From NCBI GenBank assembly GCA_002104905.1, contig MCFE01000278.1:1-64000 (forward strand): a stretch of 64,000 nt of DNA, given 5' to 3'. A model generated the notes under the pieces. That model did not search any database and had not been told where the DNA came from. It saw nothing but the letters and a program-made list of their open reading frames with translations. This DNA is from Basidiobolus meristosporus CBS 931.73 (Eukaryota > Fungi > Basidiobolomycota). Position numbers and translations under genes: made by a program. Position 1 is the stretch's first letter. Each line of letters opens with the position of its first letter. Below are positions 1 through 64,000 of the stretch, in pieces.

Positions 1-907
1 CGCTGTACTCCATCTGTGGCAGGGTAAAGTTTGCAATAGATAAGTGCATGTGTCTTGCAAGAAAAGCATCGCCATCGAAGCTATCATGGTAGCAGCATAG
101 ATTAAAGCGTAACACAAATAAAGTGAACAGGCACATTTGGCTTGTTTCTTGACAAATAACTAATTGAAAACGCGTGTACTACAACAAGAAATTCCAAGGC
201 AGCCTCAACTATCCCAAGCACTATCCACTCAATATCCCCAACTCTTGGCAAACAGCTAATCAATTTATTCTCGCCTGTACTGTGCTGTACACCCCATGAC
301 AGTCGTATTGTTCACCAATCAGCGACAACCCTAGGTTCTTGTAATAACAGGTTAATTTAATAAGCCTGCCCAAAGCTTGATTGTGGTGGCTGCTCTCCAG
401 TTGCGGCAGGGTCAGATCAGCAATATATTTAAGCATGTGTATAGCAAGAAAACAACACTACCAAAGGACAATACCTTCCAGGCAATGACAGGACTATCGT
501 AAGAGATACTTGCCTTAAAGATGTAACAAAGATACCAAGCTCACAGGACAAAGTACCATCCAGAAAAGCTACACTGATACAAAGGGAGTACCAAAACCCA
601 TTGAAATTGACCGAAATCACCTTGGAGCTATCGACGGTAATGTTTAGGCTCATTAGTGAACAATTACCAAAGTCCTTACCAATATGGATAGCTATTGCAA
701 AAACTGAGAGAATTGTGAATGATATTAAGGGTATCATTGACCAGATCGCCCTCATTCTTTACACTTTGAAGTGCAGCCTATACTGTGTAGCCTTGGTACG
801 AAGGGCGAAAGTAGCAAAGGTTAAATCAATCTAGCTTGCATAAAGCTAGCGCTATAAACGAAGCCTAATTGAGTGGGATCGAGGTGATATAAATCGGCAA
901 AATTTGC

Positions 908-1453
908 ATGAGACTCCACCAGCCAGTCATGCAGCTTTCCTTCCTCTTGCTAGTTTCCGCCATCGCTTCGTTGCATGCAATTTCCGCTACCCCACTCGGT
1001 GAATCCCAGGTGGGCTACACCAATGAGCCATGTGTTGGACAACAGGGTGCTTGTTATCAGGACACTTCGGCCCCCAGTCAAGAATACCAGCCATCAACTG
1101 AGGAGGGGGATGATTCGGAGATGAGTGAGCCAATGCAGACAAGCGAGACTTTGGGTGAGCAGCCAGGATTCTCTGGGTTGCAAGGGTTCGATATTTCAAA
1201 TTTACAACCATCCAAAGCCTTGTTGGACAACATCAATGGCCATTCCTCCAGTAAAGCCAATGCCCTGTCCAACTCAAACCAGTTCGACCAAGCGCAAGTC
1301 ATCGACCAAACCCTCTACCAGCCCAAGCAACAACAGCCACAAATTATCATCAATCAGCCAGCAGCGCGTGCGCTTAGAGGTGGGTACAAGAAGTACAAGA
1401 GATCTGCTCGTCGCCACTTCAAAGTTAGATATTTCAGTGGAAACAGACATTAA
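908..1453 (+). CDS. Small secreted Gln/Ser-rich protein (family member A1), possible Kex2-processed precursor
   Basis: Intact 181-aa ORF. Hydrophobic signal peptide (MQLSFLLLVSAIASLHAISA, from the second ATG at 929), PC-x6-CYQ motif, acidic/Gln-rich middle, basic tail after KKYKR. Homologous pseudogene copies lie at 9465-9960 and 5637-5705. Confidence 0.8.
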   Translation: MRLHQPVMQLSFLLLVSAIASLHAISATPLGESQVGYTNEPCVGQQGACYQDTSAPSQEYQPSTEEGDDSEMSEPMQTSETLGEQPGFSGLQGFDISNLQPSKALLDNINGHSSSKANALSNSNQFDQAQVIDQTLYQPKQQQPQIIINQPAARALRGGYKKYKRSARRHFKVRYFSGNRH

Positions 1454-1805
1454 GTCTAGTGAAAGTAAATTTACGAAATAAAATGAGCAACATATTACTC
1501 GGTATACTGATGATGTACAGTACTCAAGAATTTGCTGATATGCACACACGGAAACAGTGGCATTTATCGTTGTACACAATGACATTGTGAGTATTGAAGA
1601 GAAGTATGGGCAGCGGTGATAGAGCCATATAAATATACAGAGGCTGTCATTCCAGTGCATGTGTTTTATATGTTACAGGCTTCCTCAATAAAGTCTATAG
1701 AATGTAACAAGACTCACTTTATGCCCTCGACTTAACCTTATTATATAGCCTCCCATGCTATATAGCGGCCTATGCAACTAACTTATTTCTCAGCTATTCT
1801 TCAGC

Positions 1806-2303
1806 ATGCGCTCTACTACCGTAGCAGTGATTCTAGGCCTTGCCGCTCTTCAAGTTGCCGTTGCTGCCCCAATCGGCTGTTCTTCTCCATGCACTCGCGA
1901 GTATAGAAGGGTGCATTATCGCAGCTTACCATGTGCACAGTATGTGAGCGATTGCTACCAAAACGCTCGAGTTTTGCCTGTCGTCAAGACGACGAATGTC
2001 CAATCCCCGTTATTGCGCCAGGTTTTCACCACGGTGACCAGAAAGCGCGATAACCTGAACATTGCCAACGCCAACAGCAATAAAGGCTTCAATGTGAAGT
2101 ATCAAGCAGGACCCAGTGTCGAACTGGAGGGTGGGGCCAACGCATTAGAATATGCCAAACAAAAGGGAGCGGAGCACCTGGAAGATGGCTCTTTCTCTCC
2201 CTACGTTCTGATGCAACCCACTCAAGATGTACAATACACAGCTCCTGTGGCAGAAATGCAATGCGTAGAAGATTGTCCAGAGCAAAATGTTCAATACAAT
2301 TAG
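1806..2303 (+). CDS. Small secreted Cys-containing protein (family member B1)
   Basis: Intact 165-aa ORF. Signal peptide MRSTTVAVILGLAALQVAVAA, PC-x6-CYQ and ANANSN motifs shared with A1, TTATATAGC TATA-like element at ~1740. Four further homologous copies in the window. Confidence 0.8.
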   Translation: MRSTTVAVILGLAALQVAVAAPIGCSSPCTREYRRVHYRSLPCAQYVSDCYQNARVLPVVKTTNVQSPLLRQVFTTVTRKRDNLNIANANSNKGFNVKYQAGPSVELEGGANALEYAKQKGAEHLEDGSFSPYVLMQPTQDVQYTAPVAEMQCVEDCPEQNVQYN

Positions 2304-2708
2304 TGCGGTGACAATGCTTCAAATGTAGGTAGCTATCACCACACTATTACTGAAAATCTCCAATCAATAAAATTGAAATGACATTCTTATATTTGCTGTT
2401 ACTTGTGATTATCATTAACTGTACCTCCAGCGCTTTTTACTGGAACATTCTTGTATCATGATTAGAATTGCGGGCATCAGTATTCGATATTCGCTTACGT
2501 ACCAAAATACGGACCCTCGGTCTTTAGCAATGCTGCCTTCCACCGAAAAGTATGCTATTAGAGAGAATATTTGGTAGTGTTGCCGGATTGATCTTGGTCA
2601 CACAAACATTCGAGATTGTCAGACTGCTCAGTGACTGTTAGCATTGTGATATTTCCTCTTATGGTGACTGTAGTCATTTTTGTGCAAGCTTTAGAAATAG
2701 AATAAAAG

Positions 2709-2771
2709 TGATGAGCCTCCGAAGAGACTGCGACCTGAACGCAGCGCCTTAGACCACTCGGCTACCTCACT
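2709..2771 (-). pseudogene. tRNA-Leu(CAG) pseudogene lacking the T-arm
   Basis: Minus strand reads AGTGAGG-TA-GCCGAGTGGTCTAAGGC-GCTGCG-TT-CAG-GT-CGCAG-TCTCTTCGGAGGC-TCATCA then TTTT. D-arm, anticodon arm and long variable arm are intact; the GGTTCGAATCC T-arm/B-box is absent. Confidence 0.85.
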
Positions 2772-2780
2772 AGCTTGTAC

Positions 2781-3072
2781 TGTTACGATTTAAATCCTAC
2801 CTAGTCACTATTGGTCACTTGAACACTACTGATCAAACACCTTGAATTGCACACTGACGATCAATCACACTCGGTGATACACACATTATTTAATACATCT
2901 TGGACCCTCCTTTTGGAAGCTTGCTCTACGTTGTAGGAAGCTCTCCTCCCGAGAATATCTCTATATAAGCCCCTCTAAACACTATCAATAAAGCATCAAC
3001 TTTTCACCGGTTCATCAATCATTCAGATAACCCTCTCCGATTCTTATTGAATATTCTCCGATCCTTCTAACA
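2781..3072 (+). repeat. LTR of a degenerate Ty3/gypsy element
   Basis: TGTTACG...CTAACA ends, TATATAA at ~2963, AATAAA at ~2987, followed by gag-like sequence. A ~75-bp homologous fragment occurs at ~11222-11295. Confidence 0.7.
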
Positions 3073-4270
3073 CTAGGTAGGAAAATGAATACAAAGACCC
3101 CAAACCCTAGTAGAAGCTATGGAACTAGCAGAAAGATATGATGCTGTTCACTTCAGAAGAGCTGTTGGCCACCAAATCTACAACTCAAGAACCACTACAG
3201 ACTTCAAAACCAATAACCACACACATATTGTTGGTCAACCAAACACTGAACAAGGCTCACACTACCATCATAAACTGGAGCCTGTGGACCTAGATGCTCT
3301 GCAGAGCACACTAAGACCTTCTAAAGAGGAATGCCTCTATCTTGGACTATGCTCTTATCGGAAGGAACAGGGGCATGAAGTCAATGAATGCCCAAAGAGG
3401 CCTTACAAAGAGTGTTCCAGCTCTCTACTAAGGAGGAAGAGCACACAGTCAGCCTTGTTAAGGAGTATCAGAAGATTAAGAATTTATACACTACCCCAAA
3501 GATGCTGAAGCTCCCAGGGACTCTCAACCACAACCAGTGTGTCTCTGTATTTATTGACAGTGGAGCTACTGACATTTATACTTCAGGGGATGTTGATAAT
3601 CAGATGAAGCTACATGCAATACCTTGCCCCCAATTCACATTCTCTGTGACACCAAGGAATCTATTAGAGTACACAGCAGGACTGAACCCTTGACTGGATG
3701 GGGGACTTCCAAGACACCACATCCCCAATTATCATACCCAAAGCCACTTTACAATTAAAGTGGGACAAACTTGGCTTAGAGAGTACAATCCTGACATAAG
3801 CTGGCCAACACAGGAAGCTGTGATCAGCAAGTATGATGCACCATATCATCTGTAACCCAAACCAACCAGGGACAAAGGCAACACACCAGAACACACCATA
3901 TCAAAAAAACAGTTTGCCCACACTATCAGACAGAATCTCAAACTGTTGCACATGATAGCCTTTGCCAAAATCCAAGGGACCACAGAAGTGACAAATGACA
4001 GGTGCAAGATCTTGTAAGCAGAGTGTCAAGAGGTTTTTCCCAAGGAAATCCCTGAGCTACCCCCAAGCAGAGAGATGATCATGCCATATAAGTCACAGAT
4101 GACAAACCAAGAAACAGAACACCATATCAGCTTTCACCAAGGGAAATGGAGACTTTGAAGGAAACTCTCAAGGACTACCTTGCTAAAGGCTGAATATGAC
4201 CCAGTAAATCTCCATTGGGAGCTCCAGTACTCTATGCTTTGAAGAAGAAGGGAAAACTATGGTTCAGCAT

Positions 4271-5340
4271 TGTAGTGGGGTCTCAGTGACACCCATTGAC
4301 AGGTGTGCTCAATCCCATATTCTCTACTTCCCTATTTCTCTATTACCCTTATTTTAGTTTTATCACATTTATCTTATCTGATCTGCACTCTCCCATAAGC
4401 TGGCTGATGCAATACCTGCTTATTTATTGCATAGGTTATCTCTCACTTTATGTCAGATTACTAGATGTGAGTGCTTTTGTATTGGGCAAGTACCCTCCCC
4501 AGGGCCTGTGATATATGATTAAATTGCGTCACCATCCCTACCATTTTCATTCCATGTATGGTATCCCTATGTTGCACAGGTCAAAGAATACTGATCCTTG
4601 ATTGGTTTGGTGTGCTGTACCCTTTAGAACCTTGTGGCATCTACTTTGAACATTCTTAGCTCATTCTGATGTCATTGGGATTTCTATTGATCTCTGGAAC
4701 CTTCTGGAACACCATGATCAGTAATCCCTAAGCCAGTGAGAAAAGTACATAAAGGAGGCAGTCCCTCAACAATAAATCATCATCTCTTTTATCCATATAC
4801 AGACTTGTTGATTAGTGTGATCACTGATACCTGCTGTTACCTGAATTTCCAATCCCAGACCACAGGAAACTCCCAGGAAACCATGCTGACAGCCAACTGA
4901 CCCTGGATGCACTACTTGTGAGGAATACTTAGCATGGGTATCTTTTATTATGCTTTATTGTTTCCCAAATTTGTTCTTGTACAAGCAAATATACTTGCTG
5001 CCTTTGTAACTATTGACAACAGCCTAGCACTCTTATCAAGTCCCTGCTGGTGGAGCTTACAGTTGTTTTGACTTTGGAAGCTTTTGTACATAGTCATTTC
5101 AAAGGACACTGAACTCCGCATATACTTTTGTTAAGACACCAACTAAGTTGGGGATTTTAGCTCAATAGTTTTCCCTTGACAAGCTTGTGGGTTTATTCCC
5201 CTTCACATTAGAGTAGAAATAGAACCCAAGTCTTCCTAGCAAGCTTTTGCCAGAGGTTATTGCACCTAGTGAATACCCCACTCACAAAACACTTGAGAAG
5301 CATTGGACATATCTCTCCCTTGGACTTAAACACCACCGCA
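4271..5340 (+). mobile_element. Solo LTR, family L (~1070 bp)
   Basis: TGTAGTGGGG...CACCACCGCA with a 4-bp TSD GCAT/GGAT (one mismatch). Removing it restores the RT reading FSIDFRALN. Homologous copies at 26864-28708, 29518-29925 and 35631-36698. Confidence 0.8.
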
Positions 5341-5636
5341 GGATAGACTTCAGGGCCCTAAATGCAATGCTGCCAGAAACTCCTACCCAATACCAAGAAC
5401 TGACACCCTCTTTGACCAACTGGGAAAGGCAGATACTCTGTAAAACAGACTTGTCATCTGGATATCATCAAGTCAGAATTAAGCTTGAAGACACCTCTAA
5501 GACAGCATTCAACAATAGATGTATTCATTATGAGTTTGTTGGGATGATCTTTGGCCTAACAAATGCCCCAGTAACATCTCTGACACGCATAAATAGCATC
5601 CTGGAACCATACTTGGAGAAATTTGAGATTCACAGT

Positions 5637-5705
5637 GCGGTAAAGAAGTATAAGAAATCTGCTTGTTGCCCATTAAGGCTCAGTATTTCAGAGCAAACAG
5701 ATACT
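5637..5705 (+). pseudogene. 3' remnant of secreted-family gene A (copy A2)
   Basis: AAGAAGTATAAGAAATCTGCTTGTTGC aligns to A1 AAGAAGTACAAGAGATCTGCTCGTCGC (CGT>TGT, CGC>TGC). It sits upstream of copy B2, as A1 does of B1. Confidence 0.65.
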
Positions 5706-6038
5706 AGCATTAGTACTAACATGCTCCCAAAAATTAAGGCAAAAGCCATACAATTATATACACAGAGCTTGATCATGGCAAGTTTCATAAAATAATGGAA
5801 GAAATATGAAAGAATTGGAACTATATATATGTGTGAGGGAAATGCAGATTACTTATGGATCCCAAACGATTGTTAGGAGTGTGCATGCAGGAATGCAACA
5901 GCATAGCAATAATGTGAGTAATGACCTCATAAGTCAACAGAAGGTGGCATATAAGTTACATTATAGCAACTTGACCAGCCACACCACTTTGTATACCATA
6001 TAACAGCCCACAAGTATGTTATTTAGCTGTTTCCCTAC

Positions 6039-6500
6039 ATGCACTTTAATACTGTAGTAGTGATTCCAGACCTTGCTGCTCTTCCAGTTGCCACTGCTGC
6101 CCTAATTTGCAGTACTTCTCCCAGAACTTGCAAGTATATAAGGGTTCATCAGTGCAGTTTACCATGTGTACAAGATGCAAATGATTGCTGCCATATCAGT
6201 TGAGTTTTTCTTGTTTTTATGATGCCCAAAGTCAAATTCCCAATATTGCACCAGGCTTTGACCATGGTGACCAAAAAACACAATAACCTGAGCATTACAA
6301 ATGCCTACAGAAATAAGGGCTTCAGCATCAGGTATCAAGCAGGGCCTAGTCTCAAACTGGAGGGTGGGGCCAACTCTATTGAATATGCCAAGCAAAAGGG
6401 AGTGGAACATCCAGACAGTTGCTCTTTACATCCCTATATTCTGATGCAGTCCACCCAAGATGTAAAACACAAAACCCCTGTAGTGGGGACAGAACAATAA
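6039..6500 (+). pseudogene. Secreted-family gene B copy B2 with in-frame stop
   Basis: ATG at 6039, colinear with B1 throughout. A single in-frame TGA at 6201-6203 sits where B1 has CGA (Arg). Confidence 0.85.
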
Positions 6501-6729
6501 ATTGATAGACTAAGTGCTCCAACCTCTCTGCATCAATAAAAACTAAATTAAATGCAAACATAATGCATCTTCATAAAATTAAGCTTGATCATCACCATTG
6601 TGAAGAATGGGGCTGAAACCAGAAAAGTTTAGTCTTATAGATTGAAAAACTGCTGCCCTCATCATATCTCAACACACCTCTCCATCATAACACTTACCTC
6701 ACTAAGTTCTCTGGTATCTCAATGAACTG

Positions 6730-7690
6730 ATTTTGCTAGAGATGCCCCATGTACAACTTGGTTATTGGCATTGCCTATTGCTGAAGAGCAAATGCATTGC
6801 TTGTAGTGGAATGTTTTAGCTCCAATTGATTAGCACTATCACAAATATCTCCAGCTTTTGACTAATTCTGTATCCTGACAAATGGCTTATAGCCTGCCAG
6901 GTTTGATGCAATTGAATGCTAATTTCTGTATATTCTCTCTGTGGAAAGATGATGCTCTTAGTATTGGTGTATAGACCTCATCAATGTGCATAAATTATTG
7001 AGTAGATCCCTGGGGTCTCACACTTTCAGGAGCACCCTCATCCTTTGTGCCAGGAAATGCTGCCTATCTTGCTGTTGGCTGGGATATATCCATTGCAGAT
7101 AATAATACACACTTTGATATGAAAATCATTGATCAATATCCTGCTGAATAGCATATAAAACTCATCTAGCAAAGGTATAGCTAGGTATCCAACTTTGTCA
7201 GTGAGTGAGGTCCAGATATCTGTGGGACTACCATCCAATTTCTGCTAAGATACTACAAGATTGGTGGCAGACTAATGTTGATGAGAATCAGTGGCAAGAT
7301 GGACTTACTGGTTGAGTACTTGTTTAATGGGATTCAAACTAGTGAAAGGCAATGGTATATCATAAATACCTTTAGGGTAGCCCCTGCTTCTTAGTTATTT
7401 GCATTTTTGCCATCAAATAAACTGGGATGGCTGCCACTTCATGGATACTGGTGGACAATGAGTACTTTTGAGTGGACTCTGTATGCAAAAGATGCAGCAA
7501 CCACTTTTGCTATACACATGCTGATTCAAAGACAATGATGCACTCTTTTAGTTTCACTCACAAGAAGCACTTATTGAGATGTTGTCAGCTTTGACCTCAG
7601 CAATTACATATGCACAAGTGTCACTGTACAGTCAGTCCTCATCATATGTAGCTTTCTTGTTAACTGGTGACTATGGTATATGCATATAGT
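6730..7690 (-). mobile_element. CACTA/EnSpm TNP2-type transposase remnant
   Basis: Aligns by eye to the transposase copies at 40.3-43 kb and 22-25 kb (GD.PA.SK, YHCLSLV.IPLNKYST segments); boundaries approximate. Confidence 0.7.
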
Positions 7691-9129
7691 GTAGATCTAC
7701 TTGAATCATGTTTATCAGGCCCTATCAATATGCTTATCAGTCCAGTGTTCAATAAACTGCTGAATATTTTACATAGGTGAGGCTAAATAATGTGATAATG
7801 TAATCCATAATAGTTGAAAATACACAGGAGGGAACAGTAAAGGTAGCTTAAGCAGATGATAAGAAATACCAAAGCATTATACTAAATAACCTTAACATCA
7901 TAACTCCTAGCCCCTACATTTAATCTTATATACTAATATTTGACAAAATGAGCCATCAAGTAGAGTGACATCTATCTGCAGCTCAAGCTTCTGGGGAGCT
8001 GGTTGGTTGAAGGCTTGAGTAGCAAGTCCCTGCTGCTGATTTTGATCCATGTTGAGTATCAACACTGGCATTGGGGAATGCATAAGGCTGACAACAGAGC
8101 AATGTAAACAAAGCACACTGAAGCAGTCAGAGGTTGGAAAATCTCAGTAGATGGTCATTGGTAGCCACTAAAACAAAGTTTGATAGTCTACATAGTCTCT
8201 TGCAATTTGAAGCATGCGTAAATTTAAGCATGCAGTTATAGATTTTAATTTTTAATGCAAGAAAACCGAAATCATAATCAAATATTGTGCAATCAAAATT
8301 AGAGGCATTTTTTGTCTCGATGCTTAACAATTTTCAATGCGGAATTGGAACGATATAGATTGATATTTTGATTTGATTTTTGAATGATTGTTGGGTAACA
8401 ACAAGCTGCCAGAATGCGCAAACCGTCCTTTAGTGTACTGGGAATGTACTATATACATAGTCCTGTGAAGTACAGTTGCAAAGATACCAAGCTGCAGATG
8501 CTTATAAGGAAGAAGTTGAGAAAAATTTTCGATCGTTTAGTGGCCAAACCACATAATAGTAGAAGAGATGAAATTAACTGTGTTGTATATAGTGCTCTGG
8601 ACTTCAAACATTGACATTAAAATAATTGACTACGCAAGAACATTGCCATTCCAGTATGCACGCTTCAAACCCCTGCTTGAGAAGTCGTAATATGAGCCGA
8701 TTTGCGTGCCCCATGCCAATAACAATTTCATATGTTGCACTTATCCAGAAGTCATATTTACGGCAATTAAACTCCCAATGTTGATACATTTCTGTTACAT
8801 TTTGCTACAATTAGTACATATATATCGCTAGGTCTTACGGGCATCCTCCAGTAGGGGCACACATGTTCTCCGAATATGGTGATTGATACACAACGATGAT
8901 TGGACTTCTCTAGTTCACTCTTGCAACCAACCAAATATGGAGTGCCCCTATTCCTTTGGTGTCAGTCGCCGTGAGGTATCGTCATATGCCAATTCTTTGA
9001 GCTGATACACTATGTCTGCCGTGGATTGATAATCTATGAGATTGTGAGAGTAGGGTAGCTGTGCAAAAGCGTTTATTTGTTTTACCTACTCAATGTTCTC
9101 AGCTTAGGTTGATTTATCTGTTAGGCGCA

Positions 9130-9297
9130 ATTGTCAGCACAATGAGGGTATTGAATACTTTGTTCTTTCACGCATTGTGTCTCTACTACTAGGATAGTGT
9201 ACTGTACATCTTGGGTGGGCTGCATCAGAACGTAGGGAGAGAAAGAACTATAGTCCTTTTGCTTGGCATATTCTAATGCGTTGCCTCGACCCTCCAA
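9130..9297 (-). pseudogene. C-terminal fragment of secreted-family gene B (copy B4)
   Basis: Translates EGRGNALEYAKQKDYSSFSPYVLMQPTQDVQYT, matching B1 EGGANALEYAKQKG...SFSPYVLMQPTQDVQYT. Confidence 0.85.
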
Positions 9298-9464
9298 TTG
9301 CTATTATATATTTCATGGATTAATCAGGTCATTACTCACACAATTACTATGCTTTTTATTTTGCATTCCCTTCACTCATGCCCACAGTTTCTTATTTTTA
9401 CTCATTTCTTCCATTATTTTGTGGAACTCTCCATGATTTTCTGGAGCATACTAGTGCTAATCCT

Positions 9465-9960
9465 AGTATCTTTAAAGTGGCGACGAGCAGATCCTTTATA
9501 CTTCTTGTACCCCCCTCTAAGTGCACGCGCTACTGGCTGAGTGTTGATAATTTGTGGCAGTTGCTGCTGGGGCTGGTAGAGGGCTTGAACAATGACTTGC
9601 GCTTAATCGAACTAGTTCGAGTTGGGCAAGGCAATGGCTTTACTGGAAGAATGGCCATTGATACTATCCAACAAGGCTTGGGACGGTTGAAGATTGGAAA
9701 TATCCAACCCTTGCAACTTAGAGATTCCAGGCCGCTCACCCGAAGTCTCGCTTGTTTGCATCGACTCACTCATCTCAGAATCCTCCTCCTCCTCAATTGA
9801 CGGCTGGTATTCTTGACTAGAAGCCAGGGTGTCCTGATAGTAAGCTCACAGCTGTTCGACGCATAGCTCATCGGTGTAGGGTACCTGCGAGTCACCGGGT
9901 GGGGTAGCAGAAATTAGCAAGAGGAAGGAAAGCTACATGACTGGCTGGTGAAGTCCCATG
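9465..9960 (-). pseudogene. Inverted copy of secreted-family gene A (copy A3)
   Basis: Homologous to A1 including ~80 bp of upstream sequence (9961-10045). CAG>TAG at codon 9, a 27-bp deletion in the signal peptide, and the last 9 codons lost. Confidence 0.9.
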
Positions 9961-11471
9961 CAAATTTTCCCAATATGTATTACCCTCTGGATCCCACTCA
10001 ACTAGGCTTCGTTCATCGCACTAGCTTTACGTCGGCTAGATTAGTTTCATCTGGTTGCCACACCGGTTGCTACTTCTTAAAAAAACGACCCCCGAGCCTT
10101 ATACCTAGCTAGTGGTTCTTGTAAGTGAGACGGCGCATATACGAAATAGGAATTTGAGTTCTCCCAGGTCTTTATTCTCTTCTCAAGGCGATCCGGGGTA
10201 TCGAAAAATACATCAACCCCATTAGTTGCATAAAGAGTACGCTTTGCCACGCTACTTCTCGGTGCACCCAGGCTTTTGATAAACTCCCGGATCATCTTCA
10301 CACATTCCGCGAGCCTTACTTACTTACCAGCGGGAATGGTCTTGAGTAAAGATGAAAACACTTCACTACACGCCTTTACGTCTTTATACAGCTCCACAGA
10401 TTCGGGGGTTGCCGTAATACTGGGCTGGTTGCGGTCAAGAGGAGGCAAGCATGGAGACAACCAACAAAAGCAATCCACCTGGAAGCTTAGTCTGTCAAGC
10501 CTGTGCGCTTAAAATGCGCTTGATTCGTATGTTATTTCAGGTACATGGACCTAGTTGTCTATTATACAGTAACCATATCGCATTCTTGGATTATGTATAT
10601 AGAATATGCTCGATCACTACTTTGAAACTGTATAATTGTTTCCATTGATCCAAGCTGAAGGCTCACTTTTATGGCATATAGATATAGATTATAGCATTAA
10701 GCCATGTCTTACTCCACTTGAGCTCGGAAGCCCAAAGGATCAGTGTTCACATTTTTCCAGATGGACTTCAATACATCCGCTCTTGGAGACCAAATGTCCG
10801 GCATGAGATTCTTTTCGAAGTTGTAGGAAGTTAACCAGCTGATACTGGGCTTGACCTTAGCCAGATGCTTGCTTTTTTGAGGATGGTGCTTGTTTCAACC
10901 ATGATTGCAATAATTTCCGAAAATGAGTGAGACCACGTTTCAATTCAACGATTTTCAGTTTAATTTAGTCGGGCAAATCCGGAATTTTGTGTTAATATAC
11001 ATATATTATGTAAAGGGTTAAGGATCGTAAATTCAATTGCCATTTCTTCAAAATGAAAAAGCACTAATGGATACCACAAAGGCAATAGGTACAGATACTT
11101 CTAGGGTTCTCCTCTTCAAAACGCTTGCCTCGAGTGCTAACAGTATCTCAAGAATGTTCGATTGGTGACTTTTTTGCATGCTTGATGTGCTTTTATAATT
11201 TAAATCATAACTGGCCATTACCGATCACTTGAACACTACTGATCAACCACATCAAAATTGTACATTAACAATCAATCACTCTTGATAATAACATGGGTTG
11301 ACACCAAGATTGATCCATTAACAGTGATATAGTCATGATTACCTAGAAGTACTGCCAGTTGAATATAACAATGCAGTATATTTATCCCCTCCTACACCAC
11401 AGGCTTCAGTAGAGGGCAGAGTTGTTAAACACTGAGGCTTAGTATTTTAGTATGTAGGCAAGCATACAGTA

Positions 11472-11891
11472 CTACCACTTGCGGTTATTGTATTGACTAT
11501 TTTTCTCAGGGCAATCTTCTATGAATTACATCTCTTCTACAGGGGTTGTGTATTGTGCATCCTGTGAGGGCTGCGTCAGAACGTAGGGATATGAAGAACT
11601 CTTGTCCAAGTGTTCCGCTTCCTTTTGTTTGGCAAATTTAGATGTATCGGTCCCACCCTCAGGTTCGAGACTGGGTCCTACTTGATACTTGTTGTTGAAG
11701 CCTTTATTGCTGGTGGCGTTGGCAATGTCCAGGTTGTCGTACTTCCTGGCCACAGTGATGAAAACCTGGCGCAATAATGGGGATTGGACATTCGACGTCT
11801 TAACGACGGGTAAAACTTTAGCAGGTTGGGCGGCAATGGCAACTTGATTCGCGGCAAGGCCTAGAATCATTACTACGGTGGTAAAGCACAT
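11472..11891 (-). pseudogene. Secreted-family gene B copy B3, Cys region deleted, premature stop
   Basis: 121-aa ORF 11526-11891 homologous to B1. It stops at TAA where B1 has CAA, and homology (IEDCPEKNSQYN) continues to a TAG at 11472. Could still be expressed as a truncated protein. Confidence 0.75.
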
Positions 11892-13049
11892 GTTGAAGAA
11901 TAGCTGAATATCCCGGTGATTACTTGTGCTGCTATATAATATCGCTTAGCCTAGGATACAAAGTGAATGTGAAGACTACTGCAACATACAATCTTGACAT
12001 AATCCAGTCTTACTAATCTGTAGCACAATCGCTTATCGAGGGAACGTATCTCGATTTATTCATGTATTTAGCAACGACTTTGCAAGTGGGTTTATTTATC
12101 ATCATTCCCCCGCCAAGTGATTTCGTTTATCCGTATACGTCTACTTTCCAATGGCAGAAGTGAGTAGTTCTACCATTGTCAATTTGGGAGTACGATTCGC
12201 CATAGGGGATGGTTTGCTAGTAAAGCTCGACTTTGGTCCCTCTGATCTACACAGTAGCTGCTGATGTTGAGATATTAAGTGCGTAGTTGATCACGTCCTC
12301 GTTGAACTCTCAAATGTCGGCATGGTCTTGGAGTTTTTTAAGGTTTTCTTAGAGCTAAAGGGTTGTTTTTATGCTTGGAGACAAAGAATTACCAAGGCCA
12401 CAGCTCAAACTTTGTATGACTGCAATGTATAGCGCCACCCCTAATCTTGGTTTCTTTCTCATAATTTGAGTAAGCTGCACGCTGACACTTGTATCGCTGG
12501 CCACAGCTAGTTCTATGCCATGTATATAGATTATTACCACAGCACTTTTCATCAGTATCCGCATTCACATCTTTCACGCTTTTCCTAAAAATAGTTGCAG
12601 ACTTTGGCCACTTTGATGAAGATGTCATTAATTACGTTCTTGGATCCGGAGAACGTCTGGTGCGTGTATGTGGCTACTCCAATACCCAGCAGAAGTTTTC
12701 AAGCCCCTACGGAATGACACGTTGTGGTCAGGTAGATGACACTATTGGACAAGAAAATAGTGCTTTCTACATAACTACTGCCTAAGAAGATTGGAAAGTA
12801 GCGGTCTACTAAATGAAAGCATGCTCTGTCACGTGCGCATTTCACATAGTAAGTCATTGTAAAAAATCATACTAGTGTATATTGGTATCAATAACAAGAG
12901 AATCCCAAGAACACAATGCTCATCTTGATCTTCTGTACAAGAGTGTGGCCTTTGTTATAAGCTTTCCCAAAATCACCCTTCTCTTGACTTGTAGAAATGC
13001 TATCCATGTGGCACTTGGCCTCTTTATTTTGAGTCATTAAAATCAAGAC

Positions 13050-13192
13050 TTCACCAGTGGGTGATTGCCACCCCCTAATTCTAAGAAAACATCTAAAAAG
13101 CTATGAGTGGCAAGGTGCAGGTGTCTTGACAGGATCCTGATGGTTTGCTCCAGACTGGATCCGCCCGCAGGACCAAATTAATTTTCATAGGG
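13050..13192 (+). mobile_element. Isolated CACTA terminal fragment
   Basis: GGATCCGCCCGCAGGACCAAATTAATTTTCATAGGG matches the element ends at 21665, 21708 and 43392. Left boundary uncertain. Confidence 0.65.
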
Positions 13193-13952
13193 GAAATCCA
13201 ATTACCACCACTCTGGATCCTCCTTAATTTTGCATTCATGAGATACATGAATAGCTCAGTATCCATTTGATATAATAGACTATAACACGCTAGCACAATG
13301 CCATGTTTAATTTCGGAACAGAGTATTACTTGATAATAAAAGGCATCTCTCTTCCCCTGATCATTCCGGTCGCATCAGTTAGATCCAGGATCTTCAGAAG
13401 TGCTTGAGACCTTCCTGTAGAGGGCACCGGAAGCCATTTGAACTTCACTAATCGAAAACTGATGACTTACACAATGGAAAATGGCACCATGCCCAGCGGC
13501 AATAATCGCATCCATAAAGGCTGCATAGAGCGCGTCTGAGAGGGTACTGGCTGTCCATATTGCAAGCACAAGATCCGAGCATATTGATATCGTGATGGCA
13601 ATCGAAGTACTCCTGAATCCCCGATGAGCACCCCTCAAAATTCAAACTAGTAAGGGGGTTCCAATCGGTTATGTATTACGGTCAGATCCCAAAAAACCAA
13701 CCATAATGTGGGGTTTCAATTCAACCCTTCTATCATATTATGGCTCAGATCGAGATCTGATTGCCGCGGGGGATCATCTCTTGCTTTAGGTAGCCAAAGA
13801 CCTTCTAATAAGGAGGCTCCAATCGACTACATATTATGTGCAATACTTTATTCATAAGTGAAACAGATGATGTTACGACTCAGGTGGATAGCTGCTTGCT
13901 TGCAGCAGGGGATTATCCCTCTTTTCGATAGCCAAAGCCCCAATAATTGCAG

Positions 13953-13959
13953 TATAAAA
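13953..13959 (+). promoter_or_regulatory. Candidate TATA box of the 662-aa ORF
   Basis: TATAAAA about 45 nt upstream of ATG 14002; an AATAAA lies at 16147-16152 downstream of the stop. Confidence 0.45.
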
Positions 13960-14001
13960 GGTTACCTACTTGGATGACACTCAACCAAAATACTATCAGT
14001 A

Positions 14002-15990
14002 ATGCCTATTGGAAGCAAACACATCATAGCGCCGCAATGCGGGGATCAAGAAGATCCCGTTGTGTACGAGGTCGCTGACAACGGACTTCGAGTCGTTAGC
14101 TTCGCGAATTACATGGATGCGCTGCAATACGGAGATACAATGAAGCGTCAAACCCTTGCCTTGTACAAAAACAAGCTGGTTGGTGTGAAGTTCGGTCAGC
14201 TCAATGAGACAGGTGCATGTTCTCCGGTGCTCCATGAATATGATGGATATGGCTCTTCTGTGGACCGGATATCTGATGTTTCTCTGATCAATGGGGTCAG
14301 ACTTGAAGGAAATACTGCAGAGGGAACCCCTAGCTCCGAACTCTCCGGCGAGTTGGGCTTTAGTGAGATCAAGGTCAAATGCCAGTCTTGCGAGAGAATA
14401 CAAGAAGCCAGCTTTATCAGCAAGTGCGAAACAGCCACCGATCTCAACGAGATGTGCGCCAGGACCAACTGGGAGAATGGAAACTTGCATGTGAACCTGA
14501 AGGGATGTCCGTGCGGCAACGAGTCGGATTGGAAGCAAGTAGTTCTTTGCAGCCCAGGATTTTGGAACGTTGCTACTAGTGCGGAAAGACTTCGAGCCAA
14601 AACCAAAGGAGTCAAGAACGCCGTGAGTGCAGTGCTAGGAACGATTACCAAGCAACGCAGTATAGAGACTACATGCGACATAGATCAGATGGTAAACGAG
14701 GCAATCAGATCGCACGTCGGCTGTTGCATCACCCTTGGAGGCAGCCATGTGCCCAAACCCAAGGGCATTCACCCCACAATTACCTATCCTACCAAGCTGA
14801 GAGCAATACCATCGCATAAAGCAGCCATTCTCCGATCGATGGTCAGCAAGTACACAAAATCCGCTGTAGGGCATGAATACCTGTTTGCCAATGATAGTGC
14901 GGATCAAGGGGATCTCGCTATCAATATCAGTCTTGGCTTTGGGGCAAGCTTACGCCACAGTTGGGCAGACCCAAATGAAGTAGGATGGCTGCACTTGCTG
15001 GGAGAAGCTGCCGGCCAACTTGACACACTGATGCGGCTGCAAGATGACGATATGGAGCAGTGTGCAAAAAGCGTTGCCCTGTGGGCCAACGTCAGCATTA
15101 AAACTGGCTGTTTGGGTCCATTGGAATTACGCACACGTGTCAGGGGCTCGTTGTGCTATGATAGCTACCTGGAACGCTACCGGTTGAAGGAGCCGGAATA
15201 TGACGACACTGTGCTAACGTTGGAGGATGCAAGTGGAATCGCAGGAATGGTGGAAAATCAAGTGTTAGGGCGTTACTACGAGAGCATTCATTTGAACATG
15301 GGCGATGTATTCGAGGCCGGTCTCTGCTCTGGTTGCAGATGGGCAAGCCATGTGGTGGCGTTTGCAGCGTTGATTTATCACGATGGAGCAGATCTGATCA
15401 ACGATGTTGGGGGTAGAGAACGTCAGAATATAATCAGATTATGCGCCGACTCTAAAGCATCGACCCTACTTGGGCTTGGCGCCTATGCTGAATGGGTGCT
15501 CCGTGCTGCCCTAACGGAACAGCTGACTGATTGCTCCACTTGTGGAATACGTATCGCCGCCATCGCACGTACAGCTTACGGATGGTACTACAGTGTGGAG
15601 AGATACAGAATGTGGGAGTGTAGCAGCCAGACTGGCATTAGAACTTACACCACAGATGAAATTCAATGTGGGCTAGATATAGTCAAGGGTCTGGGCGTAC
15701 TCACTGGCTATGCTATGGAGAACGTAGCCAACCGACTAGCAAGCTTTGACCATAAGAAGTGCGCATCGAGTCACTGTTGCCAATGCGGTTTGCAATGCTC
15801 CGCTAATGTTAGCAACGACCCCTCTACAGTACTGGAGGATCTACTAGCTGGACAGGACGGGTGTTGCGTCGCATGCCACGCGCTCACCGGTGTTGTGGAA
15901 AGGGCGTCTCATGCGAATGTTGCCTACAGCACGGTAGCTTATGCAGTCGAGAATACTGGTTGTCGGGTGGAATGCGTCCGAGACAATTAG
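14002..15990 (+). CDS. Intronless Cys-rich 662-aa protein; putative non-canonical class I terpene cyclase-like domain in the C-terminal half
   Basis: By far the longest intact non-TE ORF; CpG retained and visibly more GC-rich than its flanks. Motifs: D341 and DDD348-350, H460-DGADLIND-VGGRERQN476, W528-YYSVE-RY-R536, and a C-terminal Cys cluster (CASSHCCQC...CCVAC). Coding status is high confidence; function is inferred from motifs only. Confidence 0.75.
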   Translation: MPIGSKHIIAPQCGDQEDPVVYEVADNGLRVVSFANYMDALQYGDTMKRQTLALYKNKLVGVKFGQLNETGACSPVLHEYDGYGSSVDRISDVSLINGVRLEGNTAEGTPSSELSGELGFSEIKVKCQSCERIQEASFISKCETATDLNEMCARTNWENGNLHVNLKGCPCGNESDWKQVVLCSPGFWNVATSAERLRAKTKGVKNAVSAVLGTITKQRSIETTCDIDQMVNEAIRSHVGCCITLGGSHVPKPKGIHPTITYPTKLRAIPSHKAAILRSMVSKYTKSAVGHEYLFANDSADQGDLAINISLGFGASLRHSWADPNEVGWLHLLGEAAGQLDTLMRLQDDDMEQCAKSVALWANVSIKTGCLGPLELRTRVRGSLCYDSYLERYRLKEPEYDDTVLTLEDASGIAGMVENQVLGRYYESIHLNMGDVFEAGLCSGCRWASHVVAFAALIYHDGADLINDVGGRERQNIIRLCADSKASTLLGLGAYAEWVLRAALTEQLTDCSTCGIRIAAIARTAYGWYYSVERYRMWECSSQTGIRTYTTDEIQCGLDIVKGLGVLTGYAMENVANRLASFDHKKCASSHCCQCGLQCSANVSNDPSTVLEDLLAGQDGCCVACHALTGVVERASHANVAYSTVAYAVENTGCRVECVRDN

Positions 15991-16976
15991 ATTCCGCTCG
16001 GGTATTGCGAAATGCTTATGGAAGGAAAACCAGTGATTGGGCCATTCCATCGAGATCGCGGCCTGCATAATCCACTGTATGATCCTATCCCACATGTTGT
16101 TTCATCCGAGCACCGTTTGTACGTCCATGCTTTTATCTTTAACCCAAATAAACAATGTGGAGGATCTATTGTTCCCCATCCAATGCTTATTTGATTAATT
16201 CCCGAACCAAATGCTCGTAATGTATGGTTGGATAATTACATCTCGATCTAGAAACACCCCTTTTCTAATTGATGATACTTTTCATTATTTAACTACAATA
16301 ATCAAGTATTCAAGCGAGCAATGAATTGCTGATTTAAGGAGCATCTGAAGCTGAATCACGATAGCACCAGGTACCCAGATGCGATTCCTTTTGTTGCTCA
16401 TTGTTTGGGATCTGGCACTAAAAGCTTGATGTGTGTACCAAGATGAATAGCATATACAGACATGGGGCCTATGGGCAAATTGTAGCGAAAACGTGGATTT
16501 GACACCTAAATACTGTATTGGACCCTAATTCTTGGTAATCCCGACTGAGAACACCGGTCAAGTAGTAGTGGTATTCAAGTTCTTGTGACCTTCCTTAACG
16601 TATTCTACTGTTACGACGTGGGTGTAGCTTAGTAGTTGATGGGGATACACAAGATTGACATTCGCATAGGAGCGGCTTGGTTAATTGCGGAATGGAGCTA
16701 ATCCAATGGTGGAGAACAATACCCCGTCAGGAAATGGGGACGATGAACCCAGTATCGATACAATCATAACCATGTTTGGCAACCCACTCATCGAGATCAC
16801 TTGGGAAATCAGAAATTACTCCATATGTTTGCCGGTGAATCAGGGAGACCAGATGATCATAGGCTAAATCGCTATAAGGTAACCCTCGAAATCATCAGCT
16901 TGGCTTTCATATTATATAGCCTGCGGTACTGCATGTTCTCCAGTGATTGCTGATGCCTATTCAGCTGTTGTTAAAG

Positions 16977-17279
16977 ATGCACTTGACTATTGACACTGTG
17001 ATTCTGGGTCGTTCCTCTCTTCAAGCCATCATTGCTCATCATGCACCCGGGAATATGAGAGAGTTCACTCTCGTAGATCATCATGCGGACAACATCTAAA
17101 GGGTTGTACAGAGACGCCTAAGCAATCCCCACTGTCGAGCCGACAAACGGCCAAGCCCCGTTATTGAGACAGGGGTTACTGCTACAAGTCGTCATCATGA
17201 TGGCCGCCGCCACATGTACAAGCGGTCAGCGCACAAGTACATCAAGATCAGGCATGCTAGCGGCAACAGAAGCCGGTGA
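16977..17279 (+). pseudogene. Diverged, frameshifted secreted-family member: B-type N-terminus fused to A-type basic tail
   Basis: MHLTIDTVILGRSSLQAIIA resembles the B1 signal peptide. CTREYERVHSRRSSC and VEPTNGQAPLLRQ match B1 in shifted frames. YKRSAHKYIKIRHASGNR matches the A1 tail. The TTATATAGC and TATTCAGCT upstream motifs are also shared. Not present in the ORF track. Confidence 0.75.
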
Positions 17280-17829
17280 TTGAATGTGTATTATCCTTCA
17301 AACATATTTACCATCCGAAAATACGTGGTCATCTGTGCTATTGTAGCTCCAACGAGCAGTTGTCCTCATTGCTCTACATGTTCACAGCAGCTTGCCATGC
17401 CAGCAGCTACGAGACCTTCCATTTCAAGTACAATACGGTTCGAAGCGGAGGTCGACGTCATTCCTAGGGGTACACCGAGCAGGAGGATGATATGTGCATG
17501 GCTGCATTGTATTTGGATAGCCACCGGTACATTCCTTCGGTGTTCTTGTGCTGGAAAGTGCCATTCTTCACTGCAGAAACTGGTGAAACCTGCCTGATGA
17601 TGTATTTTGGCTCAGGGAGCGTGCGGATTTGGTAACTTATGAGCGCTGCAAATGAACATGATTCGCTCATGATTTCTCAACAAACCGTTTTGTTGATACC
17701 AAATTAGTGACTGCAAGTCAATGACATACAAGCATGATGAGCCTCAGGCAATAGCCGCTGACTGTCTTGTATAAGGCTCAGGAATGGCTTCGGTTGCTAG
17801 TTTAGCCAGTCCAAGATAGTAGGACTATT

Positions 17830-18125
17830 GTCACTATCAATGCTATCTATCAATGCAGTAGTATTAGTCAGCAGATGAATCAGCATTTCCTTATCAGACA
17901 GAAATAGATATACTAAGTAGGGTCTGGTAGGGTGATGATGATGCTATCAAATAACTTATCAGCCACAGCCTACACTATGAAAGTCAACTAGTCAGTACTT
18001 GATCTGGCTAAATGCATATTAAAATCTGCTGGAACCTCAATAAAAATCAGTTCAAGCTTTAATGAATACAATACTAGCTAAACCTCTTATTCCTCTGTGA
18101 CTCTTATGCACTAAGACTTGTAACA
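17830..18125 (+). repeat. LTR remnant of gypsy family G3
   Basis: Reverse complement of the LTRs at 53724, 58253 and 61498; ends GACTTGTAACA. 5' boundary approximate. Confidence 0.7.
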
Positions 18126-18399
18126 AATATCTGCTGAAGAAAGGTGAGCCACCTGAATCATCAGGTAGGGAGTTAGCTTGCAAGCTCATTTACAAGCCAT
18201 CAGCAGGGCCAGGGGTGATCAAGCTGGGTGACCATTTATAATATTCAAAAATATCCTCCTTGGGTGCACAAGCATCTACTTTACTGATCAACAATCTCAT
18301 AACTTATTAATATCCCTTACTCATCCTAGTAAAGTCAATGTCTGTTTAAGTAATGCTGCTAGATTGCCATCCATTACAAACTGCATTTTCTCACAGAAT

Positions 18400-21300
18400 T
18401 TTATATTACAACATCTTGATTAATCAGGTTACTCATGTATCCTACAGGTGTGCACTTCCCTGATAGCTCAGCAATCAAACTGAAATATTACTCAGTTGGC
18501 CACAGTCACACCCTACAAAAATGATTTTGATGATACTGTTAAAATGCCACTCTTCATTCAGTAGTTCCCATATATCCCAGTCTCCTGCCAGCACAGCAAG
18601 GTTTAGCACCTCACCTGCCAGTCTTTGTAATAAATCCTTGCAATATTTCAATGGGTTTTCTGGAGTGCTGCACTTGGAGAAGTGCTGCAACCACTTGGTG
18701 TGTATATTAATATTCCAAAACTTCACTGCAGGCATTGTGTTAGTCTTCTAAGCTCACAACAATATTATATTGTCTGTCAGTGGGATCTCCACTCTGTCTA
18801 CATGGAGGATGTGGTAATATGATTGCTATTCTCTGTAAACTCATCTACCTCACTGGAGTGCAGCTTAACCAGCTGGACTTTCAACTCTTGCAAAGACCAC
18901 TGTTGTTGCGATGGTGAGTCTTGTTGGCTATTATTGAATTCAGCCTGTTCTACGCCATCAGCATTAATTAGTAGAGACTGCAGCTTTTTGTTGATGCCTC
19001 CCTGTCTCTGGCTTATGTAAACCTTGCTCCCTTTACCTTAACTTTTACTTTTATCACTACCAGGTTTTTCACTGCTATTTACTATTAAACTATACTGTAT
19101 TTTCACTAAGTTTAATGTTGCACTGGTGTTGTATCCAAGAGAGAAGTATAAACAAGCACTTGGATGGCTTGACTGAGCCAGAGGGACAACTGGGTGCAGA
19201 ATCTTAGAATTGTTAGAGAGTGCTGGAAGTATTAGCAGAGAGTTTGTGGTCTAATATTGGTCCTCTATAAAGCTGGGTTTGGCTATAAAGGCAATTGATT
19301 TGGTGTGCAACACAGACTAGGCTTGGTGCTCTTTGGAGTGCTAGATGTGCTAGGCCTGGGCAGAAACCATAGCATAATTGTAGAAATCTTAATTTTGCTA
19401 AAAGAAAATCTTGGTTCTGTTGGAGTGTCAGCTCCAAAGTGGCCCAATCAGTGACTCCTCTACTTCAATGCTTTGTGTTCATCTGCAGGTGGGATTTTGA
19501 CTGGGGTGGGAGCCAGACAGTTTAGCCTTATTTTTTGATGGCATATATGTGAAAGTGAGTCCAACTAAAGGGGGAATAATGTTATATATATGTGCATTTG
19601 CGGTGTAACAACTTTATCTTAATGCTCACTACAGCAAGTCAGTATTGAATGTTGTACAGTTTCAAGTAAGACACTACTAAGTAGCTGTCATACAAAACAA
19701 ATATTATTATCTGTGTTGAAGAATCCCTGGTCATCAGCAAGATAGCCAGCTTTTCTGGGCACAATAGATGGTATTGCTGTTGAATGTGTGAGATCCAAGG
19801 GAGTTACTCCATAACTTGCATTCATTATCATTATCCAAACTCCAACACCAACAACATCATCTCCTCACAAAGTGAACATACAGAAGTTAGCATGCAATTG
19901 CAGTAAAGGTGACAAGCTACAAGCCATTGGCCAGTATATGGCATTAATAAGAAACTAGAGATACCTAAGATAGAGAGTATCAGTTGGAGCCAAAGCTTTC
20001 CATTGGGGGCATTGCATTTACTCTTCAATAATATCCCTATAGTGATAACCAAGTTGTTCATGGGACAGTTCATTCTGAATGAGCCCCTCAAGATACAAGA
20101 ATATCTGAATGGATTGGCAGGATAATACAAAGTATCTGCTACCCATCATACTACTCACAGGCTCCAATCAGTATTCATATGTGTATGCAACAATACAAAT
20201 ACAAGGACTGGATAAACTGAATATGTTTTCTTCCAGTGTCCTTATGAAGTCCTATCTACAAAGAGTATATTGGAAGCATTGGGAATCATATGCTGACATA
20301 GTAAGAATACTTATTCAGAGGCAGATCACCAGTTCCAACTTGACACATCTACAGGTTTTATGTAAGGAGTTGGTGTCAGAATTTGACCATCTATAAAATA
20401 AACATACAGCTGAAAGCATAGACCTCTGCTGCAACTGCATTCATTCTATACTCCATCCTGCTTGGTGCATGGAATATATTGGGCTTTACTTTGCCTATTG
20501 GGAGTTTCCTGTGGAGCAGATGTGTGGGGATATAGGAAGAAAAACCAAGTTACAGTTACTGTCATATTGTAATCTCATCAGGAATGTCACCTTTGAGTTG
20601 GCCATGGATGGGATTAGACTGTGCATGGAGGATAGCCAGGAAGTGCTGGAAAATACTGAGGACAGATGTACACATGGAGATACCTATGCCTTTGGCATTA
20701 AAAAGCTAAGCAGCCCTAATGTGCGAGGAATCAGTTGAGTAATGCAAATTTTGACTGGGTGCAACAAGCAACTAATTTGCATTAGGACAACATTACTAAA
20801 GTATGCCAGGTTTCTCTAGGTCACAAGCCAGTTACTACATCATTCAATACAGAATTCATGCAATCAAGAGCCAGAGCACACCTATAATGGGGACTAGTGT
20901 TCAGCGGGCAGCGGGAGCTTATTGGCTAATTACTAAAAGGCTCTTTGCAGATATTCAGGAGGTATTCATGCAAAAGTGGCAACAACCAAACCTATGTTCC
21001 AAGATGCATACATAACCAGCAATTCAAGGTATATGGTATCTGTGCAAGTATCACACTAAAAAGCTATGCGGTTAAGATTATAGAAGTGTGTCAATTGCAG
21101 CAGGTGTACATGCAAGTAGAGGTTAATAAGCAGGAGGCCATAGTTTTTTGATTCATACTATATGTGGAATACCCAAGGTAGTAGTGGGTAAGCAAATAAG
21201 AGGGGTGAGTGTAAAGCAGAATATAACAATAGCACAAGGGGTGGCAGAAAAGAAAAATATCATTTGGGAAATTGGTATGGTAGCATTATACAGAACTAGC

Positions 21301-21665
21301 TGTAGTCCTCCATACTGCTGGTATAATGCTAGTAAAGGCTTGCAATGATGTCAACAGAACACTGTTAAGTTTCTTACCATATAATGCAATTGGATGTATT
21401 TCCCACTTAGGTCTGCTCAAATAAATGCAGAGCACATTATGATTGTTGGCATGCCATACTATTCTTACCAAAAGGCTGCTCAGGCATTATCAAGATTTGT
21501 AATTTATTTGGCAGTAGAATCAGCAGAATGCCATTAAAATCCCATCATAAGATCATGTGGAGGGCCAATAGTTCAAAGCAACTAGCATTTTGATGGAATC
21601 ACTGAGGATCCTAACAGCTGATCCAAACTAGATCCACCTGCTGGACTTAGTTATCCTTCATTGGG
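18400..21665 (+). mobile_element. Deleted CACTA/EnSpm copy (ORF2 remnant on -, transposase remnant on +)
   Basis: Transposase motifs WEFPVEQMCG.IG and YCNLIRN; right terminus ...ATCCACCTGCTGGAC..TTAT..TTCATTGGG at 21665. Left boundary approximate. Confidence 0.75.
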
Positions 21666-21707
21666 TATGTTCTTCATATGCTTCCTCATACCCTGTCAGA
21701 TCATAGG

Positions 21708-24700
21708 CCCTGTGAAAAATAATTTGGTCCTGCAGGTGGATATAATCCAGATGAGGCATCAGGATCCTATTTAGAAACCATCATGATACCAGCAGCTAGG
21801 AATTAGCAGCCCTCCTTAAGCTCTTATGATGGCATCACAATGGTGTTTTGCTGACTTTACTGCCAAATCAAGTTATAAAGCTTGACAAGATTTGATTGGT
21901 GCTGTGACAATAGTTATATGGCATTGTTACAGACTTATTGCACTCAACAACTATTCTTAATGGATCCAACTGGCCAGGACGTCCATTTGCCTTATATGGC
22001 AAGAACCTTGACAGTATTTCAACAACCTCACAGTAAGACTCTAATGGCAATATAAAGCAGTATGGCAGCCTACTGCTAGTTCTGTATAATGTTACTGTGT
22101 CAGTTTACCAAATGTTATTTTCTTTTTCTACCTCCCCTTGTGCAATTCAGGTATTCCACTGTAGAATCACCCCTCTTTATTTGCTTACCCACTACAACCT
22201 TAGGTGTTCCACATATAGCTTGAATCAAAAAAACTATGGCCCCCTGCTTACTAACCTCTACAAATGCACACACCTGCCACAATTGAAATGCTTCTATCAC
22301 CTCAACTTCACAGCTTTTTAGTGTGATACTTGCAAAGCTGCCATATACCCTGTACTGCTGGTAACATATACATCTAGCAATCATATGCTTGGTTGTTGCC
22401 ACTTCTGCCATGAGGACCTCCTGAATATCTACAAAGAACTTCCTGGTATTTAGCCAATATATTTTCTTCTCCCTTCTGGATTCTAGTCCCCCTTATAGGT
22501 GTGTTGTGGCTCTTCTTTGTGTGAATTCCCTATTGAAAGATATAGAAATTGGCTTGTGACCAAGAGAAGTCCGGCATACCTTACTAAGCTTTCCTAATAA
22601 AAGTTAGTTGCATGTTGCACCCAACCCAACTTTGCATAACTTAACTGATTACCCATGCATTGGGGCTACTTAGCTTCTTAATACCATAGGCATTGATGTT
22701 TCCATGTGCACATCTGTCCTCAGTGTTTTCCAACCCTTCCTGGCTGTCCTCCATCTGCCAACTCATTACATCCATCATGGACTTAAGGTAATATTCTTGA
22801 TGAGATTGGGATATGGTAGTACCTGCAACTTGACTTGTCTTCCTATCTCCCCACACATCTGCTCCATAGAAAACTCCCAAAAGGTGAAGCAAGGTCCAAT
22901 ATTCTCCACACACTGTGCAAGATGGAGTGGAGAATGGATACAGTAGCGGCCATGATCTATGTGTTCAGCTTTATGTTTGTAGTATAGCCACTCAAATCCC
23001 ATCACACACTCTTTGCACAACAGCTGTATATGTGTCAAGTTGGCAATGATGATCCACTTCTGCATAAATACTCCTACAATGTCCACATATGACTCCCAAT
23101 GCTTCCAGTGTACTCTTAGTAGGAATGGCTTCAGAACACCTCTTGAATAAATACACATTCAGTTCATCCAGTCTTTGCATCTGTATTGAGGCATATGAGT
23201 ATAAATACTGATTGGAGCCCATGAGAAGTAATTAGGGAAGCAGATACTCTGTAATATCTTGCCAATTCTTTAAAATTTCTCCAGTATCTCAAAGGGCCCA
23301 TTTAGCTTGCAATGCCCCATGTACAACGTGGTCATCAGTATAGGGATATTGCTGAAAAGCAAATGCATTACTCCCAATAGAAAGCTCTAGCTCCAACTGA
23401 TACCCTCTATCTTAAGTATCCTTGGTTTCCAACTGGTTCCAAACTCTGGCTGATGGCTTACAGTTTGCCAAGTTTGCCACAATTGCATGCTGACTTCTGT
23501 ATGTTCTCTCTGTGGGAAGATGATATTCTTTGTGTTGGTGTTGGGGTAATAATAATAATGGGTGCAAGTTATGGAGTAAATCCCCTGGATCTCACTTATT
23601 TGACAGCAATACCATCCATTGTGCCCAGAGAAGCCTACTATCTTGCTGATGGTTGGGGTATTTCCAATGCAGAGCATAATATGCACATTCTCATGACTAT
23701 CATTTACTGTTATCCTGCTGGGAAGCATAGAAAATTCACCCAGTAATAGTATACAGGTAGCTATCCAGGTTGGACAGTGATTTAGGCCCAGATACCAGCA
23801 AAACTACCATCAGATTATTGCTCTGATACTGTATGATGGGCAGCATATTCATATTTATCAGAATCAGTGACCAGCTGGATTTACTTGGAAAGTACTTATT
23901 TAATGAGAATCCATCAAGTGCCATGGCAAAGGCATGGTCATACATACCTTCAAAGTAGCCCTTGCTTTGTAGTAGTATATGATCTTTGCCATCAAATATA
24001 TTGGATATGATTGTGCTTGATTGATACTGAGTCCAGTACTCTATAGCATTGCAATATTTGTTGGACTGCATTAGTTTCTTTAGACACGGTAAAACCAGAA
24101 TATATCTGGAGTGTGAGCAATGTTTTCCTTCAATAGTTGTGGATTCCTGACAATATAGACACATTGTAATGGTAGCATTTTTGGATATGAATGCCATGCA
24201 ACTGTTAATACATGCTGGAATTAGGACAGTTTCTGGATCATATGTTACCAGCGGCATGATGCTTGTCCACCTGTACCTTGTAAAAGGTAAGTTGCATCCT
24301 GGAATAAGTTTGACAAGAAGTAGCAATAAATCATCAAAGCACGCATTACTGCTATTGGTGGAAACACATCACTACTCTAGCCACAATATTACATCATTCA
24401 CTAGTAGATGGATCACTGGGCTCACTTGGCTCCACAAAGTATTCTTGGTATCTTTTCAACAGGTGTTGTCTCATTGCATATAAGGATCTGAATGGGCTCA
24501 TATATGGTACTGTTGTTCAGGGAGATAGGCTCACAATCCATCAGTGAACCTTCTTTGTCAGGGCTATTGCTCTGCATGCCATATTCACAGGGCTAAGGTG
24601 AGCCTAAAGGCATCACAAACTCACCTGACTCAGCTTTCTCAAGGTGACAAGATTGCCAGGTGCCAATATAAAAGCTTCAACTGGCTGGCAAGAGAATGTT

Positions 24701-26863
24701 GGAACTGTAGTGACTGATGATTGGTCAAATATGATTTGTGTGGCAAAACACTGGACATGGTCCTTGTAATAATTCCTACGCTGACTGCATGCTTCATGGC
24801 TGTGAAATTGCTACAATAGCCACATGGTCTCTTTTCTCTTCTCTTATGGCGCAGAATTGAAGTAGTCTTGTCCATGGGGCAAACAATTTGACACTCAGCA
24901 ATGTAATGCCATTATATTACTTTTTGGTCAATAATCATCTGAGTTTAAGACAGTATTGCATTTGAGACATTGCACCTACATGAATGTAAGATTCAATGCT
25001 GACCCACCCTAGTAAGCATTATAAGCAAAGTTGTAGCTCCATAGACACAGGTATTTGTAACACTATTTCACCTTTGGTTTAACTTACTTACATATATATG
25101 CCAGCAAAAAATAAAGCAAAGTTGCCTAGTTCCCAACTAAACCCCACTGCTGATGGCAGCAGAAGAATGGTTGGACAACAGCTTGCTTTGACATTCAGTG
25201 CAACAAGCAGGACTACATCCCAAAAAGACCATGTTAACAGTGTGCCCACTTCAGGTTATAATGTGGACTGCTTAGGCTCTCAGTCAAGTAGGCAATTGAG
25301 AACCTCTGTGGGGCCATAAGCTGCCTGCATAGATGCAATGGCCCGGAGAAATCAGGAAATAGTCCAGAAACAGGCTTAGTGGAGAATACATGTAGAGCAA
25401 TCAATATACCAGGTAGAACAAGCAGTATCTTTGCTGCAAATAAAGAAATCAAGTAGCTCAATGTCACAGCCATGAATTGAGCCATTTCCCAATGTAACAG
25501 CAGAGGAACACCATACAGTCTTTGAAGCACAACAACAGTGCCTAAAGAAAAAGTCCACAGAAGAATCTATCATGGCATGGGAGGGAGGTAATGTGGTGCT
25601 CATACCTATGCCTAAAAATCAAAGGACATTGAAGATCTGTGAAGCCATTGGGTGCAATAATAAAGAATGGGCTAATATTCAAGGGGCCATCAGATGTATA
25701 ACATGCCATCATTTTAAGGCTGGCACACCATGGGACCATCAGGAACTCAAGGCCAAGCAGAATGCACTTGACTTGTATGATGAGCATTATCCAGGATTCA
25801 AATAGGCAAACAGATTTTGGGCCAGCATTGGTATGCTAAGAAAGTATCTCAGCAATACCAGAAACTATCAAAGGCAGAAGTACAAGGGTGCCATGGCAAA
25901 AACTAGCAGCTTCCTCAAGAGTCTGTTACAAGCAGGGCCAAAAGCTCTGGACAAGTGTCAAAGAGACATCAGGTAGCTGAAAGAGTGCCAATTTGGGACA
26001 AGCAGGCTGACACAGATGCACCAGCACCACATTCATCTAGGAAAGAGTGTAATATCACTCTAGAAGCTCTCAGTCAAAGTAGCAGTGAAGGGCCTTTCAC
26101 TGATAAAAACCAGCAGCTTTTACAGGAGCCTGTCACAACTACCATTGAGGGCCCAAAACAAGCAGAAAAAAATGTCAGGTTGCCAGGAGAGTGCCAGCAA
26201 GGGACAAGCAAGCCAAAACCGATGCGTCAGAGCAGAATTTAAAAAGGAGAAAATGTAGTTCATCACAAGAAGTACTCAGACAAAGTAGCAGCAAAAGACC
26301 TGGCAGTGATAAAGGAAAAGGTAAAGGGAAAAATATCTACGCAAGCCTGAGACAGGGAGGCATGCAGAAAAACTGCAGTTCTTGCCAATCAATGCCACAA
26401 GCCTGAATCAGACTGAATTCTATCATAGCCAAGATGTACCACCAGCTAGAAAACAGCTGTTCTCACAAGAGTTGGAAGTGCAGCCAGTTGAGCTACACTC
26501 CAGCAACATAGAGGAGTTTGCAGAAAAAGGCAATTTGCCTACCATAGCCTCCATGCCCTCCATTATTGACAGAGTAGAGATCTAACTGACAGACAAGGAT
26601 ACAATATCAAAAACTTGAAAGACAATCATGATGCCTTCTGTGGAATTTTGCAACATTAATAGGCAAACCCAGAGGTTGCAGCACTTCCTCAAGAGCAGTG
26701 CTCAAGAAAACACACTTGAATATTTCAAGGATTTATTGCAAAGACTGGCAGATGGGGAGCTAGACCTTGCAGTGCTGGCTGAAAACCAGGACATGTGGGA
26801 ACCAGTGGATGAACAGTGTCATAAAGCTGTTGGGTTCCTGCCAAAGTTGTGGAACCAGAGCGT
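21708..26863 (-). mobile_element. CACTA/EnSpm copy in inverted orientation (transposase on -, ORF2 on +)
   Basis: Starts CCCTGTGAAAAATAATTTGGTCC. TNP2 motifs CINSCMAF, NIFDG, ALDGF, GPKSLSNLDSYL, G.TP.ISKI.GFSGH and IHSPLHL. Truncated at right by an L-family LTR. Confidence 0.85.
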
Positions 26864-28708
26864 TGTGGTGGTGTATAGGTACAAGGGACAGATACATCCA
26901 ACACTTCTCAAGTGTTTTGTGTGCGGGGTGTTCACCTGTGTGGTGGTGTAGAGGTACTCCTGGGAGAAGCTACACAACTCAAGGTGTGTGAGGTGTCTGA
27001 TGGGTGCAATAACCTCTGGGTCTAAACTGCTGGTGTCTTTGTCAGTATGTCTCTATGGTAAAAGCTCCTGCTTCTCTAGCTTCCTAGGTGCTCCAAGTGT
27101 CTCCAAAGGCCTCTGTGTGTCTTGTGCACTACCTAGAAAAGCTCCTTGATGGCAGGTCTGAGATGTACTGTTGAAGGCAGGTGCAGTGATCAACTGCTGA
27201 TCAATAAGGGGGAAGTGTTACTGATAGAAGGGATGATTTATTGATGAGGGATTGCTTTCCCTTAGATACTTTTCCTGATTGCCAAGTGATTACTAATGAC
27301 AAGGTTCTAGAAGATTCTAGGTATCAGTGGAATTCTTGATGACATCACTATGAGCTAAAAATATGCCAAGAATGTCCTGGAAGGTTTTAAAAGGCACCGC
27401 ACTCTCAACCAATCAGGAATCAGTAGTCTGGAACCTGTGCAACATAGAAATACCATATATGGTATTGAAATGGTAGGGATGGTAACACAGACCTAGGTCA
27501 TGTGTCACGGGTACTGACGCGGGTACTTGCCTTATATAGATACATCTACTGATTGCAAAGCTGAATAACATCTGGGATAACTAATGCTAATAACTAATCA
27601 GGGTAAACATCATATGGGGATAATACTGATAAGAGAAAATATGGATAAGTATATCATAATGACTATATGAATAAACTTGTCTGTGGGAGGTATGTTTACA
27701 CTACCGCACCGGGTGCAATAACCTCTGGCAAAAGCTTGCTAGGAATACTTGGGTTCTGTCTCTAATCTAATGTGATGGGGAAGTCAGCCACAAGCTTGTC
27801 AAGGGAAAACTCTTGAGCTACAATCCTCAACTTATTAGGCATCTTAAGAAAAGTATGTGGTGGGTTCAGCATCCTTTTAAATGACAATGTACTAAAGCTT
27901 CCAAAGTCAAAACAACTGTAAACTCCACCAGCAAGAACTTGATAAGAGTGCAGCTTTGGTCAATAGTTACAAAGATAGAAAAGTATCTTTGCCTGTACAA
28001 GAACAAACTTAGGAAAGAATCAAATACAATAAAAGATACCTACTCTGAGTATTCCTCACAAGTAGTGCCTCCAAGGTCAGTTGGCTGTCAGCATGGTTTC
28101 CTGGGAGTCTCCTGTGGTCTGGGGTTGGAGGTTCAGGTAGCAGCATGTAGCAGTGATCACACTAGTCAACAAACCGGTATATTGATAAAAAAGATGATGA
28201 TTTATTGCTGAGGGATTGCCTCCCTTATATACTTTTCTCACTGGCAAAGTGATTACTAATCATGGTGTTCCAGAAGGTTCCAGATATCAATAGACATCTT
28301 AATGACATCAGCATGACCTAAAAATGTTTTAAGTAGGTGCTGGAAGGTTCTAAGAGGCACAGCACATCCAACCAGTCAGGGATCAGTACTCTGAAACCTG
28401 TGTAACATATGGATACCATATATAGTATGGAGATGGTAGTGATAGTGATACGGGTTGATCATGTTTCACAGGTACTGGTGCAGGTACTTGCCTAATATAG
28501 AAGCACTTGCTGCTAGTAATCTTACATAAAGTGGGGGATAACTTATGCAATAAGGTAAGCAAGTATGATAGTCATTGGGCTTAAGGGATAGTACTGATCA
28601 GGTAAAACAAATGGGATAAAACTAAAATAAGTGTTGTAGAGATATAGGGAAGTAGAAAATATGGGAATGAGCACATCTGTCAGAGGGTGTTACTGTAACC
28701 CCATTACA
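26864..28708 (-). mobile_element. L-family LTR containing a nested, related LTR (26939-27708)
   Basis: The outer copy begins TGTAATGGGG on the minus strand and ends ACACCACCACA. The inner copy is TGCGGTAG...ACACCACCACA with a 4-bp TSD CCTG/CCGG. The outer flanks do not form a TSD. Confidence 0.7.
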
Positions 28709-29230
28709 ATGATGGTTGGGTAATTGTATGGCCAAATAAAGTTAAAATACACTATGGTGTTTGTACAGGGTTTGCCAAGGGTGGTATGGCATTGTTGCAG
28801 TCTTAGTGCACTCTACAATATTTTTGGTGGATCTAACCTACCACTACATCCAACTGCTGTTATGGCAAAAAACCTCACAGCATCTTGACAGCCTTGTTGC
28901 AGGCATTTAGTGGCATTAATAGAGCAGTATGGCAGCCTACAGCTAGTTCTGTATAATGCCACAATACCAATTTACCAAATGGTATTTCCTTTTTCTATCT
29001 CCCCTTATGCAGTTTTCATATACCACTGTAGATTCACCCATCTTTAATTGCTTACCTACTACTTCCTAGGGTATTCCTCATATAGTTCAAAAACACTATG
29101 ACCTCCTGCTTACTAACCTCTACAAATGGACACTCCTGCCACAATTAACATACTTCTATTAACTCAACTTTATGGCTTTTTAGTGTGATACTTGCAAAGT
29201 TGCCATATACCTTGTATTGCTGGTAACATA
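28644..29230 (+). repeat. Near-identical direct repeat of 36634-37220
   Basis: About 587 bp with 9 substitutions counted by eye; offset 7990 bp. Confidence 0.9.
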
Positions 29231-29517
29231 GTGTCTCTATGACCTTTTAGTCACAGGACTTTACCTTTGTGATGGCCTTTTGATGGGATCAATGCAACAA
29301 TTTTCATAGGGAAGTTGAATGACTATCTAGAATCTAAGTAATTTTAGCTAATAACTTAGAGTTCTTCTTAGGACAGGCAGGTGATCCATGTTCCATCTTT
29401 CCACAAATGAAGCATTTACGGATTATGGATTTGATGTTTTGCTATGTCTCTGAGGTAGTTCCTGACTTGTTTAACTGCCTGGTAATGCCTTTGCATTTAC
29501 TGGTAGAATGATAGCAC

Positions 29518-29925
29518 TGTAGTGGAGTCACAGTGACACCCACTGACAGATGTGCTCATTCCCATATTTTCTACTTCCCTATTTCTCTACTACACCTATT
29601 TTAGTTTTATCCCATTTGTCTTACTGATCAGTACTATCCCATAAGCTGGATGACTATCATACCTGCTTACCTTATTGCATAAGTTATACCTCACATTATG
29701 TAAGATTACTAGCTGTAAGTGCTTCTATATTGGGCAACTACCCACCCAGTACCCATGACACATGATGAACCTGTTTCACCAACCTACCATTTCCATACCA
29801 TATATGGTGTCCCTATGTTACACAGGTCTCAGAGTACTGATCCCTGATTGGTGGGATGTGCTGTGCCTCTTAGAACCATGTGGCAGCTACTTGGAATACT
29901 CTTAGCCCATTCCAATGTCACAATA
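29518..29925 (+). repeat. 5' fragment of an L-family LTR
   Basis: TGTAGTGGAGTCACAGTGACACCCACTGACAGATGTGCTC aligns to 4271 onward. Confidence 0.75.
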
Positions 29926-30423
29926 CATAGTGAGCATGGCTGAACATGTAGTTTTTGATGATGTAACTGAATAGTTTTACCTTAATAGCTATAAACTTTG
30001 ATACAGAGGGTTCCCTGCCAACAGGGGCATATTGACATATCTAGCTTAAAGGATAGTGCATAATGTGTGGCAAGGGTTACAGGTTAATGTTGAATTAGTG
30101 ATAAAATGCAGGATTCCAGATCTGAAAAACATGCAAAAGCTAAGGGTGCCAATGAGTACTTCCATAACAGTACTATTCTAGGGGTAACAAGCTGACTTAT
30201 ACTTGTACAACAATGCCTAATATATTATTATATGTGCATTCTGTGGGTTATTACTGACTGTACTTGGTGAGTGGGAGAGCTTGTAGGTCAAGTCAGTACC
30301 ACTTGGTTCAGAATAGCTTCCAATAGAAGGTAGCAAGGTAATAAAGACTTCTGTTTATTTCGTCCAAATCTCGTTGTTCTTCCTGGTTCAATTGGGTAGA
30401 TATATATATCACTTGGGGGGGGC

Positions 30424-33400
30424 TTAGACAATAGACAATGTGTTATAAAATAGGGGTGTGAACACCTTCCTGCTTGTGGTCTTAGTGATGATCAGTGGAT
30501 CATCATGAAACGGTTTCAGATGGGCTGGCGCTACGTTGCTGATTGTCTTATTATTCAGGGTGATGGTGTACTTTGGTCCGTGGTCCGAACTGATAACGGT
30601 GCATGGGCCAATCCATCGGGGTGTAAATCGTGGGCGGAACTTGAGGCCTGCAACGGTTTGGTTGTACCACACCTTATTGCCTGGTTTCCACTTTTGTCTC
30701 GTTAGTTTCTCATTTTTGGGTGGAGGGGGAAGGTGCTTGTCGACATTTTCGAATACTTTTATGTATAGGTGGGTGATACGGTATATCAACCTTTCTATAT
30801 AGTCGTTATGTGTTGTCAGGGGGACACCTTCCATCATCAATCCAGCTTCCTCCCGCCACTTGGGTCTTCGTACATATAGGATTTCATATGGGGAGAAACC
30901 CGTTGTTTTATTTGGTGTGGTGCGCATTGCTAGGAGTGTCAGTGGGAGCAGCTTGGCCCATGATTGGGGAAGTTCCCAGTGAAGCTTCTCCAGTATGCGG
31001 CAACACGTCTGGTTCATCCTCTCGGTTAATCCGTTAGTCTGGGGGTGATACGCGGCCGTGAAGACTTGTTTCACGCCCATCATTTTGCACAGGTGGGCCA
31101 CAGTGTTGTTCAGGAAGGAACCACCATTGTCGGACAGGAGTATCTGAGGATATCTGTGTCGGCAGATGAGGTGTTCTAGAATGAATTGGGCGGTTGTCTT
31201 CTGATCTTTATTGCGGACGGCTTGGGCTTCTACCCACTTTGAGAAATAATCGGTAGCGATTATTATGTATTGTTCTCCTTTCTTTGTTTTCATAAAGGGG
31301 CCAACAAAGTCGATCCCTACTTGGTGGAAGGGCAGGTCAACCGGTATTGGTGCGGTTGTCCCTATCTTCTGACTCCGGTTGAATCTTTCGCAAGTGGTGC
31401 ATCTTTGTAACGTATTTGTAACGTCGGTCATCATTTTTTGCCAATAAAACGTTTTTCTTAACATCTTATATGTCGTTAGGGGGTTAGCATGTCCTAATGA
31501 CATATGTCTTTCTGGTATGATTTCTTCACAGGCTGCTAGTGGGGGTACCTTGGCTCTGGACTGTCCTTGGAGGAACCATAGTCAGTTTTCTTGTACTTTG
31601 TACTGACACCATTTCCTTTGAAATTCTCTCTTCTGTTTGTTTGTAACGACGTGTTTGGGATACCTCCCTTTCTTTTTAAAGCAGATTACGTCCTCGTACT
31701 CATGACTGACACGTATTTGGCAAACGGGATAGTGACTGAGGAAGTCTGCATCCTGGTGTTTCTTGCCAGCGCGGTGAATTATTTCAAAGTCGTATTGCTG
31801 TAGTCGTAGGGCCCAACGTGCTAGTCGGCCGGTAAAGTCTTTGTTTTCATCAGCCAGACCAGTGCGCTGTGGTCCGTTACTATTGTGAATTGGCAACCAT
31901 GTATGTATGTATGGAATTGTTTAATTGAATAAACAACAGCCAGACATTCTATCTCGGTAACGGGGTAGTGGCGTTTGTGTTTGTTTAGCAAACGGCTCAC
32001 GTAACCGATCGGGTGGAATTCGCCGGGTTGGTGGTATTGTCCCAGTACGGCGCCTATACCGGTGAGGCTTCCATCACAGTTAATAAAAAATCTCGCATCC
32101 CAATTGGGAAATCGTAACACTGGCGGTGACGTCAGGGAATGTTTCAGCTGATTGAATGCTCTCTTTTGAGGCTCCGACCATACAAAACACTGGCCCTTTT
32201 GCGTCAATTTGTATAGGGGGGCTGCTATCATTGCAAAGTTTTTGACAAAGCGGCAATAGTAGCCGGCTAATCCTAGGAATCCCAACACTGCATTAATGTC
32301 CTTTGGTGCAGGTGCATTTTGAACAGCTTTCAGGAGTGACGTAGATGGGTATATTCCATCTGCCAAGATCTCGTGGCCCAGGAACAACAATTTTGTATAC
32401 AGGAAATGGCACTTCTTGGGATGTAGTTTGAGTTGGTTCTTGAGGAGGGATGCCAGGATACGTTGCACGTTGAGTATATGTTCTTCTACATCGGGGGAAT
32501 ATATCGTGATGTTGTCCAGATACACAAGGGCGCATTCCCATCGTAGATTTCCTAGCACCTTGTTGATCATCCTTTGGAACGTAGCGGGGGCATTGCACAA
32601 GCCAAAGGGTAGTCGGTTCCATTTGTATAGTCCAAACAATGTTATAAAAGCGGTTTTGGGTTGATCTTCCGGGGCTACTTCTACTTGCCAATACCCGGAG
32701 ATTAAGTCAAGAGAGCTAAAATATTTAGCTCCGATTAATCTGTCCAAGAGGTCGTCTATTTGCGGTAGTGGATACACGTCCTTCCGGGTGACGGCGTTCA
32801 ATTTCCGGTAGTCGATGCAAAAGCGTCGCTTTCCGTCTTTCTTTGGGACTATCACTACGGGGGAGGCCCACGGAGACTGGCTCTCTGTAATGATGTCGTC
32901 TTTTAATAAAGTTTCAATCGTCTCTTTGATATAGTCTGTGTCAATTTTTGAATTCCTATAGGCTTTTTGCTTGATGGGGTATCTGTCGGCAAGGTGGATT
33001 TGGTGATATACCCCAGGTATATGACCAATTACTTGGTTCTTAGAGAATACTTGGGCAAGCGGACGTATTCCTTCTAGGAATTTGTCTCGTAACGTAGGTG
33101 GTAGACCGGGGTCCACATCTAGTTTGGGGAGTTCTTCTTCTGGTTCTTTGTTTGGAGGTGGTCCTTGGTCGTTTCTGTCAACTTCCTCTAAGTTTAACAA
33201 TGGCACTCCTCTAGGCAATGTCACCGTGTGTTGCCCGTTGTTAACCACTAAGCATTTCAGGCTTTGCGTTTCAAATTTTGGTGGTATCCATACTTTAGGG
33301 ATCAAGATTCCTTCCAGTTGCTTGGATGCTTTTGCTGCGGTTATCATTCTTCCGCTTGTTGAATAAGCTATTGGTGTTTCTAATGAGATCACCGTCTCAC

Positions 33401-34061
33401 TGGCGGGTGGTATTTTTATCACCTTTCGTGTGATGATCGGAGACTGCGACGGTTTCACCTCTTCAATTGTCACACTGTTGCTAAGCCCCTTGCTCTCATC
33501 GGTGATATGAATCAGTGGGATACTCTTGGTATCCCACCTGAGTTCAGATGCACTGTAAAGTATATCCATCTTATGTTGGATAAACCAACTCTCGCCAATG
33601 AGTAAGTCGTTGGCTGCGACAGGTAGGACCACAACATCTTGGCGTATTATCAAGTTGCCTAGCCAAATGGGGCAATTAGGCACCACACCTACCGTTGTAT
33701 CCAGTGGGTCATTTGCTAGCCGTACTCAAATGGTGTCGTTGGGGACTATATTTAGTTTTAGACGTTTCGCTAATGACTCTGACATGATCAACGTAGAGGA
33801 TCCTGTGTCGATAAGGGCGAGAATCTCCTTGTTCTCTATACGTACCTTTACGTATGTACCTTTATTCAGTTTTTGCAAGACCGTCTGGTTGACATGGAGG
33901 GTTGTTATCTCCTTCAATCCCTCTATCAGTTCCTTGACTAGAGCTGGGGCCAGTCCCAGTAAATTGGTTATTGGGAGGGTTGCCTTGGTTTGCTCTAGTA
34001 CCTTCATTATGGGGAATAGGCCATGGGAAGACGTGCTAGTGTTCTTCGTTTGCTTTAACAC
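30424..34061 (-). pseudogene. pol: Pol of element G1 (PR-RT-RNaseH-IN), disrupted
   Basis: ALIDTGS protease; RT IDYRKLN, LDLISGYWQ and YLDN (catalytic YLDD mutated); RNase H INCDGS; integrase GIDFVGP, LSDNG and YHPQTNG. Frameshifts near 33700 and 31845, and an in-frame TGA at 31582. Confidence 0.92.
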
Positions 34062-34210
34062 TTCTTCCCAAGGTTCATTCCGTACTTCTTCACCTAATTC
34101 CGCGCTCTTTCCTTTTGACGGAACCTCTACTACAGGTTACTTCGCCTCCTCTCTAGAAGCATCATGTTGACGCTTCTTCTTCCGCACTTCCATTGTCCTG
34201 ACCGGAGGGC

Positions 34211-35107
34211 TTAGATTGACTGAGTCCCGTTGGCCTCCTGGCAAGGGACTCTGTCTTTTGACGCCTTCTTCTCTTTTGTGTCCGGTACGGCTTCTCTTCC
34301 GTACCGTTTTTCACATTCATGGGCCTGGTGACCTACTTCTCCACACACATAACACGGATACTGTTGTCGCGGTTGTTCCATCTGTTGGGTCAGGACTTGA
34401 ACCTGGGCCTTTAGATCTACAACAGCTTCCCAGAGTTTATCACCTTCTTTGGGGACTTCTTGGACATTGTTGATTGAGAGTTCTTGGACCTTTTGCCGTA
34501 ATTCCTCTAACTCACGGTCTTTCGGGGAGGCGATTTTTCCTTTCTTACGGGGGATCCCTGTCCGTCGATCATTTGTATCACTATAGGGTAGCCCCCATAG
34601 CAAGATGACCCCTCGTACTTGTTCAACCAACTCTTGCAACGTTTTACATCCCTGTTGTTCTTCGGACGCCCTACGTCTTATTTCGTCGTCTAAGCCCATG
34701 ATGTAATACCTCATGAGCTGTCGTTCGGCAATTTTGTCCTTTGGGAGACATCGAACTCGTTGGAGAAACAGTTCAGTGTAGGCTTCATAGCTTTCACTGC
34801 TTTTCTTCCGCGAGGACAGTAGAAGGGCTTTGTAGTGGTATCCTTCGGCATATAGAAAGCGTGTCTTGTAGGCTTCTTCTAGTACATCCCAGTTGTCTTT
34901 GACTGCGTCTTCCAACCCATAATGCCATTGCCATGCTGACCCTTCCATATGTCTTGCAAACTCTCTTACTTTCTTATTGTCGTCCCATCCTGCATCAACC
35001 GCAACTCTCTCAAACTTATCGAACCACTCAAGGGCTTTCTCTCTCTTTCCCTTGTATGTCTTTAGTTTGATTGTAGTAGTCATTACCTCACTTGTGCTTA
35101 TTTCCAC
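34211..35107 (-). CDS. gag: Gag of element G1
   Basis: Open 298-aa frame with retrotransposon gag core (WFDKFERVA..AGW, AWQWHY) and CCHC knuckle CYVCGEVGHQAHEC. First ATG is at ~35083. Confidence 0.9.
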   Translation of the reverse strand: MEISTSEVMTTTIKLKTYKGKREKALEWFDKFERVAVDAGWDDNKKVREFARHMEGSAWQWHYGLEDAVKDNWDVLEEAYKTRFLYAEGYHYKALLLSSRKKSSESYEAYTELFLQRVRCLPKDKIAERQLMRYYIMGLDDEIRRRASEEQQGCKTLQELVEQVRGVILLWGLPYSDTNDRRTGIPRKKGKIASPKDRELEELRQKVQELSINNVQEVPKEGDKLWEAVVDLKAQVQVLTQQMEQPRQQYPCYVCGEVGHQAHECEKRYGREAVPDTKEKKASKDRVPCQEANGTQSI

Positions 35108-35630
35108 AGAGACGGCACCAAATATGTGGGTTATTACTGACTGTACTTGGTGAGTGGGAGAGCTTGTAGGTCAAGTCAGTACCACTTGGTTCAGAATAGC
35201 TTCCGATAGTAGGTAGCAAGGTAATAAAGACTTCTGTTTATTTTGTCCAAATCTCATTGTTCTTCCTGGTTCAATTGGGTAGATATATATATCACTTGGG
35301 GGGGGGGGGCTTAGACAATAGACAATGTGTTATAAAATAGGGGTGTGAACACCTTCCTGTTATGGTAAGTGTTCTAACTAGATAAGGGCAGGGATAGGAG
35401 GGGAGGACGCGTGGGGGAATCATAGGGAGGGTACTGGAGGACTTTGGGTAGGACTCTGGAGGGAACTCTTGGGAGAACTCTTGGGCAAAGAGTGGGTACT
35501 ACATTGAGTACTCACACATTCCTCTTTGATAAGTTGAATTCTTAGTCCTAATTTCCTTGGAGAATCCCCCCTCTACAGCTGTGCTTATAGTTTTCTTCAG
35601 ATAAAAATGTATTTTACCAACTCATAATGG

Positions 35631-36698
35631 TGTGGTGGTGTCTAAGTCCAAAGGAGAGATATGTCCAACACTTCTCAAGTGTTTTGTGTGTGGGATGCTC
35701 ACTGGATGCAACAACCTCTGAAAAAGCTTGCTAGGAATACTTGGGTTCTGTCTCTAATCTGATATGATGGGAAATATAGCCCCAAGCTTGTCAAGGGGAA
35801 ACTATTGAGCTACAATCCCCAGCTCAGTGGGCATCTTAACAAAAGTATGTGCTAGGCTCATCATTCTTTGAGAAGACAATGTACTAAAGCTTACAAAGTT
35901 AAGCAACTGTAAGCTCTACCAGCAGGGACTTGATGAGAATGCCGCTGTAGTCAATAGTTACAAAGAGAGAAAAGTATGTTTGCCAGTACAAGAACAAACT
36001 TGGGAAAGAATCAAATATACTAAAAGCTGCCTACTCTGAGTATTCCTCACAAGTAGTGCCTTCAAGGTCAGTTGGCTTTCAGTGCAGCTTCTTGGGAGTG
36101 TCCTGCAGTCTGGGAATGGAAGTTCTGGTAGCAGAAAGTAGTAGTGATCACACTCATCAATATGTTGGTATGCTGATAAAAGAAACAATGATATATTGTT
36201 TAGGGATTGCCTCCCTTATATACTTTTCTCACTGGCAAAGTGATTACTAATCCAAGTGTTTAAAAGGATCTGGTGGACAAATAGAAATCTTGATGACATC
36301 AGAATGAGCTAAGAATGTTCTAAGTTGGTGCCAGAAGGATCTAAGAGGCACAGTACACCCAACCAATCAGGGACCAGTATTCTGAAACCTGTGTACCATA
36401 GGGATACCATAAATGGTTTAAAGATGAGAGGGAGGGTGGCATTGCTTAGTCATGTGTGATGGTGCTATTGTGGATACCTGCCTAATATAGAAGCACTTAC
36501 ATCAAGTAATCTTACATCAAGTGAGGGACAACTTGTGCAATAAGGTAAGCAGGTGTGATAGTGAGCTGGATTATGGGATAGCACTGATCAAGTAACACAA
36601 ATGGGATAAAACTAATTTAAGGTTGGTAGAAAAATAGGGAAGTAGAAAATATGGGAATGAGCACATCTGTCAGAGGGTGTTACTGTAACCCCATTACA
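35631..36698 (-). mobile_element. Complete L-family solo LTR (1068 bp)
   Basis: TGTAATGGGG...ACACCACCACA with a 4-bp TSD ATGG/ATGA. Confidence 0.8.
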
Positions 36699-38102
36699 AT
36701 GATGGTTGGGTAATTGTATGGCCAAATAAAGTTAAAATACACTATGGTGTTTGTGCAGTGTTTGCCAAGGGTGGTATGGCATTGTTGCAGTCTTAGTGCA
36801 CTCTATAATATTTCTGGTGGATCTAACCTACCACTACATCCAACTGCTGTTATGGCAAAAAACCTCACAGCATCTTGAAAGCCTTGTTGCAGGCATTTAG
36901 TGGCATTAATAGAGCAGTATGGCAGCCTACAGCTAGTTCTGTATCATGCCACAATACCAATTTACCAAATGGTATTTCCTTTTTCTACCTCCCCTTATGC
37001 AGTTTTTATATACCACTGTAGATTCACCCATCTTTAATTGCTTACCTACTACTTCCTAGGGTATTCCTCATATAGTTCAAAAACACTATGACCTCCTGCT
37101 TACTAACCTCTACAAATGGACACTCCTGCCACAATTAACATACTTCTATTAACTCAACTTTACGGCTTTTTAGTGTGATACTTGCAAAGTTGCCATATAC
37201 CTTGTATTGCTGGTAACATATACATCTTGCAAACATATGCCTAGTGGACCCTGCTTCTGCCATGAATACCTCCTAAACATTTGCAAAGAGCTTTGGGGTA
37301 TTTAGCCAAGATATTCCTTCTCCCTGATGGATTCTAGTCCCCCTTGTTGGTGTGCTATGGTACTTGTTGGGTGAATTCTATATTGCATGGTGTAGAAATG
37401 GACTTGTGACCAAGAGGAACCTGATATACTCTGGTATAGTTCTTATAGTCTATATTAGTTGCTTATTGCACCCAACCCAACTTTGCATCACTAAACTGAT
37501 TACCCAAGCATTAGGGCGGCTTATCTTCTTAATGCCATAAGCATGGATATCTTCATATGTGCATCTGTCCTCAGTATTCTCCAACTCTTCCTGGCAGTCC
37601 TCTGTGTGCCAACTCATCACATCCATAACAGACTTCAAGGTATTTTTCCTCTATGAAAAATTATTGAGATGATCCCATCAAAAGACCATCACAAAGTGGA
37701 AGTCCCGTGACTAGGAGGTACTGATCTTGTCATGACACTGTCCAGAGACCATTGACAAATAATTGCACCCCTGATTTTACAAAAAACTTAGTCAAAGTTT
37801 TTCATCACTACAATGTATAAGTGGCTTTTGATTGGTTCCCTGCCAATTTGCTCACTTACTGATCCCAGACACTCTATTGCCTCCTACGTTTGTGTGAATT
37901 GATTGGCTTTTGCCTCTTTCTCACACTCCTTACTTCCTGACTCAACCATTTCTCTTACTTTTCATGCGTAAAAATTGATTTATTGCCATTACAACTTCAG
38001 TTGTACCTCAATTGCCAATTTTATTGACCTATACAAGTCCCTATACCCTACACTAACATTAAGCCCAGCCCCACACTCAACAAGTAACTCCATTGAAATC
38101 CA

Positions 38103-39900
38103 CTACTTAATAAGTATTTCTACTCTAACTCTCTGGTTCTGCAACTTTGGCGGGAACCCAACAGCCTTGTGCCACTGTTCATTCACTGGTTCCCACACAT
38201 CCTGGTCTTCAGCTGGCACTGCAAGGTCTAGCTCCTCATCTGCCTGTCTTTGCAATAAGTCCTTGCAACATTCCAGTGTGTTTTCTTGAGCACTGCTCTT
38301 GAAGAAGTGCTGCAACCTCTTTGTATACCTATTGATGTTCCGAAACTCCACTGAAGGCATTTTGATAGTCTTTTGAGCTCTTGACATTGTAGCCTTGTCT
38401 GTCAGTGGGATCTCCACTCTGCTAACAATGGAGGCTGTGGAGGCTGTGGTTGCTGTGGTAGACAAGTAGCCTTTTTCAGCAAACTCATTGACCTTGCTGG
38501 AGTGTAGCTCAACTGGCTGTGCTTCCAACTCTAGTGAAACCAGCTGCTTTCTTGTTGGTAATTCTTCTTGGCTATGATAGAACTCAGTCTGTTCCAGGCT
38601 TGCGGCATCAATTGGCAAGAACTGCAGTTTTTTTGCATGCCCCCCTGTCTCAGGCTTGGGTATACATTTTTCCCTTTGCCTTTTCCTTTATCACTGCCAG
38701 GCCTTTCACTGTTACTTTGTCTGAGTGCTTCTTGTAAAGAACTACATTTTCTCCCAGATAAATACTGCCCTGACCCATCTGTTCTGGCCTGCTTGTCCCT
38801 TGCTGGCCCTCTTCTGGCAACCTGACATTTCTTGTCAGCTTGCTTTGCGCTCTCAACTGTAGTTGTGTCAGGCTCCTGTAAAAGCAGCTGGCTTTTATCA
38901 CTGCCAGGTCCTTTACTGCTACTTTGACTAGGTGCTTCTTGAGTGGTACTATGCTTTTTCCTTGATAAATGCTGTGCTGGTGCATCAATGTCTGCCTGCT
39001 TGTCCCTAATTGGCACTCTTCCAGCTGCCTGACATCTCTTTGACTCTTGTCTGGAGCTTTCAGCCCTGCTTGTAGCGGGCTCTTGAGGAAGCTGCTGGTT
39101 TTTAGACATGGCACTCTTGTTCTTCTGCCCTTGATAGTTTCTGCTATTCTTGAGGTACCTTCTTAGCATACCAATACTGGCTCAAAATCTGTTTACCTGT
39201 ATGAATCCAGGATAATGCTCATGGAACAAGCCAAGTGCATTCTGCTTGGCCTTGAGTTCCTGATGGTCCCATGGTATGCCGGCCTTAGGGTGATGGTGTG
39301 CTAGACTTCTGATGGCCTCTTGTATATTGGCCCATGCTTCATTATTGCAATGAACAGCCCCACAGATCTTCAATGTCTTTTGATTTTCAGGCTTTAGTAT
39401 AAACACCACATTATCTCCCTCCCACAATGTGATAGGCTTATCTGTGAGCTTTATCTTTGGGCACTGTTATTGTGCTTCAAAGACTGTATGGTGTTTCTCT
39501 GCTGTTACATCAGTAAATGGCTCAATTCTTGGCTGTGACACTGATCTACTTGAGTTCTTTGTTTGCAGCAAAGATACTGCTTTCTCTACCTGCAATACTG
39601 ATTGCTCTACACATATTATCCACTCATCCTGTTTCTGGACTATTTCCTGATTTTTCTGGGCCTTTGCATCTATCCTAACACCCACTGCATATAATTGCTT
39701 CATTAATGCTTTGGTATGAGCTGACAATATATTACTAATATGGGTGGTTGTGTTGTTATCATGGCCACTTGCCAATCTTCAACTGAGGGTACTGCGTTTG
39801 ATACATTCTCATCTGCCTGAGCATAACAATCAGCTTGTGGCTCTGCAGAGGTTCTCAATTGCCTACTTAACTGAGAGCTTGAGGAGTCTGCATTATTACC
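38103..39900 (-). pseudogene. CACTA accessory ORF2 of unknown function
   Basis: Fragments MASGHDNN..., KICGAVHCNNEAWANIQEAIRSL..WDHQELKAKQNAL..HYPGF and MLRRYLKNSRNY recur at 25.1-26.8 kb, 52.1-53.7 kb and 18.4-19.6 kb. Confidence 0.7.
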
Positions 39901-40299
39901 TTAAATGGGCACACTGTCCACAGGGCCTTTTTTGGATGTAGCCCTGCTTGTTGCACTGAATGTCAAACCAAGCTGTTGTCTAACCATTCTTATGTTGCTG
40001 TCAGCAGTGGGGTTTGGTTGAGAGCCAGACAACTTGGCTTCATGTTTTAGTGGCATATATATGGAAGTGAGTCAAACCAAAGGGAAAATAGTGTTACATA
40101 TACATGTGTATGTGGTGCCACAAATTTATTTATAATGCTTACTATAGTGTTTGCGCTGTTGAAGGTCAAACTGTTTGCCCCACGGACAAGACTACTTTGA
40201 CTCAACACCGTAAGAGAATACAAAAAAGACCATGTGGCTATTGTAGCAAGCCTCTCAACCATGAAGCACACAGACAGCATAGGAAGAGTTACTAGGATC

Positions 40300-42950
40300 A
40301 TGGCCAGTGTTTTGCCACCCAAGTCATATTTGACCATTCATTGGTCACACTGTACCAACATTATCTTGCCGGCCAGTTGATATTTCTATATTGGCACCTG
40401 GCCATCTTTGTCACCTTGCGCAAACTGAGTCAGGAGAGTTTGTGATGCCTTTAGGCTCACCTCAGCCTTTTGAATATGGCATGCAGAGTGATAGCTCTGA
40501 TAATGAAGGTCACTGATGGATTTTGAGCCTATCTCCCCTAGCAAATGTAACACATATGAGCCTGGTCAAATCCCTCTATGCAATGGGACAACACCCATTG
40601 ACACAAATGCCAAGAATACTTTATGGAGCCAAGTGAGCCCAGTAATCCATCTACTGGTGAATGATGTAATGTTGTGGGTAGCAAAGTGGCATGTTTCCAC
40701 TAATATCAGTAATAGGGGATTTGAGGATTTATTACTACTTCTTGCCAAAATCATACTGGGATGCAACTCACCAAGTACATGGTGCAAGTGGACAACCATC
40801 ATGTGGCTGGCAACATATAATCCAGTGACTGTCCTGATTCCAGCATGTGTTAACAGTTGCATGGCATTCACATCCAAAAATGCAACCATTGCAATGTGTC
40901 CAAATTGTCAGGAATCCACCATCATTGAGGGAAACATTGTTACACTCCGGATATATTCCAGTCATATCCTGTCTGAGGAAGCTGATGCAGTCCAACAAAT
41001 ATTGCAAAGCTGTACAGTACCACACTCAGTAACAATCAAGTGCAAACATATCCAATATATTTGATGGGAAACATTACAAACAGCTAAGAAGCAAGGGCTA
41101 CTTTGAAGGTATGTATGACCATGCCTTTGCTTTAGCACTTGATGGATTCTCATTAAACAAGTACTCTACCAGCAAATCCTGCTGACCACTAATTATCATC
41201 AATCTGAATCTGCCGCCCATCATACAGTATCAGAGCAATAATCTGATGGTAGTCTCACTGGTATCTGGGCCAAAATCCCTGTCTAACCTGGATAGCTACC
41301 AGTATCCATTGCTGGATGAGTTTTGTATGCTTTCCAGCGGGATAATGGTAAATGGCCATTATGTAAAAGCAGATATTATTATCTGCATTGGGGATACCCC
41401 AGCCATCAGCAAGATAGCAGGTTTTTCCAGGCACAATAGACGGTATTGCTGTCAAATGTGTGAGATCCAGGGGATTTACTCTAAAACTCACACACATTAT
41501 TATTACTCAAACACCAGCACTAAGAACATCATCTCTCCACAGAGAGAATATACAGAAGTAAGCATGCAATTGCAACAATGTTGGCAAGCTATTAGCCATT
41601 GGCTGGAATATGGGATCAATTGGAAACTGGAGATACTTAAGATACAGGGTATATGTTGAAGCAAAAGCTTTCCACTGGGAGCAATGCATTTGCGTTTCAA
41701 CAATATCCCTATACTAATGACCAAGTTGTACATGGGGCATTTCAAGCTAAATGAGTCCTTTGAGATACCGCAAAAATTTGAAAGAATGGCAAGATATTAC
41801 AGAGTATATGCTACCCTAAGTACTTTTCATGTGCTCCAATTAATATTCATATGCATGTGCAACAATACAAATGCAAAGGCTGGATGAACTGGATATGTAT
41901 TTATTCAAGTAGTGTTCTGAAGCTATTCCTACCAAGAGTACACTGGAAGCATTGGGAGTCATATGTGGACATTGTAGGAAAATTTATCCACAAGCGGATC
42001 ACAAATGCCAACTTGACACATCTACAGCTGTTGTGTGAGGAGTTTGTAATGGGATTTGAGCGGCTATACTACAAACATAAAGCTGAACATGTAGATCTCT
42101 GCCGCTACTGCATCCATTCTCTACTCCATCTTGCATGGTGTGTGGAGAATATTGGGCCTTGCTCCACCTTTTTGGGAGTTTCCTATGGAGCAGATGTGTG
42201 GGGAGATAGGAAGACAAGTCAAGTTGCAGATATTACCATATCCCAATCTCATCAAGAATATTACCTTCAAGTCCGTCATGGATGTGATGAGTTGGTACAT
42301 AGAAGACAGCCAGAAACTGTTGGAAAATACTGAGGACAAATGTACATATGGAGACACCTATGCCTATAGTATTAAGAAGCTTAGCAGCCCCAATGCATGG
42401 GTAATCAGTTAAGTAATGCCAAGTTGGGTTGTGTGCAACAAGTAACTAATTTTTATCAGGAAAACTCCACCACAATATTGCCGGATTTATTGTGGTCACA
42501 AGCCAACTTCTACACCATTCAATATGGAATTCGCACAAACAAAAGCCAGAACACAGCCACAAGGGGGACTAGAGTCCAGCAGGGAGGAAGAATATATTGG
42601 CCAAATACCAAGAAGTTCTTTGCAGATATTCCGGAGGTATTCATGGCTGAAATGGCAACAACCAACCATATGTTTGCAAGATGTATATGTTACCAGCAGT
42701 ACAGGGTATATGGCAACTTTGCAAGTATCACACTACAAAGCTGTAAAGTTGAGGTGATAGATGTATGTCAATTACAGCAGGTGTGCATGTTTGTAGAGGT
42801 CAGGAAGCAACAGGCCATAGTTCTGTTTGATTCAAACTATATGTGGAATACTCAAAATAGTAGTGGGTAAGCAAATAAAGAAAGGTGACTCTACAGTGGA
42901 ATACATGAATTGCACAAGGGGAGGTAGAAAAAGGAAACACCATTTGGTAA
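40300..42950 (+). pseudogene. TNP2-family (Transposase_21-like) transposase
   Basis: CVNSCMAF, YIP, NIFDGKHY, ALDGF, NLNLPP, GPKSLSNLDSY.YPLLDE, GDTPAISK, FERLYY, CIHSLLHL and WEFPMEQMCG. Several stops and frameshifts. Confidence 0.85.
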
Positions 42951-44717
42951 ATTGGTACGGTAGCATTATACAGAACCATTGGTAGGCCGTCATACTGCAA
43001 ATATAATGCCATCAGAGTCTTACTGTGAGGCCATCACACTGCCAAAATAATGCCATCAGAGTCTTGCTGTGAGGCCGTCAAAATATCATCAAGTCTCTTG
43101 CCATATAAGGCAATTAAATGTCCTGGCCAACTGGATTTACTTGAAAAAGTTATAGAGAGCTGAAAGACCGCAACAATACCATGCAAATATTGTTACAGCA
43201 CCAATAAAATATTGTCAAGTTTTATCCCTTTATTTGGCTGTAAAATTAGCAAAACACCCTCATGATCTTGTGATAAGTTCATTAGGAGGGTCACTAATTC
43301 CAAGCTGCTGCTATTATGATGGTCTCTAAACAGGATATTGATGGCAGATCCGGATCAGATTCACTTGTGAGACCAATTTATTTTTTATAGGGATTCTTGA
43401 TAAGACTGGGATATTGTAGAACCTGCAACTGGACTTCTCTTCCTACCTCCCCAGACATCTGCTCCATAGGAAATTCCCAAAAGGTGAAGTAAGGTTCAAT
43501 ATTCTCAACACACCCAGCAAGATGGAGTAGAGAATGGATATAATAGCCGCAGTGATCTACACCTTCAGCTTTATGCTTATAGTATAGCCAATTGAGTTCT
43601 GTTGCAATTCTTTGCACAATAGCTGTAAGTGTCAAGTTGGCATTGGTGATCTGCTTCTGCATAAATATTCCAATAATGCCCACATATGACTCCCAATGCT
43701 TTCAATATACTCTTGGTAGAGATGACTTTGGAAGGCCACTTGAATAAATACATATCCAGTTCATCCAGTCCATGAACTTGTATTGTTGCACTTATATTTA
43801 TATATAATGTTTATGAATGTTGATTAAAGATTGTGAGAAGTACTTTTGGTAGCAGATACTCTGTAATATCTTGCCAATTCTTTCAGATTTCTCCAGTATT
43901 GCAAGGGACTCATTTTGCTTGAAATGCCCTACTTACAACTTGGTTATCAGTATTGTGATATTGTTGAAAAGCCAATGCATTACTCCAGTGAAAAGCTTTT
44001 GATCCTACAGATACCATTTATCTTAAGTGTCTCCAGTTTCTAATTATTTCCACATTCTGGCTGATGGCTTATAGCTTGCCAAATTAGATGTAATTGCTTG
44101 CAGACTTCTGTATGTTCTTGCTATAGAAAGACAATGTTCTTAGTGTTGGTGTTTGGGTAATAATAATGTGTGTGAGTTATGAAGCAAGTCCCCTGGATCT
44201 CACATATTCAACAGCAATATTATCCATTGTGCCCAAAAAAGCCAGCTATCTTGCTGATGGCTGGGGTATCTCCAATGCAGATAACAATATACACTTTGAC
44301 TTGATAGCCATTTACCATTATCCTGCTGGAAAGCATAGAAAATTCATTCAGCATTGGATACAGGCAGTTATCCAGGTTGGATGTATTGTGTGGTTTTATG
44401 AGTAGATTGGGGCTTGTTCTACAATGTAGAGGCTAACCAACATTATACAACAACCTCCAATATGCTAATATTGAAATAGCTTATTGGGAGCCTCACTTTT
44501 ATTTTCAACTGGGGAAGTCATATATCTGAAAATTCTGAAGGATCAAAGTTTTTGCGCAATTGAGCAAGCAATACACATGACACAAAGCTAAAAACTTGCA
44601 GTGGTGTAGATCAGACATAGGCTTGCACTTGTAAAAGACATTGCATGATTTGACTGGCTGGTTCAGATGTTACATGCAATCAAAGTCACCAAAGTAATTC
44701 TAGCAATAGAGGCCTAG

Positions 44718-47700
44718 TGTCATGATCACATGACAACCATGAACACCCATGCCAAGTCTCAGCTTCCTAGCTCAATTTCTAAGAGATTCCTTGTGGAACC
44801 TTCTACTACCTTCCAGAAAGTTCCTGACCCTTCCAAACCACTGTTACACAATGGAACATTCCATGGAAGCTTCCCATTGTATTTTTCATAGTCCAGTACC
44901 ATATATGGAAGTACCAGGCCACATGACTTGGTCACATGAACAGGTGACCTAATCCACTTCCCCATCCTGTCTCAGTGCCGTGTCATCTATGTCATTTTCC
45001 CCAGCACCATTGCTGTGCCTCACCCCACAACCCCATTAGTATTAGCCAATATCTCTTGGCATCAGTATAACCAAAAAGTATATATAGTCCTATCCCCCCT
45101 TAGGTATTCCTCAGTCTAATAAACACAGGTCTTGAATAAACAGCCTTGCCTTGAATCCTGCCTTGCCTTGATGGTCCACACCTAAGTCCTTTCCTGCCAT
45201 GCCTAGCTTTTCCTCCTGCCTTGTGTCTATTCATAACAGTTTTATCAGATTCTCCTGACTTACCTGTGGATCCCTGCCTTCTGCCCAAAGTTTGAAGAAA
45301 ACTTGTAAAAGGAATACTCACCGTAAGTATCACCCATCATCTTTCCCTAGTCTTGTCCTACAAAGGCAAAGATACTATATCTTTGTAAAACTATTGGTCA
45401 AAGCTGCATTCACTTTATTACCCTGCTGGTGGAGTTTACAGTTGTTACAGTATTGGAAGCTTTAGTACAATACTCTATCAACGGACGTTGAAACCAGTAC
45501 CTTCTGAAGTGACGCTAACTTATTTAAGTTGGGGATTGTGCCTCAATAGTTGTATTCTTGACATACTAGTGGCTTTACAAACCCACTATCTAGTTTAGTA
45601 TATCCCAGTATTCCTTGCAAGCTCATCTGCCTTCCTCTGCTACCATGTCCAACCTAGAGCTGAACTTTGCCCAGCTCATGGCTGCCTTTACCCAACTGCA
45701 GCAAGACCATGCAGACCTCAGAAACACTCTTGCTCAGTTCCAGAACCAAAGTGTCCAGCAAACTAGCCATGTCCCAGTCCACCAAGAGCCCAAGTATACT
45801 CCTGCTACCAAGTTCAATGGCTCTCAGAATGAACTCCATGGCTTCATCAACATGGTGAAGAACAATCTTGCACTCCAGCCCAACCGGTACCCCACTGAGC
45901 AGGCCAAAGTTGGTTTCATCGCCAACCTGCTTACTGGTACAGCTCTCAAGTGGTTCTCCCCATTAGGGGAGACCAACTCTCCCCTCCTCAGAGACTACCA
46001 AGCTTTTCTCACTGAAATGGAGCTAACATTTGGTAACCTTGACCAAGCCAGAACTGCTGCCAACAAGATCAAGACCCTCAAGCAAGGGAACAAACCAGCA
46101 TGAGTCTATGCCTCAGAATTCCAACAACTCTCCAGTGACCTCAGCTCCTGGGGTCAAGCAGCCTTGATTAGCCAATTCCAAGATGGCTTCAATGATGAAG
46201 TTTGTGTTCTGCTACTCACACTCCCAGATCCAGATACATTGGTTGAAGCTATGCACCAAGCAATCCGGTGTGATAACAGACTATTCCAGAAGAAGCAAAA
46301 GAACTGTCAAAGACACATTCCTGTTGCAGTCCCAGCCCCTCCTGCTCCCCAAGTCACTCCAGAAGATCCTATGCAGATTGATAGTGCCAAATACAAGAAA
46401 CTATCAAAGAGTGAAAAGTCCAGACATCAACAAGCCAACCTCTGTCTATACTGTGGCCAACCAGGTCACTTTGCCAAGTCCTGCCCCAACAAGAAGTCCA
46501 GCTTCAAGCTGATGCAGTCCTCCAGCAACTAACCTGATTCAGATCTGTTGGGAAACTCCAATGTCCAGTTGCACTGACAGGTTTGCAACTGGACCCACCC
46601 ATGAAAATCCAGCATATCCAAGAATCTTCCTTTGCCACAAAATCTATCCAGTCCTTGAGAATACCTGTTAAAATCCAGATCCCTGACTCCAGTCCTGTCC
46701 CAGCCCTAGCGCTGATTGAATCCAATGCTTCATCCTGTCTCATTGACCAAGCCTTTGTCCAGAAACACTCTATTCCTGTTACCTTGAAATCCTGTCCAGT
46801 CCAAGTAGAAGTTATTGATGGAAGATCACTCTCCTCTGGTGCTGTTACCCATGAAACATGCTTACTCCAGCTTTCCAGTACTGCCCACCAAGAAAGAATA
46901 GCCTTCAACATCATCAACTCACCACACTATCCTATTATGCTTGGACGCTTATGGTAGAGCTACCACAATCCAAGTACTGATTAGAAATCCAAGATCCTGT
47001 CATTCACCAGATCCCACCAAGTCAACTCCATAAAATCTCCAGACCCTGATAACTGTGAAAAGACGGTTGGCAACAGTTCAACAGCCCAAGATACCTTGCC
47101 AGCTGAAGGAGCCCCCTCAGCAACTATACCAGCCAAGTACCAAGAGTTTGCCCCTGTCTTTGACAAGAAGAAAGCAGAACTCCTCCCTGACCATTGGCCT
47201 TATGACTGCCCTATTGACCGTGACCGTGGAAAAGTCCCTCCATTTGGCCCAATATACAACCTCTCCCAGCCGGAGTTGAAAGAACTCCATGGTTATATTG
47301 AAGAAAACCTCCAGAAGGGTTTTATTCAGCACTCCAAATCACCTGCTGGAGCCCCAATCCTCTTTGTCAAGAAGAAGGATGGCACACTCAGAATGTGTGT
47401 GGACTACTGTGCTTTGAATAAGATCACAGTCAAGAACCGCTACCCCCTGCCCCTGATCAACACACTGTTGGATCAGCTATATGTTGCCCAAGTCTTCACC
47501 AAGATTGACTTGCAAGGAGCTTACAATCTTGTCAGAATCAAGCCCGGTTATGAATGGAAAACTGCCTTTTGCACAAGATATGGTCACTTTGAGTACAAAG
47601 TAAAGCCATTTGGCCTCACCAATTCCCCTGCTGTGTTTCAACACCTCATGAATGACATATTCCGTGAATACCTTGACCAGTTTGTGGTAATCTACCTTGA

Positions 47701-50405
47701 TGATATTCTCATATACTTCAAGAGCCAAGATGAACATGATGAACATGTCAAGAAAGTATTGAGAAAACTAGACTCTGCTGGTCTCTATGCCAAGCAAGAG
47801 AAGTGTGAATTTGACCAGAGAGAAGTGAAATTTCTTGGTTACCTCATTGGCCCTGAGGGAACAAGAATGGATCCAAAGAAAGTTGACTCAGTCCAATCCT
47901 GGAAAACTCCAAGCTCAGTCAAGGAAGTACAATCCTTCCTGGGATTTGCCAACTTCTATTGCAGGTTCATAGCCAACTACTCCAAGATAGTCACCCCTCT
48001 GACAAAGCTTACCCAGAAGAACACACCTTTTGCCTGTAATGAGGAGCAATCCAGCTCATTCAACCAACTCAAGAAATCTTTCCTGAAGGCCCCCCTGCTT
48101 GCCCACCCTGACCTTGAGAAGCAATTCATAGTGGAGACTGATGCTTCTGATTTTGCCCTTGGTGCCATACTCTCCCAGTATGATGAGGACAATGTGTTGC
48201 ACCCCATTGCAATCTACTCTTGGAAGTTTTCCCCTGCAGAGATCAACTATGATATCTATGATAGGAGTTGCTTGCCATCATTGTAGCCTTTGAGCAATGG
48301 AGACACTACCTGGATGGTGCAAAACACAAAATCAAAGTCTTCTGTGACCATAAGAACCTTGAGTACTTTGCAACTTCCAAAGTACTAAACCGGAGACAAG
48401 CCAGATGGTCACTCTTCCTGTCTACCTTTGACTTTACTATCACCTATAGACCTGGTGCAAAGCAAGGAAAGCCTGATGCCCTGTTCAGAAAAAAGGAATA
48501 TGCCCTGGAAGAGGGAGATGATGCCTGTTGGCAAATGGAACACCCATTGCTGAGCAAGAAACATTTTGAGATTCTTGCCACCCAGTCCTCAAGTCTTGTC
48601 ATCCCTTCATTCCTACTAAGGATATCAGCCAAAACCTTGAATGCTATCAAAAGAGATTTCTGGTGGCCTAGAATGATAACTCTTATCAAAGAGTACATTC
48701 TGACTTGTGATATTTGCAACTGTGCAAAACCAGCTAGACACCAGCCCTATGGACTTCTTCAGCCCTTGCCTATCCCAGAACACCAACGGGGATCTATATC
48801 TATAGACTTCATTGCTGACCTCCCAGAGTCCTGTGGCTTCAATGCTATACTTGTAGTGGCTGACTGGCTGACCAAGATGGCTCACTTTATCCCTTGCTGT
48901 AAGAACACTGATGCAAAAGAAACCACTGTGTTAGTCCTGAAGAATATTTTCTGCCTTCATGGTATCCCCAGTGATATTGCGTCAGATAGAGGCCCACAGT
49001 TTGTGTCCAAGTTTTGGAAACACTTCATGCAATACCTTAGTGTTCAAGTCAAGCTCTCTACTGCCTTCTATCCACAGACTGATGGCCAGACTGAAAGAAT
49101 CAACCAGATTCTAGAGCAATACCTCTGGTGCTATATCAATTACCAGCAAGAAAATTGGGTTGATCTACTACCTGTTGCTGAGTTAGCCTACAACAACTCA
49201 AGCCATAGTGCAACCGGTTTTACACCATTCTATGCAAACTATGGATTCCACCCTCAGTTTGATATCCAGATTCCAACAAACCCAATGAGCCCACATGCGG
49301 CTGAAGATGCCCAAGCAGTCCAGGACATCCAGAATACCCTCAAGGAAGAACTATCCTTAGCTCAGGAAAGCTACAAGATATTTGCCAATCTAAAACGGCA
49401 TCCCAGCCCTGATCTTAATGAAGGAGATTTTGTATGGCTGCTCAGAAGAAACATCAGCACCAACCGCCCTTGTGACAAATTGGATTTCAAGAAACTTGAT
49501 CCTGAAAGGATCTAGAAGAAGCTTAGCCCTATAGTATATCAGCTACAGTTACCAGCAAGTATGAAAATCCATGATACTTTCCATGTGTCCCTCCTGGAGC
49601 CGTATTGTAGGAACACCTTGCCAAACTGGCAAGAAGCAAAGCCCCAAGCTATCCAGGTTGACCAACATCAAGAATTTGAAGTTAAACAGATTCTAGACTC
49701 CAAGTATATCCGGTCAAAGCTGTACTACTTAGTAGACTGGATTGGTTATGGTCCAAGTGACCAAACATGGGAACTAGCTACCCATCTCACTAATTGTCAA
49801 GAACTAGTTACCCAGTTCCACCAGCAATATCCTGCAAAACCTGCCCCAAAGGGAAACAGAGCTTTGCCTGGAAAAGGAGAATAGTGTCATGATCACATGA
49901 CAACCATGAACACCCATGCCAAGCTTCAGCTTCCTAGCTCAATTTCTAAGAGATTCCTTCTGGAACCTTCTACTACCTTCCAAAAAGTTCCTGACCCTTC
50001 CAAACCACTGTTACACAATGGAACATTCCATGGAAGCTTCCCATTGCACTTTTCATAGTCCAGTACCATATATGGAAATACCAGGCCACATGACTTGGTC
50101 ACCTGATCAGGTGACCTAATCCACTTCCCCATCCTGTCTCAGTGCTGTGTCATCTATGTCATTTTCCCCAGCACCATTGCTGTACCTCACCCCACAACCC
50201 TGTTAGTATTAGCCAATATCTCTTGGCATCAGTATAATCAAAAAGTATATATAGTCCTATCCCCCCTTAGGTATTCCTCAGTCTGATAAACACAGGTCTT
50301 GAATAAACTGCCTTGCCTTGAATCCTGCCTTGCCTTGATGGTCCACACCTAAGTCCTTTCCTGCCATGCCTAGCTTTTCCTCCTGCCTTGTGTCTATTCA
50401 TAACA
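44718..50405 (+). mobile_element. Full-length Tf1/sushi-like chromovirus (Ty3/gypsy G2), CpG-decayed
   Basis: 521-bp LTRs (44718-45238, 49885-50405, ~16 differences), perfect TSD CCTAG, PPT GGAAAAGGAGAATAG. Gag with CLYCGQPGHFAKSC, RT YLDD, RNase H VETDASD, integrase HPQTDGQTER, chromodomain FEVKQILD..YLVDWIGY...TWE. Confidence 0.97.
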
Positions 50406-50439
50406 CCTAGTTTATAAGATAATTTGACTCTTCTGATCA

Positions 50440-53400
50440 TAACTCCTTAAGTACTGCTTCAAGTGTGCTGTAATTTGCAATATTTGTTGGCTACTGAGTG
50501 TTCTGCATGATGTAATATTCTTTGGTGGATTCCTTGTCTGGGTATGAAGCATGCGTCCTTAAAGTTGGAAATTCTTGATCTCTCACATGTGTGTATAATA
50601 GCAAAAAGCAAAATAAAGAAATGAGTGCAATATTTGTTTTGAGATATGTAGTAATTGAACACTTTCCCTTACAACAAATGGTGATTTAGGCCTGGATACC
50701 AGTGGGACTAGCATCAGATATCAGTTCTGATACCGTAAGATAGGCAACATATTTTGGTTGACAAGAATCAGTGGCCAGCAGGATTTGCTGGTAGAGTACT
50801 TGCCTAATGTTAGTGCATCAAGTGGCAAGGCAAAGGCATGGTTATACCTGCCTTCAAAGAAGCCCTTGATTCTTAGCTGTTTGTAATGTTTGCAATCAAA
50901 TATACTGGATATGTTTGCCCTTGATTGAAACTGAGTGCAGTTCTTTATAGCTTCACAATATTTTTTGGACTGCATGAGCTTCTTTAGCCAGGGTACCACT
51001 GGAATATATCTGGTGTGTGAACAATGTCTCTCCCAATTGTGATGAATTTCTGACAAGTTGGACACCTTGCAATGATGGAATTCCTGTTGTGAATGCCTTG
51101 CAACAGTTAGCACATACTGGTATCAGGACAGTCTCTAGGTCATATGTTGCCAGCTACATGACAGTTATCCATTTATGCTATCTATATGGTAAGTAGCATC
51201 CCTAGATAATTTAGGCAAGAAAAAGTAGTAGAACCTTGAAGCCCCCATTACTGATATTGGTGAAAACATGCCAGTTCTTTAGCTGCAATGTCACATCATT
51301 AACCAGTAGAGGAATTGTTGGACTCACCTGAGTGCATAAAGTGTTCTTGGCATTTTCTTTGGGTATTGTCTCATTGCACAATGGGATTTTGCTGGGCTCA
51401 TGCAGGGTACTGTTGTAGAGAGAGAAAGGCTCACAATGAATCAGTGAGCCTGCTTCTTCAGAGCTATCACTCTGCAGGCAATATTCAAAAGGCTGGGGTG
51501 AGCCTATAGGCATCACAAACCCACCGGCCTCAGTTTGAGCAAGGTGACAGTGCAGCTAAGCACCATTCTAGAAGTATCAAGTGGCTGGCAAGATACTGTT
51601 GGTATAGTAGAGACTGGCTTATGGTCAATCATGACTTGTGTGCTAATGCACTGCTCATGATCCTTGTAGTTCTTTCTATGCAGACTTCTTCTTCATGGCT
51701 GAGAGGCTTGTCACAATAGGCACATGGTCTTTCTTCTCTTCTCTACATCATTGAATCAATGTATTCTTCTCTATGGGCAAACAGTTTGATATTCATCAAC
51801 ATAATATTATTATATCACCTTTTTGTCAATACTCATATGAATTTGGATAGTCTTGTATATGAGACAATGCACCTATATGAATGTAAGAGTCAATGATGAC
51901 CTGCCATGATAAGCATTACAAATAAAGTTGTGGCCCCTCATACACATTTCTATGTAACATAATTTCCCCTTTGGTTTGGCTCACTGCCATACATATACCA
52001 CTTGAAATAAAGCAAAGTTACCTGGTTCCCCACCAAACACCACCTCTGACAGTAGCAGAAGAACAGTTGGGCAACAGCTTGCATTGACATTATGTGCTAC
52101 AAGCAGGGCTATAACCAAAAAAGGCCCTGGGGACATTGTGCCTACTGAAGGTAATAATGTAGACTTCTCAGGCTCTCAAGCAAGTAAGCAATTGGGAATC
52201 TCTGCAGACCTGCAAGCTTACCATAATACTGAGGCAGATGAAATTGCAGCAAAAGCAGTACCTTCAGTTGAAGACCAGTAGGTGGCCATCATAAGACCAT
52301 CATCACCTATATTAGCAGGTGTGTTGTCAGTTCATAGCAAAGTACTAATGAGGATATTAGGTGCAGTGGCTGATAGGATAGATGCAATGGCCCAGAGAAA
52401 TTAAGATATAGTCCAGAAAAAGATGAGTTAACAAAAGGTCCCAAGCAATCAATATCCCAGGTAGAGAAAGCAGTATTTTTACTGAAAAGAAGGAACTCAA
52501 GTAGCTCAGTGTCACAACTAAAAATTGGGCCATTTTCCTATGTAACAGCAGAGGATCACCATTCAGTCTCTAAAGCACAACAATGGTGCCCAAGGATAAA
52601 CCCACAAAAAACCTATCACAGCATGAGAGGAAGAAAATTTAATGTTTATACCAAAGCCTAAAAATCAAAAGACACTCAAGATTTGTGAAGTTGTCAAGTG
52701 CAATGATAAAGAGTGGGCCAATATTCAAGAGGCTGTTAGAAGTCTAGCACACCAACACTTTAAGGCTGACATACTATGGGACCGTCAGGAATTCAAGGCC
52801 AAGCAGAATGTACTTTACTTGCTCCAGGAATATTGTCCTGGATTCAAATGGGCAAGCAGATTTTGGGCCAGCCTCAGTATGCTAAGAAAGTATCTCAAGA
52901 ATAGCAGAAACTATCAAAGGCAGAAGAAAAGGGTGCAATGACTAAGAACCAGCAACTTCCTCAGGTGCCTGTTACAAGCAGGTCCAAAAGCACTGAACAA
53001 GCATCAAAGTGACATCAGGTAGCTGGAAGAGTAACAACAACAAAGGATTAGTGAAGGATCTGGAAGTGACAAAAATGAGCAGCTACTTCAAAAGCCTGTC
53101 ACAGCATTGGCTGAGAGCTTAAAGTAAACAGAAAAGAAGTGTCAGGTTGCTGGCAGAGTGCTAGCTAGAGACAACTAGGCTGAAGCAGAATAATCAGAGC
53201 AGCATCTATCAGGGGGAAAACGTAGTTCAATGCAAGATTAACACAGACAAAGTAGCAGTGAAACACCTGGCAGTGATAGATCAAAAGTTAAAGGACAAAA
53301 AGTCTACCCAAGCCAGAGACAGGGAAGCATAAAAAGTGCTGCAGTTCTTGCCAACTAATGCTGTGAGCCTGGTACAGACTGAGTCCCATCTTAGCTAAGA

Positions 53401-53723
53401 AGACTTACCAGCAAGAAAGCAGCTGTTCTCACAAGAGCTAGTTGAGCTACACTCCAGTGAGGTAGATGAGTGTGCAGAGAAGGGCAACTGGTCTACCACA
53501 CTCTTGAATCCCTCCATTGTTGACACAGTAGAGATCTCACTAACAGACAAAGTAACAACATCAAGAACTCAGAAGGCTATCACAATGCCTTCAGTGGAAT
53601 TTTGCAGCATTAATAGGCACACCAAAAGGTTGCAGCACTTGTTCAAGAAGAGTGTTCAAGAAAACACACTTAAATATTGCAAGGGTTTATTGCAAAGACA
53701 GGCAGCTGAGGTGCTAGAACTTG
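50440..53723 (-). mobile_element. CACTA copy (transposase N-terminal part on -, ORF2 on +), interrupted by G3
   Basis: YIPVVPWLKKLMQS, SIFDCKHY and ALPLDAL transposase fragments; ORF2 homology resumes after 58621. Confidence 0.75.
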
Positions 53724-56700
53724 TGTTACAAGTCTTGGTATAAGATTTGTAGAGGAATAGGGAGTTTAGCTAGTATTGTATTCACTAAAACTTGAACTGA
53801 TTTTTATTGAGGTTCTAGCAGCTCCTTATATACATTTTGCCAGATCAATTGCAGACCAATTTATATTTCCTACTGTAGGCTGTGGCTGATGACTCATTTG
53901 ATTGCATCATAATCACCCAATAAGATCTTACTTAATATAGCTATTTCTGTCTGATAATGATCTGCTGATTCATTTACTGACTAATGCTACTGATCTGATA
54001 TATAATACTGATATACTGATAAGCTAAACATATAACTAATGGAATTGACTAAAAACTGATCTAACTTAAACATTCAAGCAGCAGATTATAGCATTCTCCA
54101 CTACTAAAGCAGAGAGGGTTCTCCTGAATCTTGTTTCTTGTGAAACCAATATTTTGATGGTTCAGTACTATCAGCAAGTCTTGTAAGCTTGAGTCTGTCC
54201 CTATGTACCAAGTCTTCCTGGATATTGCCTTGTTTATCCACTTGTTGGTAAGTTGCAAATGGACATTCTCTGATGATCTTGAATGGTCCTGTCCATTGTG
54301 GCTCAAACTTCTTCCAAGTGTTGTTTCTTAGCAATACAACGTTCCCAACTGTCAATGCTTCTGGTGCTATTGTCTTATCAAATCTCTGCTTCATCTTTTC
54401 TGCACTTTGAGATGCTTTGGTCTGTGCCTCTTGACTTCTTTGTTCTAGTTGCTGGTGTCTACTTGGCTGACTGAGTTCATCTTCTAAGGTGTCTGTAAGC
54501 TTTGGTTGTGTGAGATCTCCTGGAATCTTTGTTTCATATCCATACACTGAGTAATATGGCAATTGTTGGGTGGTGCTGTGTACTCTGACTCTGCATGCAA
54601 AGAGTACTTTGCATAAGTACTCATCCCATCTACTGACAACTGCATTTGCATACTTGGTCAGCGTTTTTCAAAATAATTCATTAAACCATTCAGTTACTCC
54701 ATTAGTTGTGGGGTGATATGCCAAGGCTTTCAAGTGTTTGATCTGCTGCATTTCCTGGTAAGCTTCCAATGTCTTTGCCATAAAGTTTGCACCTCTATCT
54801 ACTAAAATCTTTGCAGGGCATCCAAACTTCATAAGGATATAATGGTAGATTAAAGTTGCAACTTCTTGCTCACTGGCTATAGGTACAGCTTTAGCCACTG
54901 GTCATTTAGTGGCATGGTCAATTGGTACCAGGATCCAATGATTGCATCTCCTGGTAGTTGGCAGTCTGCCAATAAAGTAAATTTGCCATCTTTCATATGG
55001 TCTTACAGGCTCCAAGGGAAAGAGTTCAGCAATTCTTTGTGGCGGGCCTTGGTTGATTTGGCAACTTGATCATGTTTTTGCTAGCATCTCAATGTCATGT
55101 TTCATTCTGGGCTAAAATGCTCTGGCTTTTACAAGGCTATAGGTTCCTTCAGTTCCAAGATGCCCATATCCATTGTGTAGCTTATGTATTAAATCCAGGC
55201 AAGCAACATAAAGGCAATAGGCAATAGGGCTTCCATCAACAATCTGGTAGAGTGTTTTGTCCTGTACTACAAGCTTGCTGGCTTCATCCTGGATTATCTT
55301 CTTGATATCTTCATCCACCTCATTAGGAATGGCTTAGTCTTCCAAGTACTTGGTAATAGGCTAGGCCAATCTGATTCATGCACCAAGTTGAGTTGTGCAA
55401 CTTGTTCTAATCTTGATAAGGCATCAGCAACCATGTTGTTTTTTCCAGGGCAGTAGACAATCTCCAAATCAAATTGATGAGTATATTCACTCCATCTTGT
55501 CATTCTTCTGGAGGGTACCTTCTGAGTGAATATATACTTGAGGGAGGCATGATCAGTCTTCACAGTGCATTTGACTCCTTCAATTTAGCATCTCCATGTC
55601 TTCAAACAGTGTATTATAGCAAGCATCTCCTTCTCTTACACTGAATAGTTTTGTTCTGCTGAGTTCAGTTTCTTGGATTCAAAGGCAACAGGGTAGTCCT
55701 TTCCCTTGTGTTCTTGGCTCAACACTCCACCAATTTCATAATCTGAAGCATATATGCACAGAGTAAACTCTTTTCTGAAGTCAGGTACTCTTAAGCTTGG
55801 TAGCTTAGCAAGTTCATTCTTGAGCATCTGGAAGGCAGTCTCATAAGCTATGTCCCACTTGTTGGTATTGTCTTTCCTGAGGATATCAGTTAAATGGGCT
55901 GCAATACTTGCAAAGAACTTGACAAATCTCCAATAATAGGAAGCCATTTCAAGGAATGATCTGAGCTGTTTTATGCTATGGAGCCCCTTCAGATTCTTGA
56001 TAACATCAACCTTCTTAGATTCCAAAGTTACTCCTGTGCTAGTCACTATGTGTCCCAGATATTCAATGTGTTCCTTGAAGAATTCACACTTGAGTAGCTT
56101 GCCATAAAGCTTGTTCTCTCGTTGCTTCTTCAAGACCTTTTCAATGTGCACCAAGTGATCCTCTTCTGTCTTGCTGTATGTTAATATATTATCTAGGTAC
56201 ATTATCACAAACTTGTCTAAGTACTCCTGGAACACAGTCAGCATCAGGGACATGAATGTTGCAGGGCATTGGTGAGGCCAAAACTCATGACTAAGTACTT
56301 GTAATGTCCATAGCTGGTCCTGACTGCTGTCTTAGGGATGTCTTCTGGCTTCACCCTAATCTTGTTGTATCCTGACATGAGGTCAATCTTGCTGAGAATA
56401 GTGGCTCCATTGAGTTGGTCCAAGAGCTCATCAATCCAGGGTATGGGGTGCTTATTCTTCACAGTAACTGAGTTGAGGGCTCTGCAGTCAATGCACATCC
56501 TAAGTGTTCCATCTTTCTTCTTCACAAAAGGTACTGGTGCTCCCCAAGGTGACTTGCTGGGTCTGATGTATCCTTGCTCCAGTAATTGATCTATATGTCT
56601 CGTCATCTCCTCCAACTCAATGGACTCATTCTGAAAGGTGTCTAACTCACTTGAGGGCTATCTCCTGTTTCAATGGCATCATCCACATCTCTGACTGGTG

Positions 56701-58621
56701 GTAGGCTTCCAGGCTCAACAGGAAATACATCTGAATATTCCTTCAAAAGAGTCTAGATCTTGTGGGGTACTGGAGTAGAGGAATCCTCCTCTAATACTGC
56801 CGTGAGGAACATATGGTTACCTTTTCTTAGTGCTCTACAGAGCTGTATATTGCTAAGTTCACTTGTTTCACACCCACTGGAGTTGACCAAGTTTGAATCC
56901 TGTCTGGCAGGTAATACCTTTTAGGTGTTGTTGTTCTTCTGGATCTGAGTAGCATGGGTTCTCCAGTTGATTGATGGATTGCAACAAAATATCCAGGTTT
57001 TCCCAAGTACAAGGTCAAACTTGCAGTTCCCAAATATATAGGCCTGTAGATCTTCTTCATAGTCATTGATCTTCATCCTGACTGGCTGAGTTTACGGTTG
57101 ATTATGTGAGAGTTCCCATCAGCTGTTGAGACTGAAGTTGATTTGGTGGGTTCCAAGTTGATTCCAGCTTTCAAAGCAAATTGCTCTGACATGTACTTGT
57201 GCAATGATCTTGATTCATTCATGATCTTTGCAGGTACTCCATTGATTACTCTATTTAAGTTTAATGGCTTTTCTGAGTTTGAGGTCATCTGGAATATGTA
57301 TTCTTCTGTCATATGGCAGGTGAGTTCTGAGTCTTCTTCAAGTCATCCTTGATGTTACTATGCTCCAGGGCCTCAATATGGTTAAAGGCTCTTGATGGCT
57401 GGTGTCCATTTCTTCTCCAAGGGCAGTACTTTGCAATATGCCCCTGCTGGTGGCAATTGAAGCAATATCCTTTCCTCTTACATTCTTCTGAGGTCAGATT
57501 CTTCTGCATAGCGTCTATTTCCATTGGCACTGCTTCAGATTGTCTTCTTTCATAGTAATTGTAGCCTCTCTGATTAGTCACTGTGGGCTTCCCAACTCCA
57601 AACATAGCTGAGCCATAGTCAATGGCAATCTTAATGGCTTCTTTGATAGTCTGATGTCTTTGGTAATTCACTTCCTTGCGAGTTCCTTCTTTCAACCCAT
57701 CAATAAAGTATTCAACTTGATCCAGAGGGTCCATTCTTTGAATTTACCCTAGTAGACATCTATATTCATAGATGTACTCTTGGACCATTCCTTTCTGTCT
57801 GAGTGTCTTCAATTTTCTTCTTAATAAAGTCTGTTGGTGTTAAGGCCCAAAGGTATCCTGAATTTTCAACACAAACTCATCCCAGGTAGAGATTGTGGAG
57901 CATCCCATCATTGTGGCTGACCTGATCTTGTTGTGGTACCACTGTAAAGCTGCATCTTCCAGGTAAGAGGCTGCATAATGCAACTTACTTTCTGGAGCAA
58001 TTCCTTTAGCCTTGAACATTGACTCTGCCATGCTACCATTGGACCTTCACACTAATGTTGCTCTTGACAGGGTTTTGCTGGCTTTGGGCCATGGCAGTCA
58101 TTCTGTGTAGCTGCTGGCTAAGGATCTGAAGTAACTGTTGCTGATGGGCCAGAATTTGTTGCATAGCATTCTCCCATTCTTGACTTTTGGACATCTTGAG
58201 GGAGGCTTCTTCTTTCATCAGGAGGGATGTACCTGGTTATTGCTGCTACCAATGTTACAAGTCATGGTAAAAGAGTTGCAGAGGAAAAGGGAGTTTAGCT
58301 TGTATTGTATTCACTAATACTTGAACTGATATTTATTGAGGTTCCAGCAGCTCCTTATATACATTTTGCCAGATCAATTACTGACTAACTTGTATTTCCT
58401 AATGTAGGCTGTGGTGATGACTCATTTGATTGCATCATCATCACCCAATAAGATCCAACTTAATACAGCTATTTCTGTCTGATAAGGATCTGCTGATTCA
58501 TTTGCTGACTAATGCTACTGATCTGATAGATAATATTGATATATTGATAAGCTAAACATATAATTAATTGATTTGACTAAAAACTGATCTAACTTAAACA
58601 TTGAAGTGACAGATCATAACA
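53724..58621 (-). mobile_element. Ty3/gypsy family G3, degenerate full-length copy
   Basis: LTRs 53724-54093 and 58253-58621 (~370 bp), PBS TGGTAGCAGC (initiator Met-like), PPT AGTAGTGGAGAA, 4-bp TSD CTTG/CTTC. Gag (CFNCHQQGHIAKYC), RT and IN fragments with many stops. Confidence 0.92.
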
Positions 58622-60199
58622 CTTCCAGTGCTGGCTGAAGACCAGCACATATGTTCACCTGAACTGATTATCTCCTTGAAGACTAGTTTGCCCACTGGCA
58701 AGTGATTTAGTGGCTTTCAGAATACCTGTAAAGAGTTTCTTTTCCACTCAATGATAGCTACCATGAGTTTATTGGGCTATGAATGCTGTCAAAAATTACT
58801 GCTAAAGATTGTGAGGTGCTGATGGAATATCTCTTGACTGTATATGCTACTTTAAGTACAGATATAGGAGGTGAAGTATATCTATTTGTGTTGTGTCTGG
58901 CGCTTTATTCAGCCTCATATTGTGGCTGTAGATACCAAGCAGCAGTCTTGACATGAGTCCATATATTTCCGAGCATCTAATAATGAGTATCTTAGTTGTA
59001 TTGAAGCATTCTGAGCTGACAAATTTACTCACTGGGTGAACATCCCTTTTACATATTAAATTATAAGAAATTCTTTAAGTAAGGCCCAGATATGTTGTTT
59101 CTGTAGTTTGGCTGCTTTCTTTTGTGCAACATATCCAGGCTAGCTGTTTTATGTGCCACAGCTACTTCATCACCGTATCTATGAGCAAAATACTCAGGCA
59201 AAAAGCAGATATATTCTTATTTTTACATGTAGATCATGCTGCTGCTGATAGCCATTTCTGGTCATCTTTTCTCATAAGTAAGTAGCTGGTCTTGGAAAAG
59301 CAAACCTTTCTCCCTATGCACCTACACTACATACTAAGTGTAAGATGCTTGCATCTATATAGACTAGTCTGATGCAGCCTTCTGGCAGCAGATAAGAGTA
59401 GAAGCAGTTTGACTGAGTCTAGAGGGCTACTAAGCACTTAAGGAACCTTCTCTGTCAACTAGTCTAGCATCTGTTGTAGTTAATGTACTGTGACCAAAAA
59501 TCTCATGCAAAATTAGTCATGGTGATTTTATTTTTGATTGGCATTTGTCATGACCAGCTTTCTTATTGGGATTTCTGTAAAGTTGCCAAATTATTAGGTG
59601 TCCAGATTGTGACCTTTCTCAAGGTTATCCATAAGTCCAAAACCCTGCATTCTTATTTTTAAGCCCTTCTGTAAAAAACTCTACATTGTTGTTTCCTTAC
59701 ACTGTCAAAGATATATCTACCATAATTTTAATCAATAAATTCACAAAGGAATAGGATATAAAGCTTTTAGTTTTCCACATTACTTCCAGTCCCCCCCCCA
59801 TAAAATTGAAGCAGGTTATTGGCCTCAAGTATACTGTCCTCCTGGTAGCTACTTTGCTTTGGATCTATTTCTGTTAGTCCAGAGAAAGACTTTCTGCTCT
59901 ATTGCTCTGCTGGAATTAAAGATCACCACTGCTGCTAAAGGACTATTTTGCTGACAGTTTTACTGTGAGAGGAAGGCTTTACCTGCCAAGTAAACAATCA
60001 ATATCTACTCAAATTAGCTGTGATAATCAATATATGAAACTGGCATATGAATAGGCCCAGAAGGTTATGATGTAGGAGCTCTGTCACACCTGGGGAAAGT
60101 TGCATATGTCTCAAGAGAGTTGAAGAAAGTATTATAAAAGCTTAGCAAAATCACTCAAGGGGTGTGCACTGCAATCAACAGTTGCAAAGAACAATAGAG

Positions 60200-61020
60200 T
60201 GTAATGTTGCAGCTACCAGCAGGCAAGATAATATGGATATTAGGGTAAGCTAAGCATATAACTGATTAACATTGACTAAAAACTGATTTAACTTAATCAT
60301 TCAAGCAGAAGATCATAACCCCCAATTAGTCATTCACTATAGACAAACTGCCTTATTTGCCATTAAATATGAAGTTTGCCTAATGTGCAATAAATCCCCA
60401 ATCTTGGTGGATTGACTAGGTATCATAGCTAGCATGCAGCCAATTAGGTTGCTGCAGTACATATGAAATGGCTGCTGTAGTGTTAAACATGTTAGATAAG
60501 CAGGCTGGTATTTATATATAGAGGTTCTGCTCCATATATATGCAACAATTTTGGCATTGCTTGCATTGAATATAAACTGTTCATTGGTCTGCAATTGTTT
60601 AATTAGAATGCCAAAGCAGATTTTTAGGGTCCTAACAAATTGGAGTAATGTGGAGATCTACTGCTTGATTATTTTAGTTAGATTGGTTTTTAATCAAATC
60701 AATTGGTGTTGTATATTGCATATCAGTATATCAGTGTTATCTTTCAAATCAGTAGTATTGGTTAGCATATGAATCAGCTAGCCCTTATTAAACAGAGAAA
60801 GATATGGAAAGATAGGTCAGCCACCATAATAGGATGCTTCACAATCTCAACCTGCACAGAGTTTGTGTTAAAAATTCAGGATGCTTTTGAACCCCCACTA
60901 CAGCAGATGCTAATAAGTAGGAAGTTGAATACACTCAGACAGAAAGGAGTGGTGCAAGAATACATATATGAGTATAGATATCTACTTGGGCAAATTGAAA
61001 GAATGGACCCTCTTGATTTG
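60200..61020. mobile_element. G3 debris: partial LTR (-, ~60200-60320), partial LTR (+, ~60647-60805) fused to a gag fragment
   Basis: LTR homology by eye; EFVLKIQDAFEP..LRQKGVVQEYIYEY..ERMDPLD matches G3 gag at 57.7-58 kb. Confidence 0.7.
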
Positions 61021-61497
61021 CATATAGGGCCATAGTTGATTGTTTCTTGCAATACTAGGTAATAGCAGCACTGGCATTAGGAAATACATACTTAGTGGTA
61101 CAGTGTCTGTCAGTCTGATCCCTACCCAAATCTGGATCACTATACACATCACACATTTGCCTATTTGCTACACCAGAGTATTCCAGTACAATATTTATGA
61201 TAATTAGTATATATCTGAAAATCTGCTTAACAGCTGTAATTTAATCTGATCCATAATTCTGCATGAATTGACTAACTATTCCAGCTCCCACTGTAACAGG
61301 TCAAGATTTACATCAATTTCAAAAAGTAATTCAATTTTCCAAGATCTTTCATCTCACACTTGGTGAAGAGATCTGATTTCATCTGTTCAACTGCCTGTTG
61401 GTCATTGTAGCAATTGTTAGGTTGGCCACATAAAGAACTAGGATGATAACACCTTTTTTGAGCTGTTTCACATATCTACTGTGCTCAACAGTGCTAC

Positions 61498-64000
61498 TGT
61501 TACAAGTCTTGGTATAAGAGTTGTAGAGGAATAGGGAGTTTAGCTAGTATTGTATTCACTAAAACTTGAACTGATTTTTATTGAGGTTCCAGCAGCTCCT
61601 TATATACATTTTGCCAGATCAATTGCTTACTAATTGTATTTCCTAATGTAGGCTGTGGCTGATGACTCATTTGATTGCATCATCATCACCCAATAAGATC
61701 CTACTTAATATATCTATTTCTGTCTGATAAGGATCTGTTGATTCATTTGCTGACTAATGCTACTGATTTCATAGATAATACTGATATACTGATAACCTAA
61801 GTATATACTAATTGATTTGACTAAAAACTGATCTAACTTAAACATTCAAGCAGCAGATCATAACATTCTCCCCTACTAAAGTTGAGAGGGTTCTCCTGAA
61901 TCTCTTTTCTTGTGCTACCAATATCTTGATGGTTCAGTATTATCAGCAAGTCTTGCAAGCTTGAGTCTGTCTCTATGCACTAAGTCTTCCCGGATACTGC
62001 CTTGTTTGTCCACCAGTTGGTAAGTTGCAAATGGACATTCTCTGATGATCTTGAATGGTCCTGTCCAATGTGGCTCAAACTTCTTCCAAGTGTTGCTTCT
62101 TAGCAATACAAAGTTCCCAACTGTCAATGCTTCTGGTGCTATAGTCTTATCAAATCTCTGCTTCATCTTTTCTGCACTTTGAGATACTTTGGTCTGTGCC
62201 TCTTGATGTCTTTGTTCCAGTTGCTGGTGTCTACTTGGCTGACTAAGCTCATCTTCTAAGGCATCTGTAAGCTTGGGTTGTGTGAGATCTCCTGGAATCC
62301 TTGGTTCACATCCATACACTAAGTAAAATGGTGATTGCTGGATGGGGTTGTGTACTCTGACTCTGCATGCAAAGAGTGCTTGGTCTATGTACTCATCCCA
62401 TCTATTGACAACTCCATTTGCATACTTGGTCAGCATTTTTCCAAATAATCCATTAAACCACTCAGTGACTCCATTAGTTCTGGGGTGATATGCTGAGGTT
62501 TTCAAGTGTCTGATCTGCTGCATTTTCAGGTAAGCCTCTAATGTCTTTGCCATAAAGTTTGCTCCTCTATCAGATAAGATCTCCACAGGGCATCCAAACT
62601 TCATCAGGATCTCATGGTAAATGAAACTTGCAACTTCTTGTTCACTGGCTATTGGTACCACTTTAGCAACTGGCCATTTAGTGGCATGGTCAGTTGCTAC
62701 TAGGACCCAACGGTTGCATTTCCTGGTGGTTGGCAGTCTCCCAATAAAGTCAATTCCCCATCTCTCAAATGGTCTTACAGGCTCCAAAGGGAAGAGTTTG
62801 GCAATTCTTTGTGGCTGGCCTTGATTGGTTTGGCAGTTTGGGCATGTTTTTACTAGCTTCTCAATGTCATGTTTCATTCTGGGCTAACATGCTCTGGCTT
62901 TCACAAGGCTATAGGTTCCTTCAATTCCAAGATGTCCATATCCATTGTGTAGCTTATGTATTAAATCCAGGCAATAAACATAAGGGCAATAGGCAATAGG
63001 GCTTCCATCAACAATTTGGTAGAGTGTTTCATCCTGTACTACAAATTTGCTGGCTTCATCACGGATTATCTTCTTGATATCTTCATCCACCTCATTAGGA
63101 ATGGCTTGGTCCTCCAAGTACTTTGGTAATAGGCTAGGCCAATCTGATTCATGCACCAAGTTGAGTTGTGCAACTTGATCTAATCTTGATAAGGCATCAG
63201 CAACCGTGTTGTTTTTTCCAGGGCAGTAGACAATCTCCATGTCAAATTGCTGAATGTATTCACTCCTTCTTGTCATTCTTCTAGAGAGTACCTTCTGAGT
63301 AAATATATACTTGAGGGAGGCATGATCAGTCTTCACAGTGCATTTGACTCCTTCAATTTAGCATCCCCATGTCTTTAAACAGTGTATTATAGCAAGCATC
63401 TCCTTCTCTTACACTGAATAGTTTTGTTCTGCTGATTTCAGTTTCTTGGATTCAAAGGCAACAGGGTAGTCCTTTCCCTTGTGTTCTTGGCTCAGCATTC
63501 CACCAATTGCATAATCTGAAGCATCTGTGCACAGAGTGAACTCTTTTCTGAAGTCTGGTATTCTTAAGCTTGGCAGCTTAGCAAGTTCATTCTTGAGCAT
63601 CTGGAAGGCAGTCTCACAAGCTATGTCCCACTTGTAGGTATTGTCTTTCTTGAGGATATCAGTTAAAGGGGCCGCAATACTTGCAAATGACTTGACAAAT
63701 CTCCGATAATAGGAAACCATTTCAAGCAATGATCTGAGCTCTGATATGCTATGGGGCTGTTTCAGATTCTTGATTACTTCCACCTTCTTTGGGTCTAAGG
63801 TTACTCCTGTGCTAGTCACTATGTGTCCCAGGTATTCAATGTGCTCCTTGAAGAATTCACACTTGGCTAGCTTGCCATATAGCTTGTTCTCACTTAGTTT
63901 CATCAAGACCTTTTCAATGTACAGTACGTGATCCTCTTCTGTCTTGCTGTATATCAATATGTCATCCAGGTAGATTATCACAGACTTGTCTAAGTACTCC
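61498..64000 (-). mobile_element. Second G3 copy: 3' LTR (61498-61865), integrase, RNase H, RT end; runs off the window
   Basis: PPT AGTAGGGGAGAA; open 320-aa integrase (GIDFIG, ILSDRG, YHPRTNG), LCTDASD and YLDD. Confidence 0.93.

Follow-up and report, generated by a model that had tools for sequence, protein, structure and literature searches.

In a 64,000-nucleotide stretch of contig MCFE01000278.1 of Basidiobolus meristosporus (hereafter, the window), one intact reading frame of 662 codons stands among the remains of transposable elements, raising the questions of whether it is a functional gene, what kind of protein it encodes, and where that protein came from. An initial annotation, made without database searches, had read it as an orphan gene for a divergent terpene cyclase fused to an unknown Cys-rich N-terminal domain, possibly of horizontal or mycoviral origin.

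A functional gene in a small eukaryotic family

A mechanical listing of open reading frames (ORFs) places the frame, from its ATG to and including its stop codon, at 14002–15990 on the forward strand, where it is the longest in the window outside transposable elements; the remaining long ORFs are pieces of Ty3/gypsy gag, RT-RNase H and integrase, together with a fragment of a tnp2 transposase. It is intronless and retains its CpG dinucleotides, as the initial annotation had described, and the TATA and AATAAA elements proposed there are both present (Table 1). With a GC content of 0.51 and a CpG observed/expected ratio of 0.83, compared to 0.42 and 0.24 for the remaining window, the ORF forms a CpG-retaining island amid Ty3/gypsy debris. 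The frame is compositionally distinct, as had been claimed, but its GC contrast is mostly that between a coding sequence and the CpG-depleted repeats around it. We note that genes of B. ranarum generally have a GC content of 41–47%, compared to 35% for its intergenic DNA. A search of the flanks for terminal repeats of the kind that bound mobile elements found none, and the window holds no additional copy of the gene.

Comparison with the B. ranarum orthologue gives a dN/dS of ~0.07 over 573 codons, with dS saturated, and a dN of 0.03–0.055 in the catalytic-like core. The DNA similarity between the two species is restricted to 14266–15992, ending with the stop codon. The ORF is thus a functional gene under strong purifying selection, and the initial annotation was right to treat it as real. 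Its surroundings of decayed transposable elements could point to a fortuitous ORF or to a pseudogene in decay, a reading that the dN/dS value effectively refutes and that we find scarcely credible, as 662 codons stay open where the next longest ORFs are transposable-element fragments, and 23 residues have been kept invariant in distant relatives. At the 5′ end, the frame of the B. ranarum orthologue meets a stop codon immediately ahead of the position that matches residue 87, where the contig also runs out, and the conservation seen thus covers the protein from residue 87 onward.

The protein is not the strict orphan it had been taken for. A phmmer search of 1.84 billion representative proteins, together with further searches, recovered ~12 relatives. 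Besides a second paralogue in B. ranarum, these include a protein from Acytostelium and sequences from soil metagenomes and metatranscriptomes, one of which is a poly(A) mRNA in a ciliate-type genetic code. Among the representative proteins, the relatives are eukaryotic or unnamed environmental sequences only; two phmmer matches, P0004 (subtilase/cadherin) and P0005 (a repeat protein), were set aside as local or of low complexity. A scan of metagenomes yielded one locus, and a word-index profile search recovered just two close Basidiobolus proteins. Two scans of 185,579 prokaryotic species genomes, covering bacteria and archaea, returned no relatives, and neither did 2.9 million viral contigs. 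All genomic copies are intronless, though neighbouring genes contain introns, and they sit in repeat-rich DNA or close to contig ends; one family-member contig, L008, is an ordinary eukaryotic genomic contig. As initially noted for the window gene, there is no P450 or prenyltransferase nearby, nor is there any other terpenoid gene, and the same holds for every genomic copy. We found no published description of this family, which is small, unnamed and eukaryote-only, and occurs in a few soil microbial eukaryotes.

This distribution also bears on the origin of the gene. A recent acquisition from bacteria or a mycovirus would be in line with its lack of introns, its GC content relative to the flanks, and the horizontal gain of secondary-metabolism genes reported for Basidiobolus (PMC7466969). 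We nevertheless regard such an acquisition as very improbable. Two Basidiobolus species share the gene at saturated dS, and any acquisition was therefore not recent; the relatives are eukaryotic or environmental, with none from the scanned prokaryotic genomes or viral contigs, and the bacterial or mycoviral origin finds no support. The GC argument is further weakened by the CpG-depleted repeats in the flanks, which explain much of the contrast, and by the comparable difference between genes and intergenic DNA in B. ranarum. Viral structure models searched with Foldseek gave nothing beyond tape-measure-like helical noise.

Domain layout and invariant residues

The predicted architecture begins with a variable N-terminus, followed by a zinc-ribbon-like Cys4 element and a helical linker; an all-alpha core of ~250 aa comes next, and a C-terminal extension of ~120 aa that bears Cys residues completes it (Table 1). 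The highest 19-residue Kyte–Doolittle mean along the 662-aa protein is 1.3, and it therefore has no transmembrane segment; we predict it to be soluble.

Table 1. Positions of the gene, its candidate signals and its conserved elements in the window
Feature	Position	Strand	Basis or remark
TATAAA, candidate core promoter element, 44 nt before the ATG	13953..13958	+	Sequence match only
Intronless 662-aa protein-coding gene	14002..15990	+	ORF listing; matches the annotated gene model on MCFE01000278.1
N-terminal residues 1–86, status uncertain	14002..14259	+	B. ranarum stop just before the residue-87 equivalent, where the contig ends
Cys4 zinc-ribbon-like element, C127-x2-C130 ... C169-x-C171	14380..14514	+	Kept in most full-length family members
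All-alpha catalytic-like core, residues ~300–545	14899..15636	+	Family alignments; helical in both AlphaFold models
D341, the Asp of (W/L)-D-(E/T)-L, at the C-terminus of a long predicted helix; proposed degenerate DDxxD counterpart	15022..15024	+	Nearly invariant in family alignments
R424-Y-Y-E427-S428, proposed diphosphate sensor/linker/effector triad	15271..15285	+	Predicted helix break; anchor definition from PMC8450962
Invariant C442-x2-C445, just ahead of the putative metal-binding helix	15325..15336	+	Family alignments
H460-D461-G-A-D464-L-I-N467-D468-V...E473...N476...R479, proposed Mg2+/diphosphate site	15379..15438	+	Helix C-terminal end and following loop
W528-Y529-x4-R534-Y535	15583..15606	+	Trp exactly six before RY; W528, R534 and Y535 invariant in all members
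C-terminal extension with invariant C587 and C622-x2-C625	15760..15876	+	Family alignments
AATAAA, candidate polyadenylation signal, 157 nt past the stop	16147..16152	+	Sequence match only

Within the variable N-terminus, residues 17–72 weakly resemble the C-terminal region of the bacterial protein P0004 (E 1e-7, 39% identity over 56 aa). The Cys clusters of the initial annotation, CQSC (C127/C130), CPC (C169/C171), CASSHCCQC (from C587) and CCVAC (C621/622/625), are all present, as are its acidic residues D341 and DDD348–350. Its unknown Cys-rich N-terminal domain is in part the zinc-ribbon-like element, which the family conserves (C28, C31 and C72 are invariant in our alignment of the element, A5), while the GCC pair that had also been assigned to this domain is not family-conserved. 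N-terminal pieces of the relatives gave only weak, noise-level zinc-ribbon matches in Pfam. We know of no precedent for a terpene synthase with a fused zinc ribbon. Elsewhere in the protein, six Cys (442, 445, 514, 587, 622 and 625) are invariant in the family and may form one or more structural zinc sites, by likeness to the Cys4 zinc site of BcABA3 (PMC11695735).

Almost all invariant polar residues of the family fall within the core. Across relatives that are only 17–24% identical, the ciliate-code poly(A) mRNA included, 23 columns are invariant. Homologues lacking HDxxDxxxD and RY had been named in advance as an outcome that would refute the terpene cyclase proposal. That outcome was not observed: H460, D461, D464, N467, D468, E473, N476 and R479 are invariant in 10–11 sequences, again including this mRNA, as are the Trp and RY residues at the same level of divergence. 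The positions first given for these motifs, with H460 at 15379, N476 ending at 15429, and W528 to R536 at 15583–15609, were accurate. At 424–428, the family consensus is R-(L/Y)-(Y/F)-E-G, in which R424 and E427 are invariant, and G at position 428 is universal apart from the pair of Basidiobolus A proteins, with S in that of the window. H319 and D323 are also conserved. Of the acidic patch noted initially, D341 is conserved across the family, whereas DDD348–350 is Basidiobolus-specific.

These residues can be compared with the anchors defined for class I terpene synthases, namely a Trp six residues before RY, an ND(L,I,V) opening the NSE motif, a sensor Arg 46 residues upstream, a linker Asp at +3 and an effector Gly at +4, an Arg at −34, and an acidic residue at +14 (PMC8450962). 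W528 and R534–Y535 match the first exactly, and the invariant N467-D468-(V/I/L) corresponds to the start of the NSE motif. R424 lies 43 rather than 46 residues before N467, and R-x-x-E-(G/S) fits the linker and effector in relaxed form; of two further invariant residues, R392 is at −32 (anchor at −34) and D435 at +11/12 (anchor at +14). N476 follows D468 by eight residues, as the anchor Asn follows the last metal ligand. Written as a regular expression, the ordered pattern matches 10 of 11 members but only 3 of 500,000 composition-matched shuffles, with tolerances that were picked post hoc and several spacings agreeing only to within 2–3 residues. The family lacks the DDxx(D/E) that canonical enzymes have on helix D, with D341 as a single conserved Asp, and departs from the canonical NSE/DTE consensus ND(L,I,V)xSxx(K,R)E, with G, N or S at +4 and the conserved Glu at +6 rather than +8.

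Structure searches and candidate functions

Searches with the window protein and ten family members gave no Pfam match, terpene synthase families included, at E ≤10. The whole protein had no match in PHROGs. Against the PDB sequences, which include the ABA3 chains, single-sequence queries at E ≤10 gave no match, and family profiles gave either nothing or chance matches to AlbC and SerRS at E >1; the ABA3 chains were matched by neither kind of query at E ≤10. For the full-length AlphaFold model (model 1, pLDDT 40), the Foldseek matches with a probability of at least 0.2 number 12, and every one is to a class I terpene cyclase, namely CotB2, Sat1646 (also 7e4o), trichodiene synthase or selinadiene synthase; all are non-significant (E ≥0.17, TM ~0.3). 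The better AlphaFold model (model 2, pLDDT 61.5, pTM 0.69) has no significant Foldseek neighbour (best E 0.26, TM ≤0.2); terpene and prenyl synthases are scattered amid unrelated helical proteins, and its top matches, likewise non-significant, are the haem-oxygenase-like diiron enzymes HrmI and FlcD. In both models, at low to medium confidence, the number of predicted helices between D341 and RY agrees with the D-to-K series of the class I fold, with each motif at a helix C-terminal end or break: the helix bearing D341 spans 324–343 in model 1 and 77–97 in model 2, that near R424–E427 ends at 431 and 180, respectively, and the H460–R479 cluster has a pLDDT of 75–92 in model 2.

Taking these results together, we tentatively favor a noncanonical class I-type terpene synthase/cyclase as the most likely function of the 662-aa protein, with fold class, metal, substrate and chemistry that we infer from the motifs and their predicted placement. 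The divergent terpene cyclase of the initial annotation thus finds backing in motif conservation and the anchor fit, but not in the profile and structure searches; given the lack of Pfam and PDB matches, the low-to-medium-confidence models and the absence of a significant Foldseek neighbour, a terpene-cyclase-like function is therefore put forward as a hypothesis, not as a result. Also weighing against it are the missing DDxxD, the noncanonical spacing within the NSE motif, the lack of terpenoid genes around every genomic copy, and a zinc-ribbon fusion that is unprecedented to our knowledge. In an enzyme of the proposed kind, D461, D464 and D468 (with N467 and E473), at the C-terminus of a single long helix, would bind Mg2+ jointly with D341 of an earlier helix, and R424, R479 and the R534–Y535 pair would grip a prenyl diphosphate by its diphosphate group. 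The residue that follows E427, at the helix break, could play the effector role, and ionisation would generate an allyl cation, to be cyclised within a pocket whose walls include W528, Y529 and further aromatic residues. As in BcABA3, structural zinc held by the six invariant Cys might tether the C-terminal extension to the rest of the core.

The same residues could instead belong to a metal-dependent enzyme of another kind, such as a phosphohydrolase, a nucleotide- or diphosphate-processing enzyme acting via H460–D461, or a di-metal oxidase, in which case the likeness to terpene synthases would be convergent or coincidental. The invariant His-Asp doublet, the conserved H319 and D323 and several carboxylates are consistent with this, as are the lack of a profile or fold link between terpene synthases and the family and the diiron enzymes at the head of the model 2 matches, and the invariant Cys could hold a catalytic metal or Fe-S cluster rather than structural zinc. 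We consider it somewhat less likely, since neither an HD-domain nor any other Pfam family matches at E ≤10, none of the many HD-domain and phosphodiesterase structures is among the Foldseek matches, and only two His are conserved, fewer than a 3-His/3-carboxylate diiron site normally needs. Moreover, W-x5-RY and R-x-x-E-G have no role in those families, and the shuffles indicate that the ordered terpene synthase pattern seldom arises by chance.

Less likely again, and in our view improbable, is a non-catalytic zinc-binding protein with a regulatory or nucleic-acid- or protein-binding role, perhaps derived from a mobile element or virus and patchily spread among soil microbial eukaryotes. Such a protein would account for the zinc-ribbon-like element and the many conserved Cys, for intronless copies beside intron-bearing neighbours in repeat-rich DNA or close to contig ends, and for the patchy taxa (Basidiobolus, a dictyostelid and a ciliate-code organism). 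It would not account for invariant residues drawn mainly from D, N, E, R, H, W and Y and clustered at helix ends, as is typical of an active site, and a mobile or viral source fits poorly with a gene without terminal repeats or a second copy in the window, with the empty searches of 2.9 million viral contigs and of viral structure models, and with the ordinary eukaryotic character of contig L008.

Without the known motifs, noncanonical terpene cyclases go unnoticed in genome mining, and classes IB, IC, ID–IF, ABA3, TriDTC and VigB each opened new terpene scaffolds. Somewhat more speculatively than the function itself, the present family may form a new class among the noncanonical terpene cyclases of class I type, zinc-ribbon-fused, found in zoopagomycete fungi, dictyostelid amoebae and ciliate-code protists, missed by all current terpene synthase profiles, and part of an unclustered terpenoid pathway in Basidiobolus. 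If this is correct, terpene cyclisation reaches early-diverging fungi and protist lineages without known cyclases of this type, and R-x-x-E-G ... H-D-x-x-D-x-x-N-D ... W-x5-R-Y becomes a mining signature. We are aware of no terpene cyclase from a ciliate, and the ciliate-code members would therefore be the first candidates there. For a family without a Pfam domain, a solved relative or a description that we could find in the literature, the invariant residues give a precise, testable hypothesis; should the terpene cyclase reading fail, what remains is a strongly conserved, patchy and always-intronless eukaryotic protein, putatively a metalloprotein.

Comparison with known terpene cyclases

Among known systems, canonical class I enzymes (selinadiene synthase, trichodiene synthase and CotB2) share with the family the order of the anchors, with an Arg, R-x-x-(acidic)-G at a helix break, an acidic residue, ND(V/I/L) at the end of a long helix ~43 residues on, and then W-x5-RY, within what is, for the family, a predicted all-alpha core of a soluble protein. 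The distance of 125 residues from D100 to N225 in trichodiene synthase is comparable to the 126 residues from D341 to N467, but the distance from the NSE motif to RY is shorter in the family (67 aa) than in trichodiene synthase (79, from N225 to R304) or selinadiene synthase (86, from N224 to R310). The family further differs in having no detectable sequence or profile similarity to these enzymes, no DDxxD, a second metal motif of H-D-x-x-D-x-x-N-D instead of ND-x-x-S-x-x-x-E, and a zinc-ribbon N-terminus and Cys-bearing C-terminal extension that are not canonical.

Several other systems were considered and set aside. The D(N/D), ND and RXXKD motifs of classes ID–IF do not fit in spacing, and those classes have bacterial homologues, which this family lacks. 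UbiA-type membrane cyclases/prenyltransferases, with their NDxxDxxxD, do not agree with a protein that has neither a transmembrane segment nor a Pfam UbiA match. An HD-domain phosphohydrolase was rejected on the Pfam and Foldseek results given above, and on the position of H319, 141 residues before H460–D461. Class IB enzymes (BalTS/YtpB; PMC5939612) come closer, as their first signature, DYLDNLxD, has the DxxDxxxD spacing of D461/D464/D468, and both place a Gly effector at a kink in helix G, in the case of the family by prediction; however, class IB is bacterial, the family has no counterpart of its second motif, DY(F,L,W)IDxxED, there is no Pfam match, and BalTS is not among the Foldseek matches.

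The ABA3-type enzymes (BcABA3, RuABA3 and SkABA3; PDB 8ZAC–8ZAG; PMC11695735) likewise lack the canonical Asp-rich motifs, and have a helical core with RY followed by extra C-terminal helices with a Cys zinc site, a layout that the family resembles in its predicted helical core, its RY pair and its invariant Cys, a putative zinc site. The RY pair and C-terminal Cys4 zinc site of BcABA3 are real (PMC11695735), whereas kinship with the 662-aa protein is unsupported: ABA3 enzymes chelate their Mg2+ cluster through Glu, in contrast to the Asp/Asn cluster of the family, they have bacterial homologues where the family has none detectable, and ABA3 structures are not among the best 50 Foldseek matches of either model.

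A parallel to the putative metal site is found in the noncanonical Trichoderma diterpene cyclases (TriDTC), whose DxxDxxxD, cited in the initial annotation, is a proven catalytic triad (PMC12370890). In Tri4155, D445-VG-D448-LCA-D452 occupies a position similar to that of D461-GA-D464-LIN-D468, which is invariant in the family. Both are orphan "hypothetical proteins" without a Pfam or InterPro domain, encoded by mostly intronless genes of narrow and patchy distribution, and models of both superpose poorly on known cyclases. TriDTC is, however, reported to lack the RY pair (PMC12370890), which the family has in its invariant W-x5-RY, and phmmer from the window protein against the 1.84 billion representatives (E ≤1e-3) found no hypocrealean protein, the group that holds 38 homologues of Tri4155. 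A deep relationship between the two appears improbable; were it real, it would overturn the proposal that the TriDTC cyclases arose de novo.

The gene and its setting

The longest non-transposable-element ORF in the window coincides with a called gene on MCFE01000278.1, the Basidiobolus meristosporus CBS 931.73 contig whose positions 1-64000 an exact-sequence look-up matched to the window, and the initial annotation was correct in its coordinates and residue positions, as well as in describing a long, intact, intronless, CpG-retaining frame with TATA and AATAAA elements. Its GC content is 0.51 and its CpG observed/expected ratio (o/e) 0.83, against 0.42 and 0.24 for the remaining window, with the immediate flanks partly CpG-retaining too (o/e 0.61 at 12–14 kb and 0.69 at 16–18 kb). 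Neither antisense ORF is likely to be a gene; most probably they arise from the higher GC content of the coding strand. The 93-nt direct repeat, which does not flank the gene on both sides, is probably what remains of a repeated element.

Features of the window and of two related contigs
Feature	Position	Strand	Remark
ATG-initiated ORF, 662 aa	14002..15990	+	ORF listing
TATAAA	13953-13958		sequence match
AATAAA	16147-16152		sequence match
Antisense ORF, 180 aa	13996-14538	-	overlaps 5' third of gene
Antisense ORF, 161 aa	14196-14681	-	overlaps 5' third of gene
93-nt direct repeat, 75% identity	9164-9256 and 11515-11607		2.35 kb apart, upstream of gene
CpG island 1	~12-18 kb		around gene; o/e 0.6-0.83
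CpG island 2	~30.5-33 kb		Ty3/gypsy element; o/e 0.8-0.88
Ty3/gypsy retrotransposon interior	30424-35107	-	nearly intact
gag with CCHC knuckle	34211-35107	-	own open frame
RT-RNase H	31821-33686	-	own open frame
Integrase	30424-31503	-	own open frame
RT-RNase H and integrase	47096-49515	+	two overlapping frames
RT-RNase H fragment, integrase fragment	55636-56253, 61915-62877	-	retroelement debris
Weak tnp2 (Transposase_21) fragment	23736-24326 (-)		listed with retroelement debris
B. ranarum K7432_001257 locus	JASJQH010006902.1, 10001-12397		
Environmental family member	Ga0247655_10003519, 1-1457		poly(A)-tailed transcript

Apart from the gene, the long ORFs comprise pieces of Ty3/gypsy gag, RT-RNase H and integrase (30.4–35.1, 47.1–49.5, 55.6–56.3 and 61.9–62.9 kb) and a tnp2-type transposase fragment. 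The nearly intact element is probably young, because it has retained CpG, and the two overlapping frames of the plus-strand piece suggest a frameshift. We note that the window-wide CpG o/e is 0.24, the two islands being exceptional; this pattern suggests that older repeats have decayed through C-to-T changes, either methylation-driven or RIP-like.

Comparison with the B. ranarum orthologue K7432_015643 (79% protein identity, 5' end truncated by a short contig) gave a dN/dS of 0.07 over 573 aligned codons (Nei–Gojobori, synonymous sites saturated), with dN just 0.03–0.055 across residues 301–545, and nucleotide similarity between the two species is limited to window positions 14266-15992, ending at the stop codon. 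The ORF is a working gene. The evidence of conservation starts at about residue 87, excluding the first ~86 residues, because the B. ranarum frame has a stop codon immediately before the residue-87 equivalent and its contig ends there. Within this excluded part, residues 17–72 (window 14050-14217), predicted to be partly beta, align over 56 aa at 39% identity with the C-terminal part of a bacterial subtilase/cadherin-repeat protein of 1995 aa (phmmer E 1e-7); the similarity could be fortuitous or mark what is left of a domain. Further on, C127-x2-C130 and C169-x-C171 form a putative zinc-ribbon-like Cys4 element common to most full-length family members; no hydrophobic stretch of the window protein is long enough to span a membrane.

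A family of eukaryotic and environmental proteins

The protein was initially called an orphan, but it is not a strict one: when 1.84 billion cluster representatives were searched exhaustively with phmmer, four true distant relatives emerged, and a follow-up search starting from one of these recovered more. Members comprise a second B. ranarum protein (K7432_001257, 798 aa), Acytostelium subglobosum XP_012751397.1 (549 aa) and environmental sequences from JGI and ENA (291–728 aa); none of the papers searched mentions their accessions. K7432_001257 is a very divergent, intronless paralogue, 17% identical to the window protein, with protein kinase and MFS sugar transporter genes nearby. On one environmental contig of ordinary eukaryotic genomic DNA, the intronless family gene adjoins an intron-split serine carboxypeptidase gene. 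All genomic copies are likewise intron-free despite intron-bearing neighbors, and no terpenoid-pathway gene adjoins any copy in the neighborhoods inspected, extending the earlier remark that no P450 or prenyltransferase lies nearby. In the poly(A)-tailed environmental transcript, TAA or TAG occurs in frame 20 times and a TGA stop stands directly behind the conserved C-terminal ...VIDN, so that its source organism must use a ciliate-type genetic code; when TAA/TAG is translated as Gln, the sequence keeps 23 of the 23 invariant residues of the family. The window protein and its orthologue sit together on a very long branch of the maximum-likelihood tree, at 17–24% identity to all other members.

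Of the horizontal or mycoviral origin hinted at previously, a bacterial or mycoviral source is unsupported: the gene is older than the split of the two Basidiobolus species, its relatives are all eukaryotic or environmental, and the GC contrast is largely that of coding sequence against CpG-depleted repeats. Searches of 185,579 prokaryotic species (one genome each) and 2.9 million viral contigs returned no relatives, and Foldseek no match among viral structure models. The constant absence of introns and the patchy distribution would be compatible with transfer between eukaryotic lineages or from a donor not yet sampled.

Conserved core and predicted fold

Invariant across 10–11 sequences are R424, E427, C442, C445, H460, D461, D464, N467, D468, E473, N476, R479, A482, L489, C514, W528, Y529, R534, Y535, C587, C622, C625 and D661, with D341, R392 and D435 nearly so. 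The H-D-x-x-D-x-x-x-D...E..N and W-x5-RY motifs singled out initially are exactly this core, while DDD348–350 and GCC from the same motif set are lineage-specific.

Type I terpene synthase anchors catalogued by the Dickschat laboratory (PMC8450962) and their family counterparts
Anchor	Family	Agreement
RY pair, Trp six residues upstream	W528, R534-Y535	exact
NSE triad ND(L,I,V)xSxx(K,R)E	N467-D468-(V/I/L), without S/T at +4 and E at +8	start only
Diphosphate-sensor Arg ~46 upstream, effector Gly four after	R424-x-x-E427-(G/S), 43 upstream	relaxed
Arg 34 before sensor	R392 at -32	near
Acidic residue 14 after sensor	D435 at +11/12	near
Asn eight after last metal ligand	N476, eight after D468	fits if D468 is this last ligand
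Asp-rich motif	lone conserved D341, 126 residues before N467	degenerate
Leu/Val 14 before Asp-rich motif	V/L at -14	fits
Pro 21 before Asp-rich motif	none	absent

The R424-x-x-E427 element lies at a predicted helix break, and the putative effector position behind it is G in most of the family and S in the window protein. An anchor-derived regular expression, R..[DE][GS].{30,50}ND[LIV].{55,95}W.{5}RY, matched 10 of 11 members against 3 of 500,000 composition-matched shuffles, a figure that overstates the case because the tolerances were picked after the data had been seen. The residues matched are the family's invariant ones.

Two AlphaFold models were built, of the full-length window protein (six sequences, pLDDT 40) and of the core of a metagenomic member (11 sequences, pLDDT 61.5, pTM 0.69; 70–94 in the half that begins at the CxxC pair and runs to the C-terminus). 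Both are all-alpha from residue ~300 onward, placing D341, R424–E427, H460–D468 and W528–Y529 at helix C-terminal ends and R534–Y535 in the loop that follows, and the number of predicted helices separating these positions agrees with helices D to K in a class I fold. Neither model has a significant Foldseek match in the PDB. For the poor full-length model, all 12 matches with a probability of at least 0.2 are class I terpene cyclases (CotB2, Sat1646, trichodiene synthase and selinadiene synthase), at non-significant scores (E ≥ 0.17, TM ~0.3); for the core model, the top matches mix diiron oxidases, polyprenyl synthases, a cadinene synthase and transporters (E ≥ 0.26, TM ≤ 0.2). Since profile searches likewise gave no Pfam or PDB sequence link, the fold class is neither confirmed nor replaced by another.

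Our best reading, held tentatively and at somewhat less than even chances, is that the protein would be a prenyl-diphosphate cyclase or synthase, Mg2+-dependent and of a noncanonical class I type, that carries a zinc ribbon as well as a C-terminal extension stabilized by zinc. A metalloenzyme of another kind, to which the diiron oxidases among the core model's non-significant matches would point, is less likely, if still a serious competitor; a non-catalytic zinc protein spread horizontally, for which the patchy distribution and conserved cysteines speak and against which the invariant acidic core does, is a good deal more improbable.

Comparison with noncanonical cyclases

We could not establish membership in the canonical class I, ABA3, class IB, UbiA or HD families, as the protein departs from defining features of every one. 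The DxxDxxxD triad cited initially for Trichoderma cyclases is real, being the mutationally proven catalytic motif of the noncanonical diterpene cyclases TriDTC (D445VGD448LCAD452, PMC12370890), and D461/D464/D468 share it; a link to TriDTC is a possible lead. Aspartates are spaced alike in DYLDNLxD, the first of the class IB motifs (PMC5939612). Finally, the noncanonical sesquiterpene cyclase BcABA3 was rightly cited for its RY pair and C-terminal cysteines: to a canonical-like helical core and RY pair it adds four more helices at the C-terminus along with a Cys4 zinc site (PMC11695735), a layout paralleled by the family's conserved cysteines behind the RY pair.
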